From: a virus
Strand: one strand, 5' to 3'
Virus record (IMG/VR): IMGVR_UViG_3300029342_000002
Length of the DNA: 64,000 nucleotides
Position numbers and translations under genes: made by a program
Shown here: piece by piece, positions 1-64,000 of the stretch
Numbering within the stretch: position 1 is the stretch's first letter
Layout of the letters: the number at the start of each line of letters is the position of its first letter
The notes under the pieces: model-generated
Seen by the model: the letters and a program-made list of their open reading frames with translations, nothing else
Database searches by the model: none
Told to the model about the DNA's origin: nothing

Positions 1-14
1 CAATTATAGAGAAT

Positions 15-566
15 ATGAATACTAAGAACATTATCCTTGCATCGGCTTTGCTGGTGTTTGCCATCATCATCGGTACGTTGGTGGCGGGTTATTTCAGTTA
101 CAACAACCGCGAGATTTCGCTTCGTCAGCAGGCAGAGGCTCAGCGCGGCAAGATTGAGGGCGTGCATGACAAGATGTGGAAGATCATCCAGCAGAAGGCT
201 CAGGTGACTGACGAGTACAAGGGGACTTTCGAGAAGATTTATCCGCAGCTCATTGCCGGTCGTTACCAGAACGACAAGGGTACGATGATGAAATGGATAA
301 AGGAGAGCAACCCTAACTTCGACGTGTCGCTATATCGTGACCTCATGCAGTCGATAGAGATACAGCGCTCGGAGTTTCAGACCGCCCAGGAGCGTATGCT
401 TGACATCATCCGTGAACATGAAACGCTTACTCGTACTTATCCTGCGCGTTGGTTCGTGTCGAACACGATGCCGATAGAGTATAAGGTGATTTCGTCGTCG
501 CGCTCGAAGGAGGTGATGATTGAGGGCGAGGACAACGACGTGGATTTGTTCGGCAATAAGAAGTAG
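15..566 (+). CDS. LemA-like membrane protein
   Basis: 183-aa ORF. One N-terminal TM helix is followed by a helical domain whose pattern (YRDLMQSIEIQRSEF..ERMLDIIREHE..TYPARWF) resembles the LemA family. Call is from memory and needs an HMM search. Confidence 0.5.
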   Translation: MNTKNIILASALLVFAIIIGTLVAGYFSYNNREISLRQQAEAQRGKIEGVHDKMWKIIQQKAQVTDEYKGTFEKIYPQLIAGRYQNDKGTMMKWIKESNPNFDVSLYRDLMQSIEIQRSEFQTAQERMLDIIREHETLTRTYPARWFVSNTMPIEYKVISSSRSKEVMIEGEDNDVDLFGNKK

Positions 567-570
567 GCTT

Positions 571-1668
571 ATGGAGGTCCTTGTCTTTCTCCTTCCTTTC
601 TTCGTGTCGGCTTTCCTGCTGATATTCTTCCGTGAGCAGACGACGTGGTGGGAGCACGCTGTGCTTATCGTCCCGTCGCTGCTTGTGGGCGTAGGTCTGC
701 TGTGGACGTTCAAGCGTGCCGAGTCGAGTGATACGGAGTATCTTGGCAGTTATGTCACGAAGATACGCTATTATGAGCCGTGGAACGAGCGTGTCGCACA
801 CACCCGTACCTATACAGACTCAAAGGGCAACACTCATACCGAGACCTACTACGTGACAGAGGAGCATTCTGAGAAATGGGCTTATTCCGACCATTCCGGA
901 CGTGAGCGTGACTGCTCAAGTGACGTCTTCTCTGCTATGAAAGAGCGTTTGGCTGCTTCTCCTGTCTTCGTGGACATGCACCGTGACTATGACACCCGCG
1001 ACGGCGACGCTTACGACTATCCTTGGGACGGTCGTGACGTTACACTCTATCCTGTGACCCGTGAGCACGAATACGAGAACAAGGTGAAGGCTTCGCGCTC
1101 GGTGTTCAAGTTTGAGGATATCAGCAAGGAGGATGCTCGCCGTATCGGGCTGTATGACTATCCTGAGATATGGCTGCGCGACCAATGCCCTATACTCGGG
1201 ACCAAGTTTTCCGCCCGTCAGGAGCGTGCCGTCCGTGTGCTCAATGCGCGATACGGACCTCAGAAACAGTTTCGTCTGTATCTGCTGTTCTTTCGTGACA
1301 AGCCGATATCCATTGTGGAGAAGCAGCGCTCGTACTGGCAGGGTGGCAACAAGAACGAGCTTGTGGTGTGCGTGGGGCTTGACAGGAACAACCGCGTGAC
1401 ATGGAGCGACGCTTTCTCCTGGTGTGACTCGCCGGTGCTTGCCGTGAAGAGCCGTGACTGGTTTATGAGCAATCGTCTTGACCTCTGCGCCTTTGTCTCC
1501 TATATAGAGCCTATCGTGCAGAAGGAATGGAAGCGCAAGGACTTCTCTGACTTCAAGTATGTGTCGGTGGAGTTGAGTGACGGGCAGTACTGGATCATCG
1601 TCTTCCTCATGCTCCTGCTGAATGTGGGACTGAGCGTGTGGATTGTAGGTAACAACTATAGGAATTAG
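571..1668 (+). CDS. membrane protein with TM helices at both termini and a large central domain
   Basis: ATG at M18 of ORF 520..1668, 4 nt after the LemA-like stop. Hydrophobic N-terminus (FLLPFFVSAFLLIFF, LIVPSLLVGVGLLW) and C-terminus (WIIVFLMLLLNVGLSVWIV). Confidence 0.6.
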   Translation: MEVLVFLLPFFVSAFLLIFFREQTTWWEHAVLIVPSLLVGVGLLWTFKRAESSDTEYLGSYVTKIRYYEPWNERVAHTRTYTDSKGNTHTETYYVTEEHSEKWAYSDHSGRERDCSSDVFSAMKERLAASPVFVDMHRDYDTRDGDAYDYPWDGRDVTLYPVTREHEYENKVKASRSVFKFEDISKEDARRIGLYDYPEIWLRDQCPILGTKFSARQERAVRVLNARYGPQKQFRLYLLFFRDKPISIVEKQRSYWQGGNKNELVVCVGLDRNNRVTWSDAFSWCDSPVLAVKSRDWFMSNRLDLCAFVSYIEPIVQKEWKRKDFSDFKYVSVELSDGQYWIIVFLMLLLNVGLSVWIVGNNYRN

Positions 1669-1672
1669 CGTT

Positions 1673-1900
1673 ATGAGTAAAGGGAAGTATCGTAACAAGG
1701 CTCCGTTTCCCACATTCCGTCCTGACCCTCGCCATTGGACTCGCAAGGGCAGTTCTTGGAAGCAGAAGGTTGGGTATGATACGGAGGATGATGCTTGGGA
1801 GTTTCTGAATCAGAATCCGAAGCTGAAGGCACTTGGCTGGCATCCTTACTTGTGTGGGGTTTGCTCTATGTATCATATAGGTAGGTTACATAATAAATAG
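1673..1900 (+). CDS. hypothetical small protein
   Basis: 75-aa ORF starting 4 nt after the previous stop, on the same strand as the rest of the block. Confidence 0.45.
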   Translation: MSKGKYRNKAPFPTFRPDPRHWTRKGSSWKQKVGYDTEDDAWEFLNQNPKLKALGWHPYLCGVCSMYHIGRLHNK

Positions 1901-1907
1901 TTGAGAT

Positions 1908-2300
1908 ATGAAGAAGAAAGGATATTACGAATACGGAAACGAAATATACCCTTTGAGACTTTGGGTACACGTCGGTGAGGACTTGGAAGAACTGATAGAT
2001 TCCTGCTTTGACGGGTGCAATGCTCCTGATAGGGATTACTGCGGCATTACGTATGACGAAGTTTTCAGAAAGAGCGACAACAGAAGAGGCGTTCTTGTTT
2101 CGTTTCATTGCCGGAAGGATATGTCGATGAAATACTGCTGCCACGAGGCTTCTCACGTCTGCGATGCCATCGAGGATGCCATTGGCATGAAGCACGGTGA
2201 CGAGCCTTCCGCTTACCTAATGGGCTGGATTGCGTCTTGCATCAACAAGGCTCGTTTGGGTATTGGGGATTTCGTTGAGCTAAAAGATAAGGAGGAATAG
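1908..2300 (+). CDS. small HExxH-motif protein (possible Zn-metallopeptidase-like)
   Basis: 130-aa ORF containing CCHEASHVCDAIEDAIG (HExxH). No further family support. Confidence 0.5.
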   Translation: MKKKGYYEYGNEIYPLRLWVHVGEDLEELIDSCFDGCNAPDRDYCGITYDEVFRKSDNRRGVLVSFHCRKDMSMKYCCHEASHVCDAIEDAIGMKHGDEPSAYLMGWIASCINKARLGIGDFVELKDKEE

Positions 2301-2303
2301 CTT

Positions 2304-2675
2304 ATGAATTATGAAGAAACTAACATAGGAACTATGTTTATTGCACCTGCGTCATATTTTATCGAAGAACTCGAAGAGCAAGAAAAGGAAATTTTCAAAA
2401 ACAGAGTCTTTCAATATGATAATCTGGTTTGCGGAATTGTCGACAAGATTGACTCTAAGCGCGGTTATGTTTGGGCGACGTTCAAAGTTCCAGACAACAA
2501 CTACGTCGATCCAGGAATAACCATAGCAATAGACTTCAAGGCTAATTGGTGCAGGTTTTGTGTCGTTAAAGGCGGAAAGAGGTTCAGTTTCTATCAGTTT
2601 CTCTGTCTCAAAGAGCAGGATATTATAGACATAATTAAAAAAGAACAGAGATATGGCAAGAAAAAAGGACTATAG
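2304..2675 (+). CDS. hypothetical protein
   Basis: 123-aa ORF starting 3 nt after the previous stop. Confidence 0.55.
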   Translation: MNYEETNIGTMFIAPASYFIEELEEQEKEIFKNRVFQYDNLVCGIVDKIDSKRGYVWATFKVPDNNYVDPGITIAIDFKANWCRFCVVKGGKRFSFYQFLCLKEQDIIDIIKKEQRYGKKKGL

Positions 2676-2910
2676 CAAGGAGCGTATGGCTCTTTATGAC
2701 AAGTTCGTGGATGTGTTTAACGAGACGGACGGGGCGATGCCTGGCGACGAGATATTGTCGGCTATTGCGGACTTCGCGGGTGTTACTGTGGCGTATGTGT
2801 CACGGGCGGTGGGGCTTGACCAGGATAGGGTGCTGTTCGCTTTTTTTGACCTGTTGGTAGGGGCTGCACAGAAGGCGAAAGAGGAATGCGGAGAGGAGAA
2901 GGGAAGCTGA
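2653..2910 (+). CDS. hypothetical protein
   Basis: 85-aa ORF that overlaps the previous gene's end. Confidence 0.5.
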   Translation: MARKKDYSKERMALYDKFVDVFNETDGAMPGDEILSAIADFAGVTVAYVSRAVGLDQDRVLFAFFDLLVGAAQKAKEECGEEKGS

Positions 2911-3056
2911 TGAAGTGCAGGGACTGTGTTATGTTTCGGGAGGAGGACGCTGACAGTCCTCCTGCCTGTTGGAGAGGCGAGAAGGAGGAATTTGCGAGAG
3001 GTGATGATGAGGCTTGCGACCGCTACCGACCGCTGAAAATCGCTTACAAAAGCTGA
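2910..3056 (+). CDS. small Cys-rich protein (48 aa)
   Basis: ATGA stop/start overlap with the upstream ORF. Translates as MKCRDCVMFREEDADSPPACWRGEKEEFARGDDEACDRYRPLKIAYKS. Below the ORF-track length cutoff. Confidence 0.3.
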   Translation: MKCRDCVMFREEDADSPPACWRGEKEEFARGDDEACDRYRPLKIAYKS

Positions 3057-3081
3057 AAATCGCTTACAAAAGCTTACAAAA
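3032..3081 (+). repeat. tandem direct repeat, 2.5 x 20 bp (GCTGAAAATCGCTTACAAAA)
   Basis: Read directly from the sequence. Lies about 50 bp upstream of the resolvase gene. Confidence 0.8.
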
Positions 3082-3131
3082 AAAGGAATAAGATAACTAT
3101 AAAAATAAATATTACGGAAGGAGACTGTATT

Positions 3132-3587
3132 ATGGAGAAGAGATATATAGGGATTGACCCTGGGAAGCATGGTGGCATTGCAGTGCTTTCGGCAGACGGG
3201 TCGGTTGTAGAGGTGGCGAAGATACCGGGGACGGCTCGTGACTTGCTGGACTTTCTTCGTCGTTATAAGGACGATAGTGTCTGCGTGTTAGAGAGGGTCG
3301 GCGGTGTGCCGGGTAACGGCGCTCATGCGATGTTTAACTTCGGCAAGGGTTTCGGTCATCTTCAGATGGCGCTTCTGGCGTTGGAGATTCCTACTGAGGA
3401 CGTTACCCCTAACAAGTGGGAGAAGACGTTCCAGATGGGCAGCTCGGGGAAGTTCACGAAGAGAGAATGGAAGAATCTGCTGAAGGCTAAGGCTCAGCAG
3501 CTGTTTCCGAAGCTCGGCAGAAAGGTGACGCTTGACACGTGCGATGCGCTGCTGATAGCGGAGTATGGCAGGAGGTTAGGGCTGTGA
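3132..3587 (+). CDS. RuvC-like Holliday junction resolvase
   Basis: N-terminal YIGIDPGKHGGIAVL and C-terminal DTCDALLIAEYG match the catalytic acidic motifs of phage RuvC-like resolvases. Confidence 0.8.
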   Translation: MEKRYIGIDPGKHGGIAVLSADGSVVEVAKIPGTARDLLDFLRRYKDDSVCVLERVGGVPGNGAHAMFNFGKGFGHLQMALLALEIPTEDVTPNKWEKTFQMGSSGKFTKREWKNLLKAKAQQLFPKLGRKVTLDTCDALLIAEYGRRLGL

Positions 3588-3640
3588 GGGCTGCTTGGTG
3601 ATGATTAATTATTGTTAAATGTTATAAAAGGATTATTGTT

Positions 3641-4138
3641 ATGATTGATTTTGGTAAGAAGGTTTATTCGGGTAATTTCCTGATTATGAAGAAGGTTAAG
3701 ACTTTGAGTAAGAAGGAGATGGCTCGGCTCCGTGAAATGAACGGGACGAATAAGGAGATGTGTAAGAAGTTGAGCCGTTCGGGGCTTCCCTATATCCGCG
3801 TGGAGACTATCGGCGGCGACTGGGCTGTGGAGTTTATGCTTGGCACTACTGCCTATGACGCCATCGAGGCGCTTGACGTGAAGAAGGACTGGCGTGGAGA
3901 CTGGAGAGTGACCGGCGTTGACGGCGAGAACTCGAAGTTAGTGTTTACGAGCATGTATATGGACACCTCTGTGGTGGGTGACGAGCAGTATCAGGCAGAC
4001 AAGTGCAAGGCTCTGACGGAGTATCTGAAGCGTGCCGGAGAGAAAGCCGTGGGCAAGATGGAGGAAACTTACGGGCCTTTGGACGTACTTGGCAACAATG
4101 ACGAGCCGGGAAAGGAGGTCAGCGATGGCAAAGAGTAG
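3641..4138 (+). CDS. hypothetical protein
   Basis: 165-aa ORF within the replication block. Confidence 0.6.
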   Translation: MIDFGKKVYSGNFLIMKKVKTLSKKEMARLREMNGTNKEMCKKLSRSGLPYIRVETIGGDWAVEFMLGTTAYDAIEALDVKKDWRGDWRVTGVDGENSKLVFTSMYMDTSVVGDEQYQADKCKALTEYLKRAGEKAVGKMEETYGPLDVLGNNDEPGKEVSDGKE

Positions 4139-5681
4139 CGGCGAGTATATCGACATGCTGTTCTCGCAGCTTCTCACGATGAGCATGGACGACAAGTATG
4201 AGTTTCAGGCTCTTCGTGGCGACTGGGGCAATACGAACAGCGCTAAGTATAACGACATGTTGGCTCGTTTCTGCCGTAACATACGCGAGCTGGCAAAGAA
4301 CTGTCCTGTGAAGTATTTTGCCTTTGCGTTCTATATGTTCGATGGCAGGATATACGAGGTGGTGGACGTGAGCGTCATCGAACAGGCGTATCAGCTGCTT
4401 TTGGAGAAGCTCTGTGTGGCGCCGGTGATGAACCGTACGAGCCTTCGCAAGGAGATATTCATCGCGACGATAAAGAACTATAACACTCTTGTGCCTCAGT
4501 TTGACATCGTGGCGTTCAGAAACGGCGTTGTGGACTTCACCTTATCCCGCAAGACGAAGCCCGAGGCGATGCCGTTCTCTCCGCATTATCACGTGACATA
4601 CTATCATCCGTACGACTTTGACCCTAAGGCGAAGTGCCCGCTGTGGAACCGCTTCCTTATGGACGTGCTTCCAGACAAGGACTCGCGTGACATCCTCCAG
4701 ATGTTCCTCGGTCTTGGTCTTGTCCAGCGCGGTGACGCCTTTAACGTGTATGACGGCAAGGTGGTGAACAAGATAGAGCTGTGTCTGATGATGATCGGTT
4801 CGGGCGCTAACGGCAAGAGCGTCATCTTCGAGGTGATGTGTGCGCTGTTCGGTCCTGACCGCATATCGAAGATGGACTATGCCGACCTGACCGCCGACGG
4901 TGACGAGGGCATGCGCGGTCGCTATCCTATCCGTAACGCCATCTTCAACTGGTCGAGCGATTCTGACGTTCGCAAGTTCGGCAAGAAGAACACGGGTATG
5001 TTCAAGCGCCTTGTTAGCGGCGAGCCTATTACTTACAGAAAGTTAGGCGAGGACGTGTTTGAGTCGCGCTCTGTGCCTTACCTTATCTTCAGTCTTAACA
5101 GCGAGCCAGAGAGCAACGACACGTCTCTTGGTATGATACGCCGCTTGCAGTATGTGAACTTCGAGGTGACCGTGCCTAAGGAGAAGCAGGACCCTGAATT
5201 GGCTTCGAAGATTATCAACAAGGAGCTTTCCGGTGTATTCAACTGGCTGCTTGAGGGTGAGAGGAAGCTCAGAGAGCGTCACTTCAGATTCCCTGAGGCA
5301 GAGGGTTCGAAGAAGCATCGTATCATGGCTTATCTGAAGAGCCAGCCAGTGCTTTCCTGGCTGATGGCTTACGACATCAAACACCAGCGCCGTGTGTCGA
5401 ACGAGATTGGTCTGAGGATTCCTGTGTCGTTGCTCTATGAGAGCTTCGTGCAGTTCTGTAACGACAATAACCTCGACGACAATGATATTCCTTCGAGCAA
5501 CAAGTTCAGTAGGGTGTTGTGGGACGACTGCCACTTTGTGAAGAAGAAGACCCCGAAGTGTATTGCTTATGAGGTGTATGGCGTGACAGAGGCTGACCTT
5601 AGACAGCACTTCATCATATCCGAGATGACAGGAAAGGACTATGGTGAGGAAGTAGGGTTTATCAAGGAGGATGTGAAATGA
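4125..5681 (+). CDS. D5/P4-family primase-helicase (SF3 NTPase)
   Basis: Start taken at M32 (MAKSSGEY). Walker A motif IGSGANGKSV. Size and layout are typical of phage/plasmid primase P4-family C-terminal domain proteins. Confidence 0.8.
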   Translation: MAKSSGEYIDMLFSQLLTMSMDDKYEFQALRGDWGNTNSAKYNDMLARFCRNIRELAKNCPVKYFAFAFYMFDGRIYEVVDVSVIEQAYQLLLEKLCVAPVMNRTSLRKEIFIATIKNYNTLVPQFDIVAFRNGVVDFTLSRKTKPEAMPFSPHYHVTYYHPYDFDPKAKCPLWNRFLMDVLPDKDSRDILQMFLGLGLVQRGDAFNVYDGKVVNKIELCLMMIGSGANGKSVIFEVMCALFGPDRISKMDYADLTADGDEGMRGRYPIRNAIFNWSSDSDVRKFGKKNTGMFKRLVSGEPITYRKLGEDVFESRSVPYLIFSLNSEPESNDTSLGMIRRLQYVNFEVTVPKEKQDPELASKIINKELSGVFNWLLEGERKLRERHFRFPEAEGSKKHRIMAYLKSQPVLSWLMAYDIKHQRRVSNEIGLRIPVSLLYESFVQFCNDNNLDDNDIPSSNKFSRVLWDDCHFVKKKTPKCIAYEVYGVTEADLRQHFIISEMTGKDYGEEVGFIKEDVK

Positions 5682-5702
5682 TAAGATAAACATTAAGAAG
5701 AA

Positions 5703-6161
5703 ATGGAAGAGAAGGAGAAGATAGAGCAGCCGTCTTTGGATATTCAGAAGATTTTGGATGATGTGATGGCTGCTGAGAGCACAGATGTGGTGTTTCTCGG
5801 TAAGAAGAGGAAGATAGGGTGGCTTAGCAATGGCACGGTGCGACGGTTTACGCATGTGGTGATGAAGGAGAAGAACGAGGCGAAGCGCAACTGCAAGCTT
5901 TGTGCCTTGGTGCTGCTTAACAACATCTGGAAGATACGTCTGCGCTATGCGCTGCTTTGGCGCTGGCTGTACTATGTGAAGGATGTGAATGCGGTGGAGA
6001 TACTTCGTGTGGTGGATGTGGCGAAAAAAAAAATTCCATCGACTGCGTGCTCTCTGCTTACCATATTAGCGACCGGGATGACGGACGTGATGATGGCGAT
6101 GACAAAGGAGGAAGTAAAAGCTATCCAAGCCGAACAAGCTGGGGCGCAGCCTACTCGTTAG
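5703..6161 (+). CDS. hypothetical protein containing an A10 tract
   Basis: 152-aa ORF with a run of 10 A at 6024-6033. Confidence 0.6.
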   Translation: MEEKEKIEQPSLDIQKILDDVMAAESTDVVFLGKKRKIGWLSNGTVRRFTHVVMKEKNEAKRNCKLCALVLLNNIWKIRLRYALLWRWLYYVKDVNAVEILRVVDVAKKKIPSTACSLLTILATGMTDVMMAMTKEEVKAIQAEQAGAQPTR

Positions 6162-6436
6162 CCGAGAAGTTCGGCTTCCTCTTTGAGCGTAAGTTCGGTA
6201 TAAGGGCTTACGACTACTGGTGGGGCTATACGGCGGCTCAGATTGGGCTGATGGTGGCCGACCAGCCTCTTGTGGTGTACCCGAAGGGTGAAGCCAAGAA
6301 CGCCGACGGCAGCAAGAAGCATACGGCGGAAGAGATGGACAAGCTTTGGGATGACTGGCAGAGGAAGAAGCAGAAAGAGGGTAGCTTAGTGGGAAAGAAG
6401 GTGAACCTCGGTGAGTATTTGAAGGGAGGTTTGTGA
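6031..6436 (+). CDS. -1 frame ORF downstream of the A10 tract (possible frameshift extension of 5703..6161)
   Basis: The frame of ORF 5957..6436 stays open from the A-tract. It has a protein-like C-terminal part (SLAEKFGFLFERKFGIRAYDYWWGY..) but no start codon between about 6100 and 6249. Confidence 0.3.
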
Positions 6437-6468
6437 TATTTATTGTTAACTTTTATTAAGGATGTAAT

Positions 6469-6705
6469 ATGATTGAGAAGTTTGTTGAGATTGTGGAGGA
6501 CAAGGCGGCTCTTGAACTTGGGCTGCGTGTGATAATGGAGGTGGCAGAGACTAAGAATCTGCCGCCTGTGGGGGTACTTCCCACGTTTAATGACGAGCTT
6601 ATTGCTGATATGTTTAACAAGACGCTTGAGCTTGTGGCGGGGAAGAAGTTTCCTGAGGACGTGGACAACTCGGGAGGAATCGGGTTCTTTGCAGAGAAGG
6701 ACTAA
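6469..6705 (+). CDS. hypothetical protein
   Basis: 78-aa ORF, the last gene of the + strand block. Confidence 0.55.
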   Translation: MIEKFVEIVEDKAALELGLRVIMEVAETKNLPPVGVLPTFNDELIADMFNKTLELVAGKKFPEDVDNSGGIGFFAEKD

Positions 6706-6718
6706 GGGCAAAAGAAAA

Positions 6719-6749
6719 GCGGCTACCATCACAGGTAGTCGCTTTTTTG
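6719..6749 (+). terminator. rho-independent terminator
   Basis: GCGGCTACC-ATCACA-GGTAGTCGC stem (one G:T pair) followed by TTTTTT. Confidence 0.6.
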
Positions 6750-6852
6750 TCAAAACAACATGTAAATAATCACTTATACGAAACATCCATTGCAAAAATA
6801 CGATATTATTTTATTATTACCTTGAGTGGCAGCTTGCATTAACACTGGTTAA

Positions 6853-7380
6853 CTATTTCTTTTTCTTTTGCGCTGTTGCCATTCCGTTTTGGAAGATGAG
6901 GCATTCCTCGCAGCGGTTGGGGTATTGGACCGGTAGGTGGAAATGGACGGTGTTGGACTCGGTGTCTATCTCGTCCTGCTTGATCTTGTTGTAGTCTGCG
7001 ATAAGGGAGACTATCTTCAGCCAGTCGGGTGAGCCTTTCGTGGCTTTCTGCTCTGCTGCTACGAGCTTTCGCAGGATGGACTCCTTGGAGGTTTCCTTGG
7101 TAAGCTCCTCGGCTGTTATTTCCTCGGTCTTTGGGGCGTTTCTGCCTTGCAGTTCAGCGATGCGTGTCTGTACTGAGTCGAGGGCTTCGAGCTTCGCTAT
7201 TTCTTTTTGGAGTTCTGCTTTCGGCCAGGTAAGTCCTTTGCCGTTGAAGGCTACCGCCCAAGCATCGTGCTGCGACCATCCTACTGCCCGCAGGTCGGCG
7301 TAGATGAGGTAAGCTGGGTCTGACATGCCGTACTTCTTCTTGAGAGAGTGGACGGCTACTGAGAGTGTGTAATCTGACAT
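6853..7380 (-). CDS. hypothetical protein at the end of the packaging block (small terminase only as speculation)
   Basis: 175-aa ORF, 13 nt downstream of the head morphogenesis gene. No recognisable motif. Confidence 0.6.
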   Translation of the reverse strand: MSDYTLSVAVHSLKKKYGMSDPAYLIYADLRAVGWSQHDAWAVAFNGKGLTWPKAELQKEIAKLEALDSVQTRIAELQGRNAPKTEEITAEELTKETSKESILRKLVAAEQKATKGSPDWLKIVSLIADYNKIKQDEIDTESNTVHFHLPVQYPNRCEECLIFQNGMATAQKKKK

Positions 7381-7393
7381 AGTGTATGGCTAT

Positions 7394-8143
7394 TTAATCT
7401 TCGTTGTAAATGAATTTTATGAAGCACACGCAGTTGGTGTGGAACGGGGGGAAGGGGTCGCCGAAGTGGTGGACGTAGGCGGTTTCATCATCACAAACTG
7501 CGCAGGGATATGAACTGCCTCTATGGACTGTGAAGCCTATGGCTCCTGACTCCTTTCCGTACTGCTGTTCGGCTATTCCCCATGCTACGGCTACCATCTG
7601 GCGGGCGTTCCTTGTTATGTTCTGGAAGGCTGAATGGAAGATGCCTTTGCCGTAGGACGGTGTGGCTATGCTGATGTCCTTTGTCCTTGCCTTCGTGATG
7701 ACAGAGGCGAGGTAGGGATTCTTGTAGCCGGTGCGGACGGATGAGAGGAGCTGCGTGTCGGTGTAGCCCATCATTATGCCTGCCTTGGACATTCTTACGA
7801 TGTCTTCGGCGAAGTTACGGAGGTATATGGCAGTTCGCTGTGCCGATGTCTTGCCGTAATATTCCGACGTTAGGAAGCTCTCTACTCCTTCTGAGGAGAC
7901 GTTGAGGTGTGTGGCGGCGGCTACGGCGTAGTCATGGATCTGGCGTTCGATGCCATCCGCGAGCCTTGAGGCGATGGTCTGGGCTTCGCGGAGAAGCGCC
8001 TGCTCGTTGGAGAGGACGTTTCCGCGACGGTACTTTCCTGCCGCCTGCGTGATTTGCTCGGCGGCAGAGAAGAGGAGCTTTGTGATGCGTGACTCGCAGG
8101 CGAGCTGCGCCTTGGAGCGAAGTGTGGCGTATTCTGCTGACAT
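7394..8143 (-). CDS. head morphogenesis protein, SPP1 gp7 / Mu F-like
   Basis: C-terminal CAVCDDET...FPPFHTNCVCF matches the conserved HPNCRC-type end of this family. Lies next to the portal gene. Confidence 0.8.
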   Translation of the reverse strand: MSAEYATLRSKAQLACESRITKLLFSAAEQITQAAGKYRRGNVLSNEQALLREAQTIASRLADGIERQIHDYAVAAATHLNVSSEGVESFLTSEYYGKTSAQRTAIYLRNFAEDIVRMSKAGIMMGYTDTQLLSSVRTGYKNPYLASVITKARTKDISIATPSYGKGIFHSAFQNITRNARQMVAVAWGIAEQQYGKESGAIGFTVHRGSSYPCAVCDDETAYVHHFGDPFPPFHTNCVCFIKFIYNED

Positions 8144-8160
8144 AGTGTGGAATTTTTGTG

Positions 8161-8240
8161 ATAGGCAGCTCTAGCGGCTATAGGCGGGGCTAGAGGCTGG
8201 CGCCGTTATTGAGCCTTGCTAAGCCTTACTGAGCCTCCTT
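8161..8240 (+). repeat. dispersed intergenic repeat, copy A (full length)
   Basis: Sequence ATAGGCAGCTCTAGCGGCTATAGGCGGGGCTAGAGGCTGGCGCCGTTATTGAGCCTTGCTAAGCCTTACTGAGCC. Homologous copies lie at 15282, 16355, 17149, 43158 and 51901. Confidence 0.85.
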
Positions 8241-9953
8241 TTAGTGTGTGCGATTATAATCATCCCAGTTTTTTCTGCCGGGGTAATTATTGTTCTCGTC
8301 CCAGTCTTTTCCTGACCGGTTGGGGCGTCCTGCCTTTCTTCCTCCTCCCGTGTTGATGTCGGAGCCGCTTTGCTGTTTGTTGATACGGGCGGTGGCTTCC
8401 TGCTGCTCTATGGCGTTCTCGGTTTCGTTGTCGGCACGCTGCATATCCATGAGGAGGTCTTGCTGGTCTTCCTCCTTCTGCTCTCTCATAATGCGCTCGA
8501 ACTCTCCGTTCTTCGGGAAGTCTGGGCAGCGTTCCGATGCTGTCTGCTTGGAGAGGAAGTGGTTTTGTACGGCAGTGGCGAGGTTTGTGATCAGCTCCGT
8601 CTTGTTGGCGTGGGTGTACGGTGATATCCATGCGTTGATGGGAAGACCTGTCATTGTGGCGACATAATTCTCCTCCGTACCGATGCCGAACTTGCAGATG
8701 GTGACGAGCTTGTCGAGGAACGGCTGTAACTTCTGTGCGTCGTTCATGGCAATCTCAAGAGCTGGCGAATAGAGAAGCTTTATGGCTACGCCTGGGAGGT
8801 CTCCAGACTTGAGTTCAGGCGGCTTGACGGTGAACGACAGCTCGTAGATGAGGTCGTATGACTTGTTGAGCTGTGTGGCGAATGCGTTGGATGCATCCGT
8901 TCCGTTGAGGAATCCCGCCTCGCTGTCCGTGTCGTTCATCGCAATGGACTTTACGGCGCCGGTCACCTCATCCCCTACGATGTTGACGTCCTCTCCGTCT
9001 CCCTTGACATAGAAGATGGGGAATGCGTATGCCTTGTTGTTCTCGCAGAGATAAGAGAAGGCTTCCTCGTAGTCCTCGATGTTGTGCTGCACCATGAACC
9101 AACATGGTCCGTCCTCGTTACGCGCGTAAGCCACTGGCACGAACGGGAATCTGTGCGGCTTCTCCTCTACGAGATTATATCCGTCGATGCCGAAGAACTT
9201 GGCTACATACGTGATGACCTTCTGTGTCTTGCCTTGCGCTACGCTTCGCTTGAAGCGATATAACTTGGTCTTATCCCATACCTCGACCCATTCCGTAATC
9301 TCGTTGCCCTCGTCGTCAAAGTCGCTGAAACGTCTTGCGAAGCACAGGAGGTCTCCGGTGAGTGAATCGAACTGCGGATAGAGTCGGTCGCCGCGGTCGT
9401 ATGATAGCGTTCGTGTTCCGAATTTTCCGTTCTCGTCGAAATAGCCCACGATGGCACAGTCAGCCACCTTCATGTATGCGCTGATGGCCTCGAAGAAACG
9501 TATTTCCATATCGTGCATGAGCCATCCCTTCTTGAATACATTGAGATATTTCTGAGCCTTGTCAGCCTCCTCCCTGCTGTCATCTCCGCTGTCAGCAAGC
9601 TCGAACTGCACGTCGTTGCCCGTAAGATGGAGCACGTGCTTCGTATGGATGAGCTGCTGGAAGGCGAACGCCGTTCTTGTGATGGGCTGCTGATACCACT
9701 TGCCAGTGTCGGGGTCCTGCTTCCATATATCGGGATATTCCTTGGTGTCGAAGATGCGGTGTCCTGTAGGATAGAACTCGCGCAGGAAGTCAGCCTGCGT
9801 CTTTATGTTGCGATAGACAGAGTCTTCCGGCATATTAGGCGTTGCGTCTTCTCTGATGTTGGTTGTCCACGCTCCGTGCTTCTTGTATCCCTCCGGCGTA
9901 ATCTCGAAGAACGGCTTCTTGACAAGAATCTCTCTTACCTTTAAAATCTCCAT
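8241..9953 (-). CDS. portal protein
   Basis: 570 aa, immediately downstream of and overlapping the large terminase. Acidic/basic C-terminal tail. Size and synteny are typical of portals. Confidence 0.8.
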   Translation of the reverse strand: MEILKVREILVKKPFFEITPEGYKKHGAWTTNIREDATPNMPEDSVYRNIKTQADFLREFYPTGHRIFDTKEYPDIWKQDPDTGKWYQQPITRTAFAFQQLIHTKHVLHLTGNDVQFELADSGDDSREEADKAQKYLNVFKKGWLMHDMEIRFFEAISAYMKVADCAIVGYFDENGKFGTRTLSYDRGDRLYPQFDSLTGDLLCFARRFSDFDDEGNEITEWVEVWDKTKLYRFKRSVAQGKTQKVITYVAKFFGIDGYNLVEEKPHRFPFVPVAYARNEDGPCWFMVQHNIEDYEEAFSYLCENNKAYAFPIFYVKGDGEDVNIVGDEVTGAVKSIAMNDTDSEAGFLNGTDASNAFATQLNKSYDLIYELSFTVKPPELKSGDLPGVAIKLLYSPALEIAMNDAQKLQPFLDKLVTICKFGIGTEENYVATMTGLPINAWISPYTHANKTELITNLATAVQNHFLSKQTASERCPDFPKNGEFERIMREQKEEDQQDLLMDMQRADNETENAIEQQEATARINKQQSGSDINTGGGRKAGRPNRSGKDWDENNNYPGRKNWDDYNRTH

Positions 9954-11572
9954 AATCCTTTTACCTTATTGTGTTTTTTCTTTGTTAAGCTGAAAATCAT
10001 CCTGTAGAACCAAGACTCGAAGAAGTCGGGCGAGTGTCCTACGTATCTCTTTGCAAGCTTCTTCGGCAGTAGCTTGAATCCCCGGTCGCTGCTGTTCTCG
10101 TCGCGTCTGAGCATCTTTCGCTCCTTCTGTAGGATCTGGCGCAGCGTCCATTTCTCGAATCCGTCTCCCGAATACTTGCGCTCAAGCAGCGAGGCGTCTA
10201 TGGATATGCGCCGTTCCTTTACCATCTTGTAGAAGAGCCACGCGCACTGCGACTTGAGGTCCTTGTAGAGGTACTTTATGCCGTCTTCCTCCTTTCGTGA
10301 CTGTGCCAATGGCGCAGCCTGATTGTTGAAGGGTACGGCATCCTTGAAGAATCCCTTGAAGTACTGTCCGATGCCCTGCATATCGTACGTGAAATTGGAC
10401 TCCTCCACTCCCCATTCGCGCAGCTTCGCCTCGACGGTGGAGACGAGTGTCTTGGAATCGAGTCGCAATACGATAAGGTCCTTGCAGTGCCATCCTTCCC
10501 ATAGCCACATCACGAAATTGTCACCTCCCGTGAAAGCGATGTCGGCAGAAGCTCGTCTGATGCCGTCGTCGGTCTGTTCGGCGTTGTCGAAGATGGCTTC
10601 GAGGTCGTCCATCTTTATCATGTCGTCGCCCGCTGCCTTCCAGTTCCAGTTGGCTTCGAGGTCGCGCATGCGCTGTTCCTCGTCCTGCTGCGCAAGGTTG
10701 GCGAGATAAGACACGTCGGTGGAAATGAGCTTGATGTTTTCGGACACGTCGGCACGTATGAAGGTGGCTGACTTGATGAACATCTCGAGCTTGGAATAGC
10801 CAAGTTCTTCGTAGCTGGGTTTCCAGAGCTTGTCGATGATGCCACGGCACTGCTCGTAGACCTCCTCGCGTGTGTCTCCCCAGTAGATAGAGTCGGGTGT
10901 GTCGCCGTCCATGAAGCAGTAGCGTATGACTCCGTCACGCTCCGGTATGATGTAGCCGTCTTCGTCCACCCACCAGTCGATGAACTTGCGTACCCATGAC
11001 TCGGGGTCGGGGTTACAGGTTATCCAGAAGCGGTTTCGGATTTGTGATGCGTTACGGTTGGTCTTTATGAGGAACTTGAATTTCTTGAACGGTATCTGTG
11101 TACCCTCATCGACACAGATATAGGCGTACTGACGACCTCGGAAGCGCTCCTCGAAATCCTTTAGTGCTCCTTCGAAATACGAGAACTTAAGCCATCCTCC
11201 GCTGGCAAAGTTCCATGTCATGTCGTTCTGGGACTTGTTGTATGTGCCGAACTGGGAGAAGAGCTTGTAGGAATCGGAGATTAGGGACTGAAGGTCGTCT
11301 TTCTCCTTTCGTAGTATCGTGGCATGGAAGTCTGGGTTCTTGATGTCCTTCAGGACTTCCATGAGAGAACTAAAACTCTTACTACCGCCGCGGGAGCCTC
11401 CGACGATTTTGATGTCGGCGTCGATGGCGAGCATACGTTCCTGTCCTCCCCGTTGGTCTATGATTTTGAGCCGGTCGGGATGGCGTTTGTCTGCGTCTCG
11501 GAGAGACTGTATGTACTCCTGGGTGTAGACAGGAGAGCCGTCGCGTAGGCGGTATGGTGAGAGTTTTGTCAT
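9941..11572 (-). CDS. terminase large subunit
   Basis: 543 aa. Walker A-like VGGSRGGSKS, Walker B-like YICVDEGTQ, and a C-terminal nuclease-type region. Confidence 0.85.
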   Translation of the reverse strand: MTKLSPYRLRDGSPVYTQEYIQSLRDADKRHPDRLKIIDQRGGQERMLAIDADIKIVGGSRGGSKSFSSLMEVLKDIKNPDFHATILRKEKDDLQSLISDSYKLFSQFGTYNKSQNDMTWNFASGGWLKFSYFEGALKDFEERFRGRQYAYICVDEGTQIPFKKFKFLIKTNRNASQIRNRFWITCNPDPESWVRKFIDWWVDEDGYIIPERDGVIRYCFMDGDTPDSIYWGDTREEVYEQCRGIIDKLWKPSYEELGYSKLEMFIKSATFIRADVSENIKLISTDVSYLANLAQQDEEQRMRDLEANWNWKAAGDDMIKMDDLEAIFDNAEQTDDGIRRASADIAFTGGDNFVMWLWEGWHCKDLIVLRLDSKTLVSTVEAKLREWGVEESNFTYDMQGIGQYFKGFFKDAVPFNNQAAPLAQSRKEEDGIKYLYKDLKSQCAWLFYKMVKERRISIDASLLERKYSGDGFEKWTLRQILQKERKMLRRDENSSDRGFKLLPKKLAKRYVGHSPDFFESWFYRMIFSLTKKKHNKVKGLWRF

Positions 11573-11620
11573 GTTATCCTGTTGATAATGGGGTGTTTAG
11601 GGGCTTTGTTTAATATTTTA

Positions 11621-11706
11621 TGTATGTTTATGCAAAAATAATGGATTTTTCTTGGATAGATGTATATTTATGCGTATTTTTGCGATATAAAATGTATATT
11701 TATGCA
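11621..11706 (+). promoter_or_regulatory. three direct copies of TGTAT(A/G)TTTATGC(A/G) in the divergent TerL/scaffold intergenic region
   Basis: Copies at 11621, 11661 and 11693. The same motif occurs at 24872 and, inverted, at 24850. Confidence 0.6.
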
Positions 11707-11749
11707 ATTAGTAAGGTGAAGGACTCACTTTACATAAACACAAATCAGA

Positions 11750-12415
11750 ATGACGATAGAGGAACTATTGGAATTGGTGAACAAGAAGGAGGACACTTCT
11801 AAGTTTACCTCACTCAGCAAGAAGAGCATTGACGAAGAGCTTAATGACGTTCTTGGTGAGATGGGTGACGATGATGACGAGAATGACAGAATCGTTACCA
11901 AGTTGGCAAACCGACTCAAGCGCATGGACAAGAATCTGCACAAGAACATAGCTGACGAGCTGAAGAAGAGCAGAGAGGAAGCCGAGCGCAAGAAGAAGGA
12001 AGAGGAGGAACGCAAAGGAAAGAAGGACGGGGAGGACACTCCCGACGATAAGTACGACAAGCTGCTTGCAAAACTCGAAGCACTCGAAAAGGCCAACGAG
12101 GAGCGCGACAAGAAGGCATCAAGAGCCGCTACAATCGAAGCGGTCAGAAAAGGCTTGAAGGACAAGTTTGACAAGGCAAAGCTCGAACTTAACGATTTCT
12201 TTCTTGACACTGCAATCTCCAAGCTTGAAATTCCCGACAAGGATGCCGATGTAACCGATCTGGTTTCAAAGGCGGAGGGTATCTACACTACCGACTTCAA
12301 GCGTGCTACAGGCAACACCGCGATACCGCGCATGGGCAGCGGCTCTTCTTCTGGCGGCGGCAGGACAATTCCTGACGACGAGTGGGATGACATCATCGAA
12401 CCGAAAGAAAAGTAA
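11750..12415 (+). CDS. scaffolding protein
   Basis: 221 aa, strongly charged K/E/D-rich and predicted coiled coil. Lies directly upstream of the capsid genes. Confidence 0.7.
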   Translation: MTIEELLELVNKKEDTSKFTSLSKKSIDEELNDVLGEMGDDDDENDRIVTKLANRLKRMDKNLHKNIADELKKSREEAERKKKEEEERKGKKDGEDTPDDKYDKLLAKLEALEKANEERDKKASRAATIEAVRKGLKDKFDKAKLELNDFFLDTAISKLEIPDKDADVTDLVSKAEGIYTTDFKRATGNTAIPRMGSGSSSGGGRTIPDDEWDDIIEPKEK

Positions 12416-12442
12416 ACATTTTAATTTTTAAGGTAAAAAGTT

Positions 12443-13216
12443 ATGGATAACAACAAGGATTACTACGGACAGATGCTGGCGCAGGGTGCAGTCAATGCTA
12501 CCGGCGCTGTAATCTTGCAGTCAGAAATGACTATAGGTGGTCAGCGCCATGTGTTCGTTGACCTGCCTGGTGCCGTTAAGGAAGCGTTCCGTCGCCCTCC
12601 GATTGGCGGTGTCCTGAAAAACCCGTTCCCTGGTCCAGCCAAGATTTACGCTGGCGACTTGATCGAGCACAGCCTTGGTTTCGCTGACAACAGCGGCGGC
12701 ACAATCAAGATTCTCAAGAGCTACGAGGTGGCTAAGGCTACCGATGCCGCTACGGATACGGCCATCTACATCACACGCGACGGCTATCACCATATTCCGT
12801 TTGTCGGCGACAATCTCATGGTTGGTCAGAAGGACTTCAAGACAAAGAGCAAGGGTGTGCTCGTGACTGCGGTGGAGGCAACCACCGACGCGACAGCCGG
12901 CGACGTATGGAAGGTGACCCTCAGCGAGACTCTCGGCACTTTGACCGTGGGCACAGTACTGGTGGAGGCAGAGAAGGCAGGCGCAACCGTTTTGCCTATG
13001 GTTACAAACCCGAACTGCTTTGCTCCGTGCGACGTTGACATGCCATTCCACGCACTTGCCGGCAGTGACAAGTTCTATGCTCCGCGCTACCTCAACGACT
13101 TCTGCCTGCTCGGCACTGACGTGGTAATGTGGAAGTCACGCATGAGTCCGATTCCGCCGGCTGTAGAGGCGATGAACAAGAGCCGCTACGCAGAGTGGTG
13201 GTACGCAGAGAACTAA
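12443..13216 (+). CDS. capsid-associated protein (possible decoration protein)
   Basis: 257-aa ORF between the scaffold and major capsid genes. Function inferred from position only. Confidence 0.4.
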   Translation: MDNNKDYYGQMLAQGAVNATGAVILQSEMTIGGQRHVFVDLPGAVKEAFRRPPIGGVLKNPFPGPAKIYAGDLIEHSLGFADNSGGTIKILKSYEVAKATDAATDTAIYITRDGYHHIPFVGDNLMVGQKDFKTKSKGVLVTAVEATTDATAGDVWKVTLSETLGTLTVGTVLVEAEKAGATVLPMVTNPNCFAPCDVDMPFHALAGSDKFYAPRYLNDFCLLGTDVVMWKSRMSPIPPAVEAMNKSRYAEWWYAEN

Positions 13217-13249
13217 TCGGAAAAACACACAACACAAAAACGAAAAGAT

Positions 13250-14425
13250 ATGCCAAAGTTTGATTTTAACAATTCCCGAAAGGCGCGTTTTTTCAGCGAT
13301 CCCGAGAATACAAGATACTTGCAGAAGTTTATCGACAAGAAGGGCATCTTCCATGTGAACTACGGCTGGTATCTCACGCAGGGTCGTATCGCGCCTGACC
13401 TCACGCCTACCAACCATAAGGGCGTGGCTACATTCTCAGTTGAGGCATCCGCTTTGCAGGCTGCGACACTCGCCAACCTCCGTGCTCCTCTCGCAGGCTC
13501 GTTCCAGAAGGACAAGGGTGCGTTGGAAGTTTATTCTGCCACTATCCCCGACTTCATTACTGACGGCTTCAAGGAAACCGCAGAGGAGCGCAACTACCGC
13601 GAGAAGCAGTTTGAGGAGTTCGGCAACGACAGCGACCTCGTAAAGCAGTGGCGCGACGAAACCCAGACGTTGATGGACTCTCTCGACATGACCATGAACT
13701 ACATGACTGCGAAGCTGGCTACAACCGGTGAGCTTGACTACACGGGTATCGCTCGCGGTATTCAGATTCCGCTTCACAAGGTGCCAATCCCGAAGGAGAA
13801 TTTCAGAAAGTGCGGCAAGCTTGAATGGGCTAACGCTGAATGTAACATCCTCGAACAGATGCGCAAGATTGAAAGCGAGTGGCGCGAGGAGTTCGGCCAG
13901 AGCCGTCTCGCCCTTGTATGGCAGATGACCTATGACACCTTCTACAACACCTTCCTTGGCAACAAGCAGATTAAGGAGCTGTACATCAACTGGTGCAAGG
14001 CTCATTATGTTGCTTACGTCGAGGACTACGGCGTGAACACCGAGATGTTCCTCAAGGCATTCGCTGACATTCAGGGAATCTCACGCATTGAGATTGTTGA
14101 CGAGGAGGAGCGCAACCTCAAGTTCGACGGCTCGGTTGTCAAGGTTAAGGGCTGGAATGACAACATTGTCGTTCTCCGTCCTGCCGGTGACGCTTTCGAG
14201 TACGAGCGCAAGCAGATTGCTGACAAGCCGATGTTTGAGAAGTACGGAAACAACATCGTTCAGAAGGTATTTGCGCAGACAAACAAGGGTCTCGGTCTGC
14301 TCTGCAACACAACAGTCGCCAATGGTGACTACAAGGAGTGGCATACCGACCTCATGTTTGCCGCAGTCCCTGCGATGCTGGACTTCCCTTATCGTTGGAT
14401 TATCGACATCACAAAGAAGGGTTAG
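13250..14425 (+). CDS. major capsid protein
   Basis: 391 aa. Position follows scaffold and decoration-like genes. Length and composition are compatible with the lambda gpE-like major capsid family. Needs an HMM search. Confidence 0.7.
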   Translation: MPKFDFNNSRKARFFSDPENTRYLQKFIDKKGIFHVNYGWYLTQGRIAPDLTPTNHKGVATFSVEASALQAATLANLRAPLAGSFQKDKGALEVYSATIPDFITDGFKETAEERNYREKQFEEFGNDSDLVKQWRDETQTLMDSLDMTMNYMTAKLATTGELDYTGIARGIQIPLHKVPIPKENFRKCGKLEWANAECNILEQMRKIESEWREEFGQSRLALVWQMTYDTFYNTFLGNKQIKELYINWCKAHYVAYVEDYGVNTEMFLKAFADIQGISRIEIVDEEERNLKFDGSVVKVKGWNDNIVVLRPAGDAFEYERKQIADKPMFEKYGNNIVQKVFAQTNKGLGLLCNTTVANGDYKEWHTDLMFAAVPAMLDFPYRWIIDITKKG

Positions 14426-14447
14426 AGGTTTAACGTAACTTGAGAGA

Positions 14448-14882
14448 ATGATTATGGCTTCGGAGAATGGTTTTCTTTCGGTGGCTGACTACCTTATCAA
14501 CAAGGTAAGGTTCGGTATACCCCGTGCGGCTCTGCTGTCTATCTTAGTGGACAGGGAGCTGGACGGCGGTATGGAATATCTTTCCTGCGAAAAGGATAAG
14601 GTTCGGCTGGCTTATGCCGACATGCTGAAATGGTATGTCCTTGGTGCGAGCAAGGTGAACAATACCTCTGATGCCGACAATAACTGGAGTCATACGGAGG
14701 GAGGATATGAACTGTCCTCGGCGGACATCGCTGCCTTGAAGGCGGAGGCTAACGCCATCTACGAGGAGCTGGACAAGAGTTCGGTGTTCAAGCACAAATC
14801 GACCTTCCGTATGACTTCTCACGGCGTGAAGCGTGCGTCCCGTGACGGATGCGGGATGCCCGTTCCTCACATAATCAGATAA
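14448..14882 (+). CDS. hypothetical head-tail joining region protein
   Basis: 144-aa ORF. Assigned by synteny only. Confidence 0.5.
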   Translation: MIMASENGFLSVADYLINKVRFGIPRAALLSILVDRELDGGMEYLSCEKDKVRLAYADMLKWYVLGASKVNNTSDADNNWSHTEGGYELSSADIAALKAEANAIYEELDKSSVFKHKSTFRMTSHGVKRASRDGCGMPVPHIIR

Positions 14883-14891
14883 CGCAGCATC

Positions 14892-15266
14892 ATGGAGACA
14901 GGAATCATCAACAACCCACGCTATCCTCACAGGGTCACGATAGTGAGGCTTGTGCCTGGGAAGGGCGACGAGGACAATCCGTTCGCTGACGACGACGCTC
15001 CCGTGAACGACGAGGAAGTGGTGCTCTACGACGGTAAAGGCAGGAGCTTTACGGACACAACGACGACCGGTGACAAGAACGTGGACGAGAACAAGAGAAA
15101 GGCTTCGATACCAATGAGGTTCGACGACTGGAAGGCGGGTGGCTTTCCTCTTGACGGCGACACGATAAGAGTGAGGGTCGGGAACCATACCGAGGAAGGC
15201 ATGGTGAAGGACTGCGAGGGAGATAATAACAGGACCGTGGTGTACTGGAGTCTGAGGAGGGTGTGA
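14892..15266 (+). CDS. hypothetical head-tail joining region protein
   Basis: 124-aa ORF. Assigned by synteny only. Confidence 0.5.
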   Translation: METGIINNPRYPHRVTIVRLVPGKGDEDNPFADDDAPVNDEEVVLYDGKGRSFTDTTTTGDKNVDENKRKASIPMRFDDWKAGGFPLDGDTIRVRVGNHTEEGMVKDCEGDNNRTVVYWSLRRV

Positions 15267-15281
15267 AAGGGCAGTCTTGTG

Positions 15282-15330
15282 ATAGGCGGCTCTAGCGGGG
15301 CTAGCAGGACTAGGGGCTGGCGCCGTTTGT
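15282..15330 (+). repeat. dispersed intergenic repeat, copy B
   Basis: Sequence ATAGGCGGCTCTAGCGGGGCTAGCAGGACTAGGGGCTGGCGCCGTTTGTAGG. Confidence 0.8.
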
Positions 15331-15355
15331 AGGAAGAAGAAAGGAGGAGGATTGT

Positions 15356-15940
15356 ATGGCTGAATTGAAGTTTGGTTATGGGCGAGTTGTCCACCAGAAT
15401 TATTCCGACCAGTTGTTTAGGCGTTTGTTCCGAGATGTCAAGCAGTATACCGTGGAGACTATGCTTGAGAATATGGAAAAGATGGCTTACGAGATACTTA
15501 GGACGGCTTATGCCGAGAAGGAATTTATCTCTGTTACGGGAAACCTTATAAACTCGTTCGCTGTTGGTATCTACTACAAGGGAGAGCTGAAAAGAGTGGT
15601 TGGCGCTGCGGATATGGGCATAGACCCTCCAGTCAGAGTGTCGCTCAGTCCCGGAGAAAAACTGCCTGTGACGCGATGGTGGGACGCTGTGGAGCCATAC
15701 GAGAGTAGCAAGGGCAAGATCGGGGCGTTCAAAGGAGAAATCGGTCCGGGACACGTTGACGGAAGAAAGGCGGCTATCAGGAAGCTACAGTCCACGAGAC
15801 CTTGGAAGAGAGATACCTACGCCTTGATAGTTGTTGCCCCGATGGTGTATGCGGATTATGTGCAGTACAAACAAGGGCATGACGTACTGACCGCTGTAAA
15901 AGAAGTGATGCCTCAGATAGAAAAAATTTGTTACGTATGA
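15356..15940 (+). CDS. hypothetical head-tail / tail completion protein
   Basis: 194-aa ORF. Assigned by synteny only. Confidence 0.55.
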   Translation: MAELKFGYGRVVHQNYSDQLFRRLFRDVKQYTVETMLENMEKMAYEILRTAYAEKEFISVTGNLINSFAVGIYYKGELKRVVGAADMGIDPPVRVSLSPGEKLPVTRWWDAVEPYESSKGKIGAFKGEIGPGHVDGRKAAIRKLQSTRPWKRDTYALIVVAPMVYADYVQYKQGHDVLTAVKEVMPQIEKICYV

Positions 15941-16344
15941 TAAGCATAAAGACGCTGTACTATGATGTCGGTAATGCCGTTAAGGGTGTTTGCGACAGGG
16001 TTTATGCCCATGACCGTCCTAAGGCTGTGAGTGACAGGCCAGACAGCTATATCGTGGTGGTATTTCCTTCTGTGATTCTTAACAATGAGATGAACAGTGA
16101 GGGGACGTTCAATGACTATACCACTACGGCTCAGATAGAGATATATGTGAGGAATAAGGTGTCGGCAAAGAATCCAGGGGCGTTTGACGTGTCTGCGGTG
16201 TCCGAGAAGGTCAGTGCGGTAATGAAAAAGTTTCCGATCTCGACGGACAACATCATCGTAACGAAACCGCGCGTTACCCTGCAAACGGACGACGGTGACG
16301 GTTTTTCGGTGACGATAGTGCAGGGACAGCTGAGAACGAGGTGA
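15937..16344 (+). CDS. hypothetical tail completion/terminator-region protein
   Basis: ATG at 15937 forms an ATGA overlap with the upstream stop. About 135 aa. Confidence 0.55.
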   Translation: MISIKTLYYDVGNAVKGVCDRVYAHDRPKAVSDRPDSYIVVVFPSVILNNEMNSEGTFNDYTTTAQIEIYVRNKVSAKNPGAFDVSAVSEKVSAVMKKFPISTDNIIVTKPRVTLQTDDGDGFSVTIVQGQLRTR

Positions 16345-16354
16345 GAAGCTTATG

Positions 16355-16420
16355 ATAGGCAGCTCTAGCGGCTATAGCGGGGCTAGAGGCTGGCGCCATC
16401 ACTGAACCTTGCTGGGCTGA
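16355..16420 (+). repeat. dispersed intergenic repeat, copy C
   Basis: Sequence ATAGGCAGCTCTAGCGGCTATAGCGGGGCTAGAGGCTGGCGCCATCACTGAACCTTGCTGGGCTG. Nearly identical to copy A over 43 bp. Confidence 0.85.
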
Positions 16421-16477
16421 ATAATATGAGAATGAATGTTTTTGGGATAATTTACTATTTAAAAAAAATTAAGGATT

Positions 16478-17071
16478 ATGGCAATGAAGAAAATTCTTGA
16501 GCTTAAAGACCGATTTGTAGGTCCTAAGTCTATCTTGTTCTCAAAGAGTCTGATAGACCTGTCGAAGGGGACAATCGAGTTTACCCCGGAGTTGGAGCTT
16601 CCCGTGGAGGTGGACTCACTGAAGGCAACGATGGAAGACCCGACTGTCAATCACTATAAGGTAATCGGTCTTGGCGGCGATTGGGCGACCACCGCAGAGC
16701 TTGGTGACTTTAACGTAGAGTTGGTTGTTCCTTCCAAAGCCAAGGACTTGCTCTCTGCAATGTTCGGCGAGGACGCTGTCAGCGAAATCACCAAGTTTAC
16801 CATCAAGGGTTCTGGCGATGCAGCTCTTGACGTTACAACGGGTTATACCGGTACTGCATTGGAGGCAAAGAAGTTTAAGATGACCGGTACTATCTGTATC
16901 GTAGACGAGACAAAGGAGAACCTGATGGTCATCACAAACCTCTCGCTCTATGCAACTATGCAGTGGGATGAGACAGGAACCAAGCCTGTTGCATTCAAGT
17001 TCAGTGGTTCTGTTGAGGGCGCTGGTTTGAAGAGCGTTGCTTGGCTTACAAAGGCACCTGCGGCAGCGTAG
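16478..17071 (+). CDS. major tail protein (by position)
   Basis: 197-aa ORF immediately upstream of the tape measure gene and followed by a strong terminator-type hairpin. Confidence 0.6.
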   Translation: MAMKKILELKDRFVGPKSILFSKSLIDLSKGTIEFTPELELPVEVDSLKATMEDPTVNHYKVIGLGGDWATTAELGDFNVELVVPSKAKDLLSAMFGEDAVSEITKFTIKGSGDAALDVTTGYTGTALEAKKFKMTGTICIVDETKENLMVITNLSLYATMQWDETGTKPVAFKFSGSVEGAGLKSVAWLTKAPAAA

Positions 17072-17095
17072 GAAGGGCTAAGGACAGGAATGGGG

Positions 17096-17143
17096 GCGAG
17101 GAGCAGTGGGCTGAAAGTGGCTGCTGCTCCTCGCTTTTTTTTT
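17096..17143 (+). terminator. rho-independent terminator/attenuator after the major tail gene
   Basis: Perfect 11-bp stem GCGAGGAGCAG...CTGCTCCTCGC followed by T9. Confidence 0.75.
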
Positions 17144-17148
17144 GGGGG

Positions 17149-17163
17149 GGCTGGCGCCGTTAT
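17149..17163 (+). repeat. dispersed intergenic repeat, partial copy D
   Basis: GGCTGGCGCCGTTAT(GAGGAGAG), sharing the 3' module of copies A and F. Confidence 0.6.
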
Positions 17164-17213
17164 GAGGAGAGTGAGAAGGATTGTTTTTTAGAATAGGATA
17201 ATGTAAGGATGTT

Positions 17214-20200
17214 ATGGCAGACGGAAATATTGGTAGTTTGTGGTTGAGTCTTGGGATTAGGGACGAGATGAGCAAGGCCATCGAGAAGATAACCAAGGGT
17301 ATGAGGGGCGTGGACGAGGCTACGCAAAAAGCTAAGCGGGAGGGAGAGAGTCTTGTCAAGGCGCTTGAAGGCATCAACGGGAATAACTTTGCGAGGGTAT
17401 TCAGAGAGGCGAATGCGTATATTGCCAAGAACTCAAAGGAGATATCCGGCATAGCCAAGATACTCAAAAATCTTGGAGACAGCAACGCGTTTACGGGGAC
17501 GCTATTAAAAGCCAAAGGACTCGAAGAAACTGCGGCGGCTCTCAGAAAGGCTAATGCAGAACTGGCGGTTCTCGCGAAAACAGAAGGCAAGGAGGCGGAT
17601 GTCTCACAATGGCGAACGAAGATATCGAATGCCCTTGACTATATAAAGCTGCTTCAGGACATCATCGGTCAGGAAAAGAAGCTTGACAATACCAAGGCGC
17701 TTAACCCGAACGTGGACACGAAGAGTCTGGACAACGCCAAGAAGTCGCTGGAAGGGTTTAGGGCGGAGATGACACGTCTTCTCCAAAGCGGTGGCGTGGA
17801 TGACAGCAACGTACTTGGCAGCTTCAAGAAGCTGCTTGATGTGGCGAAGAAGGATGTGCAGGACATCGTGGCTACGTTTAAGAAGGATAATCCGCTTTCG
17901 CTGTTCAGCGGTGGTGCAGCGAAGGTGGAGACGGATCTTGCGCGTGTGACGGAGAAGCTGGCGCGACTTCGTGACCTTATGGCGGAAGGAACACGGAAGG
18001 GCTTTATGACGGATATGCTTGGCGGCAGCATCACGGAGCTTGACAAGATTATGGCACGCCTTAACGCTGCGAAGCTGAATCCGACAATGCTGACGGACGC
18101 ATCGCAGATGAGAAACCTTATCTCTGACGTGCTTGTGGAAATGACGAAGGCAACTGTGGCGGAGAGCGCGTATAGGAGAGAGAGGGGTAAGACGGTTGAG
18201 GTTGAGAGGGCTGTAAACCAGGAGATATCGAACGAGCATAAGGCAGCGCAGCAGGAAAGGGAGCGCGACTTGCAGGCACTCTCGGACTATACCAAGCGGT
18301 ATATGGAGCTGCAAGAAGCCAAGAGGAAGGCAGACGATAAGGCAGCAAAGAATGCGAAAGACAAAGCACGCAGACGGTCGGAGGCAGAACAGAGACGCAT
18401 AGCATCGGACACAGCCAAGATGTCGCGCCTGTATGCTTCGATGGGATTGGGCATTGGCAAGGGCGAGCGTGTGGGTATGCGCGGACTGGAGCTTGGTGTG
18501 AATACCGCTGCGCTTGACAAGGCTTTGAGCGAGGCTGCGAAATTCAAGAAGACGATTGAGAACACCGTTGTCTCCATGATGGGCAAAGGAGACAGACCGG
18601 CATACGAGTGGTATGCGGCGCAGGTGAACCGTCTGAAGGAAAACCTGACAAACGCCACAGCGGCGCAGAAAGAGCTGAACGCGGCTCAGGAAAAGGCGAA
18701 CAGAAAAGCGGAAAGTGACGATGCGAAGCGAAGAGCTGACGAGAAGCGCAAGGAGGCACAGGCTGCAAGGGAACTTGCGCAGGCAGAGAAGCAGAGACAG
18801 AACCAGCTTGAGGTGACTCGTTCGAGAATACAGTCAATGGAGCGTGCTCTGCACAACTTGCAGGAGAAGCGATTCACCGCCAAGATGCTCGGTATAGACA
18901 CGAGCGAAGCTAATGCCAAGATAGAGCATTTGAAGACCCAGCTAATCGGATTGAGGAACATCCAGTTAGGTCTGAGTATGGGCGACACGAGCTTCCTTGG
19001 ACGTGTCGGCAATCTCGGCAATGGACGTGAGGTGCAGGCTGCGAACCAGTTGGCTGGCACTTACAGCAGACTGATTGGTGAGGTGGAGAAGACGAACCGC
19101 GAGAAGGAGAAGAGCATTGAGCTGGAGCGGGCACACCAGCAGGAGGTGGCGCGGACAGCTACTAAGGTGAGGGGTGACTTGGCCAAGGCTTTTGAGCAAG
19201 CCAAGAACCATTCTTTAGGGATGAACTCTACGTTGCAGGATCTGAAGTCGCTGTTCTTGCAGGGCGGTCTGGTTTATGGCGCTCAGCAGTTTGCGATGAG
19301 TATAATCCAGGCTGGTGGTGAGATTGAGAAGCAGCACATTGCGCTCCAAAGTATCATCGGTGACGTACAGAATGCCAATGTGCTTTTCAATCAGACGAAA
19401 GAGCTGGCACTGAACTCTCCGTTCACCTTCTCCGAGCTGAACAAAGACGTGAAGCAGTTGGCCGCATACGGTGTGGAGTATGACGAGCTTTACGATACCA
19501 CAAAACGACTGGCGGATATGGCCTCAGGATTGGGCGTGAGCTTCGAGCGCATAGCATTGGCGTTCGGTCAGGTGCGTTCGCGTGGATGGCTTGACGGCAA
19601 GGAGTTGAGGCAGATATCGTATGCGGGCATTCCTATTCTTCAGAAGTTGAGCGAATACTACACCAAGAAGGAAGGTCAGAAGGTCAGCACGAGTGAGGTG
19701 AAGAGCCGTATCTCGAACCGCGGTGTGGACTTCGAGGATGTGAAGAACGTGTTCTGGGAGATGACCGATGCGGGCGGTCAGTTCTACAACATGCAGCAGG
19801 TGCTCAGTGAGACTCTACTTGGCCGTTATAACAAGCTGAAGGACGCATGGGAAATCATGCTGTCTGAGTTTGCGAGCGGCAACAACCTTGTGGGCAGCTT
19901 CTTCAAGACCGCCCTTGACGGCGCAACCGCCCTCGTGCAGGCGCTTCACACCCTTGCCCTGCCGGTCGGTGCTGTCGTAGCAGGCTACGCCATGCGTAGG
20001 GCGCTGATGGGCAATACCGCCTCGAGCTTACTCTCCACCAAGGGTGGACTGGCCAAGAGCGCGATGGAGAAACAGCTTCGAGGCGAGAATCTGACACAGA
20101 TAGAACGTAACATTCTGTCTACCAAGAACAAGATAACGGGAGCAGACCTCCGTAGTCTGATGATGTCAAAGCAGCTCAACCAGTCGGAGCTGGCGCGTCT

Positions 20201-23200
20201 GCGCATTGCAGGCAAGATAACACAGCAGCAATATCTGACCTATTCGGCTCTTCTGAAGCAGCAGACGGGCATGAACACATTCGGCATGAGAACCAGACGT
20301 CTGCTTGTCCAGTTGAGGATGATGATGGCCGGCATGTTGGCTAATCCTATGGGCGCGATGAGGAACATGTGGGGCAGTTTTACGACCTCCGCATTGGCGT
20401 CATTCCGAGTGATAGGAATGGGTGCAAAGGCATTGGGTGCTTCCCTGTGGTCCGCGATAGGCGGTCTGCCGGGGCTTATCATATCCGGCGTGACATTTGG
20501 CATAAGCTACCTTATATCGAAGTCGCAGGATCTGAAGCAGGACATGCAGCAGACTATGGACGAAATGAAGGACCGCATAAAGCAGATTGACGACTTTATG
20601 CGCGACAACAACGTGGGCAAGATAGTGCGCGGCGACAACGAGAAGGAAATAGACAATGCCATAGAATCTTACAAGGACAAAATCAGAGAGATAGCCCCTG
20701 AAAGCGCCAACGCCTTTGAAATGAAGGCGTCGGAGATAGAAAGCCACAAGGAGCGTCTGAAATACCTTGAGGAGCAGTTGGATCTTCTGAAAGAAGCCAA
20801 TAAAGTGGCCCAGGAGAAGTCGGAGAATACGGACCTCTATGAGGATCTTCGCGATAAGACCGAGAGTGCCGTAAAAGCAGCCGAAACACTCGTAAAGCGT
20901 TCATCCATCTTTGGAAAGGGAGGCGTGGACGAGGCAGAAATGGGTCTTTACGAAGATGCAGAGAAAGAGTTTGACAAGTTTATCGGTCAGCTTGCAGCAA
21001 GGTACAAGAAAGAATTTCCGAATATCGTCAACAGTACGCAGGAACAACAGGCGATGCAGACGATGCTGAAGAACTTTCTTGCGCTGAAGGGCGCGAGCGA
21101 GGAAGCCACCATGCAGATACGTTCGGCTCTGAACCGTGCGCTTGGCCTGGAGGACAAAGACATGGAACAAGCCTTCGCAAGCAAACTCATGAACATGGTG
21201 GACTCTGCCTTCCCCGAGATAGCGGACAGGATTCGCGGACACAAGGAACTGGACGCGGAAAGCAAGCGTAAAGTGGAGAACCTTATGCGAGGTGCCGTCA
21301 GCGAGCTTAGCATCGCCTATCCGAAATGGGAGACGGAGCTGCAACGCCTCCTTGCCAACTCGTCATTTGAAGCGAAGATCCTGCTTGTGTATGATACGGG
21401 AATGATAGACAACTTCGATCCGTTCACTGGACGCATATATAATAATGTGCTCGGCTCAAATATCACACAATGGAAGGAGAATGCCGAGAAGTTCCAAGAG
21501 CTTAAACCTTTGCTGAAGGGAGTAAACGATATGTATACCGCCCGCAATAACGCAAAGACCGAACTGGAGAAGCGTTATAACATATGGAAAGCAGAGGAGG
21601 ACGCCAAAAAGAAGGGCAAGGGTGACGAGGCGACAAGACTGGCAGTAAAGAAGAAATACGAAGACCTCAGGAAAGCCGCCTACTTAGGACTTGGTTATGA
21701 ATATGTCCCAGAGGACAAGAAGAGCAACAGAGTGCCTAAGGGTAAGGGTGACAAGGAAGATAAGGTGCTGAAGGCTTGGGAGGAGCGTCTTAATGCGTTT
21801 AAGTCTGCCCGTCAGATGTATCAGAAGTATAAGGGGCTTCCCAACTGGGGAGCCAAGAAGGCTGACGATATGGTCAGAGGGCTGTTTCCTGAGGTGGGCG
21901 ACCTTAGCTTCGACAAGTATCTGGAGAGTCTGGAGAAGTTAGAGAAGGCGCTGAAGCCTACCACCACGGAGAGAAAGAAAGCCATTACCGCGCTGCATAG
22001 GGAGAGAAGCGAATGGAAATACTCCGAGATGCTGAAACCCGAGGCAGACCGACTGGCTGCTGACTTTGCGGAGATACTGGAAAGAGGCATCCGCCAGGCA
22101 GACCTCCATAAGGCGCTGATGGAGAAGACAGGAGATGAGAACTTCGCCTCACTTGCCTTCAGAGACGGCATGATGTGGGACGACCAGACCCGCGGTATGG
22201 CCCAGATGTTCGAGGAAATGACCGGCAGGAAGATAGATGGTCTGCTGGACGCTACCGACGCCACAGCCAAGAAGGCATTGGAGGACAACACCGACGCCTA
22301 TAACCTGTGGAAGAAGATAACCGACCTCGTCAGAAACAACTATACGGGTTACCTTGAGAAAGCCGCTGACGCCATCAAGGAGACGGCGACTTGGGAGGAG
22401 AAGCTGATTGCCGTGGACGCGAAGTGGGACGAGCGCATAAAGCAGGCTGACAGACGCGGTGACACCTCCACCGCCGAGCGTTTCCGTCAGATGCGTGACA
22501 AGGAGAAAGGACAGGTAATGGACGCTCAGTTCAAGCAGAGCCAGGACTACCTGAACTTCTTCGGTGCGATAACCGAGATGGGCGAAGTGAAGGCGCGTGA
22601 AGTGGCGGCAGAGATACGTCAGTATCTTAACACAGCCCTGAGAGACGGCAGCATCGACGCAAGAGAGTATGCAAAGCAGATACAGCAGATAGACGAGCAG
22701 CTGCGCAAACTGAGCGAGCGCAGAAAAGGCTTCTTCAACGGCGGCATCGTCGGCATAGCCGAGCGTAAGACGGAAGAAGGTAACGCGAAAATCTCAATGG
22801 GCGCGACCAGCGTGGCGGCTGGCGAGGAGAAGATCCGCGAGGGCAGGATAAAGGGTGACATCGCCCTTGTGGCGGAAGGACTGAAGCTCAAGGTGACCGG
22901 TGAGGACCTTATCAGAACCGGCAAGAAGCTGGTAGAAGAGGGTATGACGCTGAAGAAGCGCTTCGAGAACATCGGCAGCGCCCTCGGCGAGATAGCCAAT
23001 ATCGCTAACGGTATCAACGACGCCTTCAACCAAGTCAAGGACATGGCAGACGCCCTCGGCATAGACACCGAGAGTGACGGATGGCAGGACGCACAGGCAG
23101 CGATGTCGTCGCTGACCTCTATCACGGGCGGCATCTCGAAAACCTTCAAAGCCGTGAAGAGCGGTGACATCGGCGGCGCAGTGAGCGGTGTGGCAAGCAT

Positions 23201-24317
23201 CATAACTGGCCCGATAACCGCCTTCGCCAAGGCCCATGACGCTAAGAAGGAGCGTCAGATAAAGCTGGCAGAGCGCGAGCTGAAAGCCCTCGAAAACATG
23301 CAGACCACCATCAAGAACGCCATCGAGGACAGCTTGGGCGGCATCTACAACTACCGTATGGACGCGAAGACGACGGCGAAGATGAACAAGATAGTCAGCA
23401 GCTACGAGAATGGCGAGAAGAGCAACATCATGCGCATCGCCGGCATCAATCCGAGCGCCTACAGCAAGGAGACGTACGAGGCAGCACAGAAGAGCCTCGC
23501 TGACCCGACGGATGCCTATCAGGCAGAGCTGACGGGCCTGATGGCACAGCGAGACCAGCTACAGCGTCAGCGTGCCAACGAGGACGCCAAGAAGAAGACT
23601 GACAAGGACAAGCTGGCCGACTACGACCAACAGATAGAGGAGATGGAACGCTCTATAAAGAACGCCGCCAAGAACTTCCTCAAGGAGCTGTACGGCGTGG
23701 ACATGAAGAGCTGGGCAAGCCAACTGACAGACGCCGTGGTGAGCGCCTGGGAAAAGGGCGAGGACGCCATCGACGCCTACAAGAAAAAGGCGAAGGAAAT
23801 GGTGAAGGACCTCACGAAGAACATCATCTCGCAGAAGATAATGGAGCAAGCCCTTCAGAAGCCCCTCGACTTCCTGACACAGCAGATAGAGAAGAAGGGC
23901 AGACTGGACGAGTATGACGTGACACAGCTCGCCTCCGACCTCTACTCAGCCGGTGAGAACAGCGTGGCGAACATCACCGCTGTCCTTGAGGAGCTGAAGC
24001 GCAGAGGCTGGGATTTCTCCGAGAGCGGCAGTTCATCGACCACGAACACCATAAAGGGTGTGACGGAAGAGACCGCCGACCTCCTTGCCGCATATCTGAA
24101 CGCCATCCGCCTGGATGTGAGCGTGAACCGCGAGAATATCAAGGCAATAGCCACGAACGTGTCGCTCCTCCCTGCGATGAGCGAGATACAGAAGAGTCAG
24201 CTTGCAGCCATGAACCAACTCGTGACGCTCGCCCAGGTGCGTAACGACCGCATAGACGAGATAGTGACTTGGACCCGCAAGGTAAGCAACGGCTCATCAA
24301 AGATTTACGTGAAATAA
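17214..24317 (+). CDS. tape measure protein (2367 aa)
   Basis: Giant ORF after the major tail gene. Long coiled-coil regions, with a hydrophobic glycine-rich segment (about aa 1030-1090) typical of tape measure proteins. Confidence 0.9.
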   Translation: MADGNIGSLWLSLGIRDEMSKAIEKITKGMRGVDEATQKAKREGESLVKALEGINGNNFARVFREANAYIAKNSKEISGIAKILKNLGDSNAFTGTLLKAKGLEETAAALRKANAELAVLAKTEGKEADVSQWRTKISNALDYIKLLQDIIGQEKKLDNTKALNPNVDTKSLDNAKKSLEGFRAEMTRLLQSGGVDDSNVLGSFKKLLDVAKKDVQDIVATFKKDNPLSLFSGGAAKVETDLARVTEKLARLRDLMAEGTRKGFMTDMLGGSITELDKIMARLNAAKLNPTMLTDASQMRNLISDVLVEMTKATVAESAYRRERGKTVEVERAVNQEISNEHKAAQQERERDLQALSDYTKRYMELQEAKRKADDKAAKNAKDKARRRSEAEQRRIASDTAKMSRLYASMGLGIGKGERVGMRGLELGVNTAALDKALSEAAKFKKTIENTVVSMMGKGDRPAYEWYAAQVNRLKENLTNATAAQKELNAAQEKANRKAESDDAKRRADEKRKEAQAARELAQAEKQRQNQLEVTRSRIQSMERALHNLQEKRFTAKMLGIDTSEANAKIEHLKTQLIGLRNIQLGLSMGDTSFLGRVGNLGNGREVQAANQLAGTYSRLIGEVEKTNREKEKSIELERAHQQEVARTATKVRGDLAKAFEQAKNHSLGMNSTLQDLKSLFLQGGLVYGAQQFAMSIIQAGGEIEKQHIALQSIIGDVQNANVLFNQTKELALNSPFTFSELNKDVKQLAAYGVEYDELYDTTKRLADMASGLGVSFERIALAFGQVRSRGWLDGKELRQISYAGIPILQKLSEYYTKKEGQKVSTSEVKSRISNRGVDFEDVKNVFWEMTDAGGQFYNMQQVLSETLLGRYNKLKDAWEIMLSEFASGNNLVGSFFKTALDGATALVQALHTLALPVGAVVAGYAMRRALMGNTASSLLSTKGGLAKSAMEKQLRGENLTQIERNILSTKNKITGADLRSLMMSKQLNQSELARLRIAGKITQQQYLTYSALLKQQTGMNTFGMRTRRLLVQLRMMMAGMLANPMGAMRNMWGSFTTSALASFRVIGMGAKALGASLWSAIGGLPGLIISGVTFGISYLISKSQDLKQDMQQTMDEMKDRIKQIDDFMRDNNVGKIVRGDNEKEIDNAIESYKDKIREIAPESANAFEMKASEIESHKERLKYLEEQLDLLKEANKVAQEKSENTDLYEDLRDKTESAVKAAETLVKRSSIFGKGGVDEAEMGLYEDAEKEFDKFIGQLAARYKKEFPNIVNSTQEQQAMQTMLKNFLALKGASEEATMQIRSALNRALGLEDKDMEQAFASKLMNMVDSAFPEIADRIRGHKELDAESKRKVENLMRGAVSELSIAYPKWETELQRLLANSSFEAKILLVYDTGMIDNFDPFTGRIYNNVLGSNITQWKENAEKFQELKPLLKGVNDMYTARNNAKTELEKRYNIWKAEEDAKKKGKGDEATRLAVKKKYEDLRKAAYLGLGYEYVPEDKKSNRVPKGKGDKEDKVLKAWEERLNAFKSARQMYQKYKGLPNWGAKKADDMVRGLFPEVGDLSFDKYLESLEKLEKALKPTTTERKKAITALHRERSEWKYSEMLKPEADRLAADFAEILERGIRQADLHKALMEKTGDENFASLAFRDGMMWDDQTRGMAQMFEEMTGRKIDGLLDATDATAKKALEDNTDAYNLWKKITDLVRNNYTGYLEKAADAIKETATWEEKLIAVDAKWDERIKQADRRGDTSTAERFRQMRDKEKGQVMDAQFKQSQDYLNFFGAITEMGEVKAREVAAEIRQYLNTALRDGSIDAREYAKQIQQIDEQLRKLSERRKGFFNGGIVGIAERKTEEGNAKISMGATSVAAGEEKIREGRIKGDIALVAEGLKLKVTGEDLIRTGKKLVEEGMTLKKRFENIGSALGEIANIANGINDAFNQVKDMADALGIDTESDGWQDAQAAMSSLTSITGGISKTFKAVKSGDIGGAVSGVASIITGPITAFAKAHDAKKERQIKLAERELKALENMQTTIKNAIEDSLGGIYNYRMDAKTTAKMNKIVSSYENGEKSNIMRIAGINPSAYSKETYEAAQKSLADPTDAYQAELTGLMAQRDQLQRQRANEDAKKKTDKDKLADYDQQIEEMERSIKNAAKNFLKELYGVDMKSWASQLTDAVVSAWEKGEDAIDAYKKKAKEMVKDLTKNIISQKIMEQALQKPLDFLTQQIEKKGRLDEYDVTQLASDLYSAGENSVANITAVLEELKRRGWDFSESGSSSTTNTIKGVTEETADLLAAYLNAIRLDVSVNRENIKAIATNVSLLPAMSEIQKSQLAAMNQLVTLAQVRNDRIDEIVTWTRKVSNGSSKIYVK

Positions 24318-24330
24318 GAAAGGAAACCAC

Positions 24331-24834
24331 ATGAAAGAAAGACAGTTATCCGACAAGATGAAGGCAGAGGCTATGGGACTGGGCCTCTGCCAGCAGTGGA
24401 CAAACGAATGGGAGGACAACACCTCGAAGGACGAGATGGTGAGGAAGTTCGTGCGCGGTATAGACTTCTGCATAGACCACGACTGGCCCGACGTGAAGAC
24501 CATAAAGCGTCAGTTCGGCGACGTGATACACAACCACGGCGTATGGGCGGACGAGAACGTCAGCGTGACGAACGCCCCGATGACCATCCTCAACGGAGAA
24601 TGCGTATGCGACGCGACGTTCGACGGGACGGGCGCGGGCGAGGTGTACGTCCGTCATGGGAGCGTGCTCAGAGTGAAGGCGACCGGCTACGCACGGGTGT
24701 TCGTGACGCTGAGGGATGCGGGAGAGGTGTATGCCGAGACGGAAGGTCACGCCAAGGTGTTCGTATACAGATACGGCGGTGAGGTGAGGCTGGCGGCAGG
24801 CGACGTGACGGTACGTGAGAAGAAGAAAGAATAA
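24331..24834 (+). CDS. hypothetical tail protein
   Basis: 167-aa ORF starting 13 nt after the tape measure stop. Confidence 0.6.
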   Translation: MKERQLSDKMKAEAMGLGLCQQWTNEWEDNTSKDEMVRKFVRGIDFCIDHDWPDVKTIKRQFGDVIHNHGVWADENVSVTNAPMTILNGECVCDATFDGTGAGEVYVRHGSVLRVKATGYARVFVTLRDAGEVYAETEGHAKVFVYRYGGEVRLAAGDVTVREKKKE

Positions 24835-24846
24835 AAAAATATCGGA

Positions 24847-24888
24847 TATTGCATAAATATTCACATCATAGTGTATATTTATGCAATA
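24847..24888 (+). promoter_or_regulatory. 15-bp inverted repeat ATATTGCATAAATAT / ATATTTATGCAATAT carrying the TATTTATGCA motif
   Basis: Read directly from the sequence. Spacer is about 14 bp. Lies 35 bp upstream of the ATG at 24922. Confidence 0.6.
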
Positions 24889-24921
24889 TTTTTACTAATT
24901 TTGGGACTAAAATAGAGCAGT

Positions 24922-25377
24922 ATGCAATATTATAAAGTGTTGATGCAAAGAGAGACGGCAGGAGCTGCCGTAACGGACACCATTTCGGCGTTCGGCATGT
25001 ACTGCATGGACATTCCCTTCACGATGGCGGCCAAGGCAAAAGAGCCTTCGAAGCGCGAATGGAAGGACGAGGACGGCGACGACGAATACATACCCGCCGA
25101 AGGTCTGAAGATGAGCGCCTATGAGATGAGCGTGAAGTTCGGCATGAAGGGTGACAAGGACACGGCGAACAAGAACCTGAAAGCCTTCCTCGACTATCTG
25201 CGCGGCGGCACGATGAAGCTGTATTGCGACTACACAAAGATAGGCAGGCAGAACGTGCGCTTCGTGAGCATCGGCGAAGACGCTACGCTTGTAAGAGACG
25301 CCAACGGCGACTTGCTGATAATAAAGATAACATTCAAGGTGAACGATCCTGTCACCGACATAACCCTTACGATATGA
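24922..25377 (+). CDS. hypothetical distal tail protein
   Basis: 151-aa ORF with an ATGA overlap onto the next gene. Confidence 0.6.
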   Translation: MQYYKVLMQRETAGAAVTDTISAFGMYCMDIPFTMAAKAKEPSKREWKDEDGDDEYIPAEGLKMSAYEMSVKFGMKGDKDTANKNLKAFLDYLRGGTMKLYCDYTKIGRQNVRFVSIGEDATLVRDANGDLLIIKITFKVNDPVTDITLTI

Positions 25378-28300
25378 AAGAGCGTATACGAGTGTACCAT
25401 AAAGACGGAAGTCTTCTGAACGACATGGAAGGCAATGCCGTGGAGCTTAGCGCCGTGGAGATGACGGACGGCTGGATGGAGGACTGCTTCGTGCAGACCA
25501 CCATCGAAAGCGCGTACCCCATAAACTTCTCCATCGGCGACTACATTGTATACCGTGGCGAGCGCTATGAGCTGAACTACGACCCCGGCAAGGCGAAGAC
25601 AGCAAGAGCAGGCAGTGACAGAGGCGCTTTCAGATACGAGAACGTGAAGCTGAACGCCTTGCAGGACGAGCTTGTGAGAGCGCAGTTTCTGGACGTGGTA
25701 TTGGGAATGGAGAACACGGAAGAGCAGACGATACCCTACACAGCCCTTCCAAAATTCGGCTTCTACGTGCAGACCGTGGACGACCTCCTGGACCGCATAC
25801 AGGCGAACATGGACGAGCAGATGGGCGCAGGACTCTGGGCGCTGTACTCACGAAACAAGGAGCGCAGTCTGCAACGAGGCTGTGACGGAACCGTATGGGA
25901 GGAGATGTATGGCAAGGGCACTACTGAGACCATCATAGACTCCGCCGCTCTGACCATCGACAACCAGAACTGCTGGAACGCCCTCGCGTTAGTGAACTCG
26001 AAATGGGACATCAACTTCGTGGTGAGAGGACGCAACGTCTTCGTGGACACGACGGGGCTGGAGGTTCCGTACGAATTTGTCTACGGCAAGCGCAGGGGTC
26101 TGTACGAGATAACACAGACCGCTGATGACAGCCAAGCCGTGACCACCCGTCTGCGTGCCTACGGAAGTGAGAAGAACCTTCCGACACACTATTATGCCAA
26201 TCTGTGCGTGGACGTGTTCGGAGAAACATCGAAGATAAGTCATCTTGCCTCCTCGACGAACACCGTCCTGCATGTGACCATCCCGAGCCTTAGCTGGGCA
26301 GCAGCGGGCAGCTACTTCACGTCAGTGAGAGACGGATCGGCAGCGGAGAGCAGAGAATATAACGTGACGGTAAAGGCGGGCGACGTTGAAGGCAGAGGCT
26401 ATGCCGTGTCGTCAGCACGAAAGGAGGGTGAGGGGACAGTCACGATAATCCTGAACTCGTCAAACGACGAGTATGGAATGACGATGAATGACGTGGAGGA
26501 CTTCTACACCGCAGTGATGAAAGAAAGAAAGGTGTACTTCCTTCAAGGCGTGAACAAGCAGAGCTTCCCCTCGAAGAACATGATAGCCAATACGGACCAG
26601 ATGCCGTCCCACATGGCAGTGACAAGGCTGATGCTGCCGGGATTTCCAAAGATGTCCGTAAAGGAATGGTGGGACACGCAGGCTACCGAGGAAGAGAAGG
26701 CTTGGATAAACCCGAGCGGCAAGGAGCACCTTCTTTCAGAACTGAAGAACCGTCCCTACGTGGACTCGGTGAACATCAAGGAGCTTGGCGTGAGAAACGG
26801 CAGCGTGATGTTCGATACGGAGAACAAGAAGGAAGGCATCATCGAGATATATCCGACCATCGAAGAGATGACGGTGGACGGACAGCGCATAGACGAACTG
26901 AACAGCGGTTCTGCCATCAAAGACAACGGCATCTTCAAGGACGGACAGACCGTGCCTCCCTTCTCGGTGACGCTTTCCCCGAAGGTGAACTTCGACATAA
27001 ACATGCTGAAGAAGGAGGACTTCACAATCAGCATGAAGGACGGCAAGTGTGGCGGCAGAGAGTTTAAGGTGAACGGATCAGTGAAGGAGAACGGCGTGTG
27101 GAAGCTGACCCTTGACCGTGTGAAAGACGATGCCTTAGAGCTGTACTTCCCGAACAAGGACTTTCAGATGGAGAGCGGAGACCACTTCGTGCTGACCGGC
27201 ATAGAGATGCCCGACTCTTACGTGGAAGCTGCGTCGGCAAAACTTCTGAAATACGCCCTCGCATGGCTGGACAAGAACGACTATACGCGATACGTGTTCG
27301 AGCCGAAGGTGGACGAGATATTCATGGCGTATCAGCATGACAAGGCGAAGGCAGACACCACCGGCAAGACGGCGAGCCTTTACGAAACCCTCAAGGCAGG
27401 CAGTCTGCTGCACTTCAGCGACACAGACCTGAAGATAGACAAGAGCGGCGTCATAGAGAGACTCATCATCCGTGAGGAGCTTGGCAGCATCCCCACTTAC
27501 GATGTGACCATCAAGGAAGACAAGGACGTGGGAACGCTGCAAAAGATGCAGGACGCCATAGACACGGTCACGATGAGCGTGAAGTCGGGTCTCTCGTCGG
27601 CGCAGATAGAAGGTCTGATACGCAGCAGGGGAGCGAAATACTTCCTCTCAAAGACAGATCCCGACACAGCGCAGGACGTTATCCGCTTCCTTCGCGGTCT
27701 TACCGTTGGAAGGACTGGGGACGGATATGGCGTGACGGGCGAAGGGGCTGCTACGCTGAGCAGCTGTGTGGTGGAGAGCGTGCGCAACGCTGAGGCTACT
27801 GACGAGGACCGAACCATCGTGGGCGGCAAGGGCTTTGACCTCTATATGGGCAAGGACGGCAAGAGCCACCTCTACATTGACTACCTGACGACACGCACGA
27901 AGTTCTTCGCAGCAAGCGCTGAGGTAAGAAAGGTGAGCTATTCGGGCGGTACTACGCTCTTCTCAAACGCTGGCAGCACAATAATGAAGGTGGCTCACGT
28001 ACTGGATGATGCAGGAGTGACTGTCGGCTACAAATGCTATGCTGCTGCTGATGACGGCACAACACGGACGGCAAACTGGTGGCATGTGGGCATGATGGCG
28101 CTGTGCCAGACCTTTAATGTGAAGGCTGGTGAGACGGAGAACCTTCAGAACCGCTACTACTGGCGCCTTGTGGTGGGCACGGGACAGGAGACGTTAGAGG
28201 ACGGCAAGCTGTATGACTACGTGATACTGTCAAACAAGAGGGCGTTCATGGGCAGCGAGGCTTGCGTGCCGGTGACATCGCAAAGGGTGATAGGCGCTGA

Positions 28301-31223
28301 CGGCAAGGCGTTAGTGTTCGGCGACGTGATGATACAGGTGACCACAACGGGCGAGAAGCAGAGCTTGGCGGCGGTGTTCGAGGAGCAGGAGGGCAAGACT
28401 ACTGACGACGGCAACAACACCATAGCAAACCGCATGTTCTTCGGCTACGAGCCATCCGCGGACGGTGGGGAGCCTGACGTGCCACAGCCCTACGACGTGA
28501 TAGTACAGGCAGGAGACCAGATACAGTGGAACCGCTTCGGCAACCTCATCAAGCTAACGACATCTACGGAGGACGGAAGCGACAACGGAAACGCGCCCGC
28601 TATTGCGATGTATCATGCGATGGGTGCGCCTTACAAGGCGGGAGACACGGTGAATCCGTATCAGTGGAAGACGCTGACTTCCTTAGATTCCCCTCTCCTT
28701 GTGCTCAAGAATGCCAAGAACTTCAAGTTCTTCACCGATGACAACCCTGACAATATCATCGACCCTGTGACGGTGACTTACGACCTTGTACCATCCTCGG
28801 AATATATCATCCGCAAGCCGAACTCGCAGACGGCGACACCGAACGACGTGACCTTCACGCTGACAAAGCGCACGGGCAACGTGTCGGAAACGATGAAGGA
28901 CGGATATTTGCTGACGGCAGACTACACTACCACGGACGGCGAAAGCAAGAGCGGCGTGGCGATAAACCGCCTGTCTGACATCGGCGTGAGCTTCTACCTC
29001 CTCGCTTCGGTGACGGTACGGGCAACTGTCAAGGCGGACCACACCACCGTGGCTCTGACACTTCCGATCCTCTCTGACGGCGCGAAGGGCGACACGGGCA
29101 CAAGCTTCAAGGTGCTCGGCTACGCTCTTGCCCATGCCAAGACATACGCGGAGCTACAGCAGATAACGCCCACCGAGAACGGCCTTTATCTCGTTGACGA
29201 TACTACGGGCATGGAAGGTGGCAGCAAGCGTCCCTGTGTGGTGCAGTGGAAGAACGGAAAATATATCGTGTGTGACTCAAACGACGGCGACTCATACAAG
29301 ATAGGCGAAATACTCTGGACGAATACGGGCACGTACTGGCTGGACATAGGCAGCGTGAAGGGCGAGGGTGTGGTGATATCGGACATGAGCGTGACGTACG
29401 CCATATCTGACAGCGCTACGGTGACACCTACGGAATGGCAGTCGGCCATCATCGCCGCCACCGACGCGAAGCCCTATCTCTGGACGAGGACAACGGTGAC
29501 CTACAAGGATTCGGAGGGAGAGCATACGACGGTGTCATACGCCATAGCCTACAAGGGCAAGGACGGCGACAAGGGAGACCCCGGAGCAAACGGCAAGGAC
29601 GCGGTGGAGTTTATTCTAAAGAATGCGCCTCTTGTGTTTGACACAGACGAGAACGGCGTGGTATCGGCAAGTGTAAGCAAGACCGCCACCATACAAGTGA
29701 TGCGTTCCGGTAAGAACATCACATCGGAGGTGAGCAATCTCTTCCCGAGCAACAGCAACATGGGCTGCGGAAAACCGACGCTGACAAAGCGGACTGACGG
29801 CATAGACGTGACGATATCGGGAGCTTCGATAAACAAAGACAGCAAGCTCGGTGTGAGTGTGACGAGCGGATACGTAATCGTGTATATGGCAATCGGAAGT
29901 ACGCTATACTCTCAGCAGATACCCTTTTTGGTGAACTTGGCAAAGTTTACGGGGACGATATCGGCTGACAACAAGAAGCTGCGGACGGATTATACGGAGC
30001 TGACGAACCGTGTAGGAGCAGTGGAGACGGACGTAAACGGAATCCCTATCAAGACGCAGGAAAAGCTGACGAAATACACCTCGACCATTGAGCAGACGGC
30101 CCGTGAAATATCGCTGAAGGTGACGGAGGAGACCGTGAACATGGCACGTAACTGCATCGTCGGCTCGGCGCTGAGGGAATATGACGAAATAACGCCAATC
30201 AACGGTACGAAGAACGTGACGATAATGACGCAGGGCGTGGGTGGCACTAACTATGCCCAATGCTACTGTATCGGAGCCACTGCAAACTCTTGGACGGGCC
30301 TGTACTTCAAGGACGTGCGCGTGAAGCCGCAGACAAAATACATATTCAGCGTATGGATGAGAATGACGGCAAAGCCCGACAATGGCAGCTACGTGGCTAT
30401 AAAGACATACAACACCTCCGTGACTGGCACGGAGGTGGCACGCATCCCGTTCCCTGACAGTCAGACACTGAACGTTTGGGCATTGTACAAGGTGGCGGTG
30501 AGCGTTCCGGCAGCATGTAACCGCCTTCTGATAGAGACAGGCGTGAGAAAGAACGGAGCGATAGACCTGTGTCGTCCGATGCTGGAAGAAGGCGATACGT
30601 ACCAAGGCTGGAGCCTCTCGCCTTACGACGTAACCATAGACGATGCAGTGGTGGCGACAGGCTTAGACATCAAGAACGGCATCATCAAGGCAACGGCTGA
30701 TAAATTCGAGATAAGAAACAACAACGGCGAACAGACGGCTACCGTGAACGAGAAGGGACGCTTGGAGGTAAAGAGCGGTTTGTTTTCGGGTTTTATAGTG
30801 AAGAAGATGACGACACTCACTCCTGATAACATTTCCGAATATCTTAAAAGCTCACAGAGCAATGGCTATTTAGACATAGACTTTTCGACGGCTGGCTCAT
30901 ACGTGTGCTTTACGGGCGCGATGAAGGCGAAATTTGGAGACAATTATCCTTCACCTGTACTTCCTTACTACAATATAGGCAGTATAAGTGCATCACTCGG
31001 CGTAACGGCGGAAGAAGCAATATCCTACATAGGACAAATCGTGATAATAGCGAACAAGAGCGATACGACGGTAAACGTTGTTTGCGGAGGAACTATCAAG
31101 GGTGGCGGCACACAGTCGCAGTGGATAGAAACGGGCTACATGGCTGTGTTGACTTGCGAGTTCGAGTACACATCGGTAAAGAACTATAAAATAGTATGGA
31201 ATGGATATTGTGTGAAAATATAA
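25374..31223 (+). CDS. giant distal tail / host-specificity protein (1949 aa)
   Basis: Start taken at M51 of ORF 25224 (ATGA coupling). Position follows the tape measure and distal tail genes. Contains a short collagen-like stretch GKDGDKGDPGANGKD near 29555-29602. Confidence 0.8.
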   Translation: MKERIRVYHKDGSLLNDMEGNAVELSAVEMTDGWMEDCFVQTTIESAYPINFSIGDYIVYRGERYELNYDPGKAKTARAGSDRGAFRYENVKLNALQDELVRAQFLDVVLGMENTEEQTIPYTALPKFGFYVQTVDDLLDRIQANMDEQMGAGLWALYSRNKERSLQRGCDGTVWEEMYGKGTTETIIDSAALTIDNQNCWNALALVNSKWDINFVVRGRNVFVDTTGLEVPYEFVYGKRRGLYEITQTADDSQAVTTRLRAYGSEKNLPTHYYANLCVDVFGETSKISHLASSTNTVLHVTIPSLSWAAAGSYFTSVRDGSAAESREYNVTVKAGDVEGRGYAVSSARKEGEGTVTIILNSSNDEYGMTMNDVEDFYTAVMKERKVYFLQGVNKQSFPSKNMIANTDQMPSHMAVTRLMLPGFPKMSVKEWWDTQATEEEKAWINPSGKEHLLSELKNRPYVDSVNIKELGVRNGSVMFDTENKKEGIIEIYPTIEEMTVDGQRIDELNSGSAIKDNGIFKDGQTVPPFSVTLSPKVNFDINMLKKEDFTISMKDGKCGGREFKVNGSVKENGVWKLTLDRVKDDALELYFPNKDFQMESGDHFVLTGIEMPDSYVEAASAKLLKYALAWLDKNDYTRYVFEPKVDEIFMAYQHDKAKADTTGKTASLYETLKAGSLLHFSDTDLKIDKSGVIERLIIREELGSIPTYDVTIKEDKDVGTLQKMQDAIDTVTMSVKSGLSSAQIEGLIRSRGAKYFLSKTDPDTAQDVIRFLRGLTVGRTGDGYGVTGEGAATLSSCVVESVRNAEATDEDRTIVGGKGFDLYMGKDGKSHLYIDYLTTRTKFFAASAEVRKVSYSGGTTLFSNAGSTIMKVAHVLDDAGVTVGYKCYAAADDGTTRTANWWHVGMMALCQTFNVKAGETENLQNRYYWRLVVGTGQETLEDGKLYDYVILSNKRAFMGSEACVPVTSQRVIGADGKALVFGDVMIQVTTTGEKQSLAAVFEEQEGKTTDDGNNTIANRMFFGYEPSADGGEPDVPQPYDVIVQAGDQIQWNRFGNLIKLTTSTEDGSDNGNAPAIAMYHAMGAPYKAGDTVNPYQWKTLTSLDSPLLVLKNAKNFKFFTDDNPDNIIDPVTVTYDLVPSSEYIIRKPNSQTATPNDVTFTLTKRTGNVSETMKDGYLLTADYTTTDGESKSGVAINRLSDIGVSFYLLASVTVRATVKADHTTVALTLPILSDGAKGDTGTSFKVLGYALAHAKTYAELQQITPTENGLYLVDDTTGMEGGSKRPCVVQWKNGKYIVCDSNDGDSYKIGEILWTNTGTYWLDIGSVKGEGVVISDMSVTYAISDSATVTPTEWQSAIIAATDAKPYLWTRTTVTYKDSEGEHTTVSYAIAYKGKDGDKGDPGANGKDAVEFILKNAPLVFDTDENGVVSASVSKTATIQVMRSGKNITSEVSNLFPSNSNMGCGKPTLTKRTDGIDVTISGASINKDSKLGVSVTSGYVIVYMAIGSTLYSQQIPFLVNLAKFTGTISADNKKLRTDYTELTNRVGAVETDVNGIPIKTQEKLTKYTSTIEQTAREISLKVTEETVNMARNCIVGSALREYDEITPINGTKNVTIMTQGVGGTNYAQCYCIGATANSWTGLYFKDVRVKPQTKYIFSVWMRMTAKPDNGSYVAIKTYNTSVTGTEVARIPFPDSQTLNVWALYKVAVSVPAACNRLLIETGVRKNGAIDLCRPMLEEGDTYQGWSLSPYDVTIDDAVVATGLDIKNGIIKATADKFEIRNNNGEQTATVNEKGRLEVKSGLFSGFIVKKMTTLTPDNISEYLKSSQSNGYLDIDFSTAGSYVCFTGAMKAKFGDNYPSPVLPYYNIGSISASLGVTAEEAISYIGQIVIIANKSDTTVNVVCGGTIKGGGTQSQWIETGYMAVLTCEFEYTSVKNYKIVWNGYCVKI

Positions 31224-31234
31224 AATATTAAGAT

Positions 31235-31837
31235 ATGAAAAAGATACGTATAGGCAATGACATTAACTTCCGATGGACTGTCAAACGTGGCGGAGAGGCA
31301 GAAAGCTTTGAGGGGAAAACTGTCAAGGTTCTACTGCGTAATACGTATGGTCGTCATTGTGATATTGACTGGCATACAGAACCAGGCGGTATCATCGCTG
31401 GCACGTGCTACGGCTCTACGCAGCATTACCTTGGAGCTTACACCCTCACATTAGTTGAGAACGACGGCGAACGAGGCATGAACACTGTAGATAAAATTGA
31501 CGTATGGCAGCTTGTGGCACAGCAGGATAGTTCTGTTATGGAGACTAAAAATGATTGTGTCGGTTCGCAAGTAGAAACCGTCACGGCTCTCATAGAGTCG
31601 GAAATAGGTCTTGGTGGAGCAGCGCAAGTGACAATAGATGTGGAATTAAACGAAGAGTCATACAACGCCATCGCCAATGCGTCTGTAACAAAGGCTTTCA
31701 AGGAAGTGCGTAAAGATGTTGATTCTTTGAATTTGGAAATGAAGGAACTGAAACCACGTGTTGAGACGTTGGAAGAAGTTAAAACAGAAGCAATAGACCT
31801 AAAGGGCATTGATGATGCCTTTAACGATAGCATATAG
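31235..31837 (+). CDS. hypothetical tail-associated protein
   Basis: 200-aa ORF between the giant tail protein and the tail fibre genes. Confidence 0.6.
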   Translation: MKKIRIGNDINFRWTVKRGGEAESFEGKTVKVLLRNTYGRHCDIDWHTEPGGIIAGTCYGSTQHYLGAYTLTLVENDGERGMNTVDKIDVWQLVAQQDSSVMETKNDCVGSQVETVTALIESEIGLGGAAQVTIDVELNEESYNAIANASVTKAFKEVRKDVDSLNLEMKELKPRVETLEEVKTEAIDLKGIDDAFNDSI

Positions 31838-31901
31838 CATTACAATGAGATTTTTTACAATCTATATATCAATGTTTTATTAATTAATTTTTTTAAGAAT
31901 T

Positions 31902-33098
31902 ATGGCAAAGTATTTAGACGAGAAAGGTCTGTCAAGACTCGTTGTGAAGACCAAAGAGTATGCGGATCATTCTTCCGCAGCAGTGAAGACAGCTGTAGAT
32001 GGCTATACCATCAACGGCAAAAAGATTTCCACTAACCCAGTGATTGCAAAGGCTGATGTGGGCTTGGCTAACGTGGACAACGTTAAGCAGATACCTGCAT
32101 CGGAGAAGGGTAAGGCGAACGGCGTGGCAACTCTCGGCACTGACAGCAAACTTACAGCGGCACAGATGCCGGCAATGAAGACAATTAACGGTGAGAGCGT
32201 CGTGGGTTCTGGTAACATCAAAATAGACCTGTCACTCTACAAGGTTGTTACTGACTTTCCTACATCAAACATTGATGCCACGAAGATTTACTTGAAGCTT
32301 GCTTCAAGCACAGCTGAAAAGAATGTCTATGCGGAGTATATTTATACTGGTGACACAACGGCAGCATACGACGCATCAAAGTGGGAAAAATTGGGTGAGG
32401 CGCAGACATCAATTATCGTGGATGCAGCATTCTCTACATCATCGACCAATCCGGTGCAGAACAAGGTTGTCACAGCTAAGATAAATACAATTCAGGACAA
32501 TCTTACCGCCCACACCACCAACAACAAGAATCCGCACGGAGTCACCAAAGTTCAGGTAGGTCTTGGCAACGTAACAAACGAGGCGCAGATACCCTTAAGC
32601 CAGAAGGGTGCAAATAACGGTGTAGCTGCTCTTGACGGTGACGGGCACGTCAAGGACAGCCACCTGTGGGATGCTTCGGAAGGTTTCCACGGTCTCATTT
32701 CAGCAGACGACTGGAAGAGACTTGATGATGTGTACGGTGTGTACGACAGCAAAACCATGATGGTCAAAGAGGGTGCTATCCCCACATCCGCATACGGCGT
32801 AGTTGAGTTCGGCGGAATGACATCTGGAGAAAACGTCACCATGTCAGGTTCTACAACACAAGGAAAGATAATGTTCAACACAACCAAGAAGTGTTTTGTT
32901 GAGGTTGTCGGCTCGACACAGTACGGTGCGCTTAGTGGCGGAAACATGTATGGCACTCTTTCCGGCGGACTGATCAAGCCTACAGCAGGAAAGATTTACT
33001 CAATGGGCACAAGCCTGTATATGCTTGACGCTACGTCAGGCGGTCTTGTCCTTATCAACGGCAGGATAGACGAGACCTACATCGAATCATTGTTCTAA
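31902..33098 (+). CDS. tail fibre protein 1
   Basis: N-terminus MAKYLDEKGLSRLV and the motif STSSTNPVQNKVVTAKI are shared with the next ORF. Gly/Ser/Thr-rich fibre-like composition. Confidence 0.7.
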   Translation: MAKYLDEKGLSRLVVKTKEYADHSSAAVKTAVDGYTINGKKISTNPVIAKADVGLANVDNVKQIPASEKGKANGVATLGTDSKLTAAQMPAMKTINGESVVGSGNIKIDLSLYKVVTDFPTSNIDATKIYLKLASSTAEKNVYAEYIYTGDTTAAYDASKWEKLGEAQTSIIVDAAFSTSSTNPVQNKVVTAKINTIQDNLTAHTTNNKNPHGVTKVQVGLGNVTNEAQIPLSQKGANNGVAALDGDGHVKDSHLWDASEGFHGLISADDWKRLDDVYGVYDSKTMMVKEGAIPTSAYGVVEFGGMTSGENVTMSGSTTQGKIMFNTTKKCFVEVVGSTQYGALSGGNMYGTLSGGLIKPTAGKIYSMGTSLYMLDATSGGLVLINGRIDETYIESLF

Positions 33099-33153
33099 TT
33101 TTTAATTCATCGCTACGCTCACCTTATTGGTGGGCGTGGCTCAATTTTCTACT

Positions 33154-33870
33154 ATGGCATATCTTGACGATAAAGGACTCTCCCACCTTGTGACGAAGCT
33201 TAAGACAATGCTTTCGTCCTATTTCAACAAGGTAGAGACAATAGGTAGCGGAAACGCCATCACTGATGTCACGATAGATGGCAACAAGCTAACCTTTAAG
33301 CGCAATACGACATTTGCAACAACCAACAATAACATAACGGTTGACTCGGCTCTCAGCAGTACATCCACCAACCCGGTGCAGAACAAGGTTGTCTATACGG
33401 CTCTCAACGGCAAGGCTTCGACAACACACAGCCACAACATCACATCCCTTAACAACGTAAGCGTCACATTGAAGAATGTCACGACGGGAGGTTGGGAAGT
33501 TATCGGTTCGGACTATAGCACGGGCACATGGCTGAGGGTCATCAAAGGTGCCAATAACGCTCCCGCATGGTACGCCCCAAAATACGCAAGCGGTCTTGCT
33601 TTCGGCGTAGGCGACATCAAGGGTGTGCTATCATTGTCGAACTCTCTGACAAAGGTCTGCTTCGCCTCCGGAGGCATTGCGCAAGGGACTCCAGGCTGGT
33701 ATTTTACATTGACAGGAACAACCGAGAAAGAGTATAGTCTTGACAACATACCGAAAAGCAAAATGGCAGCGCAAGCAGAATTGTCTTCCTCAGCATCATT
33801 AACAACCGTAATAAACAAAGTAAACGCTATTATAAAAGCATTGAAGACGGCAGGAATAATGAACTCTTAA
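33154..33870 (+). CDS. tail fibre protein 2 (paralog)
   Basis: Start taken at MAYLDDKGLSHLV. Shares STSTNPVQNKVVYTAL with fibre 1, but the C-terminus is divergent. Confidence 0.65.
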   Translation: MAYLDDKGLSHLVTKLKTMLSSYFNKVETIGSGNAITDVTIDGNKLTFKRNTTFATTNNNITVDSALSSTSTNPVQNKVVYTALNGKASTTHSHNITSLNNVSVTLKNVTTGGWEVIGSDYSTGTWLRVIKGANNAPAWYAPKYASGLAFGVGDIKGVLSLSNSLTKVCFASGGIAQGTPGWYFTLTGTTEKEYSLDNIPKSKMAAQAELSSSASLTTVINKVNAIIKALKTAGIMNS

Positions 33871-33982
33871 AAAGGGATTTGGCAATGAACGATGAGCCTC
33901 AATGAGCCTTTCTAAGCCTATCTGTGCCGCTGCTTAATGGGCGCAAATAAGAAACAATAACTGACAAATAACAAATAAGAAG

Positions 33983-34501
33983 ATGACACCTAAGGAATTT
34001 TGTAAATGGATGGCTCCTGCGGCTTATAATGCGGACATTTCGCCCGTGTTTATCATTGCTCAGGCGGCACTGGAGAGCGGATGGGGCAAGAGCACCATCG
34101 GCAAGTATAATGTATTTGGTATAACGAGAGGCGGGTGGCCTGTGGAGAAATGCCTGCTTGTCACAACGCATGAGTATTTCAGGACTAAGACGGTGAGGTT
34201 CACGGCGCCGGAGAAGGTGGTGAAGATTGAGTATGTGGCTGGCAAGGGTCTGTATAAGTATACTTGCAAGCGGCTGTTCCGAAACTACGCCACTCTTGGC
34301 GAGGCGCTGAGAGACCATGCGGCTGTGCTGAAGCATTCATGGCCGGAAGCTTGGGCGTACCGTATGAGTCCTGAGAACTACGTGAAGAAGATACAGGAGG
34401 GGCGGAAAAAGTATGCGACGGCTCCGAACTACGTGGAGACTATGGAGAGGATGTTCGGGACGGTGAGAAAGGCTATGAAGGAGGCTGGACTGAGCTGCTA
34501 A
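33983..34501 (+). CDS. endolysin, N-acetylglucosaminidase (FlgJ/mannosyl-glycoprotein endo-beta-N-acetylglucosaminidase-like)
   Basis: The motif FIIAQAALESGWGKS..NVFGI is characteristic of the glucosaminidase domain. Confidence 0.85.
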   Translation: MTPKEFCKWMAPAAYNADISPVFIIAQAALESGWGKSTIGKYNVFGITRGGWPVEKCLLVTTHEYFRTKTVRFTAPEKVVKIEYVAGKGLYKYTCKRLFRNYATLGEALRDHAAVLKHSWPEAWAYRMSPENYVKKIQEGRKKYATAPNYVETMERMFGTVRKAMKEAGLSC

Positions 34502-34571
34502 GCTTCTTGGCTTTTAGGAAGGATTATTCTTTTGTTTGGGATTTTTTGTTAATGTAAAAAAGATTGATTGG

Positions 34572-35048
34572 ATGGTTAATAACTTGACTACAAGTACGGG
34601 TAAGGCCGTCGTTTTGGGGACAATGGGAGGGGAGGCGCTGTCTGCGCTCTTCGATTTGAGATGGATGTTGGTGCTGATAGTGGTGCTGATAGTGGCGGAC
34701 TTCTGGTTCGGCGTGAGCGAGAGTCTGCATAAACATGAGCATTTCCGCTTTTCGAGAGCGGGCAGAAGAACGTGTAACAAGGCGGTGGACTATATCACGT
34801 ATCTGATATTAGGTTCGGTGCTCGGTCTGGCTATCTTCGAGCCGTTGGGATGGACGAATCATGTGGTGACGGCGGCGGTAGGACTTGGCTTTGGGTGTGT
34901 ATGGGAGGTGGACTCTATCGTCGGGCATGTGTGTGAGCTGCACGGCGTGAAGAACAGGTTCTCGATAAAGCGCTTCATTATAGCATTGATGAAGAAGAAA
35001 GACGAGGACATCGGCGAGGCTGTGGAGGAGGCGATGAAAAAAGAGTGA
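34572..35048 (+). CDS. holin-like membrane protein
   Basis: First ATG of ORF 34536 (which starts at TTG). About 3 TM segments (WMLVLIVVLIVADFWFG, YITYLILGSVLGLAIF, VVTAAVGLGFGCVW) and a charged C-terminus. Lies next to the endolysin. Confidence 0.65.
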   Translation: MVNNLTTSTGKAVVLGTMGGEALSALFDLRWMLVLIVVLIVADFWFGVSESLHKHEHFRFSRAGRRTCNKAVDYITYLILGSVLGLAIFEPLGWTNHVVTAAVGLGFGCVWEVDSIVGHVCELHGVKNRFSIKRFIIALMKKKDEDIGEAVEEAMKKE

Positions 35049-35079
35049 AGGAAGATAAAGTTTTTAAGGAGAAACGGTT

Positions 35080-35625
35080 ATGATGGACGAATTATATAGT
35101 AAATTTGTAGGAGCACTGTGGGGGATGCTGCTCTGCCTGATGGTCAGTATGCTGGCCGGCTGCGGCGCGAAGAAGCCCGCGGTGCTGACAAGAACGGACA
35201 GCGTGAGGGTGACGAAGGTGGCGAAGGACACTGTGTACTGGAACCGCATAGTGCTGAGATACGTGGAGAGGGCGAAGACGGACAAGACCGTGAACAGGGA
35301 CTCGACGGCTACGACCGTGGACGAAGACGGAAACGTAAAGAAGACGGAGGCTTGGCACTGGAGGGACAGGTACGTGGAGAACTCGCTGAACACGCTAATG
35401 AAGGACAGCTTGGAGACGTACAAGGCGATGGTGGACTCGATGGCGAACATTGGCAGAAAAAACAATGACGTGCCTGTGCCGGTGGAGAGAAAGCTGAGCT
35501 GGTGGGAGAGAAACATAGAAAAGCCCATCGCGTCCTGCATCGTTGTCATAATAATAGGCGCTGTGGTTCTGCTGACTCTCAGATATGCGAGAGGAAGGCT
35601 GAAGAACGGCGGGAAGAAAGAATAA
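35080..35625 (+). CDS. candidate unimolecular spanin (lipoprotein with C-terminal TM)
   Basis: Signal peptide with lipobox LLCLMVSMLAGC, C-terminal TM IASCIVVIIIGAVVLLTL, basic tail. Last gene of the lysis cassette. Confidence 0.5.
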   Translation: MMDELYSKFVGALWGMLLCLMVSMLAGCGAKKPAVLTRTDSVRVTKVAKDTVYWNRIVLRYVERAKTDKTVNRDSTATTVDEDGNVKKTEAWHWRDRYVENSLNTLMKDSLETYKAMVDSMANIGRKNNDVPVPVERKLSWWERNIEKPIASCIVVIIIGAVVLLTLRYARGRLKNGGKKE

Positions 35626-35863
35626 AAAAGAAATTGTTTGGATTATTAGATATGGTTAATGGCTTTAGTTATTAGTTTTTTAATTTAAGGTTAATAGATT
35701 TGTTTCAGGTAAGCCTTGCCCGTCCGTAGAGGATAGGTAAGGCTTTAATTTCCAAATTGTAATAATAAACCTTTTTTACATAACACTTTGCCACTTAAAT
35801 CAAGTATGTATTAACTATTTGAAAAATTAACAGTTAAATTAACTGCATTCTGATAATTTTTGC

Positions 35864-35871
35864 TATATTTG
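35864..35871 (+). promoter_or_regulatory. Bacteroides-type -7 box TATATTTG
   Basis: Matches the TAnnTTTG consensus, about 30 bp upstream of the ATG at 35901, in a 275-bp AT-rich spacer. Confidence 0.4.
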
Positions 35872-35900
35872 CACAATATCAGATTTTAGACTAAACGATT

Positions 35901-36407
35901 ATGACAGAAGAAAAGAAAAAGGCACTCCTTTCTGTTTTAGACGGAATGGACGTGAGCGAGGTTATCTCGCTGTTAATAATGAGTGGTAACAGCTATTCAA
36001 GAAGATTGTTGAAATTCATCAAGTGGATAACTAAATGGCTACCTATATGTATAATGGTGTGGCATAGTTTTGCCATGTTGGATTTCTCAAAGAATCCGAG
36101 AGAAATGTTTATCGTGCATTCCGAACACTGGCCAAGCTACGCATTTATATATGTGTTACTGTATGTATTACCACTTGTGCTCATACTGTTCAGTAGATTC
36201 TTCTGGCTGTGTTGGGTATACAGGATTCCGTTCTTTTATTACTTCGGTGTAAATGCTATACATCTCACTTATTGGTCTTGGTATACCACTAAAGAAATGG
36301 TAATGTCATGTATGTCTGTAATAGTAATGACAGGAGTATTTTACTTGTACTGGGTAATAGATTGGTTATTAACAAGAACAAGAATAGGTAAAAGGATTTT
36401 CTTCTAA
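35901..36407 (+). CDS. polytopic membrane protein (paralog of 38704..39111)
   Basis: 168 aa with about 4 TM segments. Shares the motif W.YRIPFFYYFGV with the W.WRIPFLYLAGV of the other ORF. Confidence 0.65.
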   Translation: MTEEKKKALLSVLDGMDVSEVISLLIMSGNSYSRRLLKFIKWITKWLPICIMVWHSFAMLDFSKNPREMFIVHSEHWPSYAFIYVLLYVLPLVLILFSRFFWLCWVYRIPFFYYFGVNAIHLTYWSWYTTKEMVMSCMSVIVMTGVFYLYWVIDWLLTRTRIGKRIFF

Positions 36408-36413
36408 AGCAAA

Positions 36414-36767
36414 ATGGCTATGAAAAGAAAAGTATTCAACTATTACACCTTGGCTCTCATTCTGAAATCTCTGTATGAGAGCTGTATGAAGGCATGGGAA
36501 CAACAGAAGAATGGAGAAAAGGTAACAGCTTGTGGAATGTCAGATGAAGATATAGAAGAATTATGCGAAGACTATCTTCCGAATCTGATGAATCCTATGA
36601 TGTCTAAAGAAGAAGTACAACGTAAGCTTGGTGTCAGTGAAGCTACACTCAACAGAATGGTAAAAAGAGGTGATATTCCAAACGGACAGCAAGACGTAGG
36701 AGGTCATGTTAGATGGTGGAAAAAATGGGATATACTACCATTCATAAGGAAAAAGCATAAGAAATGA
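36414..36767 (+). CDS. HTH DNA-binding protein (AlpA/excisionase-like HTH_17 type)
   Basis: C-terminal LGVSEATLNRMVKRGDIPNGQQ..RWWKKWDILPFI. Confidence 0.55.
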   Translation: MAMKRKVFNYYTLALILKSLYESCMKAWEQQKNGEKVTACGMSDEDIEELCEDYLPNLMNPMMSKEEVQRKLGVSEATLNRMVKRGDIPNGQQDVGGHVRWWKKWDILPFIRKKHKK

Positions 36768-36821
36768 TAGTATATGTTATCAACGTAAACAACTGAATTT
36801 CAGAGAATAATAAAAAATGTG

Positions 36822-36860
36822 AGCGTGTTATGGCTTTATTGGTCGTAACACGCTAATTTT
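36822..36860 (+). terminator. rho-independent terminator
   Basis: Stem AGCGTGTTA...TAACACGCT (9 bp) followed by AATTTTG. Confidence 0.55.
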
Positions 36861-36919
36861 GTGCCTGTAACGTTACAGAATAGTGTTAGTTAATATTGAG
36901 GATTTAAAAAGATTGTATT

Positions 36920-37645
36920 ATGGAGATGACAGATGCAAAAGTAGTAGAGAAGAAAATCTACGAAGAGGGAAAGAAGCACGATGATTATGCTTCTAAGGCA
37001 ACAGGTAATGCTGGTCTTACCCTTGGTATCATCGGCACGGCACTCGGTGCTGGCGCTTGGTTGCTTGGCGGTAACAACCGCAGCGTGTTTGGTTCTCTCG
37101 GTGGCAGCAACATGCCTGAGAACGTGAACATCAACGCCTATGGGGCTAACGCAAGCTCAAATCAGCCAACCGCCTTGCAGGTAATGGAGAAGGAATGCGC
37201 TGATGAGGTGAAGCTGCTTACCGACATGTTCGGTTTGAAGCTCGACACCGCTAACAAGTTCTACGCTATGCGTGAGACTGACATCGCAGAGAAGTTCTCT
37301 ATGTACAAGGGTGCTAACGATGCTATCAACGCTGAGAACCGCCGTGCAATGCAGGCTGAGTTTGGTCTTTACAAGTCTCAGATTGATGCGGACTTCGGTC
37401 TGTACAAGAATCAGAGAGACCAGTATGACGCACTACAGGCTAAGTATAGTGACCTCGACAAGAAGGTAGCCGTGATGGAGGCTCTTACTCCTTACAAGGA
37501 GAAGCTGATGATGGCTTACGTTAACGAGAAGTGTTGCCGCAAGATAGATGGTCAGCTTGTGCTCCCTTCTACGCCAGTAGTTACTGGTTACGGCAGCTAT
37601 TGCTGTAACGGTACTGCTCCTTCCACTCCCACTACAGGAGCGTAA
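36920..37645 (+). CDS. hypothetical membrane-anchored protein
   Basis: 241 aa. TM segment GLTLGIIGTALGAGAWLL, and an internal repeat EFGLYKSQIDADFGLYKNQRD. Confidence 0.6.
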   Translation: MEMTDAKVVEKKIYEEGKKHDDYASKATGNAGLTLGIIGTALGAGAWLLGGNNRSVFGSLGGSNMPENVNINAYGANASSNQPTALQVMEKECADEVKLLTDMFGLKLDTANKFYAMRETDIAEKFSMYKGANDAINAENRRAMQAEFGLYKSQIDADFGLYKNQRDQYDALQAKYSDLDKKVAVMEALTPYKEKLMMAYVNEKCCRKIDGQLVLPSTPVVTGYGSYCCNGTAPSTPTTGA

Positions 37646-37768
37646 CAGAGCTGTAAGGAAGTCGGTTAGACGGACTAAGAAAAAATGAGTTGGTGAGGGG
37701 CGTTTGCCCTCGTTGGTGGATGCCCTCTCACCTCTCTATAACATATCACCAACTTAAAGATATTGATT

Positions 37769-38260
37769 ATGATGAATTTTGGAAACAGCCCATTATTGGA
37801 TATGGGTACAGGCCAGCAGCATCCGCAGATGATGGATGCCGAGCTACAGAAGATGTATGAGGCAATACAGCAGAAGCGAGCATCTATCAATATGCAAGCA
37901 CAGCAGTCTTCCACCCCTTTATGGGATGAGATTGACAAGATTGAAGACAATCTTACGGGCGCACAACGTCAGTACTTGATGCAGAATCAAGAGTACGTTG
38001 ACAGCTTGCAATATGTGTCAAAACTTGTGCAAGACGAGGAATTGCGCATCATACGTCCTCGTATTGAAAGCACTCAGCAAGGACAAGACGCATTGAAGAA
38101 ACATCTATCATTGATGCAACGACTGAGAAAAGAAGTAGCGCAAGCAGAGGAACAAAAATCAGCTATGCTTAACGATTATATGACAAACCATAGTGACAAG
38201 ACTTGGCAGGAATATCTTGCTATGGTTCAAGGAACGAAGAAGGGAGGGAATAAGAAATGA
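37769..38260 (+). CDS. hypothetical Q-rich coiled-coil protein
   Basis: First ATG of ORF 37763. About 163 aa. Confidence 0.55.
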   Translation: MMNFGNSPLLDMGTGQQHPQMMDAELQKMYEAIQQKRASINMQAQQSSTPLWDEIDKIEDNLTGAQRQYLMQNQEYVDSLQYVSKLVQDEELRIIRPRIESTQQGQDALKKHLSLMQRLRKEVAQAEEQKSAMLNDYMTNHSDKTWQEYLAMVQGTKKGGNKK

Positions 38261-38688
38261 ACTTACAAAAACTGAAAGAACGTCTTGCGCCGTCAATGGA
38301 AACCTGGATAGACGCAAGAATTGACGACATGATAAAAGGCAATCCGTCGCTTGCCATACCTTCTGTGTATATGAAACGAGCAGCGCACAATATCGTTTGT
38401 CGTAACAAGGAAAAATGGGAAGAGAAAATTGACGATCTATCCCTGTTTGTCGCTGATGAAAATGGAGTTGTTGATGCGGAATCTGTTTTCGAAGACGCGA
38501 TGCAAATACTGAAAGCGATGGAGAAAAAGCCTTTTGATATCGGGCTTCTTCATGGCACAATAGGCGAAGGATGTATCTCTATTGATATGCCTGACGGTAT
38601 TATCTCTGCCTTGTTGTTTGGCAGCAACAAGAGTATAGCCATTACCACAGATGATATTGCCGAATTAAAGAATATATTAATCACGTAA
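38257..38688 (+). CDS. hypothetical protein
   Basis: 143-aa ORF with an ATGA overlap onto the upstream gene. Confidence 0.6.
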   Translation: MNLQKLKERLAPSMETWIDARIDDMIKGNPSLAIPSVYMKRAAHNIVCRNKEKWEEKIDDLSLFVADENGVVDAESVFEDAMQILKAMEKKPFDIGLLHGTIGEGCISIDMPDGIISALLFGSNKSIAITTDDIAELKNILIT

Positions 38689-38703
38689 GATAAATTTAGC
38701 GGT

Positions 38704-39111
38704 ATGAAAACAATACAGACAAATACGCTTGCCGAAAAGCTGTTTTGGTTTTACAGAATCGGCATAAGAGTGATACCTATACTCCTTATGGTTTTACACT
38801 GGCTGGGTGTGCATTGGTTTCACCATAACGCCGCATCAATGGGCTTGGATCTGAACGAGAACGCCGTTTTGGTGGTGTCGTTATACGCATTGGCGTATGT
38901 CGTACTGCCTGCCGTTCTGCTGCCGGCAAGCTTTCTTTTCAAGTTCGGCTGGGTGTGGCGAATACCGTTCCTGTATCTTGCAGGAGTTATTCTGATAAGG
39001 TTAGGGCACGGCACGCTGTGTATTTCAGAAACGACACGGATAGCGGACTATACGCTGATTGTTCTAACGTTACTGCTGTACGGTCGGGCGTTTACGTTGC
39101 AGGATAGATAA
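38704..39111 (+). CDS. polytopic membrane protein (paralog of 35901..36407)
   Basis: 135 aa with about 4 TM segments and motifs shared with 35901..36407. Confidence 0.65.
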   Translation: MKTIQTNTLAEKLFWFYRIGIRVIPILLMVLHWLGVHWFHHNAASMGLDLNENAVLVVSLYALAYVVLPAVLLPASFLFKFGWVWRIPFLYLAGVILIRLGHGTLCISETTRIADYTLIVLTLLLYGRAFTLQDR

Positions 39112-39112
39112 C

Positions 39113-39161
39113 AAAAAAACGCGCACGGACAACAAGATGTTACTCCTGCTGCCCGTGCGCG
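39113..39161 (-). terminator. rho-independent terminator of the leftward early operon (convergent junction)
   Basis: Perfect 9-bp stem CGCGCACGG...CCGTGCGCG. On the - strand it is followed by T7. Confidence 0.7.
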
Positions 39162-39173
39162 GTTGACATCGGT

Positions 39174-39920
39174 CTACTCTCCGAAGTTTTCCGGTCTGTA
39201 CTCCGGGTTCAGCTGCAACGCATACTCTCCTGCGCGGTCGTAGATGCCCTCGTTAGAGAGTTTCGTTATGATATTCTTCGCTGCCTGAACGCTGTCCGCA
39301 TCGTCGTTGATGTCAATGTCCGGCATCCCCGGTATCGAGTTTATTACGGACTGCATGGCGTTGTTCCAGTTGTGTTGCAAATCCAGAGCATTGCCTTCGT
39401 TGAAGTCCGGGCGCAAGTCTATTCCTATCCTCTTCTGGATATTGTCAAACAGGTTTCTGAACAGGCTTACCGCAACATCTATCAGCACCATTGCCGCCTC
39501 CATACGGGCGATGATTTTGCTCTTCGGCACATGGTTCTTCAAGAAATAGTTGTCGATGCAGTAATAGAGCGTTTTGACGAGCGGTTTGAGTTCCGCCTCC
39601 GACGCGTCAGACAGGTCAAGCCAAAGCTGATAGCGGTCGGCAAGAACAAAGCGCATCTTCGCATCCCATGTGTTGTATGCGGCAAGAGCCTTGTTGATGC
39701 TTTGCTTTGTCTTTTGACGATACAGCTTCTTGTCCTCTTTAATTGCGCCCCAAGCGTCTATCATAGCTGTCTGGGCAATATTGTACGCCGACCCCATTGT
39801 GATGTAATACAGCGAACAATAGCGGTCAATGCTCTTTAACAATTCCTCTTTCTGCTTTACGCTTGGCGCAATGACATACGGTCTTCTTGGGGTGCGGCTT
39901 ATTAAATAGCTTGCGTTCAT
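39174..39920 (-). CDS. hypothetical protein (248 aa), last gene of the radical SAM operon
   Basis: Start taken at M24 (MNASYLIS), 2 nt after the upstream stop. Confidence 0.6.
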   Translation of the reverse strand: MNASYLISRTPRRPYVIAPSVKQKEELLKSIDRYCSLYYITMGSAYNIAQTAMIDAWGAIKEDKKLYRQKTKQSINKALAAYNTWDAKMRFVLADRYQLWLDLSDASEAELKPLVKTLYYCIDNYFLKNHVPKSKIIARMEAAMVLIDVAVSLFRNLFDNIQKRIGIDLRPDFNEGNALDLQHNWNNAMQSVINSIPGMPDIDINDDADSVQAAKNIITKLSNEGIYDRAGEYALQLNPEYRPENFGE

Positions 39921-39922
39921 GA

Positions 39923-40258
39923 TTATATCGCGTTTGTGATTTGTAAATCGTGCGTCTCGCCTATCACGCCGACAACCGGTATTCCGCAAGCGTCAGCCAC
40001 ACGGCGTTCTGTTTCACAGCCTTTGGAACAACGCCATCGGTTCGGTACGACAATGCCGTCGCAGCCGAGGAGCAGACGTAAGTCCTCTTTCATGTGCTCC
40101 GTGTGCGGCGCAGAGTCGGGCAGCGGTTTAGCCATGGGATTGACTGCCTTGTAGCCGAGGATTGTCAGTTCATTCTCGATCCGAGCGAAAAACTTGTGTC
40201 GCTCGTTGAGGTTGTAGCCAGTAATCGGCGATGATATGTATATTTTCTTTTTGCTCAT
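39923..40258 (-). CDS. DUF4406 / nucleoside 2-deoxyribosyltransferase-like protein
   Basis: The pattern KIYISSPITGYN...AVNP...LLLGCDGIVVPNRW.CSKGCETE...A...GIPV fits the DUF4406/NDT-like fold signature. From memory; needs an HMM search. Confidence 0.6.
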   Translation of the reverse strand: MSKKKIYISSPITGYNLNERHKFFARIENELTILGYKAVNPMAKPLPDSAPHTEHMKEDLRLLLGCDGIVVPNRWRCSKGCETERRVADACGIPVVGVIGETHDLQITNAI

Positions 40259-40272
40259 TTTTGTTTATCAGA

Positions 40273-41283
40273 TTAAAATATCACTTCTTTGTAGCTTGAT
40301 GTTGGCTTCTTGCCGGACAGGATTGCATTGCCACAAGTAATCAGTCCGTTGTCCTCGTCATACGACGGAACGAACACTATTACATCAAATCCGTTTGCCT
40401 TCAAATCTTCTTCCACTTTCTTGTACGGCACAAACGAGTCGTAACCTCCGCTTGTCTGAATATGGTTGGCTTCGCAGCTGTTCGTTCGGTGGAGCGGTGT
40501 AATCTTACACATGAACTTGCTTGGGTCGAACATGGACGCAAGTACCTTGCCGTCAATGATAGAGTCGTCAGCAAGTGCGAAGTTAAGAGTGTACTTGCGA
40601 CCGCGCGGAGTTTCGAGTGTGTCAGCAAGCTCTGCAATATCTTTCAATGGTAGAGCATTGCCCGAGAACAGGTATTCTCGCTGCGCGTCGTCGGTAGAGT
40701 TTATAGAGAACTGCAAGCCTGCGTTTCCGTTGTAGTCGGTATTCTTAACTCTAACCCATTTGTGGATAAAATCATATAAGTTACAATTATGCTTCGGGAG
40801 CATTGTGCTTACTACAGGATGCACAAGTGAATTTCCGATGTAGGGAACAATATCTACGCGCAAGAAGAAGCGCGCGTGCTCGATTACAGCCTCGTTCCAT
40901 GTCGGCTCGCCCATGCGTGCATAGTGTACATTAAGGCGTTTGGTGTGATTAACCTCTGGGTGCATACTTAATGCCGTTGTTATCTCGTTGCGCAGGTCGT
41001 TCAGTGTCACGTTGCGTCCCGGTCCGACTTTCGGCACGTCACAGAACTTGCAGTTCATCGAACAGCCGTACTGGGTAGAGATTGTTATCACCCATTTTTC
41101 GGTTAGGGGCATTGGCGTTCCGTTCGGCACACCATTCAGCTCTCTTGTTATGCCGAGGAAGTCGGCTTTGATGTTTGCATCTTTCCCGTAGTCGGCTACT
41201 GTCAGAAACTCCAACACGCCTTTGTTTCCTTTTGCGGTGTAGATTTCACCTGTAGGAACTTTGATTTCTTTGAGTATTTGCAT
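40273..41283 (-). CDS. radical SAM enzyme, RlmN/Cfr-like
   Basis: STQYGCSMNCKFCDVPKVGPGRNV (CxxxCxxC), ARMGEPTWN and C-terminal LITCGNA align with RlmN SSQVGCxxxCxFC..G..RNL, MGMGEP and AACGQL. Confidence 0.75.
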   Translation of the reverse strand: MQILKEIKVPTGEIYTAKGNKGVLEFLTVADYGKDANIKADFLGITRELNGVPNGTPMPLTEKWVITISTQYGCSMNCKFCDVPKVGPGRNVTLNDLRNEITTALSMHPEVNHTKRLNVHYARMGEPTWNEAVIEHARFFLRVDIVPYIGNSLVHPVVSTMLPKHNCNLYDFIHKWVRVKNTDYNGNAGLQFSINSTDDAQREYLFSGNALPLKDIAELADTLETPRGRKYTLNFALADDSIIDGKVLASMFDPSKFMCKITPLHRTNSCEANHIQTSGGYDSFVPYKKVEEDLKANGFDVIVFVPSYDEDNGLITCGNAILSGKKPTSSYKEVIF

Positions 41284-41285
41284 TG

Positions 41286-41534
41286 CTATTTGATTTTGCG
41301 TGATGTTTTACTTTTAACTGCGCCAATTCTTATGCGCACGTATCGAGTTATTAGTTCTCTCGTACGATACCACCTAAGCACCTCGTACGTAATAAACACG
41401 CCGCACATTTTAGGGTATTGGCGTGGTTCTGTTTCGATTGATGTGCTTACCTTCTTAAACTTCACCTTAATAGTTTTATGGAACCACACACGAAACTTTA
41501 ATTTGTAACGCTTCTTTGTTTTTCTAATCTTCAT
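41286..41534 (-). CDS. very basic 82-aa protein
   Basis: Internal ATG of ORF 41286..41630 (MKIRKTKKRYKLKFRVWF...). The stop lies 2 nt before the radical SAM start. Coding status is uncertain. Confidence 0.35.
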   Translation of the reverse strand: MKIRKTKKRYKLKFRVWFHKTIKVKFKKVSTSIETEPRQYPKMCGVFITYEVLRWYRTRELITRYVRIRIGAVKSKTSRKIK

Positions 41535-41904
41535 TTTCTTTCTTTTTATAGTCCAAACAGCCTTCCTCCATTGTTGGCATGATACGGAAGCCGCCGTTCT
41601 CAGCATCATCAATAAGTTCTTCTGACGCATGAAACGAGTTGAACATTTTGGCGTTATGGTACTTCAAGCATACATTTACATGAATTTCTTTTTCGTATTC
41701 ATGTTCGCGCCCTGTTTGTGGATGAAACCCCGTCCTTGTAATAGTTGCGGTTTGCTCCGTTTCTTTGTACCACTTGCATGAATAGCAAGCGGCAAGATTG
41801 CAAGGTGATTTGCCGCAATACTTTTCCTCATGTTTTACGCAACCTCTTTCCGTAAGGAACAGCTTTCCGCAGTACGAGCAGCTGTATGCGTCTACTCTAA
41901 TCAT
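41524..41904 (-). CDS. Cys-rich protein with a C2H2-like zinc-finger motif
   Basis: YSCSYCGKLFLTERGCVKHEEKYC plus additional Cys pairs. Confidence 0.6.
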   Translation of the reverse strand: MIRVDAYSCSYCGKLFLTERGCVKHEEKYCGKSPCNLAACYSCKWYKETEQTATITRTGFHPQTGREHEYEKEIHVNVCLKYHNAKMFNSFHASEELIDDAENGGFRIMPTMEEGCLDYKKKENED

Positions 41905-42034
41905 GCTCCACCTCCTTCTTAATGGCTTCGAGCTGCTGTATGATGTTGCCTATCGTCTTGCCGCTGTAATCAACGGCAATTTCTTTCAGTACGGCAATCT
42001 GTGCCGTCAGTCTGATGTAATCTGCCTGTTTCAT
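41897..42034 (-). CDS. small hypothetical protein (45 aa)
   Basis: Hand-translated as MKQADYIRLTAQIAVLKEIAVDYSGKTIGNIIQQLEAIKKEVEHD. Overlaps the next start by 8 nt. Confidence 0.35.
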   Translation of the reverse strand: MKQADYIRLTAQIAVLKEIAVDYSGKTIGNIIQQLEAIKKEVEHD

Positions 42035-42049
42035 TGTTGCTTTGTTTTA

Positions 42050-42193
42050 TTAAATTTTCCGTGAACCATTCTTTGCTTCTCTGTTCGATAGCTTCAAAAG
42101 CTGTATAGCTTCGAGCATTGACATGCTGCTGCCACAGTCGAACCCTGCGTCTTTTAGTTTCTTTATATGCTGATTCTCCTCTTCATGTGTCAT
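42050..42193 (-). CDS. small hypothetical protein (47 aa)
   Basis: Hand-translated as MTHEEENQHIKKLKDAGFDCGSS... ATGA overlap with the upstream ORF. Confidence 0.35.
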   Translation of the reverse strand: MTHEEENQHIKKLKDAGFDCGSSMSMLEAIQLLKLSNREAKNGSRKI

Positions 42194-42372
42194 TGTTCTC
42201 TGTTTTCGGGTTTGTGTTCTTCGTTCCATTCTTCCTGAAAGTCCGCGAGTTTTCTGATAATACCCATGAAAACGCTAATATTTATAGGTTCCGTGTTTGT
42301 CGGATCTGTAATTCTGACGTGTCTCTCATCGTCAGACATCCGAACTCTAAATGTTATCGTTGTTTCCTGCAT
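42190..42372 (-). CDS. hypothetical protein
   Basis: 60-aa ORF within the coupled chain of genes. Confidence 0.45.
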   Translation of the reverse strand: MQETTITFRVRMSDDERHVRITDPTNTEPINISVFMGIIRKLADFQEEWNEEHKPENREQ

Positions 42373-42763
42373 CTTCGCCTCCTTTCTGCTTGTCGTGGAT
42401 GTTGCCGATAATTATAAACCGAATGTATTTCAGTATCACTCCCAAAGGTATATCGTCACACTTTCCTTTTTCTCTTATGGGCCTTAAAGTGAACGCTCCG
42501 AGGTTTTCGGACCACTCCACTGCAAAGGTCGAGTTGTCATATCTAAGTATATCTCCCTCATATATTTCTTTGCCGTTTTTGTCTATGCAGCCTGTGAACT
42601 GGCAGACGGTATCGGGGTCAACCGTAAAGTAGTTGAATATAGTATCATGGTCGTGTTCAAATATTCTTACCGTTCCGTCGGGAAAAGTAAGGAGCGAGCC
42701 GCATGCTATCTTGCCTTTACATTTAGGGCAAGTGCACTCGCCCTTAAATTTGATTGTTCTCAT
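42347..42763 (-). CDS. YopX-family protein
   Basis: QFTGCIDKNGKEIYEGDIL...IIGNIHD matches the YopX signature. Confidence 0.8.
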   Translation of the reverse strand: MRTIKFKGECTCPKCKGKIACGSLLTFPDGTVRIFEHDHDTIFNYFTVDPDTVCQFTGCIDKNGKEIYEGDILRYDNSTFAVEWSENLGAFTLRPIREKGKCDDIPLGVILKYIRFIIIGNIHDKQKGGEDAGNNDNI

Positions 42764-42784
42764 TCTATAAATCCTTTTATGTTG

Positions 42785-43126
42785 TTATTTTGCTTCTAAT
42801 AGTCTTTTCTCGCAAATCACACCGAGGCCTTCAATGAGGTCCAGACATGAGTCACATTCCAAGCAGAATGTAGAGCATACATGAGGGCTGTCTTGATAGT
42901 AAGGACAGCCCGTCGCCTTTTTCATATAAAGTTTTTTGTCCTTTACAAAGGCGTAGAATGCTTTTACAAGCCTCGTTGGCCTCTTTTCTTCGTTCAACTG
43001 ACGTACCACATCGTTGTAGTCGTCCATGAGCTGATGCACACGATGCGCTAACACAATGTTCTCTGCCTTCAGGTTGGCGATGACATAGGCAAGCGCCTCC
43101 ATGCTTTTGTTTTCTTCTGTTTCCAT
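42785..43126 (-). CDS. hypothetical Cys-rich protein
   Basis: 113-aa ORF. Confidence 0.55.
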   Translation of the reverse strand: METEENKSMEALAYVIANLKAENIVLAHRVHQLMDDYNDVVRQLNEEKRPTRLVKAFYAFVKDKKLYMKKATGCPYYQDSPHVCSTFCLECDSCLDLIEGLGVICEKRLLEAK

Positions 43127-43157
43127 TGTTTTATATGTTTTTATAGATGCTCTTGGT

Positions 43158-43215
43158 ATAGGCAGCTCTAACGGGGCTATCTATTATAGAGGCTGGCGCC
43201 TTACTGGGGCTTTCT
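43158..43215 (+). repeat. dispersed intergenic repeat, copy E
   Basis: Sequence ATAGGCAGCTCTAACGGGGCTATCTATTATAGAGGCTGGCGCCTTACTGGGGC. Same + orientation although the flanking genes are on the - strand. Confidence 0.8.
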
Positions 43216-43221
43216 GTTGTT

Positions 43222-43422
43222 TCAGTTTCGGAAGAGCTTGATTCTCGTTACCTTGTTCTTGGCTCTTGGGTTCTGGCGTCGCCATTCTTCGGCGAGCTGA
43301 CGTTCGAGCTGTTCGTGTCGTATGAAGCGGTCTCCGATGGGTATCTGGAAGACAGCCTGTAGGACGCTTCCATCTGAGAAATGGATGAGTCCGTGTCTGG
43401 TGATGGTGTGAGTGTATATCAT
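43222..43422 (-). CDS. hypothetical protein
   Basis: Start taken at M17 (MIYTHTIT), directly after the upstream stop. Confidence 0.5.
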   Translation of the reverse strand: MIYTHTITRHGLIHFSDGSVLQAVFQIPIGDRFIRHEQLERQLAEEWRRQNPRAKNKVTRIKLFRN

Positions 43423-43676
43423 TGTTTTATTTTTATGTTGAAGGGGGTGTGCTTGAGTATTTCCTGCCAATATTCTTCGGCGTTGCGGAAGGGGAGGTGA
43501 ACATCATTCGGCTTTATACGAAAACAGTCTTGGTATGCCACAACCGAATCAAGATTCAGTTCGTCCTTGTTGCCGTCTATGTCTATCCATCTTGAGCCGT
43601 TCTTGATTTGAATGGTCTTGCCTTCCGCAAATGCCAGTATCAGAGGAAGGACATTCTTTATTTGTTCTTTTGTCAT
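43419..43676 (-). CDS. hypothetical protein
   Basis: 85-aa ORF. Confidence 0.55.
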   Translation of the reverse strand: MTKEQIKNVLPLILAFAEGKTIQIKNGSRWIDIDGNKDELNLDSVVAYQDCFRIKPNDVHLPFRNAEEYWQEILKHTPFNIKIKQ

Positions 43677-43716
43677 AATATCTATTTTTTATACTTTTAA
43701 TGAGTTTTCGTAGGGA

Positions 43717-44139
43717 TTAAGGTCTATCCAGTTCAAATTTACTATCCAAGCCCAAGCCAAATAAGAGGTGTTGGAACTGGTGAACATATTTTAGTTCTAT
43801 AATACTATCACGATATTCAAAATCAGCGAAATAGAAAAATCTGTCAAACATATCATATTGTATATACACTTCATCCTTGTAGTAGAGCAGAGTCCTATTG
43901 CTTGATTTACTTTTCTTCCACTTCCCATTCTCCTCCAGTATTTCGGGAGTTAGAGGAATAGGCTTTATATCTACAGGTCTTACTTCTATGGAAAAGTAAG
44001 CATCGTCATACTCAATATCAGGATTATAGTCATGATGGCATACTTTTATGAAATAATTGGTCTTGTAGGTTTCCAAAACCCTTGCCAATTTTCTTCTGAA
44101 TATAACCCAATCACCTGGGATGTATCTGTCTTTTTTCAT
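43717..44139 (-). CDS. paralog family member 1 (LTPEILE.NGW / VHQ.QHLLF motifs)
   Basis: Shares IKPIPLTPEILEENGKW and YVHQFQHLLFGLG with 44278, 47424 and 51440. Confidence 0.65.
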   Translation of the reverse strand: MKKDRYIPGDWVIFRRKLARVLETYKTNYFIKVCHHDYNPDIEYDDAYFSIEVRPVDIKPIPLTPEILEENGKWKKSKSSNRTLLYYKDEVYIQYDMFDRFFYFADFEYRDSIIELKYVHQFQHLLFGLGLDSKFELDRP

Positions 44140-44277
44140 CCGTTTTACTTTTTAATACTTTCTGAGCTATCCTCGCCCCTGTCATAAGGGCAATTAAACA
44201 TCTGAGGACAAAGACCGCAACCTACAATATGCTTTAGGTCACATTTCTTTCTTGATTTGTAACTCATAAATTCTTTG

Positions 44278-44727
44278 TTAGACAATTATTTTTATGCTCT
44301 CCTTGGTGGCAGCGATGATATTCTGTATCTCGTGAAGGAAGGATATCTCGCACAATTCACATGCGCAATAGAATGCGCTGTAGGCATCGTATTGAAGGTA
44401 ATGCCAGATTTCCAAACAACTATCTTCATGCTCGTATTGACACCATTCAAAACCATCTTCATCTATGTGATGTCTGACATTTTCGAAACCGTTCTTTCTG
44501 AGAAACTCACTGTTGATAGGAATACCCTCGATGTCATCGCACCAAACACCGTGAGAGAACTCCCATTCTTCCCTAACGATTTGAAGTAGATCTGCAAGTC
44601 CTTTCTTTTCTTCATGTGTCCGCTCGGAGTCTATGGCTACGACCTCACAAAGTGCTCCTTTGGGAAACATGCAGTTATCACTGCTGACCCTTACATAATT
44701 TCCTATTCTTAAATCTTCCGCTTTCAT
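44278..44727 (-). CDS. paralog family member 2 (divergent)
   Basis: Contains IEGIPINSEFLRKNGF and FLHEIQNII. Confidence 0.6.
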   Translation of the reverse strand: MKAEDLRIGNYVRVSSDNCMFPKGALCEVVAIDSERTHEEKKGLADLLQIVREEWEFSHGVWCDDIEGIPINSEFLRKNGFENVRHHIDEDGFEWCQYEHEDSCLEIWHYLQYDAYSAFYCACELCEISFLHEIQNIIAATKESIKIIV

Positions 44728-44762
44728 AGTCTCTGTTCTTCCTTTGTCATTATTGTTTATTT

Positions 44763-45056
44763 TTATTGTTTATAATCCGATTCATCGTCAAGTATGTCGT
44801 TGAGCCTTTTGTTTTCCTTGCGATACCACTCCGATGTACGCTTTAGCTCTTCGTAACGATTCTTTCTATCTTGCCATCGGGTGACGGGGGAAAGCAGGAA
44901 ACCCGTGATTCTTTCTACGAAAATGAAGTATTCGTCGAAAACGAAATTGTCTGTCAGCCCCTTGAAGATGGCGAATGGGATGTAACCTATGAGCATTATG
45001 GTAAGGATAGGGGACAGAAGAATGGCACAGATGATTCTTGTAATGACTTGTTTCAT
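44763..45056 (-). CDS. small membrane protein
   Basis: 97 aa with 2 N-terminal TM helices. Confidence 0.55.
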   Translation of the reverse strand: MKQVITRIICAILLSPILTIMLIGYIPFAIFKGLTDNFVFDEYFIFVERITGFLLSPVTRWQDRKNRYEELKRTSEWYRKENKRLNDILDDESDYKQ

Positions 45057-45072
45057 GTTGTGTTACGTTTTG

Positions 45073-45363
45073 TTATTTATCACTTATACGGGCTTTAAGA
45101 TTTTCGATTTTACACTCACATTGTCTGATTCTTTCCCGTAAGACAAAATAAGAGTCGTATTCGCCGACCCAATAAAGTCCACACTCCAACATGTTGGGGA
45201 CGTAGAGATTATCAGCCTCTTGAGTAAAGGCATTTAAGGCAAGAATATATTTACTATTGTGAGGATGATACATAAGATACTCCCAAGTCTTAAACTCTCC
45301 GTTGTGGATCCTTGTTATCGTGCAGCCGGGTGTCAGCTGTGATATGTCTTTTAATTGCTTCAT
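45073..45363 (-). CDS. hypothetical protein
   Basis: Start taken at M37 (MKQLKDIS). Confidence 0.5.
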   Translation of the reverse strand: MKQLKDISQLTPGCTITRIHNGEFKTWEYLMYHPHNSKYILALNAFTQEADNLYVPNMLECGLYWVGEYDSYFVLRERIRQCECKIENLKARISDK

Positions 45364-45419
45364 GTTTTCTTGTTTTTGCCTCTCCCCAGAGGATAGTGGG
45401 GAGAGGGTTGTTAGTTTTT

Positions 45420-45599
45420 CTATTTCGTAAACTCTATCATATATTGCGCGAGCACGGCACTTACATAACATAAAGTCATAAGTATTGTAGCTACAGATGC
45501 AACTATAATGCTTACCGTTCTTACCTTTGGTGTTTCAGACCAAAATAATGCACTAACTATCAGGAAAATAGTTCCTAAAATTGTCAATAATGTTACCAC
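45420..45599 (-). CDS. possible small 2-TM protein (GTG start, 59 aa)
   Basis: Hand-translated as VVTLLTILGTIFLIVSALFW...IIVASVATILMTLCYV. Lies immediately beside the IS insertion point. Confidence 0.25.
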   Translation of the reverse strand: MVTLLTILGTIFLIVSALFWSETPKVRTVSIIVASVATILMTLCYVSAVLAQYMIEFTK

Positions 45600-45642
45600 A
45601 TTTCTATCTATTTATTAGGGTGTCCAGTTCGTTGTACCAATT

Positions 45643-46827
45643 TTAGCTCACTTTTCTAAGCGTTTTGGTTCGTTCTGTAACCCAGTTTTTGGACAAGTGC
45701 TCGGTTGACCAAGTACTGATGTCCTTAAGTTTAACATTTACAATGCGCTCTTTGAAATTAATTGTTTTTGTAACGGATTCGTTCGAGACTTTTGAATATA
45801 ACGGTATCGTCAGAACAAAAGACGTTACACCGTACAGCTTGTTCGGCGACTTTTTGCTCTTATAGATGCCAAAAGTAGATTCAATGATGTCGGATGATAT
45901 ATTGATGCTCATGTTAGCAGTGAGAAGTGCTTCTTCCCTATTGAAGTATTCAAGCATCTTGATACCAGCATGTACCTGTCTGGAATGTGCATTTCCTAAG
46001 ACATGAGTAATGATATGGAGCTTGCACTTCTTGCTCGTCATGATTGAGAAGCCTTCGTTCTTGCAGATGGCCTCGACGTGTCTTACAGCACAAAGTACAG
46101 CCTGCAGTTCCTTCAGCAGAGATTCATAATCCTTTATGAAGGCATACGCTTCCTGTATTTTCTCTGGTAGCGTGTCATAACAGTCAAGCATTTCATTACC
46201 CCAGAACACCCATGAAGACATATTCATGAACCGTGATATAGTTCTCATATTGGGAGGCAGCAAGTATGCCTTGTCGGTCAGATGATACTGCAATCGTTTC
46301 TTGCCAAGGAGTGTTGTAAACTCCACAAAATCAGATTGTTTCTCATAGACATTCTTGAGAATCACACCCATGGAATGACTGATGTCTGCATGATGTATAT
46401 GCCTGGAGCCAGTGATGCCCTTGGTCAGATTATGACCATTGTCACTTATGATGTAATCGGGAGCATTTCCTGCAGATTTCTCTGCTTCCTCTATTCTGCT
46501 TTGAACGTCATCGCCGTTGAAGCCCTTGCTAACCGACATGTCAAGAATTGTTACATCCTCGTGTTTTATAGGGCGCCCCTGATGCTCGGAAGGAATTGCA
46601 AGAGTCAGGAGAAGCTTCTGCCCGTTTATGGCAATGCTTTCGTCTACGACCATTGCAAACTTCTTGTCCTTGCATGGCTGCTCATCCTGATAGACAGAGA
46701 GACCAAGTTTCTTCACCCAGTTTTCTACGGTGTTGTAGCACGGAACCTTTCCAAATGTATCACCCAACAGCTCGGCGAAGATCTCCAGGATAGTCACGAC
46801 TGTGCGCAGCCCACATGGTGTACGCAT
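45643..46827 (-). CDS. IS transposase, DDE type (orfB)
   Basis: Candidate DDE residues in MVVDES, IISDNG and DIIESTFGIYK (an IS4-superfamily-like R/IE..F...K signature). Family not assigned. Confidence 0.75.
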   Translation of the reverse strand: MRTPCGLRTVVTILEIFAELLGDTFGKVPCYNTVENWVKKLGLSVYQDEQPCKDKKFAMVVDESIAINGQKLLLTLAIPSEHQGRPIKHEDVTILDMSVSKGFNGDDVQSRIEEAEKSAGNAPDYIISDNGHNLTKGITGSRHIHHADISHSMGVILKNVYEKQSDFVEFTTLLGKKRLQYHLTDKAYLLPPNMRTISRFMNMSSWVFWGNEMLDCYDTLPEKIQEAYAFIKDYESLLKELQAVLCAVRHVEAICKNEGFSIMTSKKCKLHIITHVLGNAHSRQVHAGIKMLEYFNREEALLTANMSINISSDIIESTFGIYKSKKSPNKLYGVTSFVLTIPLYSKVSNESVTKTINFKERIVNVKLKDISTWSTEHLSKNWVTERTKTLRKVS

Positions 46828-46853
46828 GTAGATAAAAACGCAAAGTTGAATGA

Positions 46854-47078
46854 CTATAAGAGGGAATCTATGTCCGGGAACAGGCTCGAGAGTAATTGAC
46901 TTTGTTCGTCGGTCAATGTTATCTTCCGAACGTCTTTTTTTTTAAGCTCCTTCTTGGTCTTGTCATACTTAGCCTTGATTTTGTCTTTTTGAGATGCAAG
47001 TTTCTTGTTCTCTTTACGAAGACGTTTCAGCTCCTCAAGGAGTGAGTCTTTATCTAGGTTTGAATCTAACTTTTTCAT
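46854..47078 (-). CDS. IS orfA (coiled-coil N-terminal part of the transposase)
   Basis: Starts MKKLDSNL... Contains an A9 tract (46935-46943). The -1 frame stays open from there into orfB. Confidence 0.55.
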   Translation of the reverse strand: MKKLDSNLDKDSLLEELKRLRKENKKLASQKDKIKAKYDKTKKELKKKDVRKITLTDEQSQLLSSLFPDIDSLL

Positions 47079-47268
47079 TGATTTACATATTTTGAAATTA
47101 TATTCAAAGTTACTAAAAATCAACGAGTTATGCAAATTTTCAAAGAACTATTTCGTTAATTGAAACGTTAAATATCAGAGCGTTATATTAATAACTTAAC
47201 GGGTGATTTCAGCATCTGTTTTTCGGAACATCTAACTGGACACCCTATCTATTTATGCCCGAAGGCGG

Positions 47269-47421
47269 TTAAACTTCCAACATTCTATCAATAAATCTTT
47301 TCACAACTTCCACTGCCTTATACTCTTCTACTCTTATCCTTTTTTCGTATCTGTTACAAAGCAAGTTCAATGAACCTCTAAGATTTATTAAATCTTCTTC
47401 AGCGAGCTTATCATTATTCAT
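47269..47421 (-). CDS. small hypothetical protein (50 aa)
   Basis: Hand-translated as MNNDKLAEEDLINLRGSLNLLCNRYEKRIRVEEYKAVEVVKRFIDRMLEV. The stop lies 12 bp from the IS end. Confidence 0.35.
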   Translation of the reverse strand: MNNDKLAEEDLINLRGSLNLLCNRYEKRIRVEEYKAVEVVKRFIDRMLEV

Positions 47422-47423
47422 AT

Positions 47424-47792
47424 CTACACCTCCATTTCTTCTTCAATCCGAAAAGCAAACAGGATATGCTGTAACTGATGAACACAAAAGATATAACCTC
47501 CCATAATGTCACCGTTTATTGAAACAGACCATTTGGTTTCATCTTCGTCTGTGCAAAGTTTAATTCTTGGAATCCGACTATGCGTAAAGTATACTTGCCC
47601 CTTATTCCAACCATTCTTTTCAAGGATAGCAGATGTAAGATCCACTGGTTTTATATCCTCAACATCCACATAGCAGTACGTCAACCCTACTTTAGGACAA
47701 TACAAGTCAAAGTGACTTCCATTTGGCTCTTTGATTACCATGATTTTGTTGTCATACGTGACAATATCATTAATAATATATTTCTGTTTCAT
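47424..47792 (-). CDS. paralog family member 3
   Basis: Contains IKPVDLTSAILEKNGWNK and CVHQLQHILFAF. Confidence 0.65.
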   Translation of the reverse strand: MKQKYIINDIVTYDNKIMVIKEPNGSHFDLYCPKVGLTYCYVDVEDIKPVDLTSAILEKNGWNKGQVYFTHSRIPRIKLCTDEDETKWSVSINGDIMGGYIFCVHQLQHILFAFRIEEEMEV

Positions 47793-48207
47793 GCGCTTGG
47801 GTCTTTCTGTTTTCTACACTGTATACATTGTCGATGAATACTTTTGCGAGTTTTCGACTTGCTTTTATATAGAATGCTTGTTTTGTCGTTTTAGCCAAAT
47901 CGACAAATGTTTTTTCCATGCTTTCGTTGTCTTCACGATCACAACAGAATCCAATGCGTGCGGATTCAAGCATATCACGATCTCCACTCCTCTTGGCATA
48001 TATGAGGTTAAGCGTCGGTTTGTCACGCCCCTCATACTTGGCAATATACGTACATAGAAAGTATCCATTCAGTATGGGAGGGAGGAGATTTAATATTCTT
48101 TTTGTAGGTATGCACCAACGTAAGAAGTCGTCAGATGTCTGAAGGATTTTTCTTATATCGTTGAATTCTTCTGCCCATCTTTCGATTTCATATTCTTCGA
48201 TTTCCAT
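47770..48207 (-). CDS. hypothetical protein
   Basis: Start taken at M64 (MEIEEYEIERW) of ORF 47770..48396. Confidence 0.5.
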   Translation of the reverse strand: MEIEEYEIERWAEEFNDIRKILQTSDDFLRWCIPTKRILNLLPPILNGYFLCTYIAKYEGRDKPTLNLIYAKRSGDRDMLESARIGFCCDREDNESMEKTFVDLAKTTKQAFYIKASRKLAKVFIDNVYSVENRKTQAHETEIYY

Positions 48208-48245
48208 AATGATATGTTTTTTTATGATAGTGGGGATAGACGATT

Positions 48246-48863
48246 CTATGTGTTTGGAAGGGAGACTGTCTCGAAGTCGTAGACGAAGACGTAGGGGTTG
48301 GACTGCCATGTGCCTTTGCCGTTGATTTTGTCTATCAAGGCAGCGTAAGCTTCTCTTGCGGTTCTGTACGGTGAGTTTGCCAGTCCTGTGTACCAATATG
48401 TCACGCCTTCAAGTCCTACGTCATGCGCCTCCCAAATGCCTTCTGCCAGACAGTCTTTTTCGCTGATGTCTTGCAAGCGCTCAAAGCGAATATTAGTAAT
48501 GCGGATATGATGGAGCATGTGGTCTGCACGGACGAACATCTTGTTGGCGTAGCCTTTGCTTTGTGACAGTTCGGGCTTAAGTTCGAGGTCAGCGCCGGTG
48601 GTCTTTCTGAGGTATTCTTGGATGGTTTTGTAGGACTGGGCGATGGATATGGTTTCGCCGAGCTTGTACCGAGCAGTTTTAAACTTATTGCCACAGAGTG
48701 TAAGCAGAGCCTGTCCGTTGTCGAGTTTTTTGAGTCGGAAATCTTCATTATCAAACACAACAAACCCATTTTGCGTATAAGCGATTCTTCTTGTCTGCGT
48801 TTTTCTGCCTTCGAGGACGGCCTCACACAGGCCGTATCGGTCGTTGAACATAATTTTCTTCAT
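48246..48863 (-). CDS. ASCH-domain protein
   Basis: N-terminal F..RY..AVLEGRKTQTRR and ITNIRFERLQDISEKDCLAEG fit the ASCH (PUA-like) pattern. Confidence 0.65.
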   Translation of the reverse strand: MKKIMFNDRYGLCEAVLEGRKTQTRRIAYTQNGFVVFDNEDFRLKKLDNGQALLTLCGNKFKTARYKLGETISIAQSYKTIQEYLRKTTGADLELKPELSQSKGYANKMFVRADHMLHHIRITNIRFERLQDISEKDCLAEGIWEAHDVGLEGVTYWYTGLANSPYRTAREAYAALIDKINGKGTWQSNPYVFVYDFETVSLPNT

Positions 48864-48878
48864 ATTTATTTATATCTC

Positions 48879-49145
48879 TTACCTTGTTTCATTTTTGGTT
48901 TTATCTAATAATGTCAAAATATCATCACTAACTATTTCGTCTGCATAACGCGAAGGAATGAAATCACTTTTATAGCCCCTTACGGCACAATTATTAACAG
49001 TAAGTCTATGATTAATTCTAAAAATTAACTCATGCACATCGTCGTCTGATTTACATTTTCGTAACCCATCTGCTATATCTCCTCTAAGAAGGCACGGAAC
49101 ATCGTGGGTTTTTATGTAATTTAAAACTATTTCTTTGTAGCTCAT
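48879..49145 (-). CDS. hypothetical protein
   Basis: 88-aa ORF. Confidence 0.5.
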   Translation of the reverse strand: MSYKEIVLNYIKTHDVPCLLRGDIADGLRKCKSDDDVHELIFRINHRLTVNNCAVRGYKSDFIPSRYADEIVSDDILTLLDKTKNETR

Positions 49146-49300
49146 GTCAATTCATTATGTCATTTTCAAACATCTCTCTTAAAATCTCCAGATATACCTT
49201 ACACGCTATCCACCACCAATCAAATCCGTATCTCTATATTCTTCAATTTGATTATAGCAAGATCCGCTCTCTGGCATTGTTACCGGTTTATTGTGTGTGA

Positions 49301-49486
49301 TTAATGTTTCTTACGATGTGTTTTCTTGTTCTTGTTTTTCTTGTGCCGCTTAGCGACTTGCTTTCTGTAATAAGCTTCGTTCTTGGTCCTGCGGAATTTA
49401 CACTTGCCGACATTGAAGTTTGGAAATGACGGCTTAAGATGAAAATAGTAATAGTCTGAGAATATATATGATAGTGATGAATCCAT
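49301..49486 (-). CDS. hypothetical basic protein
   Basis: 61-aa ORF with a lysine-rich tail. Confidence 0.35.
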   Translation of the reverse strand: MDSSLSYIFSDYYYFHLKPSFPNFNVGKCKFRRTKNEAYYRKQVAKRHKKNKNKKTHRKKH

Positions 49487-49570
49487 AATTACGATAATAA
49501 TATTATATAGATTTATACATTGATTTTGTTAGCGCGTTCTTAATTTTCTGTTTCGTCGTTTTTGTTGAAT

Positions 49571-49741
49571 TTACTGATTATAATTATAATGACCTACTAC
49601 AATGAGTAGAAAGACAAAGTTCGAGAAGGCCACAAAACCGCCATACTTTTCCGATATGTATACTAAGGCAAGTCCTAAGAACAAACTCATGCCAAGACAT
49701 ACTATTATTTTTCCCACTTCTTTTAAATCCTTATCTTTCAT
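49571..49741 (-). CDS. small 2-TM membrane protein (56 aa)
   Basis: Hand-translated as MKDKDLKEVGKIIVCLGMSLFLGLALVYISEKYGGFVAFSNFVFLLIVVGHYNYNQ. Confidence 0.35.
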   Translation of the reverse strand: MKDKDLKEVGKIIVCLGMSLFLGLALVYISEKYGGFVAFSNFVFLLIVVGHYNYNQ

Positions 49742-49838
49742 TGCCTTTTAGTTTAAAGCACCCTGTCCTTAAGAGTAGTAAAAGACAGGGGCTTATTCAA
49801 TTCATATTTGCCGGACCTCTTTACGAAACCACTTTGAA

Positions 49839-50552
49839 CTATTTAGACAGCTTGTCTTTTCCGTAGGCTTTGGGAAGCTTGCAGATGGTGGAGGAGCCGT
49901 AGCTGTCCTTGGTGAGGAGGACGAATTGGTGGACTGTGGTGGAGTCGTTGAGACTGATGCCTTTGTCTTTGCAGAAGCTCTCTCGTCCCATGCGGCACGA
50001 GCCGGTGAGAACGTGATGATAAGCGAAGAGGTCACGGTTCGGGTAAGGGGTGTCGTAGTCGGGGAATTTCTTGCGGAAAGCCTCGATTCGTTCCTCTTCG
50101 GTGCTGCCATCGTAGAGTTTCTCTTGCAGGGACATGAAGGCATCGTGCAGGGTGTCGCCGTGAGCGAAGTGGTTTTGTTCCTTGACGATGTAACATGGTT
50201 GTAGGGTAAGGTCATGATTTAGAATGAAGCCTTGTGCGATGTTGTCACGGACGGATTTTATAATCGTTGGTACGCCGTCTATTACATAAACCTTGTCGCC
50301 ATTCAGATCCTTTATGCCATCGCCAGAGCCATCGCCATCGCCAGAGCCATCGCCAGAGCCATAGCCATAGCCATCGCCATAGCCATCGCCATAGCCATAG
50401 CCAGAGCCATCGCCAGAGCCATCGCCATCGCCATCGCCATAGCCATAGCCATAGCCATCGCCATAGCCATCGCCATAGCCATCGCCATAGCCATCGCCAT
50501 AGCCAGAGCTGATGTTTAAGAATGCTTTGATGCGTGTTTCTAACGTCTCCAT
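49839..50552 (-). CDS. protein with an N-terminal (G-Y/D/S)n repeat and a conserved-looking C-terminal domain
   Basis: Start taken at METLETRIKAFLNISS. This is followed by a 63-residue GYGDGYGDG...GSGDG repeat and then a 160-aa globular part. Confidence 0.7.
   Translation of the reverse strand: METLETRIKAFLNISSGYGDGYGDGYGDGYGDGYGYGYGDGDGDGSGDGSGYGYGDGYGDGYGYGSGDGSGDGDGSGDGIKDLNGDKVYVIDGVPTIIKSVRDNIAQGFILNHDLTLQPCYIVKEQNHFAHGDTLHDAFMSLQEKLYDGSTEEERIEAFRKKFPDYDTPYPNRDLFAYHHVLTGSCRMGRESFCKDKGISLNDSTTVHQFVLLTKDSYGSSTICKLPKAYGKDKLSK
50316..50504 (-). repeat. hexanucleotide-based tandem repeat (GCCATA/GCCATC/GCCAGA on the + strand) encoding GY/GD/GS dipeptides
   Basis: Read directly from the sequence. 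It also generates the mirror ORFs 50232..50519, 50267..50512 and 50312..50500. Confidence 0.9.
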
Positions 50553-50836
50553 GCTTTTACCTCCTCTATTGACTTGACGGCTTTGTCCGAGCAAGTGATA
50601 ATCTCAATCGCATCGAGAATGGTGATGCTGTCTACTGAGACTGTGAACTTGCATTCTTGCGGTTTTGATGTTCCTTCTTGGGCGAGCTGTGAGAGTGAAG
50701 CTGCTCCAGCCCAGTACCAGATGCGTCGGGCGTTATGCAGGGTTACCTCTCTGCCGTTGTGTGCTACGAGTGTTCCGAACTCAACTCCGCTGCGGTCGCC
50801 GCGGATGATTACTTTCTTTCCAATGTTTGTTTCCAT
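50540..50836 (-). CDS. hypothetical protein
   Basis: 98-aa ORF. Confidence 0.6.
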   Translation of the reverse strand: METNIGKKVIIRGDRSGVEFGTLVAHNGREVTLHNARRIWYWAGAASLSQLAQEGTSKPQECKFTVSVDSITILDAIEIITCSDKAVKSIEEVKAWRR

Positions 50837-50872
50837 TGTTTTGTTGTTTATATTTAATGATTGTAATATTTT

Positions 50873-51244
50873 TTATCTCCTTATGCTGCCGCTCATTGTT
50901 GAGCAATCACCTTCGATAATGTTACATCTGACGCTGCCGCTCATTGTTCCTACATTACCCTTAACGGTCTGACAATGTACGCTGCCGCTCATTGTTTCGA
51001 CATTTGTTACGTCACCTTGGACATGTACGATTCCGGTTGTGGTATTTATCGACTTGACGGAGCCTGTAATTTCGATTTTGAGCGGAATGTTGCTGTATTC
51101 TTCGACAGGTTTGCCATTGATGAATACCATGTTGTTTTTTACTCTGATTTCTTTGGCCGCACGTATAACGTTGCCGTTGATTATCACTTCTCCGTCTATG
51201 TCAGTTCCGAAGAACTGCTGACAGTTGTTGTCGAATATTTCCAT
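50873..51244 (-). CDS. hypothetical protein with three C-terminal 16-aa repeats (TMSGSV.C)
   Basis: VETMSGSVHCQTVKGN / VGTMSGSVRCNIIEGD / CSTMSGSIRR. A 48-bp DNA periodicity is visible at 50876-51010. Confidence 0.6.
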   Translation of the reverse strand: MEIFDNNCQQFFGTDIDGEVIINGNVIRAAKEIRVKNNMVFINGKPVEEYSNIPLKIEITGSVKSINTTTGIVHVQGDVTNVETMSGSVHCQTVKGNVGTMSGSVRCNIIEGDCSTMSGSIRR

Positions 51245-51248
51245 ATCT

Positions 51249-51437
51249 TTATTTTGTTGGTTTTAACGGTTTGGGAGGCTCAGTAAATTTGCGCACAATG
51301 CGTAGAGCACGAAGCAGACGTTGGTTCTCTAAGTGTAAAATCAAGTTGGGAATAATATCTGTATTATACCCATTCCAATAATTAGCTTTATCACTTCTGT
51401 TCCTCTTGGTAATTTTCCTTGCCTGTCGAAGTTTCAT
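51249..51437 (-). CDS. hypothetical basic protein
   Basis: 62-aa ORF. Confidence 0.4.
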   Translation of the reverse strand: MKLRQARKITKRNRSDKANYWNGYNTDIIPNLILHLENQRLLRALRIVRKFTEPPKPLKPTK

Positions 51438-51439
51438 AG

Positions 51440-51877
51440 TTATATCTTTAAGTTTGCGTCCTCGCCGAGCGCCCAGAGGATGTGCTGTAGTTCGTGGACG
51501 TACTGGAGTTTATTCCCAAAACGATAAGTTGAGTCGGCTACAACAAACTCAAATCCTTCTTGTTTTTTATAAATACTTTGTTCTAAGCTTACATAAAAAG
51601 CGTCTTTGCCTTTTGAGTAAATATCGCAAGAAGAAGTTAGATCATGTCTCTTATTCCATCCGTTTTTTTCGAGGATGTCGGGGGTAAGGAGGATGCCTTC
51701 GATGTGGTCTCTGATGGTGTACAGGTCTTGTCTACAGTCAGATTCACTGGGGCTGCGGAGACCAATGTAAATTTCAGAGATGTCTATTACTACGAATATG
51801 TCGCCTTGCTTGTATTCGGGAAGGTCTACGGTGATCTGCACGAGGTCGCCGAGACGTAGGTCTTTTTGATGAATCAT
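51440..51877 (-). CDS. paralog family member 4
   Basis: Contains IEGILLTPDILEKNGWNK and YVHELQHILWALG. Confidence 0.65.
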   Translation of the reverse strand: MIHQKDLRLGDLVQITVDLPEYKQGDIFVVIDISEIYIGLRSPSESDCRQDLYTIRDHIEGILLTPDILEKNGWNKRHDLTSSCDIYSKGKDAFYVSLEQSIYKKQEGFEFVVADSTYRFGNKLQYVHELQHILWALGEDANLKI

Positions 51878-51918
51878 GTGATGGAATTTTTAGATATATA
51901 TTTAAGCCTTTCTGGACC

Positions 51919-52329
51919 TTATTGAGCCTCTTTATGAGGCTGCTTGCGGGCTGACGCCGTTATCGGGAGAGGTGTTTTCGGGGGGGCGGGGTCGTTTTTC
52001 AGCATTTCGTGGCGGAGACCCATGAGCCATGAGCGGAGGTTGATGGTGGGCTTGTGGGTTAGGTTGGCTTCCCGCCATTCAGCGTACTGGTCGTAGGACA
52101 TGTTGTACTCAAGGATGAGAACCATCTCGTCTGGGGCGAGAAAGTCGGTGTCTTCGAAATCGCAGAGTCCGCCTGGGGTGTCAAGTATCCAGTGAAATTC
52201 ACGGGAATCCTCGAAGAGGCGGTGATTGATGCGTTCGGCGAGTTCGTTGCATACGTTGCTGAACTTTTCGCACAGGGCTAAGTTGGTGCAGTGCTCACGC
52301 ATGTTGTCTATGATTTCCTGTTGTTTCAT
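51919..52329 (-). CDS. hypothetical protein
   Basis: 136-aa ORF. Its last 15 or so codons are encoded by a degenerate copy of the dispersed repeat. Confidence 0.6.
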   Translation of the reverse strand: MKQQEIIDNMREHCTNLALCEKFSNVCNELAERINHRLFEDSREFHWILDTPGGLCDFEDTDFLAPDEMVLILEYNMSYDQYAEWREANLTHKPTINLRSWLMGLRHEMLKNDPAPPKTPLPITASARKQPHKEAQ

Positions 52330-52331
52330 TG

Positions 52332-52853
52332 TTATACGTTTACGATATTGTCATATATGTCGAGGTGGGTCCACCAGTGTTCTTTCTCTGCTTCTACGTA
52401 TGGATTGACGGGTATGGGGAGACGATTGACCTCCTTGATAATCTCTTGCGGGATGTAGGCTCCGTAGGGTTGCAGGGAGGTGTCTTTTTCCGCTATGAGA
52501 AAGAGGGGACGGTATTGTTTCTGGAAGCGGTAGCAGAGGGCTATGTGTGATTCTTTGTGTGCCTCGCTTACGAAGAGGACCTTGTAGCGATTGCCGCGGT
52601 GGAGTGCAGCGAGGGCGTGCAGGAAATCCTCGTGTCCGACGTGCGTATGTCGCTTGCCGTTGAGTTCGTAGAAGTAACAACCGAAGAGGTCGCGGCGCAT
52701 GAAATACCAGAGGTAGTCGAGGTCGTCGTCAGACATTTGGGGGATGCTCTTATATACGATGTCCCGCCAGACATGCTGACGAAGGTGACTGCCACGCGCG
52801 AATCCTTCCACTGCATAGAGGAAGTCGTGATGGTCGAGGTAGAGGGATATCAT
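52332..52853 (-). CDS. hypothetical protein
   Basis: 173-aa ORF. Confidence 0.6.
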   Translation of the reverse strand: MISLYLDHHDFLYAVEGFARGSHLRQHVWRDIVYKSIPQMSDDDLDYLWYFMRRDLFGCYFYELNGKRHTHVGHEDFLHALAALHRGNRYKVLFVSEAHKESHIALCYRFQKQYRPLFLIAEKDTSLQPYGAYIPQEIIKEVNRLPIPVNPYVEAEKEHWWTHLDIYDNIVNV

Positions 52854-52879
52854 ATTTATTACTTATTATTTTGTATTTG

Positions 52880-53644
52880 TTATTTGCCGGGGGCGTCGGT
52901 TGTGCCGAGAAGATGTTCGTTACCTTCGTAGGGGATGCACTGCTTGAAGGAGCATCCAAAGCACTGATAAGGAAGAGTTGACCCCAGTTTAAGGAAAGCG
53001 AAGAATTCAGGACTCCAACATTGGTTGTCGTTATCGCGAACGAGCACACGGTCGTAGGGCTTGAATGTAGGTTCGGACGAGGGTTTTGGATGGGTGTTGG
53101 GCTTAGGAATGTCGAATTCGAGGGTTTCGGAGTTGAAACGACCTCCGTAGTGTTCTTCAGCGGCGGCGAAGAACTGCGCACGCTCATTGTCGGTGGCTTT
53201 GCGGAAGTCGAGAGTGTGGAACAGTCCGTAGAGCTTGACGCCCCAGATGTCCTCCTTATTGTCGTACTCGACTGTTGTACGGAATTCAGTGTAATCCTCA
53301 GAATTCCATCCTTCGAAGACTGCCGTGACGCCTAATCCGACGCAGACGACCACGTCGCCGCGTCGGAAGAACTTGGTCCATTCCTGCATTTCGAGGGAGG
53401 GTAAGAGGACGCATTCTCCGTTGGGAAAGATAACGTCGAAACGGCCCGTGGGGGTCAAAGAGAAGAGCTTGCGGTCTCTCGGATTTGTGTTTTGACAAAC
53501 CGGTTTTAAGATGATTGGATGGTTAATACCAGGGCCTTCATCTATTGACTGAAGCTCAACCTTGCCGGCTATTCTCGAATAAAGAGGCGTTCCTGCCGGG
53601 CAGTCACGCAGGATGTCTGCGATGTTGATGTCAGAATTGTTCAT
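52880..53644 (-). CDS. hypothetical protein
   Basis: 254-aa ORF. Confidence 0.6.
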   Translation of the reverse strand: MNNSDINIADILRDCPAGTPLYSRIAGKVELQSIDEGPGINHPIILKPVCQNTNPRDRKLFSLTPTGRFDVIFPNGECVLLPSLEMQEWTKFFRRGDVVVCVGLGVTAVFEGWNSEDYTEFRTTVEYDNKEDIWGVKLYGLFHTLDFRKATDNERAQFFAAAEEHYGGRFNSETLEFDIPKPNTHPKPSSEPTFKPYDRVLVRDNDNQCWSPEFFAFLKLGSTLPYQCFGCSFKQCIPYEGNEHLLGTTDAPGK

Positions 53645-53742
53645 TGTTGTTCGTTTTTAGAATTGTTAACAGAATCTCTTCCTATGATAAACGCCACGGC
53701 TGCTACGATGATGTAGGAGATGGCTTCGGTGATTGCTATCAT
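53641..53742 (-). CDS. possible 33-aa TM peptide
   Basis: Hand-translated as MIAITEAISYIIVAAVAFIIGRDSVNNSKNEQQ. ATGA overlap with the next start. Confidence 0.25.
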   Translation of the reverse strand: MIAITEAISYIIVAAVAFIIGRDSVNNSKNEQQ

Positions 53743-53888
53743 GTGTATAGGTGATATTTAGGGTTGACGTGTGTGTTTGTTGCCGCTGCACCACAGTTCG
53801 ATTTCGATGCGGGCGCCTGCCCATATCGCTTCGCGTGGTGTGGCGTCGGGGTGTTGGCTGAGCCAAAGTTCGATGCGCTGACTGAGAT

Positions 53889-54764
53889 TCATACTGCCTT
53901 ACGATTAAGAGACGTGACGCTCGGTGTCCAGCTTATACCGAGGCGATGTGTGAGTCCGCTCTGATAAGCCTGCAACGCAATCTGACCCTGTAGGGACTTT
54001 GGGTTTTGTTCGAAAGCCTCTATAGCATCGAGGATGCGGTTGCGCTGTGCTTCCTTGCGTGCCGCTTCGTTTTCTGCTGCTTGCTTCTTGCGAGCTTCCG
54101 CCTGCTGCTGAATCTGCTCGTCAGTGAGTTCGGGAGCTGGTGCGGGGGACTCTTCCTTCTGAACGGCAGCTGCGTAAGCCTTGAAGCTGCCGTCGAGGAC
54201 ACGTGAGAAATTCTCGGGGCGGAGAATCCAATCGAAATCGGCTACCCAGTGACGCTTGCCAGCTCCGTTGAGGTAAGGTGAGGCGAACGCCTGCTCGAAG
54301 GCGTCACGGATTTTGCGGGTGTCGCCGTCGTACTCGAGAAGACGAGCCTCGATGAGAGCTATGCGCGTGCGATTGAGACGATGGATCTGCGGCATGCGGG
54401 AGCCTGTCTCGCGGATGCGACGATTCCAATAAGCGATGAGACCTTCGGCATTAAATGTGGGGTGCTGCTCTTTCTTCGCGGTCTTTCCTTTTCCCTTGGG
54501 GGTCTTTCCTTTCTTCGCCCAACGCTTCTGCGCATTCTCGCGATTCTTGCGGCATCGCGCCTCGCGGGCGGCACGCTGCGCGTCGATGTCCTCCTTGATA
54601 AAGGCGAAGGCTACGTGGACCACCTGAGGGGCGTTGTCGCTGACAAGGGTGCTATCCTTGGCATAGAGAAAGACGGCACGCATAAGGATGCCGAGCTGAA
54701 GGTCGGAGAGCTGGCTGACCGCCTCGTAATGGGCGATGTTGAGAGAAAATCTATTGTCTGACAT
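53889..54764 (-). CDS. replication protein (N-terminal DnaD/DUF6291-like region plus a conserved phage C-terminal domain)
   Basis: Start taken at M36 (MSDNRFSL). C-terminal ...IAYWNRRI..RLNRTRIALIEARL.EYD...AFEQAFASPYLNG....W.ADFDWILRPENF resembles the Phg_2220_C type. Confidence 0.6.
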   Translation of the reverse strand: MSDNRFSLNIAHYEAVSQLSDLQLGILMRAVFLYAKDSTLVSDNAPQVVHVAFAFIKEDIDAQRAAREARCRKNRENAQKRWAKKGKTPKGKGKTAKKEQHPTFNAEGLIAYWNRRIRETGSRMPQIHRLNRTRIALIEARLLEYDGDTRKIRDAFEQAFASPYLNGAGKRHWVADFDWILRPENFSRVLDGSFKAYAAAVQKEESPAPAPELTDEQIQQQAEARKKQAAENEAARKEAQRNRILDAIEAFEQNPKSLQGQIALQAYQSGLTHRLGISWTPSVTSLNRKAV

Positions 54765-54905
54765 AGGGGGAAGGATTTTGAAAGTTATACGGAACGGGTA
54801 AGAAAGAGATTTCGGGGTAAGAGAAAACCAAGGGGCGGCTAAGACCCCTTGGAAGCGTGAACTATACAAACATCAAAGCTTCTGAGGAAGCTGTTATTGA
54901 TCAAA

Positions 54906-55319
54906 TCAAAAGGGCAGTCCGTCGGAGCCTCCTGCCGGTGCAACGGGTGCTGCTGAGGGGGGCGGGGGTGTGGGGATGCCGAGAGCCGACCCTGGTGCGC
55001 CTACGGGTGGGAGAACGGACGGCTGCGGCGTAACGACGGGCTGCGGTGCGCCGTGGAGCACGCTCCAGCAGCGGACGGCGTTGAACCAGCGTCCCTGGTA
55101 TTCGTGTGCGTCGATGTCGAAGGAGACAGTAAGCGACTCTCCGACCTGTATGTTGAACTTTGCGATATTGTCCTGTCCGAAGACATCAAAGACCATCCGC
55201 TTGGGGTACTGGTCTTGCGTTTCGAGGACGTAAGTGGCGCTCTGCCACGGCTTGCCGCTCTTTGCAGAGACGCCAGACCGGATGGGCAGTGCGCAGATGA
55301 TTTTTCCGAAGATTTCCAT
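54906..55319 (-). CDS. DUF3127-like OB-fold protein, probable SSB
   Basis: N-terminal 90 aa (GKIICALP..SGVSAKSGKPW...YVLETQDQYPKRMVFDVFG...VSFDIDAHEYQGRWFN) resemble DUF3127. A Pro/Ala-rich linker ends in DGLPF, like the SSB acidic tip. Confidence 0.65.
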   Translation of the reverse strand: MEIFGKIICALPIRSGVSAKSGKPWQSATYVLETQDQYPKRMVFDVFGQDNIAKFNIQVGESLTVSFDIDAHEYQGRWFNAVRCWSVLHGAPQPVVTPQPSVLPPVGAPGSALGIPTPPPPSAAPVAPAGGSDGLPF

Positions 55320-55334
55320 TATTAAGACTTGTGG

Positions 55335-56015
55335 TTAGACATTGAAAGTTTTGGCTATGTAATCGTTGGCGAGACGGACGCGCTCTTCGAGGAGGCGGAT
55401 GTCGTCGTCGTTACGTTCTATATGGACGATATGGATGGGGGAGGAGAGCCATGCGCAGTAAGATACGAAATCGGCTGACGTGCAGCCTGTGCAGGACATC
55501 TCTGCCATCACTTGCCAGTAATACTCGGGCTTGACAGCCTTCAACGAGGCTGCATCGTGTATCTCTGCGACATATCGTGTATGGACGGCGAGAGAGGGGC
55601 ACTTGATTTCGAGGCACTTCTGCTCCTCTCCGCGGACTATTCCGTCGGGAGAGGCAGCAAAGTGCGGGATGATATCGTGTGCGCATGAGGAGACCTCGAA
55701 GACCTCCACATCGTCGTTAAGAGAGGAGTAGAGCTGGCGGGCGGACTCCTCTTGCTGGACGCCCCATTCCATAGCCCGCGTGGAGACGGCGACCTGGTCA
55801 AGATAAGACTGGAAAATGTCGTCGTCAGAAAGGAACTGGGGATTGAACAGCCTTTCGGCAGCTATCTGATAGATGTACGTCTTGGCTGTTTCGGACCAAG
55901 GCTCGTCTTTCTTGCGAGGATTGGTCATAAGCTTGTGGACCTCGGAACCTGTAACAGAACCGAAGCGTGCGCGGAACCATGAGATTTCGCGCTGATTGGA
56001 CTCGGTGTTAATCAT
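55335..56015 (-). CDS. YqaJ-like (lambda Exo-type) recombination exonuclease
   Basis: WFRARFGSVTGSEVHKL plus PD-(D/E)xK-like ASPDGIV....LEIKCP. Confidence 0.8.
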   Translation of the reverse strand: MINTESNQREISWFRARFGSVTGSEVHKLMTNPRKKDEPWSETAKTYIYQIAAERLFNPQFLSDDDIFQSYLDQVAVSTRAMEWGVQQEESARQLYSSLNDDVEVFEVSSCAHDIIPHFAASPDGIVRGEEQKCLEIKCPSLAVHTRYVAEIHDAASLKAVKPEYYWQVMAEMSCTGCTSADFVSYCAWLSSPIHIVHIERNDDDIRLLEERVRLANDYIAKTFNV

Positions 56016-56878
56016 TTCTTGTCCTCCTTCTTGTCCTCCTTCTTGGCGGCGGCATTCTTGGCTGCTTCAGCTGCTGCGGCAGCGATGGTGTTCTTGGTTT
56101 CCTCTTTGCGGTAAGGTTTCATAAGCTCATCGACGGTTGTGTCGCCGTCGGTGAGTGACTGCGTGATGCCGAGGAGGAGGGCTATTTCGTTGGCCTTGAT
56201 CTGATTGACGGTCTTCTTTCCGCAGAGCATTACCACCTCCTGCTCTGTGATGCCGAACTCGTCCTTGAAGTAATCAATGCACTTCTTTCTGCGGGCGATA
56301 ATCTTATCCTCGTCAGAGAGGTCGCCGGTGATGCAGCGCTGCGCCGCCTGATAGACCTTGTCGGTTATGGCTCGTGGGATGACTGAGAAAACGGCGTTGC
56401 GGTAGGCTATGGAGTTGGCAGCATTGCCTGTAACAGTAATCATGTCGTCAGAGAAGCGCTGTCCTGTACGTCCGACGATAGAGCGGCGTACTTCGAATGC
56501 CGTAGCGACGTTGTTTTCGAGGTCCCAACATGTGCCACGCGAGATGACCTGCTTGTCGGTAATCTGAACGACCTTGGCTTCGGCTCGAATGTTTCCATAA
56601 TTGGAAACTATGAGTTTGGCGAGGTGAACGGACGGTCCGGTGATGGGTTTGCCGCCACGAGGAAGGGCGTAACCGCAAGACTGAGCTGTAGGAATGTCCA
56701 TTGTGGCCATTGCTACGGAATTGTTGATGGCTCGGCGAAGGTCGCGCGGGTATTGCTTGGCTGTGGCAATCTGGGAATCTACGTTTGCGCGTTCGATGGT
56801 GTCGAGCTGAATGATGTTCTGGTCATGCTGGACCTGTGTCACTTCGTAAGCGTCAAGTGACTGTAAGCTGTTTTCCAT
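56012..56878 (-). CDS. single-strand annealing recombinase (RecT/Redbeta or Rad52-like; family unresolved)
   Basis: 288-aa ORF translationally coupled upstream of the YqaJ exonuclease. Assigned by synteny. Confidence 0.55.
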   Translation of the reverse strand: MENSLQSLDAYEVTQVQHDQNIIQLDTIERANVDSQIATAKQYPRDLRRAINNSVAMATMDIPTAQSCGYALPRGGKPITGPSVHLAKLIVSNYGNIRAEAKVVQITDKQVISRGTCWDLENNVATAFEVRRSIVGRTGQRFSDDMITVTGNAANSIAYRNAVFSVIPRAITDKVYQAAQRCITGDLSDEDKIIARRKKCIDYFKDEFGITEQEVVMLCGKKTVNQIKANEIALLLGITQSLTDGDTTVDELMKPYRKEETKNTIAAAAAEAAKNAAAKKEDKKEDKK

Positions 56879-56881
56879 ATA

Positions 56882-57061
56882 TTAAAGTGTTTTGTATTTA
56901 CAGAATTTGAAGCCGTTGGCGTTTTCGTGCCTTTCGCAGAAACCTTCCGCGTAGTCGGCTGCTACGGCTCGACGCTGCTTTTCTCTTGCCACTTCGTACG
57001 GCAAGTCCATGATGTCATGGAATCTGATTTGCAGCATTTCGACTGATATCTTCTTTCTCAT
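56882..57061 (-). CDS. small hypothetical protein (59 aa)
   Basis: Hand-translated as MRKKISVEMLQIRFHDIMDLPYEVAREKQRRAVAADYAEGFCERHENANGFKFCKYKTL. Confidence 0.35.
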   Translation of the reverse strand: MRKKISVEMLQIRFHDIMDLPYEVAREKQRRAVAADYAEGFCERHENANGFKFCKYKTL

Positions 57062-57072
57062 TCTGAGGGGTG

Positions 57073-57543
57073 TTATTCGTTATGGTCTTCTACGTCGAGT
57101 ACGACGTCGATGACTTGTGTTTCGGAAATGGACACGATGCGATAGTCGATCATGGAGGAAGAGAGCACCTTGTCAATGTTCTGACGTGCCGTGTTGATGT
57201 CGTTGCACTGGACGAGATAATATATCGTCTGACGTCTTTCTCTTGCCGTCTTCTCGTCGTAGGTGATGAATATGACCTTCGCCTTGCAGAAGATTTCGCC
57301 CTTGTCGCAGTCTTCATCGACGAGGAAGACCTCTCGGTACGGGGCGATGGCAATCTTGGTGACCTCGGGTTCTTGTTCTGAGGGGAAGAGGCATACTTGG
57401 TCGGCGATGCGTTCCTCGGCTTCGGCAAAGGACTTTGCATCGAAGACGTATGTGTGGGACTTTCTGACAATAAGACCTTCCTCATTCTGAGGGAAGGTGA
57501 GGGCTGTGGCTTCGAACCACTTGGGTGATGTTTTTGTTCGCAT
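57073..57543 (-). CDS. DUF4494-like protein
   Basis: The pattern KWFEA......EEGLIVRKSHTYVFDAKSFAEAEERI recalls Bacteroidetes DUF4494. From memory. Confidence 0.5.
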   Translation of the reverse strand: MRTKTSPKWFEATALTFPQNEEGLIVRKSHTYVFDAKSFAEAEERIADQVCLFPSEQEPEVTKIAIAPYREVFLVDEDCDKGEIFCKAKVIFITYDEKTARERRQTIYYLVQCNDINTARQNIDKVLSSSMIDYRIVSISETQVIDVVLDVEDHNE

Positions 57544-57582
57544 AGATAGAATGTTTTTGTACTGAAATTATAACTGTTTCTG

Positions 57583-57720
57583 TTACTGATAACGCCACTC
57601 CCAGAACGGGCATTTGACGGGGGTGACCTTCCGTTGGGTCTCCGTGCGGGGACAATCGGGGAAGTCGCGCCATAGGCAGTCGTCGCAATCGGCGTATAAC
57701 GTGCGTCTGAATTTGTGCAT
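57583..57720 (-). CDS. small Cys-rich protein (45 aa)
   Basis: Hand-translated as MHKFRRTLYADCDDCLWRDFPDCPRTETQRKVTPVKCPFWEWRYQ. Confidence 0.3.
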   Translation of the reverse strand: MHKFRRTLYADCDDCLWRDFPDCPRTETQRKVTPVKCPFWEWRYQ

Positions 57721-57739
57721 GATGAAATAAATAATTAAT

Positions 57740-57809
57740 GCGGAACGGGAAGGAATCGAACCTTCGCTAAAACGGCATCCACGCCGTCGTCCCTCCAGGA
57801 ATCACTTCC
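57740..57809 (-). pseudogene. degenerate tRNA-like element 1
   Basis: On the - strand there is a canonical T arm GAAGG-TTCGATT-CCTTC and a stem ACGGC/GCCGT with a 6-nt loop. The acceptor pairing is only 4-5 bp (GGAAGTG versus CCGTTCC). Coordinates +-2. Confidence 0.4.
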
Positions 57810-57857
57810 ATTTTGCAATAAAAACTAATAATAACAACGTCCGGGATTTGCACCAGG

Positions 57858-57882
57858 ATGAGACTCCTTGGGTCTCATTTTT
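57858..57882 (+). terminator. hairpin plus T-run (terminator-like on the + strand)
   Basis: ATGAGAC-TCCTTGG-GTCTCAT followed by TTTT. No + strand gene lies upstream, so its function is unclear. Confidence 0.35.
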
Positions 57883-57919
57883 AATGATTAATAAAAAAAA
57901 TTGTATAGATGAAAGTTAC

Positions 57920-58546
57920 TTAAATAGCCGAGATAAACTTGATGCCGTACCGCCTGGAGAAATACTCTTCGTTGGGTGTGCGGCGTGTCTGTTCGTCGTA
58001 ATGGAGTGTAAGACGGTCGGTTTCGCTTCGGAAATAGTTGTGTAGAGTGACGAGGCGCCGTATGCTGTTGCTTGTCTTTTTCGGCAATATTGATATCCGG
58101 AGCTTGGTCTGCTGACGCATGCCTGACATTATGCGGAACCTCTCCATGCGCATTGTCTTTCTGCGCTTGGCGGAGCGCTTGCTGATGATTTCGGGTGTAT
58201 TGAGGTGTTCCGTCTTAATATTCTTGTATCTCTCCTTTCTCCTTTCTATTGTCTCGGGGGTGTGCTTGAGTTTCAGTTGTCTGGCCCATTGCCGTATGGT
58301 GGACTGTGGAACGCCGAACTTCTCCTCGAGTTCACGCGGGAGCATGTCGGGATAGTTCTGGATGATGACAGGCTTCAGACGGCTGCTTCGGCACAGAGGC
58401 GCTTCCGCCGTGACTATCCCGCTGAGAATGCGCGATACCGAACCCGACGAGATGTGGACTTTTTCGGCGATTTGCCGGTGTAAGAGTGTCCCTCTCAGAC
58501 TGAGCACTTCGTCAATCTGCTGTTGCGTGATACGATGTCTTGTCAT
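57920..58546 (-). CDS. double-HTH DNA-binding regulator
   Basis: Start taken at M23 (ATGA coupling). Two HTH-like segments: HRQIAEKVHISSGSVSRIL and LEEKFGVPQSTIRQWARQL. Confidence 0.6.
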   Translation of the reverse strand: MTRHRITQQQIDEVLSLRGTLLHRQIAEKVHISSGSVSRILSGIVTAEAPLCRSSRLKPVIIQNYPDMLPRELEEKFGVPQSTIRQWARQLKLKHTPETIERRKERYKNIKTEHLNTPEIISKRSAKRRKTMRMERFRIMSGMRQQTKLRISILPKKTSNSIRRLVTLHNYFRSETDRLTLHYDEQTRRTPNEEYFSRRYGIKFISAI

Positions 58547-58797
58547 AAAGCACGTATGTAGTTGGGGTTCTTGACGAGTCGGGCGTAAGCTTCGATTCCG
58601 AAGCGCTGCCACATTCCGTTGGAGAACTGTACGATGTAATCGCCTGCATTGGCCCGAAGGGAGCCGTTGGTGAGGTCCTTGGAGAGGACCACGACGAGTC
58701 CGTCGCCGTGGTCAGCCACAGCTACGACACAGGGCAGGGCGAGAAGCCTGTCCGTGTTGGCTTTGGTGACGTGTATGGAATCAATGACTTTTACCAT
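58543..58797 (-). CDS. hypothetical protein (84 aa)
   Basis: Start taken at M42 (MVKVIDSIH) of ORF 58543..58920. Confidence 0.5.
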   Translation of the reverse strand: MVKVIDSIHVTKANTDRLLALPCVVAVADHGDGLVVVLSKDLTNGSLRANAGDYIVQFSNGMWQRFGIEAYARLVKNPNYIRAL

Positions 58798-58995
58798 TGT
58801 GTATATCGTTTTAGTGGGTTCGTAAATAAAAATCGGGTGCGACTCGCGCCGGACCCGACTAAGAAAGCTCTTTTGAATGAAAACAAAAATGCGTGTGGTG
58901 CGCCCTCGCTTGGGCAGCAAGTTGAATTAAAAATTTTTATGGAAAAAATCTTCTAACAATTAATATCAATTTTATATTTATAACATTATGACGAG

Positions 58996-59059
58996 AAGGA
59001 GAGGCGGGACTCAAACCCGCATTCTTTGGTTATTGTACTGTCAGTTGTACGACTCTCCC
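58996..59059 (-). ncRNA. tRNA-like element 2 (acceptor stem + T arm + one 4-bp hairpin; no anticodon arm)
   Basis: On the - strand: GGGAGAG-TC-GTAC-AACTGACA-GTAC-AATAACCAAAGAAT-GCGGG-TTTGAGT-CCCGC-CTCTCCT. About 63 nt, with a 7-bp acceptor stem (one G:U pair). Confidence 0.45.
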
Positions 59060-59379
59060 TATCCAACATATTATTTAAAAAAACGACAAAGAATTGCTGT
59101 TTTATACCGATTATGTATGGATTTGTGTGTGTGTGCTGTTTTATAGATCTCAGCAATCTTGCCAGTGTCACGGGACGTCTGGCAGCCCGCTGCATTTCGT
59201 TTCTCTCCGCCTGCGCCAACATGGAGTGTGGCGTGGTTCGTTTGACGGTACTCGGAAGATGCGTTAGTGGGTCTTTCGTGGCGTGCGTTCCTTCATGGGT
59301 CGCGGCGTCCAAAACGCTGCCATTACTACTTTTACACGCTCACTGTATGTAACCAATAAGTCAAAGAACAACAAGAAAA

Positions 59380-59476
59380 TGGTCGGCAGACGAGGAATCG
59401 AACCTCGCGGACTGGCTGTCAAGGGAATGAGATGGAAAGTGAATGTATTCAGCCTAATCCGCCGCCTGCTCTGCCG
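59380..59476 (-). ncRNA. tRNA-like element 3 (perfect acceptor stem, canonical T arm, encoded CCA; 31-nt loop replaces the anticodon arm)
   Basis: On the - strand: CGGCAGA...GGCTG-[AATACATTCACTTTCCATCTCATTCCCTTGA]-CAGCC-AGTCCG-CGAGG-TTCGATT-CCTCG-TCTGCCG-A-CCA. 97 nt. Confidence 0.5.
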
Positions 59477-59650
59477 TAAACTGGCGATTCTCACGAAGGG
59501 CCAGATCAATTCATGTCTTAAAATTTTTCACCTTGTTTCGCTAAACAAAGATTTGAAGAACGATAAATATCAACTTCTCAATTTTCAAAAAACTACTACC
59601 TAACCTAACAATCTCAAAATGAGAAAAATATATGAGTATGATCTGTGTTT

Positions 59651-59848
59651 CTAATACACTCGGTTTGCTGCGATGAGTCGGTCGATGTCGCGTTTGCGAT
59701 AGAACACGGTCTTTCCGACTTTGGAGTAGGGAAGCTGTCCGTTGGCTCTGAGACTCTTGAAGAACTCCACCCCGACACCGAGGTATGCCTGCGCCTCCTT
59801 GTTGGATAGCCATATCTTTTCGATGGCTGTGACTGTCGCCTGTTTCAT
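59651..59848 (-). CDS. excisionase-type / HTH_17 DNA-binding protein
   Basis: 65 aa. WLSNKEAQAYLGVGVEFFKSLRANGQLPYSKVGKTVFYRKRDIDRLI is typical of Xis/AlpA-like HTH proteins. Confidence 0.65.
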   Translation of the reverse strand: MKQATVTAIEKIWLSNKEAQAYLGVGVEFFKSLRANGQLPYSKVGKTVFYRKRDIDRLIAANRVY

Positions 59849-59898
59849 AATCTTTCTTGCTTTAAGTTTGGTTTATGTTGTGGCGGCAGTACCGCCGA

Positions 59899-60072
59899 TT
59901 ACCATCGCTTGACGTACCCGAGTTCGTGTGCTCGTTTGCGTATGAGGTTCTGGATGTCCGTGTCGGCGTCCCAAAGTAGGGCGCGTCGGACTGTCGCTAC
60001 TCCGACTCCGCAGTCTTGCGCCAGCTTGACTTGGCATCCTCGTCGAAGTTTTATGGGTTTTCGCTTTGCCAT
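59899..60072 (-). CDS. Cro-like small HTH protein (57 aa)
   Basis: Hand-translated as MAKRKPIKLRRGCQVKLAQDCGVGVATVRRALLWDADTDIQNLIRKRAHELGYVKRW. Divergent from the repressor gene. Confidence 0.45.
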   Translation of the reverse strand: MAKRKPIKLRRGCQVKLAQDCGVGVATVRRALLWDADTDIQNLIRKRAHELGYVKRW

Positions 60073-60177
60073 TTGGATTTATTTCGTTATATTTGCATAT
60101 TAAACATATAATGAGCGTTTAGCGAGCTGTTGGGTTTGTTTCGCTTGCGCTCTGTCAACGATTGCAAAGGTACAAAA

Positions 60178-60265
60178 AGTCAATAAAATATCAATACTAA
60201 ATCAAGTTTAAAGTTGATTTATTTACATTTTTTGCATTTATAGTTGACTTAATATTGATTTATAA
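60178..60265. promoter_or_regulatory. switch region with phased TCAA/TTGA half-sites (candidate operators)
   Basis: TCAATAAAATATCAATA, AAATCAA-N8-TTGATTT (60199-60220) and TTGACTTAATATTGATTT lie between the divergent Cro-like and CI-like genes. Confidence 0.45.
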
Positions 60266-60287
60266 ACACTCGTTAACATATACAACT

Positions 60288-60806
60288 ATGGATGGAAAGA
60301 TTACTTCAGTTGACTACGCTGTATCGGAAAGAATGAGGCTATTTATGTCGCACTCTGGTTACACCCAAGCTGCTATTGCCGAAGCGTGCAATGTTGACGT
60401 ATCAACATTGAGCCGATGTATGAACAACAAAAAGCCGTGGTCAAGCAAAATGCTACAAAAGATTGGTTCGGCTTTCAATGTTGCCTTCCTTTGGCTGCGT
60501 GATGGTGTAGGCAAAATGATAGCCGAGGAGAAAGCCATCGGCAAGGCGCAGTTTGCTGCCTTCAGCCAGATGCTCGACGCGAATACAAGCCCTGTGTCGC
60601 AGAATATCATCAGCGGCGATAACTATCAAGGCACGCAGACGATAAACGACACAGAGGGCGAAATAGTGGCATTGAGGCAGAAAGTGGAACTGTTGAAGCG
60701 TCTGCTTGACGAGAAGGACAAATTGCTTGAGGAGAAAGACAAGCTGATAAAAGAAAAAGACAAGCAGATAGACCTTATGTATATTCTTATCAACGACAAG
60801 AAGTAA
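60288..60806 (+). CDS. CI-like repressor (XRE-type HTH plus C-terminal coiled coil)
   Basis: Start taken at MDGKITS. HTH segment GYTQAAIAEACNVDVSTLSRCMN. C-terminal heptad-rich LLDEKDKLLEEKDKLIKEKDKQI. Confidence 0.7.
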   Translation: MDGKITSVDYAVSERMRLFMSHSGYTQAAIAEACNVDVSTLSRCMNNKKPWSSKMLQKIGSAFNVAFLWLRDGVGKMIAEEKAIGKAQFAAFSQMLDANTSPVSQNIISGDNYQGTQTINDTEGEIVALRQKVELLKRLLDEKDKLLEEKDKLIKEKDKQIDLMYILINDKK

Positions 60807-60886
60807 AATAGTGGTAAAGGTAGTGGACTTTGTAAAATAAAGAACCGCAAACAAATAGTAATCAAGAAGTTACAGAAATAACAAAT

Positions 60887-60947
60887 CGCCTGGAAAGCGT
60901 GTAGGCGTCAAAAGCGTCTCGCAGGTTCGAATCCTGTTCTCTCCGCC
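60887..60947 (+). other. 5'-truncated tRNA-Ser(GGA)-like fragment (anticodon loop to 3' end): candidate att core
   Basis: CGC-CTGGAAA-GCGTG, a long variable arm, T arm GCAGG-TTCGAAT-CCTGT, then TCTCTCC-G-CC. No matching 5' acceptor or D arm lies upstream. Confidence 0.7.
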
Positions 60948-60971
60948 TGATAATCAGTGAGTTACGCAATT

Positions 60972-61007
60972 AAGACGATTCCTGTGGGATCGTCTTATTT
61001 TCGTTTT
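60972..61007 (+). terminator. rho-independent terminator after the tRNA fragment
   Basis: Stem AAGACGAT...ATCGTCTT followed by ATTTTCGTTTT. Confidence 0.65.
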
Positions 61008-61085
61008 AGGCGGTTTGAAATGGTGTTTTTAGGCGGTTTTGAGGGGTTTTGGTGGACTTATTGGTGGACTTTTTTAGTGGACTTT
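61004..61085 (+). repeat. direct repeats upstream of int (candidate arm-type sites)
   Basis: TTTTAGGCGGTTT occurs twice (61004 and 61026). T(T/A)GTGGACTT occurs three times (61049, 61061, 61075). Confidence 0.7.
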
Positions 61086-61104
61086 TAATCAAAAACCGAT
61101 TGTT

Positions 61105-62289
61105 ATGAGGTATTTTATCAGTACTAAGGAGAGTAAAAGGAACGAGAGCGGGATGATTCCCGTATCGGTGGTGTTCCGTCACGAGGGTAGGGAGTTTGCT
61201 GCTTCAACTGGCATAGCGGTGAAGTACGCAATGAACGGCATGGTGTTCTCGGCAGAGGAGCCTAATCTGAAAGCCAAGACAAGGAGGCTTATGTGTATCA
61301 TGGACGAGGTGGATAGGTATGTCCTTGAGCACGTGGATTCGGATTATGAGCGGATGAAGGAGGATTTGCGCTGCATCGTTACGGGCAAGGACCCGAGGGA
61401 AAAGAGGTCGCTTGCAAGTTTTGTGCGTGAGTTTGCCGAACTGAAGAGTGGGAGTACAAGGAAAATATATCTCAGGACGGCGGCGTTGATTGAAGGCTAT
61501 GCGCCTGAGGCGACGTTCGGTTCTGTGAACGGCTCGTGGCTTGACGGCTTCGTGCGGTCTATTGGCGAGAATGCAAGCGTGAACTATGCTGCCATCAACC
61601 TGAGGAATATACGTGCGGTGTTTAACTGGGCGATAGACAACGAATGGACATCGTGCTATCCGTTCAGACGCTACAAGATAAAGTCGGAGAAGGTGGCAAT
61701 CAACAATATCTCGCTGGAGCAGCTGAGGGCGGTGCGTGACTTTCCTCTTGATGACTGGCGTCGGATTTACCGGGACTTATTCATGTTGTCGTTCTATCTG
61801 TGCGGCATCAATCCTGCGGACTTGCTGCGATTGAAGGCGTCGGATATGAAAAACGGGCGTATTCGCTACAAACGGGCGAAGACAGGGCATTTGTTTGACA
61901 TTCCAGTACCGAAGCCCGCTGAGGATATTATAAGCCGCTGGAGGGGCAGGAAATGGCTTCTATGCCCTCTTGACAACTATTCCGACTACAGGGGCTTTTA
62001 TTGTCACTGGAATGCTGCTCTGAAGAAAATCGGCAGTCTAGAGCTTGCCCCGGACAAGTCGGGTGGGTTGCGCAAGAAGGTCTGGCGTCCGATTGTGGAG
62101 GGTCTGACGACGTACACGGCTCGTTATACGTTTGCGAGCATCGCCGCGGAACTTGAGATTCCGCGTGAGACTATAGCTCTTTGTCTCGGTCATTCGTGGG
62201 CTGATGTGACGAGCCACTACATCGCCTATGACACTAAGCGCATAGATGATGCGGTGGCTCGGATTGTGGCTTACGTGGAGGGGAGCTGA
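61105..62289 (+). CDS. int: tyrosine integrase
   Basis: 394 aa. C-terminal catalytic region ...TTYTARYTFASIAA...LCLGHSWADVTSHYI has a Bacteroidetes-type R..(H/Y)xxR..H..Y arrangement. Lies adjacent to the tRNA fragment. Confidence 0.85.
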   Translation: MRYFISTKESKRNESGMIPVSVVFRHEGREFAASTGIAVKYAMNGMVFSAEEPNLKAKTRRLMCIMDEVDRYVLEHVDSDYERMKEDLRCIVTGKDPREKRSLASFVREFAELKSGSTRKIYLRTAALIEGYAPEATFGSVNGSWLDGFVRSIGENASVNYAAINLRNIRAVFNWAIDNEWTSCYPFRRYKIKSEKVAINNISLEQLRAVRDFPLDDWRRIYRDLFMLSFYLCGINPADLLRLKASDMKNGRIRYKRAKTGHLFDIPVPKPAEDIISRWRGRKWLLCPLDNYSDYRGFYCHWNAALKKIGSLELAPDKSGGLRKKVWRPIVEGLTTYTARYTFASIAAELEIPRETIALCLGHSWADVTSHYIAYDTKRIDDAVARIVAYVEGS

Positions 62290-62654
62290 GGGTTGTCAAG
62301 CTCGATACTGACGTAGATTTGGCAGAAATCGTAGGCGAACTGCTTGAGTGGTTTGCCTGCGGCTTCTGCCTTTCTCGTTTCCTCGCTGAGAGTTTCGAGG
62401 TCGGGTGGCGGGAGCTGCGGCTGAGGGGTCAGCTGTAAGGCTTCGTCGTCGAAACGGAGTGAGATGCGGATGAACTCGCGTTGGAGGTCGTCGTAGGATG
62501 TGATGTCGCCGGCTGCTGCTGCGTAGAGCGCTTCCATCGCGAGCTTGTCATACTTGCTGCGCAATGCTGCCATCTGCTTGGCTTCCGGCGGAAGATAGCT
62601 ATGCAGCTCCTCGGCTCTGGCCTTGAGATTCTGTAGGTGTTCTTCGTTGTCCAT
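62271..62654 (-). CDS. hypothetical protein
   Basis: Start taken at M15 (MDNEEHLQNL). Its 3' end overlaps the int stop convergently. Confidence 0.5.
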   Translation of the reverse strand: MDNEEHLQNLKARAEELHSYLPPEAKQMAALRSKYDKLAMEALYAAAAGDITSYDDLQREFIRISLRFDDEALQLTPQPQLPPPDLETLSEETRKAEAAGKPLKQFAYDFCQIYVSIELDNPQLPST

Positions 62655-62742
62655 ATCTGTTTTGCTGTTTAAAAAAAATAAAAAATTGACACACACGCTT
62701 CACAGCTCTCGCGTGCGAGAGTGTGAGTATATAGATGTTATG

Positions 62743-62921
62743 TATAGCTATTAGGATATATGAATGTATATGAATATATACTAATAGCTATATATAATAT
62801 CTATATATATATAGTGCAATCGCATGCAATCGCATAGGCATAATCGGACGTACTGATAATCAATGAGTTACGACGATGGAAATACGTCGGGAAATACGTC
62901 GGATTATGCGATTTATGCGAT
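62743..62921. repeat. cluster of short repeats next to the second recombinase (candidate att/arm sites)
   Basis: 12-bp inverted repeat TATAGCTATTAG/CTAATAGCTATA (62743 and 62781). Tandem GCAATCGCAT x2 (62816), GGAAATACGTCG x2 (62878) and TTATGCGAT x2 (62904). The last is inverted relative to ATCGCAT. Confidence 0.8.
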
Positions 62922-62951
62922 CGCATTTTTCGCATGTTTTCGGAGGTGTTT

Positions 62952-63986
62952 TTACTGGTCTTCGGGATAGTCTTTTCCGACCGCATGGAGGGCGTTCATT
63001 TCGCGTTCGGCGCGTTCTGCTCCGGGGAGCTGGAAGGCTGCGAATGTCTCGGGTGAGAGTCCGATTTCTCGGACGATGTACCGCTGCGTCATGGAGATGT
63101 TGGGGACGTTGCCTGACATGTGTCCCATGCAGAGGGCTATCTGTTCGATGGGGATGCCTTTGATCGCGAGGTTGGTGGCGAAGGAGCGGCGACCGGTGTG
63201 TGAGGAGACGAACTCCCACTTGTGTCCTCTCTGCGTGCGTCCTGCGCGGAAGACCTTGGTGATGGTGTCTATTCCGCATGCCCGGCAGATGTCGCGTATG
63301 TTGTCGTTGTAGCACCTTACGGAGATTTCTCTCGGCTCGGTGGGGGAGGTCCGTTGCAGATAGATGCGCAGCCACGGATGGATGGGGACCTTGACGACGG
63401 TCTTGGTCTTGTGCGAGACGTATGTGATGATGCGTCCGTCCTCGCTGATGTTGTCCGGCGAGAGTGTGAGGCAGTCGGAGAGGCGTGCTCCGCACAGGCA
63501 TTCGAGCATGAAGATGCGCTTGGCGTGCTTGGCTGCTTTGGTGCGTGGCGTGAACTCGTGGATGCGCCGTATCTCGTCGTCGGTGAGCGCTACGGACTGC
63601 GACGGGACTTTCTTTGTGCGCAGGACTGTCCCGAAATTGAGTGACGGGACGGGCTTGGAGGAGTTTTCGCGTATGATGGCGTTGACTTCGGCGAAGATGG
63701 TCTTCGCTGAGTTTGGCGCGTATGATGACGCTATCTCCTCTCGGAAGTCCTGAAGGTTGTCGTCGGTGAGGTCTTCCCACATGGGCGGGCGTCCGACTAT
63801 GCCCTTGAAGATGTTGACCACCTTTACTCGTCCCGGATGTTTCCATATCCAGGCTCCGTAGAAGGTGTGGCGCCAGGGATAGCCGTCGTATGTGGCGAAA
63901 TAGCCTTGTCGGATGGCATTGGCGTACTTTTCCTGCTGTTCGGGAGTGAGCATCTCCTGCCAGCGTCTTGTCTTGAGTTGTGTCAT
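62952..63986 (-). CDS. tyrosine recombinase/integrase (second copy)
   Basis: 344 aa. Contains GARLSDCLTL, SSHTGRRSFATNLA and LCMGHMSG...TQRYI (R, HxxR, H, Y). Confidence 0.85.
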   Translation of the reverse strand: MTQLKTRRWQEMLTPEQQEKYANAIRQGYFATYDGYPWRHTFYGAWIWKHPGRVKVVNIFKGIVGRPPMWEDLTDDNLQDFREEIASSYAPNSAKTIFAEVNAIIRENSSKPVPSLNFGTVLRTKKVPSQSVALTDDEIRRIHEFTPRTKAAKHAKRIFMLECLCGARLSDCLTLSPDNISEDGRIITYVSHKTKTVVKVPIHPWLRIYLQRTSPTEPREISVRCYNDNIRDICRACGIDTITKVFRAGRTQRGHKWEFVSSHTGRRSFATNLAIKGIPIEQIALCMGHMSGNVPNISMTQRYIVREIGLSPETFAAFQLPGAERAEREMNALHAVGKDYPEDQ

Positions 63987-64000
63987 AATATGATGGATTA

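Follow-up and report, generated by a model that had tools for sequence, protein, structure and literature searches.

A dispensable, modular and strand-polar repeat family between the genes of one Bacteroidales gut phage clade

Introduction

The stretch of viral DNA analysed here (64,000 nucleotides; hereafter the window) contains a short, GC-rich sequence at position 8161 that recurs between other genes of the same genome, and it raises the question of what kind of element this is. A preliminary description had proposed a phage-specific regulatory or processing element (i.e. a protein-binding site, an RNA hairpin or a translation insulator) or a miniature mobile element.

The source genome is a temperate Bacteroidales gut phage, with a portal protein 44% identical to that of the Bacteroides LoVEphage. 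Its genes include those for the portal (8241–9953, minus strand), the large terminase (9941–11572, minus strand), a D5-type primase–helicase (4098–5681), a RuvC-like resolvase (3132–3587), a YqaJ/lambda-exonuclease (55335–56015), a CI-like helix–turn–helix (HTH) protein, several small HTH proteins (36414–36767, 57920–58546 and 60288–60806 among them) and two tyrosine recombinases. Integrated copies of the phage adjoin a tRNA gene, with host genes (TatD, Fkp-like and TonB) beyond it, which places the attachment site at ∼60.8–61.1 kb of the window. Both tyrosine recombinases adjoin this site and have the appearance of ordinary integrases.

Modular anatomy and copies in the window

The complete element is built from a few modules. 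A leader (consensus GGCTGCTTGTGAT) precedes a core of two tandem 19-nt units (ATAGGC-N4-CTAG-N-GGCT) that is followed by GGCGCC; 3′ of the core come GTTAY and one to four 10-nt words (CTGAGCCTTN), after which longer alleles repeat the leader. Because these longer alleles end in the leader again, the modules follow a cyclic order, and each site represents some stretch of this single order (leader, units, GGCGCC, words, leader). The number of 19-nt units per array varies from one to three across sites, and both one-unit and multi-unit core forms exist among relatives.

The core was said to recur three times, and it does so as diverged full copies at 15282–15324, 16355–16397 and 43158–43200, all on the plus strand (nhmmer E values 4e-13 to 1e-9). 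The 44-mer ATAGGCAGCTCTAGCGGCTATAGGCGGGGCTAGAGGCTGGCGCC itself occurs exactly at 8161–8204 and in none of 100 shuffles. A repeat finder groups it with 15276–15324, 16349–16397 and 43152–43200 in one family (D2) in which every member is direct, and a profile made from the variants finds these four full copies and no others in the window.

Copy A (8147–8238, plus strand) lies between the minus-strand portal gene and a 249-aa minus-strand open reading frame (ORF; 7394–8143). Its leader (∼8150–8160, ...TTTTTGTGAT) runs into the core at 8161–8204 (two 19-nt units and GGCGCC), then GTTAT and three 10-nt words at 8210–8237, detected by Tandem Repeats Finder (TRF) as a period of 10 at 8212–8236. Copy B (15269–15329, plus strand) is located 5′ of a plus-strand gene (15356–15940); its leader (15269–15281) begins directly past the TGA stop at 15264–15266, and its core (15282–15324) carries three CTAGs 9 nt apart (TRF period 9 at 15292–15313), then GTTTG. 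Copy C (16345–16420, plus strand) is similarly placed, 5′ of the plus-strand gene 16478–17071 and with a leader (16345–16354) directly past the TGA stop at 16342–16344; its core (16355–16397) is 43/44 identical to that of copy A, from which it differs solely by a 1-nt deletion, and is followed by two degenerate words. Copy D (43146–43216, plus strand) sits between the minus-strand genes 42785–43126 and 43222–43422 and consists of a leader, a core (43158–43200) without any CTAG (CTAA, CTAT and ATAG occur instead) and TTACTGGGGCTTTCTG.

Core-less derivatives lie at 17149, 33891, 51903 and 3588, all intergenic and on the plus strand. Site E (17146–17163, plus strand) is a solo 3′ module (GGGGGCTGGCGCCGTTAT) located 5′ of the gene for a 2367-aa protein and directly 3′ of an intrinsic-terminator-like hairpin with a T-run (17094–17145), which is a feature separate from the repeat. 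Site G (33891–33940, plus strand) contains the words GAGCCTCAAT, GAGCCTTTCT and AAGCCTATCT and a leader-like GTGCCGCTGCTTAATGG without a core. Site F (51903–51963, plus strand) is a core-less composite among minus-strand genes, with the words AAGCCTTTCT, GGACCTTATT and GAGCCTCTTT (51903–51935) followed by the leader ATGAGGCTGCTTG, the 3′ module CGGGCTGACGCC and GTTAT. A solo leader (GGGCTGCTTGGTGAT) lies at 3588–3602 on the plus strand. At site s3019 (3017–3081, plus strand), a 3′-module variant (GACCGCTACCGACCGC) precedes 2.2 copies of a 20-nt tandem repeat (GCTGAAAATCGCTTACAAAA) and an AT-rich stretch. The preliminary description had placed the 3′ module GGCTGGCGCC at 17149 and 51901: the former is exact (17149–17158), while the latter position belongs to the word module of site F, and a one-mismatch form (GGCTGACGCCGTTAT) occurs instead at 51949–51963.

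Other observations made from the window alone are borne out. Pairs of RRGCCT words 10 nt apart occur four times (8211, 8221, 33894 and 33904), all on the plus strand (0.15 expected); GGCGCC ends the core in all four full copies; core GC content is 0.53–0.70 vs 0.49 for the window; and full copies and core-less derivatives all fall in spacers between genes. Orientation is plus whatever the gene strand, i.e. for copies A and D among minus-strand genes and for B, C and E among plus-strand genes.

No conserved hairpin

Copy A allows a hairpin to be drawn, with CAGCTCTAGC able to pair with GCTAGAG(G)CTG, and it carries stop codons in three frames. Together with the location of the element in untranslated spacers, these features could suggest a structured RNA, i.e. 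a hairpin, terminator, processing site or translation insulator. Such a reading is largely refuted by the comparison of copies, and we regard it as highly improbable. Single-sequence folds of both strands give z values of only −0.27 to −1.95, with a different minimum-energy structure for each copy. In the proposed helix, 79% of cells across 15 variants pair; column shuffles do as well (38 of 500 attain this value), and four helix positions are broken in 4–10 of the 15. A check for structure-supporting covariation among these variants revealed none, with one pair alone showing two-sided change. The proposed stem is also absent from the RNAalifold consensus, which predicts only trivial GGC/GCC pairing within GGCTGGCGCC. 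The hairpin is conserved neither among copies nor among variants; a conserved hairpin, whether of RNA or of DNA, is not how the repeat acts.

Three-frame stop codons on the plus strand are likewise confined to copy A (copies B, C and D have them in two frames each), and the suggested translation insulator is not supported. In six minus-strand contexts the element would be antisense in a transcript, and it has no T-run 3′ of it. Rfam yields no match in the window at the gathering threshold; at E ≤ 5, weak generic-hairpin matches occur at the terminator hairpin (17086–17144) only.

Several transcription signals were also considered and rejected. An intrinsic terminator does not fit, because a T-run is missing after every core and a generic signal scan flags none of the copies. 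A sigma-54 promoter was judged by direct reading: TGGCGC-N5-TTGA resembles a −24 box in copy A only, and the −12 GC is missing elsewhere. The Bacteroidetes promoter pattern TTTG...TAnnTTTG matches only at 47105 and 60065, and the generic scan mentioned above gives no flag at the copies for a sigma-70 promoter either.

Restriction of the family to one phage clade

We grouped relatives of the phage by their portal proteins into three groups. The element is present in loci L119–L134, whose portals are 93–100% identical to that of the window, and is absent from 64 sister loci with portals 66–74% identical. These 64 loci contain no analogous GC-rich repeat, and an AT-rich TGCATAAATATACA motif alone is shared.

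Searches of larger collections agree with this distribution. A 17-base pattern for the 5′ half matched 16 viral contigs, all of this clade, and all nine matching metagenome contigs also belong to it. In 185,579 species genomes, a strict full-length pattern had no match, while a looser one gave 81 single chance matches in coding DNA of unrelated taxa, none with the 3′ module; a host REP-like or other chromosomal origin was rejected on these results. INPHARED and PLSDB gave zero matches. The earlier suggestion of a phage-specific element is therefore upheld: it was found solely in one phage clade across viral, metagenome and genome collections, with known phages, plasmids and Rfam negative. It also matches no motif family that could be found, in line with the earlier remark that it was not recognized as a described motif.

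A comparison of gene content between clades over the 1–20 kb region revealed no clade-specific DNA-binding or mobilizing gene, and a clade-specific gene as cognate factor was rejected for this region. Two ORFs (15–566 and 571–1668) are largely or only present in this clade; they match a virion structural protein and a PHROG family of unknown function. The ORF at 6238–6786 (minus strand), seen in the same comparison, is probably spurious.

Polymorphism, copying and loss among relatives

When the flanks of all copies are placed on the window, at least 13 sites emerge: s3019, s3589, s5675, s6408, A, B, C, E, one at ∼31.2 kb (where the second giant ORF ends), G, D, F and s64000. Two further word sites lie past the window end, giving at least 15 across the clade, all intergenic and with variable combinations of the few modules, an extragenic mosaic as in REP/BIME families.

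Occupancy varies strongly among close relatives (L numbers denote loci and V numbers sequence variants). Site A has four alleles among genomes 94–99% identical around it, and five different variants across the clade. Site B holds V2, V11, V16, V20, V25 or core-less forms; L134 has a one-unit core there, and in L122, L127 and L133 the module order is the same as at window site F. At site C, most relatives have the core deleted, leaving ATAGGC plus TGCTTGCCGGCTGG. Copy D is present in every clade member with the region retrieved (V4, V14 or V30). Sites that are core-less in the window can be complete elsewhere: site E is a full element in L126, site G has a full core in L346 and L390, the solo leader at 3588 is the remnant of an element that is full in one relative lineage (L205 and L384), and s3019 in relatives has a CTAG core immediately 5′ of the 3′-module variant. 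Accordingly, the family is dispensable, with sites full, shortened or near-empty in genomes otherwise 94–99% identical.

In 16 genomes, indel breakpoints could be located at six sites (A, B, C, E, s3019 and s3589). Most ‘empty’ alleles retain a remnant (the last word, a solo leader, or ATAGGC and a stub), which indicates deletions, often between GGCTGG-type microhomologies; the window allele of site E looks like such a deletion between GGCTGG copies. There are also signs of copying. One 44-nt variant, V5, is found unchanged at two sites, namely s5675 in a single lineage and A in two others, and variants share halves in mosaic fashion (V16, for instance, combines the 5′ half of V11 with the 3′ half of V3). 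The near-identity of window copies A and C and the five variants at site A fit copying or conversion as well. Only s5675, where the element stands in place of TAAGAT without a target-site duplication, has the appearance of a clean gain, so that the case for ‘copy-paste’ rests mainly on identical variants at separate sites. A cassette model was rejected: elements are gained and lost without their flanking genes, and a gene replacement at 15361–15956 has the element on one side only.

These observations are best, if tentatively, explained by a dispensable, lineage-private mosaic repeat of BIME-like kind that is spread and eroded by recombination, a reading to which we assign a probability of roughly 40%. 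New alleles may arise in three ways: one site may be copied to or gene-converted by another (in direct orientation throughout), short internal repeats may undergo unequal exchange or slippage, and deletions at microhomologies would leave word arrays or isolated leaders and 3′ modules. Candidates for driving these changes are two enzymes of the phage itself, its lambda-exonuclease-type nuclease and its RuvC-like resolvase. No mobilizing enzyme or insertion signature was identified, the former among ∼75 window proteins scanned.

A classical non-autonomous transposon or host REP-type element (e.g. a MITE, REP/RAYT, IS200/IS605 derivative or attC-like site) would share with this mosaic repeat the presence/absence polymorphism, the intergenic location and the single polarity, and single-strand transposons do show a polarity bias relative to replication. 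We consider it very unlikely. Copies A–D have no terminal inverted repeats of at least 8 nt at their ends, only an internal CTATAG palindrome, and there is no stable palindrome. Filled and empty alleles compared at six sites show no target-site duplication, and the flanking ‘repeat’ seen at sites other than s5675 is the element's own leader. No copy exists in the 185,579 species genomes or outside this phage in metagenomes. A transposase, RAYT or IntI-type gene is missing among the proteins scanned, as is a Y1/HUH enzyme among the ∼75 window proteins (Pfam and/or PHROGs; the scan covered window DNA and excluded some small ORFs). An attC site, in particular, was rejected: on direct reading, the 5′ side has no RYYYAAC inverse core and the GTTAT/GTTTG that follows GGCGCC departs from GTTRRRY, and a supported palindrome is absent. 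The miniature mobile element first proposed is borne out in so far as the family behaves like a small repeat copied from site to site and lost again; terminal inverted repeats and target-site duplications are absent.

Helical phasing and protein binding

TA steps at core columns 2, 12, 21 and 31 mean a spacing of 9–10 nt, and TRF periods inside the copies are also 9–10 nt. Each core comprises two 19-nt units, in agreement with the ∼17–22 bp tandem direct repeats in helical phase that make up iteron and operator arrays. The 9–10 bp phasing of the TA/GGC sub-motifs would look like what is expected of a protein-binding array.

It is possible, but doubtful, that the family is such a phased array of operator-, iteron- or centromere-like kind. 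A phage or host protein would then bind the TAG...GGC sub-motifs cooperatively on one helix face (9–10 bp spacing, 19-bp super-unit) and modulate flanking-gene expression, replication or DNA organization. Besides the regular TA centres, gain and loss of 19-nt units as wholes is consistent with this, as are the mini-palindromic sub-sites (GCTAGC, CTATAG and GGCGCC) and the several small HTH proteins of the phage. Sites B, D and E, moreover, contain some module in every genome examined and are never wholly empty; such constant occupancy could reflect function. In relatives, several copies are grouped round the primase–helicase gene and beside the iteron-like 20-nt tandem repeat (3031–3081). On the other hand, most sites can do without the element, which is missing in sister clades with the same gene order, and its orientation is independent of the flanking-gene direction. 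The outer bases of CTAG and the spacers are free to vary, and there is no surplus of invariant core columns (23, where a Poisson model predicts 22; dispersion index 1.11), a comparison of low power that is based on 24 related variants. A cognate protein was not identified, and the region compared contains no clade-specific DNA-binding gene.

One polarity on the G-rich strand

All of the at least 15 sites across the clade have the window plus polarity, although six of them (copies A and D, site F and three more) lie among minus-strand genes. The two-sided probability of a single polarity is 2.4e-4 for 13 sites and ∼1e-4 for at least 15. G exceeds C along the whole window, even at 52–58 kb, a region with minus-strand genes only (GC skew +0.12 to +0.19), and the skew is also positive in the adjoining 11 kb of exclusively minus-strand genes (+0.148 in L394). 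Given the single polarity and this genome-wide skew, the G-rich strand of the element always lies on the G-rich strand of the genome. The shared polarity of sites in both gene directions may point to some process or constraint that is specific to one strand. A Type III-style orientation constraint was rejected, as the element has no fully polarized word: outside the copies, the strongest bias among its internal words is that of GGACT (92:28) and GCTGG (67:21), and longer words reach 22:4 (GGCTGG) and 9:1 (GCTGGCG).

Recombination alone does not obviously explain a single polarity at so many sites, six of them among minus-strand genes. As the mosaic repeat reading leaves the absolute polarity unexplained, both protein arrays and strand signals remain as rivals. 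A strand-specific DNA signal for replication, packaging or virion DNA structure would include, for example, nickase sites or sites acting on the lagging-strand template, which is single-stranded during replication. Known phage nick sites offer a parallel, because the motifs of phage tf (5′-TACT/RTGMC-3′) and T5 (R/GCGCRGG) occur on one strand only despite convergent transcription (PMC3517423). In T5, tf and phiKMV-like phages, the sites of localized single-strand interruption are likewise dispersed one-strand motifs, and their function is enigmatic (PMC3517423; PMC10644984). The repeats described here are similarly dispersed and on one strand whatever the direction of transcription, and their most constant part, GGCTGGCGCC, is retained even in deletion derivatives (sites E and F). 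The nick consensus, however, is 7–19 nt long, fairly invariant and conserved in position among relatives, and may fall within genes (PMC3517423; PMC10644984), whereas the present repeats, known here from sequence alone, are modular arrays of 25–100 nt that are intergenic only, highly polymorphic and often lost. With four to seven copies per genome they are also too few for Okazaki priming, and neither a nickase nor an HUH enzyme was found among the proteins scanned. A strand-specific DNA signal is unlikely in our estimation.

CTAG depletion and the CTAGs of the repeat

CTAG is the most avoided tetranucleotide in the window (9 in 64 kb vs 88 expected), and seven of the nine fall within copies A, B and C (P ∼5e-18). 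Over a 21.7-kb stretch, relatives of the clade have 0–6 CTAGs vs ∼27 expected, nearly all inside repeat copies; one outside the copies is seen in L129 and L130. The host flank is CTAG-poor too (1 vs 9.9 expected). Full variants contain zero to three CTAGs, with none in 7 of 24, and the lost sites take forms such as CTATAG, CTAA and CTGG. The CTAGs look like an ancestral trait of the repeat, and whatever pressure removed CTAG from the remaining phage and host DNA may now be eroding them too.

A bolder interpretation, quite unlikely in our view, combines polarity and CTAG content: the arrays would be a strand-polar DNA signal of a new kind, in which the sole CTAG sites of a genome otherwise purged of CTAG are grouped at intervals of one helical turn on a G-rich strand that would be the lagging-strand template. 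The strand-specific activity that reads it would be a nickase, a methylation-dependent binder (by analogy with the GATC clusters in P1 pac or oriC) or a phage reverse-transcriptase system, and its action would account for the copy-paste behaviour as well as for the absolute polarity. A reverse transcriptase (L393, 15567–16832), similar to those of group II introns at sub-threshold scores, is encoded just outside the window, and its non-coding flank includes a word-plus-leader module. No TR/VR-like pair occurs between the non-coding flanks of the reverse transcriptase and the window or the retrieved flank L393; this association is a lead for the repeat family, not evidence.

Discussion

Bacterial interspersed mosaic elements (BIMEs) are the closest comparison, and the present family may be regarded as their phage counterpart. 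Enterobacterial BIMEs, which are made from REP units, are short, GC-rich and strictly extragenic mosaics that are dispensable and whose roles are partly understood; their copy number and composition vary among strains. The phage repeats too are short, intergenic and dispensable, and form variable mosaics of few modules. REP units, by contrast, are imperfect palindromes of alternating orientation that occur by the hundreds in chromosomes and are linked to RAYT transposases, whereas the phage family has no conserved palindrome, one polarity and a range of one phage clade, and a RAYT was not found.

Other known repeats share fewer properties. Iterons are 19–22 bp direct repeats bound by initiators such as lambda O and P1 RepA, and the phage arrays resemble them as tandem direct repeats of ∼19 nt (two helical turns) in one orientation, some of which flank the primase–helicase gene in relatives. 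Yet iterons are essential and clustered at an origin or control locus, while the phage arrays are dispensable and scattered genome-wide. The stoperators and start-associated sequences of mycobacteriophages are repeats in short intergenic spacers. Halovirus HF2 has intergenic repeats that bear promoters (PMC8707807). Like these, the present family is virus-specific and occupies short spacers at many places in the genome. The repeats of those viruses are oriented with the genes that they serve, so that orientation is locked to transcription, and are conserved across relatives; the present family ignores gene direction, keeping its plus polarity among minus-strand genes, and is often deleted and missing in sister clades.

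In brief, the family belongs to a known kind, the dispersed mosaic intergenic repeat, and is unusual in its strand-locked polarity and in the concentration of CTAG in a CTAG-purged genome. If it is only a recombining, decaying repeat, it provides a clean natural example of how mosaic repeats originate, are homogenized and erode in a phage population, and of how indel hot spots are made at gene boundaries; it is also usable as a strain-level marker for this gut phage clade. The absolute polarity at at least 15 sites and the concentration of the few remaining CTAGs in the arrays are harder to explain. If either proves functional, this would point to a strand-specific DNA process (e.g. nicking, epigenetic marking or replication-coupled copying) of a sort not yet described for Bacteroidales phages.

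Strand asymmetry and avoided sites

The plus strand of the window carries a positive GC skew nearly throughout positions 1–64,000, including stretches in which all genes lie on the minus strand. Between 52 and 58 kb, for instance, where only minus-strand genes are found, the skew is +0.12 to +0.19, and in the adjoining prophage segment of L394 (an integrated copy with host flank; L394:9700–21185) it is +0.148; in sister clades it is far weaker (0.04 and 0.07). Unlike GC skew, AT skew tracks gene direction. The pattern suggests that phage replication is unidirectional, or that another strand-specific mutational process is at work.

CTGATG occurs 37 times on the plus strand of the whole window (e.g. 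at 2907, 4785 and on to 63445) vs once as its complement (at 60608), and the sites are spread evenly across regions of plus-strand and minus-strand genes. In relatives, the two orientations number 184:2 in this clade (i.e. the nearest relatives carrying the element); for two sister clades the counts are 155:23 and 262:283. The Type III enzyme PstII recognises CTGATG (PMC6868433), and a bias of sites towards a single orientation is the known route by which T7 evades Type III restriction (PMC3874151).

Short palindromes are strongly avoided over the whole length of the window; the comparison also covered the relative loci L119–L198 and the host flank of the prophage (L394:1–9700). Observed/expected counts in the window are 9/88 for CTAG, 51/222 for GGCC and 52/217 for GATC, and among 6-nt palindromes 0/15 for GAGCTC, 0/9 for ATCGAT and 2/19 for CTGCAG. 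Depletion of CTAG is lineage-specific among related phages, and the host flank is likewise depleted (1 observed vs 9.9 expected).

Gene mosaicism and open reading frames

A radical-SAM enzyme of 336 aa with a weak RlmN/Cfr-like match adjoins a DUF4406/nucleoside 2-deoxyribosyltransferase-like protein (39923–41283), and the pair may form a nucleic-acid modification module. Phages with a portal of only about 70% identity share the radical-SAM gene at 93–98% identity, which points to mosaic exchange between phages. The gene downstream of copy B of the element (15361–15956) exists as two alleles, whose proteins are only about 27% identical, among genomes that are elsewhere 97–99% identical; the replacement has the element and the ribosome-binding site as its left boundary and the beginning of the following gene as its right boundary.

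Within ORF 49839–50552(−), a 12-nt tandem repeat, GCCATAGCCATC ×16 (50316–50505), encodes the N-terminal (G-D/Y/S) dipeptide-repeat region (GYGDGYGDGSGDG...). The 182-aa ORF 6238–6786(−) is probably spurious as a gene: it is not conserved in sister clades, where the overlapping plus-strand ORFs 5957–6436 and 6469–6705 are.

Attachment region and flanking phage sequence

The attachment region upstream of the integrase (61105–62289) contains the tandem repeats TTTTGGTGGACTT ×3 and GTTTTGAGGCG ×2.5, its features lying at 60807–61104 and 62655–62810 and at L394:9630–10000. In integrated copies this region borders on a gene for a tRNA with a long variable arm, and a 34-nt AT-rich inverted repeat (91% complementary; 62728–62807) sits between the two recombinase genes.

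The phage genome extends beyond position 64,000, as represented by flanking locus L393. About 4.5 kb past the window end lies a 421-aa reverse transcriptase (L393:15567–16832), whose best matches, with sub-threshold scores, are group II intron reverse transcriptases. Its structured non-coding flank of 670 nt (L393:14894–15566) holds five copies of a 26–37-nt repeat (GGCACRTGNCTGTAGGTG..TGATGT) and also a word-plus-leader module of the element. A search for a template/variable repeat pair between the non-coding flanks of this reverse transcriptase and the window or L393 found none. An N6-adenine methyltransferase fragment is present at L393:20054–20734.

Candidate promoter and origin motifs

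A 20-nt tandem repeat, GCTGAAAATCGCTTACAAAA ×2.2 (3031–3081; 2–4 copies in relatives), stands immediately upstream of the genes for the resolvase and the primase-helicase, with an AT-rich stretch after it; this region looks like an iteron-type replication origin. The divergent terminase/structural intergenic region holds three copies of the AT-rich motif TGTATATTTATGCA, which is also present in palindromic form upstream of gene 24922 (regions 11620–11720 and 24845–24900; in relative locus L192, 8205–8334 and 20270–20450). This motif is kept in distant relatives and is probably the real promoter or operator signal of this phage family.

Follow-up and report, generated by a model that had tools for sequence, protein, structure and literature searches.

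The 336-aa protein encoded on the minus strand at positions 40273..41283 of the window (the whole 64-kb stretch of DNA, from a gut Bacteroidales phage, analyzed here) is, judged from its sequence, a [4Fe-4S] radical-SAM enzyme belonging to a large, undescribed family that branches from RlmN/Cfr. We consider this protein most likely to be a small-molecule enzyme of NAD/ADPR-related nucleotide metabolism. Since the family sits in NAD+ salvage clusters, an NAD-related and possibly counter-defence role is likelier than that of an rRNA or resistance methylase. For the broader proposal, that the radical-SAM family acts in NAD-related small-molecule metabolism and serves in phages as an accessory of the NAD+ pool, we judge the case to be evenly balanced. 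In the literature, we found no description linking this radical-SAM family to NAD salvage.

The family, an uncharacterised sister of RlmN/Cfr (phrog_24834 for the window protein), matched more than 7000 protein clusters and is very abundant in gut viromes, where one 90%-identity cluster can comprise some 1700-1800 sequences. Its proteins are annotated in the sources as 'Fe-S oxidoreductase', '23S rRNA methyltransferase', and even 'prohibitin', and these varied labels are a warning against annotation transfer. One member is encoded by Bacteroides phage Versailles (host B. caecimuris), which provides a cultivable phage-host pair, and a cultured isolate of Leyella stercorea contains a close relative of the window, so that the question lends itself to a direct test.

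The early operon and its genes

The six minus-strand ORFs that the first-pass annotation had grouped into one module were all present, and they are as tightly packed as it had described, overlapping first by 8 nt and then by 11 nt, and separated thereafter by gaps of 2, 14, and 2 nt in the direction of transcription. From high to low coordinates, they encode a 45-aa ORF (41897..42034), a 126-aa protein (41524..41904), an 82-aa basic protein (41286..41534; the short form of a 114-aa ORF at 41286-41630), the radical-SAM enzyme, a 111-aa DUF4406 protein (39923..40258), and OrfA (39174..39920), the product of the operon's last gene, with 248 aa from an ATG, as compared with 271 aa from an upstream TTG in the ORF list. 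The strong terminator was likewise found, as an intrinsic terminator on the minus strand (39120..39161) with an 18-bp stem containing 11 G-C pairs, followed by a T7 run. It begins 12 nt past the final stop codon of the operon, at the junction of the converging plus-strand and minus-strand gene blocks, and closes the leftward early operon, facing the rightward late genes. The enzyme would be expressed together with the DUF4406 protein from the 3' end of this operon.

The DUF4406 identity of ORF 39923-40258 was borne out by PF14359 (E = 2e-15, 57.4 bits versus a cutoff of 22), with a match spanning profile positions 1-90 of 91, and by phrog_355 (E = 9e-21). The protein has a fold like that of the nucleoside 2-deoxyribosyltransferase/Rcl (DNPH1) superfamily (PF05014, PF15891, and PF14359), of which it matches PF05014 weakly, and carries an S-K-G-C-E-T-E stretch near its C-terminus. 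No solved relative was found by sequence, and the protein is probably an N-glycosidase or transferase with a nucleoside or nucleotide as its substrate. DUF4406 adjoins the radical-SAM gene in about 42 close relatives and lies 1-5 kb from it in five divergent relatives, whereas it is also widespread in phages without the radical-SAM gene. The link between the two is weak, because DUF4406 pairs with orfA in another phage with no radical-SAM gene nearby.

The remaining neighbours gave few assignments. OrfA is predicted to be all-helical (AF2 pLDDT 85). Its model matched nothing in Foldseek below E = 0.03, profile searches gave no family, and its homolog clusters number only 54, all of them phage-like. 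Profile searches assigned no family to the 45-aa ORF. The 126-aa protein, with 9 Cys and 6 His, is a possible zinc-binding protein, but the proposed C2H2-like finger received only a weak hint from zf-C2H2_4 (E = 0.22) and Zn_ribbon_3 (E = 0.024), both far under their cutoffs; about half of the close relatives lack the protein. The Lys+Arg content of the 82-aa protein is 33%, not about 40% as first reported, and its slot varies among the close relatives. The basic and Cys-rich proteins are lineage-specific, and together with OrfA they are probably unrelated early genes of this kind. Indeed, all of the neighbours differ at 58-76% identity of the radical-SAM protein, orfA and DUF4406 occur without it, and the six-gene set is not conserved outside the lineage of the window phage, so the suggestion of a co-conserved module did not hold. 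A nucleotide-modifying or counter-defence module is still reasonable as a class of idea.

NAD genes around the family

Among 79 genome loci, NAD genes stand beside the radical-SAM gene in 14; the other 65 have no NAD neighbours, and many of them resemble prophages. The NAD-positive loci belong to Alphaproteobacteria, Firmicutes, candidate-phyla bacteria, one Gammaproteobacterium, and one Woesearchaeote, and they show several architectures, including PncB-PncA-rSAM-NadE-DUF5662-NrtR (gaps of 6-17 nt), PncA-PncB-Nudix-rSAM-NadE-NMNAT-CinA/PncC-...-NrtR, NadE-NMNAT-rSAM, and rSAM-NMNAT-NrtR. The members in these operons, the closest cellular relatives of the window protein (51-54% identity), branch on either side of its clade in a neighbour-joining tree. 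More distant cellular relatives are found in unrelated contexts, such as downstream of an AMP-binding enzyme (P0229).

In phages and metagenomes, a 52%-identical homolog lies within a NAPRTase-rSAM-PTH2-Nudix-NAD kinase-Prs-RNA ligase cluster. Furthermore, a two-Cys phage branch of the Vibrio/Aeromonas/Salmonella type, which is about 25% identical to the window protein, has Nampt/Namat, NMNAT-Nudix, Prs/Adps, or NadE genes within 5 kb in 25 of 80 IMG/VR loci, and within 1.5 kb in 20 of the 80, on the same strand every time. The gene orders include NMNAT/Nudix-phosphatase-rSAM-PF15891-Nampt (L197) and NadE-rSAM-NMNAT (L241), and seven cultured Vibrio phages carry consecutive Prs-like, NAPRT-family, and radical-SAM genes. 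In jumbo phages, PF15891 adjoins the radical-SAM gene and follows it in the NAD clusters; a partner of the nucleoside-deoxyribosyltransferase fold has recurred independently, as DUF4406 in the window phage and as PF15891 in the jumbo phages. Within the 64-kb window, no other NAD gene was detectable by hmmsearch (E < 1e-4), tblastn, or Pfam searches of 10 early genes, and those searches detected none in 80 Bacteroidales-phage contigs fetched with a window-type query. The putative NAD link of the window clade is one of homology and phylogenetic bracketing only.

We propose that the substrate of the enzyme is not rRNA or tRNA but a small NAD-related compound, which would be a nucleoside, a nucleotide of pyridine or adenine, or a product of NAD+ breakdown. 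In cells, the product or substrate of the enzyme would feed the Preiss-Handler or Nampt salvage routes, and in phages the enzyme would be an accessory that helps to maintain or restore NAD+ in the course of infection, for instance when the host mounts an NAD+-depleting defence. The DUF4406 protein, with its N-glycosidase fold, would probably produce or use up the free base or the ribosyl moiety of that pathway. Cys317 could serve in a methyl(ene) transfer that depends on it, or it could donate hydrogen in a radical lyase or isomerase step. To our knowledge, no NAD reaction requires radical chemistry. More tentatively, a so far unrecognised radical-SAM step on pyridine nucleotides, placed under NrtR control in cells, may have been captured by phages, often with a nucleosidase-fold partner, as an arm of NAD+ reconstitution. 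The cellular users would then be small-genome gut bacteria, candidate-phyla bacteria, and DPANN archaea, and the step would make an unusable NAD-related compound, derived from defence systems or the diet, salvageable; alternatively, it would make an NAD analogue that resists immune NADases.

Tight cellular operons that include NrtR, a regulator specific to NAD, are difficult to regard as chance islands, the association with NAD genes recurs in both subfamilies in varied gene orders, and the operon members are highly conserved with the window protein over their full length (354 bits to the same PHROG). These points argue against a target unrelated to NAD, namely phage DNA or the nucleotide pool, modified together with DUF4406, or a protein or peptide undergoing maturation, with the NAD neighbours reflecting accessory islands or subfamily divergence. 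We regard such a target as rather unlikely, even though NAD neighbours are never seen in the window clade, and in divergent Bacteroidales phages the radical-SAM gene lies among replication, recombination, and DNA-methylase genes. DUF4406-like segments also occur in PHROG families annotated as MazG-like pyrophosphatase and hydrolase, suggesting roles in the nucleotide pool, and NAD genes may adjoin the radical-SAM gene in phages because accessory or anti-defence genes cluster there, not because they share a pathway with it. Nor are all of the NAD-positive loci phylogenetically independent.

Relationship to RlmN and Cfr

The motifs first taken as RlmN/Cfr signatures, STQYGCSMNCKFCDVPKVGPGRNV, ARMGEP, and LITCGNA, were all found in the translation of 40273..41283, and the RlmN/Cfr-like nature of the core was upheld by both profile and predicted fold. 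When the window protein and 16 close relatives were combined into a profile, RlmN and Cfr were the only solved relatives by sequence (E = 6e-16), and an hhalign profile alignment to E. coli RlmN (probability 98.9%, E = 3e-17) placed C74/C78/C81 on RlmN C125/C129/C132 and C317, in the LITCGNA loop, on C355. The AF2 model (pLDDT 94, pTM 0.92) gave the RlmN structures 5hr7, 3rfa, and 4pl1 as the top Foldseek matches (E = 9e-11), with a query-normalised TM-score of 0.58; the structural alignment to RlmN shows 14% identity at a TM-score of about 0.55. As in the RlmN/Cfr references (class A radical-SAM methyl synthases; TIGR00048, NF000424; PDB 3rfa, 5hr7, 9p0p), the protein retains the SAM-cluster motif CX3CX2C in an S-x-Q-x-G-C context, the GEP motif, the partial-barrel core, and the Cys of the C-terminal C-G-(Q/N) loop, where features were called retained or lost from homology, fold, residue mapping, and gene context. 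In RlmN, this Cys-Gly loop carries the methyl group.

Two RlmN features are lost. The profile alignment begins at RlmN residue 103, and the N-terminal RNA-binding domain, within RlmN residues 1-102, has no counterpart; the first 60 residues of the model instead form three beta strands and an insert. The absence of the partner Cys had been claimed correctly, since T67 aligns to the resolving Cys118 of RlmN. In a family alignment of 43 diverse sequences (25-78% identity to the window protein), none has Cys at this position, which is occupied by T, I, N, A, V, S, or E, with Thr throughout the clade of the window protein, whereas the C355-type Cys is kept in 37 of the 43. A natural RlmN-like enzyme with the methyl-carrying Cys but without the resolving Cys is mechanistically intriguing.

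The protein scored about tenfold or more under every RlmN/Cfr cutoff (TIGR00048, 32.5 bits versus 290; CfrAB, 29.8 versus 530; TIGR04432, 27.9 versus 550), through local matches to residues 58-145 only. Profile searches thus put it outside the RlmN/Cfr clade, a result that the first-pass annotation had itself named as refuting its reading. An RlmN/Cfr-type RNA methyl synthase, modifying C2 or C8 of adenosine in host or phage rRNA/tRNA to remodel translation, possibly with Cfr-like resistance, is accordingly a quite improbable identity, despite the nearness of RlmN and Cfr and the conserved equivalent of the methyl-carrying Cys. One source does label a homolog '23S rRNA (adenine2503-C2)-methyltransferase', and the distant phage branch, with both catalytic Cys, could be a true RNA methylase. 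However, to judge from the title of PDB 5hr7, a covalent enzyme-RNA adduct is trapped when RlmN loses C118, and neither tight NAD-salvage operons nor fusions to transporter S-components and nucleosidases are expected of an RNA methyl synthase. While rlmN is a housekeeping locus, the members of the present family are found in NAD salvage clusters or as stand-alone phage genes. With neither an RNA-binding N-domain nor a resolving Cys, the protein is unlikely to methylate 23S A2503 or to confer a PhLOPSA resistance phenotype, both of which had been raised as possibilities. A Cfr-type antibiotic-resistance role is likewise unlikely, and to read the gene as a Cfr-like resistance determinant would raise a false alarm.

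Fusions and known systems

In contrast to RlmN/Cfr, the family includes fusions, in distant relatives (34-39% identity), to a membrane ECF S-component and an MTA/SAH-nucleosidase-like domain. DUF4406, PF15891, and the fused PNP_UDP_1 domain represent three forms of a recurring nucleosidase-type partner, which together with the fusions hints at a small-molecule substrate. The S-component is QueT-like, and the fusions mirror the queK-qrtT-queL cluster of C. difficile (PMC11130926), but salvage of queuosine precursors by a QueL-like enzyme, with DUF4406 as a queuosine nucleosidase and preQ1 destined for tRNA or 7-deazaguanine DNA, is very improbable: the QueT matches are marginal (30-40 bits versus a cutoff of 33.7), no preQ1 riboswitch was found upstream of one fusion gene, no tgt/DpdA or queCDEF genes were seen near family members or in the window, and queuine lyase (6p78) ranked only 22nd in Foldseek (E = 1e-3, query-normalised TM-score 0.41). 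The identification of the 336-aa protein as queuine lyase was rejected, as 6p78 was absent among its sequence matches and the fold match was no better than those of generic radical-SAM folds. QueL (PDB 6p78, 230 aa) belongs to a different, smaller radical-SAM subgroup; its likeness to the fusion proteins of the family is one of gene logic, in that QueL applies radical-SAM chemistry to a small heterocycle obtained by salvage, and its gene clusters with those of an ECF S-component and a nucleosidase.

For the NAD-related role, the systems for comparison are the phage NAD+ reconstitution pathways NARP1 (Adps+Namat), NARP2 (Nampt+Nmnat), and NARP3 (PnuC+NadR) (bioRxiv 10.1101/2024.02.11.579819; PMC13464706), and the accessory enzymes inserted in such operons, Adpp (bioRxiv 10.64898/2026.01.28.702374) and RyDEP (PMC13232231). 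A radical-SAM component is unmentioned in these four papers, and the window phage has none of the NARP1-3 core genes, which were found only beside relatives of its enzyme. Like Adpp and RyDEP, however, those relatives lie in or beside phage Nampt/Namat, NMNAT-Nudix, and Prs/Adps-like genes. Should the NAD link prove real, a radical-SAM step would be new to the known phage pathways, and an unexpected radical enzyme would join one of the best-mapped cofactor pathways.

An RlmN-like radical-SAM protein in a phage early operon

The window is a phage genome, whose plus strand carries terminase-sized ORFs and giant ORFs of the tail type and whose minus-strand early block includes YqaJ, DUF6291 and an HTH protein; no tRNA genes were found in the window. 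The giant late ORFs encode 2367 aa (17214-24317, +) and 1999 aa (25224-31223, +), the G+C content is strongly split between the late block (50-57% at 12-30 kb) and the early block (39-42% at ~42-50 kb), and two adjacent early-operon ORFs of 140 and 149 aa (43717-44139 and 44278-44727, -), which match phrog_10066 (unknown function), are tandem paralogs. As the first-pass annotation had described, six tightly packed minus-strand ORFs occupy 39174-42034, encoding proteins of 45 aa (41897-42034) and 126 aa (41524-41904), an 82-aa basic protein (41286-41534, the internal-ATG form of a 114-aa ORF), the 336-aa radical-SAM protein (40273-41283), the 111-aa DUF4406 protein (39923-40258) and OrfA (39174-39920; 248 aa counted from the ATG at 39920), with overlaps of 8 and 11 nt followed by gaps of 2, 14 and 2 nt. 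The predicted strong terminator was also found, as a G+C-rich hairpin of 18 bp followed by a T7 tail (39161..39120, -), 12 bases past the last stop codon and exactly where the leftward early genes converge with the rightward late genes. The Lys+Arg content of the small basic protein, estimated earlier at about 40%, was computed as 33%, and the zinc-finger call for a Cys-rich protein has matches behind it, but all of them are sub-threshold.

A megablast search of 39000-42300 against 50,697 phage records revealed no near-identical known phage, and the closest cultured relative, Bacteroides phage Versailles, was recognizable at the protein level only (72.6% identity). A 54.5-kb contig of the cultured Leyella stercorea MSK.21.24 (L144, NZ_JAHQUY010000011.1) matched 36778-42406 with 89.6% identity over 5.6 kb, and its radical-SAM protein is 98% identical to that of the window. 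This match suggests the host genus and indicates a Prevotellaceae host; the phage in this contig could be integrated as a prophage or could be one that the isolate carries.

The radical-SAM protein contains all of the motifs on which the RlmN/Cfr assignment had been based. The RlmN and Cfr models were indeed its best NCBIfam matches, as local alignments (residues 58-145) scoring 22-32 bits against cutoffs of 290-633, while Pfam returned a sub-threshold Radical_SAM match alone and phrog_24834 (function unknown) matched over the full length with 578 bits. A profile built from the protein together with 16 of its close relatives matched only RlmN and Cfr among PDB sequences (best 6fz6, E = 6e-16, residues 58-268), and the profile alignment with E. 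coli RlmN (probability 98.9%, E = 3e-17) spanned RlmN residues 103-363, with C74, C78 and C81 aligned to the cluster cysteines and C317, in LITCGNA, aligned to the methyl-carrying C355. The AlphaFold model, built from a 43-sequence alignment, was confident (pLDDT 94, pTM 0.92), and its best PDB fold matches were E. coli RlmN structures (E = 9e-11 to 1e-8, TM-score 0.52-0.58), ahead of other radical-SAM folds with E above 1e-5. Conserved residues of the protein include E25, K63, R123, Q191, S193, T197, R202, R229, K260 and E310.

The RlmN-like scaffold thus stood, but the profile searches placed the protein outside the RlmN/Cfr clade, an outcome that the first-pass annotation had itself named as speaking against its proposal. 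The absence of the resolving cysteine, C118 in RlmN, was confirmed, with T67 at this position. The family alignment has T, I, N, A, V, S or E there and Cys in none of the 43 sequences, of which 37 keep the C355-type Cys; in a 99-sequence tree set, the residue is Thr in the window protein, in 13 of the 14 genome members linked to NAD genes, in 12 of the 13 viral representatives and in each of the 52 remaining genome members that align there. Furthermore, the first ~100 residues of RlmN have no counterpart in the protein, whose N-terminus, in the model, forms a small beta unit that carries an insert specific to the clade. Because of the weak local family scores, the change of C118 to Thr and the N-terminal part without a counterpart, we place the protein on an RlmN-like scaffold outside RlmN/Cfr membership. 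The isoelectric point, as a proxy for RNA binding, gave no information.

Family distribution and gene neighbourhoods

A word-indexed search with the window protein matched more than 7000 clusters at E ≤ 1e-3, mostly unnamed gut-metagenome proteins of 70-95% identity with ~1700-1800 sequences in single clusters, and an exhaustive search gave 675 representatives at the 50% level. A distant branch (~25% identity) is found in phages of Vibrio, Aeromonas, Salmonella, Stenotrophomonas, Yersinia and Moorella, as well as in a crAss-like phage. Its Vibrio/Aeromonas/Salmonella/Stenotrophomonas subgroup retains both catalytic cysteines (TVMC-ISTQTGC and GGGCGQLW), and in hhalign comparisons this two-Cys subgroup lies nearer to the window family (E = 1.5e-41) than to RlmN (E = 1e-23). 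The two-Cys-type protein of Stenotrophomonas phage BUCTxx99 (L168 4881-5840, WPH68542.1) is labelled 'prohibitin family protein', apparently in error; Kehishuvirus (L002), a crAss-like phage, encodes a truncated homolog one gene downstream of a genuine SPFH/band-7 gene. In Oscillospiraceae (L128 4684-5628, Dysosmobacter segnis; L124, L125 and L130), the gene belongs to a conserved block, probably a prophage, in which a Thg1-like gene (tRNA-His guanylyltransferase family) precedes it at a short distance and in the same orientation.

The six genes had been proposed to form a functional module. Neighbourhood clustering of 80 IMG/VR contigs fetched with a window-type query, together with Pfam annotation of the neighbours, ruled this out. 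In ~42 of the 80, the radical-SAM protein is at least 93% identical to that of the window and the DUF4406 and orfA genes follow directly downstream, with variable small ORFs upstream. At 58-76% identity all neighbours differ (ParB-like, Holliday-junction resolvase, DUF1351, DUF4494, C5 DNA methylase and, in jumbo contigs, a second radical-SAM gene), so the six genes represent lineage-specific synteny and no conserved system. In the jumbo contigs (L069-L071, 230-378 kb) the second, different gene (324 aa, 4532-5506) lies two genes upstream of the window-type one.

A more sensitive jackhmmer search located DUF4406 genes 1-5 kb from the radical-SAM gene in five divergent loci (L049, L050, L066, L138 and L141). 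Independently, in the two-Cys branch, PF15891, a family different from DUF4406 that is named for, and weakly matches, nucleoside 2-deoxyribosyltransferase, lies within 5 kb in 12 of 80 loci, and in nine of the 80 directly after the radical-SAM gene or between it and Nampt. A nucleosidase-fold partner thus recurs with the family, without being obligatory. A sequence search of DUF4406 against the PDB gave no useful match. OrfA is all-helical and phage-only, and neither a family, a fold match nor an informative context was found for it; a 49%-identical homolog directly follows a DUF4406 gene in a phage region lacking the radical-SAM gene, and further homologs occur with neither. In the window, the orfA frame stays open upstream into the 3' end of the DUF4406 gene (TTG start at 39989). 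In L037 and L038 (7025-8107), two contigs of identical sequence, a frame change of one base yields a 384-aa DUF4406-OrfA ORF. This ORF was not accepted as a fusion: it may be genuine, but could also come from an error in assembly or mark a frameshift site.

NAD+ genes beside the radical-SAM family

A scan of 185,579 species genomes, with neighbours clustered and annotated by Pfam and local HMMs, yielded 79 cellular radical-SAM loci, 14 of which have NAD genes beside the radical-SAM gene. Six gut alphaproteobacterial MAGs share the order PncB (NAPRTase)-PncA (isochorismatase)-rSAM-NadE-DUF5662-NrtR, in which the genes are spaced by 6-17 nt. The order is PncA-PncB-Nudix-rSAM-NadE-NMNAT-like-CinA/PncC-methyltransferase-NrtR in a Firmicutes MAG, NadE-NMNAT-rSAM in a Peregrinibacteria contig and rSAM-NMNAT-NrtR in a woesearchaeote; an rSAM-NMNAT pair occurs in one Gammaproteobacterium and another candidate-phylum bacterium. 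These NAD-linked proteins share 51-54% identity with the window enzyme and, in a neighbour-joining tree, flank the Bacteroidales-phage clade on both sides, and one alphaproteobacterial member (L110) matches the PHROG of the window protein over its full length (354 bits). DUF5662 (PF18907) is fixed in the alphaproteobacterial operon (L110 4864-5361; also L116, L119, L120, L123 and L143); no solved relative was found for it by PDB sequence search, nor a description in the searchable literature.

In a metagenome contig, a 52%-identical radical-SAM protein that has Thr at the first key position and Cys at the second is encoded within NAPRTase-rSAM-PTH2-Nudix-NAD kinase-Prs-T4 RNA ligase. The two-Cys branch has NAD genes within 5 kb in 25 of 80 IMG/VR loci (Nampt/Namat-like in 23, NMNAT-like in 16, Nudix-domain in 15, Prs/Adps-like in four and NadE in one), always on the strand of the radical-SAM gene and within 1.5 kb in 20 loci. 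Pfam analysis gave the orders Nudix-rSAM-Nampt (L196), a Prs-like gene followed by rSAM-Namat-like (L220) and NadE-rSAM-NMNAT (L241), while NMNAT+Nudix, a phrog_335 'phosphatase', rSAM, PF15891 and Nampt are consecutive in a jumbo phage (L197). The phrog_335 match there is a 173-aa ORF (4478-4999) just upstream of the radical-SAM gene, with a Macro-like G-G-G-I-A motif recognized by eye, and is a candidate for Adpp, the ADPR-1''-phosphatase that was recently reported from extended operons of the NAD+ reconstitution pathway NARP1. Seven cultured Vibrio phages carry consecutive 'ribose-phosphate diphosphokinase', 'nicotinate phosphoribosyltransferase family' and radical-SAM genes, the first two labels being the usual annotation of the NARP1 genes (bioRxiv 10.1101/2024.02.11.579819).

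Distant relatives also form fusions, namely QueT-like ECF S-component with radical-SAM and MTA/SAH-nucleosidase-like domains, radical-SAM with isochorismatase, and flavoprotein with radical-SAM, which suggest a small-molecule substrate for the family. The QueT-like fusions (~590-830 aa; L085-L090 and L145; P0144, P0149, P0152 and P0180) are stand-alone genes of gut Bacilli and Clostridia MAGs, most with the additional nucleosidase-like domain. The isochorismatase fusion (P0210) was discounted as NAD evidence, since its distant subgroup occurs in unrelated contexts.

A possible role in pyridine-nucleotide salvage

A small-molecule enzyme with a link to pyridine-nucleotide salvage accounts best for the evidence. 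The gene shares tight operons with NrtR, an NAD-specific regulator; its association with NAD genes recurs in various gene orders among distant phyla and extends to both subfamilies; and phages insert it between the two NARP2-type genes (Nampt and Nmnat). For the window enzyme, we give about even chances to a role in which it would act early in infection on a nucleotide or nucleoside related to NAD, probably assisted by the N-glycosidase-fold DUF4406 protein, and would thereby sustain NAD+. This step is made by homology only, and its weakness is that the Bacteroidales-phage clade never has NAD neighbours: no NAD gene was detectable in the 80 window-type viral loci or in the window. The same observation favours a target unrelated to NAD, with the adjacency coincidental or subfamily-specific, which we consider the strongest competitor, though unlikely given the recurrent operons. 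An RlmN/Cfr-type RNA methylase has the scaffold on its side and is distinctly improbable, as the N-terminal domain and the resolving Cys are missing and the fusions and operon contexts speak against it; the concern over antibiotic resistance is unlikely to hold. A QueL-like queuine lyase, an idea prompted by the QueT-like fusions, was rejected as very improbable, since solved QueL was no nearer in structure than generic radical-SAM enzymes (Foldseek and PDB comparison) and a scan upstream of one QueT-rSAM fusion gene found no preQ1 riboswitch.

For the salvage enzyme, a plausible chemistry would be a methylene transfer of the RlmN type, with methyl-Cys317 as the source and an electron-poor carbon of a heteroaromatic ring (adenine or pyridinium) as the acceptor, which would require a stand-in for the resolving Cys; a lyase or isomerase step in which Cys317 donates hydrogen would be equally possible.

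The radical-SAM fold and superfamily are already known. The family itself, its loss of RlmN-specific features and its NAD context appear undescribed, as literature searches (DUF5662, DUF4406, radical SAM with NAD or NARP, queuine lyase) found no description of it. Since the family is abundant and present in cultivable systems, it is open to testing.

Published accounts of Adpp, RyDEP, NARP1/2 and NARP3 (PnuC and NadR) make no mention of a radical-SAM gene. Phage NAD-reconstitution operons recruit accessory enzymes that turn defence-made NAD derivatives into usable precursors, such as the Macro-domain phosphatase Adpp (bioRxiv 10.64898/2026.01.28.702374) and the glycosidase RyDEP (PMC13232231). 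This precedent, together with the salvage contexts, leads us to propose the NAD role for the window enzyme.

Follow-up and report, generated by a model that had tools for sequence, protein, structure and literature searches.

What is an RNA that has both ends of a tRNA but no anticodon arm between them, and what use would a phage have for it? The question is raised by a 97-nt sequence, here called element C, on the minus strand of the window, i.e. the whole stretch of 64,000 nucleotides of viral DNA that was analysed. We found that element C is a conserved tRNA-shaped RNA element, in which the acceptor stem and the T arm have been kept and a working anticodon arm has been lost. Beyond what the original prediction for this locus had described, element C is part of a large class of such elements and has a conserved hairpin ahead of it.

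Structure and variation of element C

Read along the minus strand (59380-59476), the element consists of CGGCAGA GCAGGCGGCGGAUUA GGCUG AAUACAUUCACUUUCCAUCUCAUUCCCUUGA CAGCC AGUCCG CGAGG UUCGAUU CCUCG UCUGCCG ACCA. Its parts and the hairpin that precedes it are given below, where type 1 and type 2 denote the two kinds of interior that were found when 14 sequence variants of the element were aligned.

59380-59476, minus strand: element C, tRNA-like RNA of 97 nt, from direct reading of the sequence and the 14 aligned variants
59470-59476, minus strand: 5' strand of the acceptor stem, CGGCAGA, positions 1-7 of the element, paired at 7 of 7 positions with 59384-59390
59455-59469, minus strand: D-loop-like region GCAGGCGGCGGAUUA, positions 8-22, invariant within type 1
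59408-59454, minus strand: variable interior, positions 23-69, made up of GGCUG, a G-poor segment of 31 nt, CAGCC and AGUCCG
59391-59407, minus strand: T arm CGAGG-UUCGAUU-CCUCG, positions 70-86, with a 5-bp stem and a 7-nt loop
59380-59390, minus strand: 3' strand of the acceptor stem, UCUGCCG, followed by the discriminator A and CCA
59481-59504, minus strand: leader hairpin CUGGC-CC-UUC-GUGA-GAA-UC-GCCAG, capped by a GNRA tetraloop and separated by 4 nt from element C downstream

Direct reading confirmed the perfect acceptor stem and the textbook T arm that had been noticed originally, together with the nearly G-free segment of 31 nt, holding a single G, that replaces the anticodon arm. The variable interior as a whole occupies the site of the anticodon arm and the variable arm. 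Acceptor stem and T arm are both present as in a tRNA, and the 5-bp stem, 7-nt loop and U33 of an anticodon arm are absent. Against its own model element C scored 123.8 bits.

Element C is located in the early/immunity region. The repressor-proximal promoter area lies two genes upstream of it, and its neighbours, a 65-aa HTH_17 gene and an 84-aa gene, are on the same minus strand. A protein-coding reading was rejected, as the 4 nt that type 2 has in addition shift the frame of both open reading frames that run across the element (81 aa and 106 aa); element C is therefore non-coding. A scan for sigma-70-type promoters and terminators gave chance-level hits only. Direct DNA similarity to GenBank phages gave no match, and the host search by scanning a genome collection returned only chance matches, in Alphaproteobacteria and Adiutrix.

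The first six contigs compared were 92-97% identical to the window over this region. In the alignment of the 14 variants the acceptor stem, the 5' region and the T arm were essentially invariant and the interior was replaced. The identity of the 5' and 3' parts was 0.97-0.99 as compared to 0.84-0.94 for the flanking coding genes, and the interior had the lowest conservation within an otherwise highly conserved stretch of 500 nt. The 5' strand of the acceptor stem was unchanged in 14 of 14 variants, a single C to U change on the 3' side leaves a G-U pair, and all acceptor-stem cells of the alignment are paired, with A as the discriminator base. Four pairs of the T stem are invariant, and its closing pair (70:86) is C-G in four variants, U-A in four, U-G in four and mismatched in two. 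Because the relatives of element C are closely related, the covariation within it comes from very few events. Pattern scans of IMG/VR for more divergent copies returned the same phage group only. The encoded CCA, originally regarded as a defining feature, is indeed found here as ACCA, but three variants (L056, L091 and L110) have CAA in its place (ACAA); an encoded CCA is also absent from two host tRNA genes that adjoin related prophages.

The interior is made of one of two unrelated cassettes, type 1 or type 2, with L090 being a hybrid. The cassettes are swapped precisely on a constant scaffold, and their boundaries lie exactly inside element C. Conservation of both the stems and the loop in related phages had been proposed as a check on the element; the stems are conserved, but the loop is not. 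Likewise, the 5-bp helix GGCTG/CAGCC described originally exists in the present sequence, but three of its five pairs fail in type 2. The data agree about equally well with two other folds of the interior. One is a helix of 7-8 bp between positions 15-21 and 64-70, in which a single clean switch from A-U to G-C was seen; the other is a degenerate D arm (9-13/23-27), which has four of five pairs and, in every variant, a G-G mismatch. A remnant variable hairpin was recognised in both types, GAC-AGCCA-GUC in type 1 and CUUUC-GUCC-GAAAG in type 2.

Standard tools bore out that element C does not fold as an ordinary type II tRNA (Leu/Ser/Tyr). The element lacks the anticodon and D stems, ARAGORN with default settings found 0 genes there, and Rfam gave no match in the 881 nt searched, either at the gathering threshold or with E allowed to reach 10. 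With the ARAGORN threshold lowered to 80%, element C was called as 'tRNA-Val(cac)' with three of five anticodon-stem pairs, and this number was also the best that could be forced. As read from the alignment, U41 to C in the majority variant would break one further pair of that stem. Type 2 has no such fold, and ARAGORN never called it, lowered threshold included. An intron-containing tRNA was rejected after ARAGORN with introns allowed (-i) was negative at default stringency. A mini-tmRNA was rejected as well: the third pair is G3-C70 and not G3-U70, type 2 has no in-frame stop, ARAGORN -m gave 0 genes and Rfam was negative. The loop of type 1 can be read as AUA CAU UCA CUU UCC AUC UCA UUC CCU UGA, with the stop being present in type 1 only.

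Anticodon-less elements in the early regions of related phages

Elements of this kind are widespread in temperate gut Bacteroides-type phages, where they are part of the early operons and go unannotated; element C is one member of this class. With a purpose-written detector, which looks for a T arm followed directly by a 7-bp acceptor, more than 100 elements (67 distinct sense-strand sequences) were found in about 1.3 Mb of related phage early regions, with a strand bias of 107:3 towards the operon strand. Since the detector demands intact acceptor and T stems, decayed copies are invisible to it and the loss of the anticodon arm only is overstated in these numbers. In 553 kb of unrelated contigs it gave 31 matches, 30 of which were also ARAGORN tRNAs. 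One uncalled match in those contigs, as compared to two in the 64-kb window, agrees with the original judgement that the element is very unlikely to be fortuitous. The two uncalled matches of the window under the strict rule are elements B and C; element A is additional.

58996-59059, minus strand: element B, tRNA-like, 64 nt, in which a 14-nt linker takes the place of the anticodon arm and the acceptor stem, D arm and T arm are present
57741-57793, minus strand: element A, tRNA-like, 52 nt, consisting of an acceptor stem of 6 bp, a single D-like hairpin and a T arm, with the discriminator after them

Element B scored 34.5 bits with the Rfam tRNA model, the anticodon arm being cut to 6 nt, and was essentially invariant among relatives. 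Among the relatives of element A, the third acceptor pair was G-U, G-C or A-U and the closing pair of the hairpin was A-U, G-C or G-U. A further element, D, adjoins the integrase, and a tRNA-Gly adjoins related prophages.

In a set of 80 viral loci anchored on RecT, uncalled minihelices were biased 45:2 towards the operon strand. An uncalled minihelix was present at most 1.5 kb upstream of RecT in 36 of 76 loci, and genuine tRNAs in 8. The bias was 62:1 in a second set, of 75 loci for which the recombinase type of the window itself was the anchor, and all genuine tRNAs were on the same strand. Overlap with a same-strand ORF was found for 33% of the elements as compared to 77% of random placements, and 21% of them, against 15% of random placements, were within 60 nt upstream of a start codon, which is a weak enrichment. 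Besides the pair changes of element A, covariation was seen between the L147 and L154 types, where U3-A70 is exchanged for C3-G70. The AGGAG(A/G)G lineage has a form of 87 nt and a form of 57 nt, with the middle arm deleted in the latter, and a 61-nt type was aligned by Rfam as a tRNA minus the anticodon stem-loop (47.7 bits). The 3' tails of the class, a discriminator followed by CA(A), are like the tails of host tRNA genes.

Element C has the features of this class: an uncalled 12-bp stack of acceptor and T stems with a T loop, sense orientation, an intergenic position in the early/recombination operon, an aberrant anticodon arm and an upstream hairpin, which has a GNRA cap in one subgroup of the class. 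It has the motif CGGAU(U/A)AG..GAAUA in common with the L107-type elements, and the model built from it gave weak matches only, of at most 20.8 bits, to other class members. The acceptor strands of the AAUCGGAUA subfamily were mis-registered by MAFFT, and no covariance model resulted. The leader hairpin is shared by seven member sequences besides the two types of element C, with GUGA- or GCGA-capped equivalents preceding L107, L112b, L113, L176b, L144c, L115 and L144b. In the distant relative L107 the same hairpin is found at the same position, after the HTH_17 gene, ahead of a different anticodon-less element.

Phage tRNA genes are usually discussed only as codon supply or as an escape from tRNA-cleaving defence. 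In the present case, many conserved, covarying, intergenic tRNA shapes that are unable to decode are found on the operon strand in a large group of temperate Bacteroides-type phages that are common in the gut. The class was missed by standard annotation even in the cultured Bacteroides phage BKO1-TP3, which grows on B. koreensis and has one unannotated element (PQ571269.1:1137-1195), and this is relevant to the annotation of tRNAs in viromes. Whichever reading of its function holds, the class is testable in a cultured system.

One such reading, with a decoy also being among the original suggestions, is that the elements act as decoys or sponges for a host factor whose target is the upper half of a tRNA, either a defence toxin targeting the acceptor or elbow or a tRNA-modifying or tRNA-processing enzyme. 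Host or phage tRNAs would then be protected, or the factor titrated, early in infection. Phage tRNAs are known to counter tRNA-cleaving defence systems, and the retention of only the acceptor/T-arm/elbow half in an early operon, the multiple elements per genome (A, B and C here, three in L144) and the genuine tRNAs found at the same positions in relatives all fit a decoy. We nevertheless regard this as rather unlikely. Anticodon nucleases, the best-known tRNA-targeting defence, could not be decoyed by elements without anticodon loops, and no tRNA-targeting system or cognate gene was identified here. A literature search gave no precedent for tRNA-like decoys of phages, and a decoy leaves the conserved leader hairpin unexplained.

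Origin and a possible role in processing

Element C is probably derived from a tRNA, with a type II Leu-like source, as suggested by sequence comparison. Its D-loop region aligns with the D arm of a phage tRNA-Leu, GGCGGAAUUGGCAGA. Phage type II tRNA-Leu genes called by ARAGORN (L180 and L181) were found in the same setting, on the sense strand upstream of a recombinase, and their D-loop region, variable arm (a remnant in element C), T arm and A-CAA tail could be aligned with element C, although weakly (E about 0.04-0.13). In the register of the ancestral tRNA-Leu, the 3' strand of the D stem has been lost. Element C differs from these tRNAs in that the anticodon stem-loop is missing, the D stem is eroded and the acceptor stem is followed by about 5 additional nt. 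The earlier suggestion of an interrupted tRNA is hence appropriate in an evolutionary sense, but there was no sign of a spliceable intron.

With such an origin, element C might be a functionless, decaying pseudogene of a former type II tRNA-Leu-like gene, and its conservation might come from recent ancestry or from constraint on its neighbours. The tRNA-Leu homology in the D loop and variable arm is consistent with this, as are the erosion of the D and anticodon stems, the change of U55 to C in L110 (T loop UCCGAUU) and the mismatches at 65, 69 and 70:86 in some variants; all direct relatives are, moreover, closely related, and the detector favours copies with intact stems. Decay is nonetheless quite improbable in our view, since it is the 5' and 3' parts and not the interior that exceed the adjacent coding genes in conservation, and many independent lineages share this architecture, with stems that have undergone compensatory changes and with the clean deletion of an arm. 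The 107:3 strand bias and the different element of L107, with the same leader hairpin and position, argue in the same direction.

Processing signals of a similar build are known from mitochondrial tRNA punctuation, the t-elements of plant mitochondria and the mascRNA of MALAT1. These are mimics of the acceptor and T arm within longer transcripts, where cuts by RNase P and RNase Z define mRNA ends and the anticodon arm is dispensable or aberrant. They are organellar or eukaryotic, whereas element C is part of a phage operon, for which we infer the processing. The Rfam mascRNA model gave only a chance-level match of 13.8 bits, in L107, and no comparable class of elements in phage operons was found described in a literature search. 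In bacteria, a minihelix of acceptor and T arm is what RNase P, RNase Z and the CCA-adding enzyme recognise, and none of them needs the anticodon arm.

The reading that we prefer, tentatively and as possible rather than probable, is that element C is a non-decoding, tRNA-derived RNA module serving as a processing or 'punctuation' signal in the early operon mRNA, which would be cleaved at this site. It would be transcribed within the early leftward operon. The half that has been kept would be the one recognised by the maturation machinery, i.e. the 12-bp coaxial stack of acceptor and T stems, the T loop and the GG-containing D-loop region, and the anticodon arm would have been replaced by an unstructured and fast-evolving segment. 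Host RNase P would cut the 5' end of element C, and the 3' end would be formed by RNase Z or by exonucleases together with the CCA-adding enzyme. After these cuts the upstream message would end in the GNRA-capped leader hairpin, which would protect its 3' end, and the excised element would be set free as a by-product in the form of a small stable tRNA-like RNA. The same may apply to elements A and B and to the more than 100 similar elements of the related phages, and such a shared role in processing would explain why the anticodon arm is dispensable and has repeatedly been deleted or replaced. If these are processing signals, the phages would exploit tRNA-maturation enzymes of the host to cut and stabilise early mRNAs. 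Translation initiation driven by Shine-Dalgarno sequences is largely absent in these hosts, and for this reason it may be of more than usual importance how mRNA ends are defined. Punctuation leaves unexplained the invariant 5' D-loop-like region of element C, the use of specifically GUGA as the leader tetraloop and the co-segregation of the loop with the recombinase described below.

Two other RNAs resemble element C in part. The tRNA-like domain of tmRNA similarly combines an acceptor stem, a T arm and a stemless D loop with other RNA in place of the anticodon arm and an ACCA end. Unlike tmRNA, element C has no pseudoknots and no conserved frame with a stop, and is 97 nt long as compared to about 350 nt. 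YrlA, a bacterial Y RNA, ends in a Ro-binding stem and not in an acceptor stem, and Rfam gave no match to element C. YrlA is reported to be a non-coding RNA that imitates a tRNA in its T arm, D arm and acceptor stem, and some copies are encoded by phages (PMC4201824).

The interior cassette and the recombinase

The interior of element C was also compared with the recombinase gene that lies downstream of it in the window.

56012-56878, minus strand: recombinase (single-strand annealing protein) gene, phrog_3657

In 16 genomes the stretch 56885-56092 segregated perfectly with the loop type of element C, against a mosaic background. This co-segregation may represent just one or two recombination events.

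Constant scaffolds with precisely swapped cassettes (type 1, type 2 and the hybrid) raise the possibility of a riboregulator on a tRNA-like scaffold, with the C/U-rich cassette binding RNA or protein and perhaps being linked to the recombinase or to immunity. The scaffold would provide RNase P processing and stability, and the single-stranded cassette would set the specificity. A precedent is the C4 RNA of phages P1 and P7, which is excised by host RNase P from an operon transcript and has a conserved scaffold with variable loops (PMC5320573). Element C is like C4 RNA in being a small structured RNA of the early/immunity region of a temperate phage, its own excision by RNase P being presumed. 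C4 RNA has three stem-loops and no canonical T arm, whereas element C has a T arm; the hosts are Proteobacteria in the one case and Bacteroidota in the other. Along with C4 RNA, the CI RNA of satellite phage P4 is among the known systems closest to element C.

C4 loops pair with targets on the same transcript, and a guide or sponge function of the loop had been among the original suggestions for element C. This did not find support in the phage sequences searched. For neither loop type was there complementarity above that of shuffled-loop controls in the whole window, nor was there any in cis (from -1.3 to +2.2 kb in four genomes) or in cognate versus non-cognate recombinase genes. In Rfam, with E allowed to reach 10, neither the C4 family nor any other family matched element C. 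Among the class members, L129b has a long G-poor and C/U-rich insert as well, but the equivalent segment of L107 is not G-poor, and most members have no loop at all. Weighing these results and the small number of recombination events that may underlie the co-segregation against the perfect segregation itself, the location in the early/immunity region and the C4 precedent, we find a riboregulator unlikely.

A more specific proposal is a family of non-decoding 'half-tRNA' RNAs in which the middle cassette is a specificity module coupled to a single-strand annealing recombinase of the RecT or phrog_3657 type, and the RNA, matched to the recombinase, could serve as cofactor, regulator or immunity determinant. 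Such coupling would explain the joint switching of cassette and recombinase and the frequent location of the elements just upstream of the recombinase gene, but we give it little credence. If the cassette were a specificity module, or if the RNAs were decoys, they would be a new type of regulatory or counter-defence RNA of phages.

Finally, the role could be at the level of DNA, with element C serving either as a conserved linker for recombination between modules of the phages or, having come from tRNA genes, as a secondary site of the attachment type. Fragments from the 3' end of tRNAs serve as att cores, and the position of element D by the integrase, the tRNA-Gly by related prophages and the cassette boundaries inside element C could be seen in this light. 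We consider a DNA-level role very improbable. Both acceptor strands are present and covary, which is relevant to an RNA and not to att cores, and the bias towards the transcribed strand and the conserved hairpin upstream likewise indicate an RNA.

Sequence, fold and natural variants of element C

Element C, the 97-nt tRNA-like element on the minus strand at 59380-59476, was read directly from 59476 to 59380 as CGGCAGA-GCAGGCGGCGGAUUA-GGCUG-AAUACAUUCACUUUCCAUCUCAUUCCCUUGA-CAGCC-AGUCCG-CGAGG-UUCGAUU-CCUCG-UCUGCCG-ACCA. The 7/7 acceptor pairing, the canonical T arm (CGAGG-UUCGAUU-CCUCG), the encoded CCA in the 3'-terminal ACCA and the 31-nt near-G-free segment (one G), all claimed in the original prediction, were recovered. 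ARAGORN found neither a tRNA nor a tmRNA across the whole window, and Rfam gave no match in the window at gathering thresholds. With the Rfam search space reduced to 881 nt and E-values up to 10, element C matched no family, and it was also not reported by ARAGORN with introns permitted. Lowering the ARAGORN threshold to 80% forced it into a 'tRNA-Val(cac)' with a D stem of 2-3 pairs and an anticodon stem of 3/5 pairs; the variant with the other interior (type 2) was never reported, even at 70%. Given these negative results and the poor forced fold, element C is neither an ordinary type II tRNA nor an intron-containing tRNA (intron mode brought no gain) nor a tmRNA, and the unusual character first proposed for it withstood the standard tools.

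In all, 14 distinct versions of element C were collected by pattern scans and from contigs anchored on neighbouring proteins. The 5' region (positions 1-28 of the element), four T-stem pairs and the acceptor stem are invariant, the sole acceptor-stem change being C to U with a G-U pair kept. The T-stem closing pair occurs as C-G, U-A or U-G and is mismatched in two variants, and in L110 the T loop carries U55 to C. The interior consists of two unrelated cassettes, type 1 (the 31-nt loop, as in the window) and type 2 (AACUAUAUUUCCAAAUCGCUUCCCUCCCUUUCGUCCGAAAG), with a hybrid of both in the L090 genome. Thus the acceptor and T stems are conserved in relatives as the original prediction had expected, but the loop is not. 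Similarly, the 5-bp helix GGCTG/CAGCC is present in the type 1 sequence of the window, but the pairing fails in type 2. Another helix, 15-21/64-70, has one clean A-U to G-C switch, equalled by 1 of 500 shuffles, and is broken in two type 1 variants; a degenerate D arm is a further possible interior fold. In three variants CAA stands in place of the CCA, and two host tRNA genes adjoining related prophages have no encoded CCA, so this end is not a defining feature of the element. The 4 extra nt of type 2 put open reading frames across the element out of frame; a protein-coding role was rejected on this ground.

In a conservation profile of 17 genomes (the window and 16 relatives) identity was 0.97-0.99 in the outer parts of element C, 0.88-0.91 in its interior and 0.84-0.94 in the flanking coding genes. 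The entire 59500-59000 stretch is as conserved as the outer parts (0.97-0.99). Between elements C and B, 320 nt (59060-59379, minus strand) show 97-100% identity in the 17 genomes, more than the protein genes nearby; gene calling in relatives leaves this stretch empty, and indels interrupt its small candidate ORFs in some genomes.

Related tRNA-like elements in phage operons

The other tRNA-like sequences of the window were as follows:

57741-57793 (-), element A: acceptor stem, one D-like hairpin and T arm
58996-59059 (-), element B: 34.5 bits with the Rfam tRNA model, anticodon arm cut to 6 nt
~60921-60948 (+), fourth T-arm-like sequence: T arm and 3' acceptor strand, 5' partner absent; flanked by the repressor and integrase genes

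Elements A and B both lack an anticodon arm. Element B scores above the Rfam tRNA gathering score of 29, yet it was absent from the default gathering run, presumably because of speed filters. In the aligned sequences element A covaries clearly: its third acceptor pair is G-U, G-C or A-U, and its hairpin closing pair A-U, G-C or G-U.

We searched for such elements with a detector that takes a T arm directly followed by a 3' acceptor strand, with the complement of that strand 18-114 nt upstream of the T stem. In 553 kb of unrelated contigs it gave 31 matches, 30 of them also reported by ARAGORN and one uncalled. Across 80 viral loci (605 kb) anchored on RecT proteins 48-76% identical to the RecT of L107, a distant relative (38% identity in DUF4494), there were 47 uncalled matches, 45 of them on the RecT strand. 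An uncalled match lay within 1.5 kb upstream of RecT in 36/76 loci, and genuine tRNAs in 8. Loci anchored on the recombinase type of the window (n=75, 724 kb) had 63 uncalled matches, 62 on the operon strand, as well as many genuine tRNAs, all on that strand. In total 67 distinct sense-strand sequences of 52-142 nt were found, and 33% of elements overlapped a same-strand ORF as compared to 77% of random placements.

The 61-nt type aligns in Rfam as a tRNA minus its anticodon stem-loop (47.7 bits), and a compensatory change (U3-A70 to C3-G70) separates the L147 and L154 types. In the AGGAG(A/G)G lineage two forms occur, one of 87 nt whose middle arm is long and irregular and one of 57 nt in which this arm has been deleted. 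Three members (L211, L231, L266) share the design of element C, a 5-bp stem closing a 23-24-nt loop, and L129b has a long C/U-rich, G-poor insert. These forms show that the middle of such molecules is dispensable. The cultured phage BKO1-TP3 carries an unannotated 59-nt type 42 nt upstream of RecT; the paper describing this phage never mentions a tRNA. Full-text literature searches found no account of anticodon-less tRNA-like elements in phage operons, and Rfam has no family for them beyond partial tRNA matches.

At the position of element C, after the HTH_17 gene and directly upstream of RecT, L107 carries a different element, 89 nt long and uncalled, that consists of an acceptor stem, a D arm and a T arm, with an unstructured segment of 33 nt between the two arms. 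The motif CGGAU(U/A)AG..GAAUA occurs in both elements, and upstream of each is a hairpin that has an internal loop and is capped by a GUGA tetraloop. Six more class members follow a hairpin of this kind, and an A/U-rich hairpin takes its place in others. The best non-self matches of a covariance model built from element C alone were phage tRNA-Leu genes (20.8 and 18.9 bits, E ~0.04-0.13), in an alignment spanning the D loop and type II variable arm, which weakly suggests descent from a type II tRNA with eroded D and anticodon stems. We regard element C as real and conserved, and as affiliated with tRNA-like processing or mimicry elements.

Most of the phage tRNA-like elements end in A-CAA, like the host tRNA-Thr (L058 3313-3479) and tRNA-Gly (L090 7642-7818) genes, where the discriminator is followed by CA(A/C), not CCA. 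The 3' context that they have in common may act as a processing signal.

Candidate functions

Constraint acts on the acceptor/T-arm half, and the anticodon arm can be dispensed with; the elements are intergenic and in sense orientation, usually with a hairpin ahead. The tRNA half that is kept is precisely the one recognised by RNase P, RNase Z and the CCA-adding enzyme. The most economical model would therefore be that the elements punctuate the early polycistronic mRNA as processing/stability modules, and that the 3' end thereby created on the upstream message is protected by the leader hairpin. A precedent for such excision is the C4 RNA of P1/P7, a structured RNA cut by RNase P from a phage operon transcript (PMC5320573). 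Readings of element C as a decoy, as a pseudogene or as acting at the DNA level are lesser rivals.

Alternatively, element C could be a riboregulator with the variable cassette as specificity determinant. One observation favours this, as loop type and recombinase gene segregate together. The cassettes, perfectly linked in 16 genomes, are:

56092-56885, recombinase gene
59411-59449, element C loop

In the 5.6-kb alignment of these genomes perfect segregation with loop type was confined to the loop, the entire recombinase gene and two nucleotides, although the DNA between the cassettes is mosaic; type 1 occurs with the phrog_3657 recombinase (288-aa type) and type 2 with Pfam RecT. However, complementarity searches with the cassette loops, covering the window, nearby sequence in cis and the recombinase genes, supported neither a riboregulator nor the guide or sponge loop of the original prediction. 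The co-segregation of the cassettes may be the product of only a few recombination events.

Genomic setting

The phage is temperate, with the following genes:

60255-60806, CI-like repressor
61105-62289, integrase

Other genes encode a YqaJ exonuclease, the phrog_3657 recombinase, replication proteins, a primase and a major head protein. A Bacteroidota host is indicated by Pfam DUF4494, DUF3127 and DUF6291 and by BKO1-TP3, a Bacteroides phage that among cultured relatives is closest to the RecT lineage. Element C is on the strand of the early leftward operon, in an 850-nt gap flanked by a 65-aa HTH_17 gene and an 84-aa gene; relatives have no called gene in this gap. Between element B and the 84-aa gene (~58824-58858, minus strand) a terminator-like hairpin, UCGGGU..ACCCGA followed by UUUUUAUUU, escaped the consensus terminator scan on account of its long loop; an immediate-early transcript containing elements C and B could terminate here.

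The T-arm-like sequence at ~60921-60948 is a tRNA 3' fragment only, and probably the attP core. Relatives L023, L034 and L041 differ in sequence over 60768-61535, and prophages L058 and L090 adjoin host tRNA-Thr(CGT) and tRNA-Gly(CCC) genes, so the att/integrase modules of these phages can be exchanged. Downstream of the integrase gene is an AT-rich (18% GC), near-perfect palindrome of ~78 nt (62729-62806), with only chance-level microRNA-precursor matches in Rfam.

The 208/230-aa HTH protein encoded at 57920-58612 has a homologue with 35% identity in L059 (GCA_963648135.1, 479-3125), immediately upstream of a gene for the large terminase. This placement suggests a relationship between the HTH protein and small terminase subunits. 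The structural/late region contains two ORFs of very large size, 2367 aa (17214-24317) and 1999 aa (25224-31223), both on the plus strand. L054 (IMGVR_UViG_3300014750_000023) has at ~3545-3650 two 32-nt CRISPR repeats, GTCGCACCCTACGTGGGTGCGTGGATTGAAAC, with a 32-nt spacer, running straight into phage sequence that starts just 3' of element B. It is a chimeric assembly through a CRISPR array, implying that a host with this repeat would carry a spacer against this phage.
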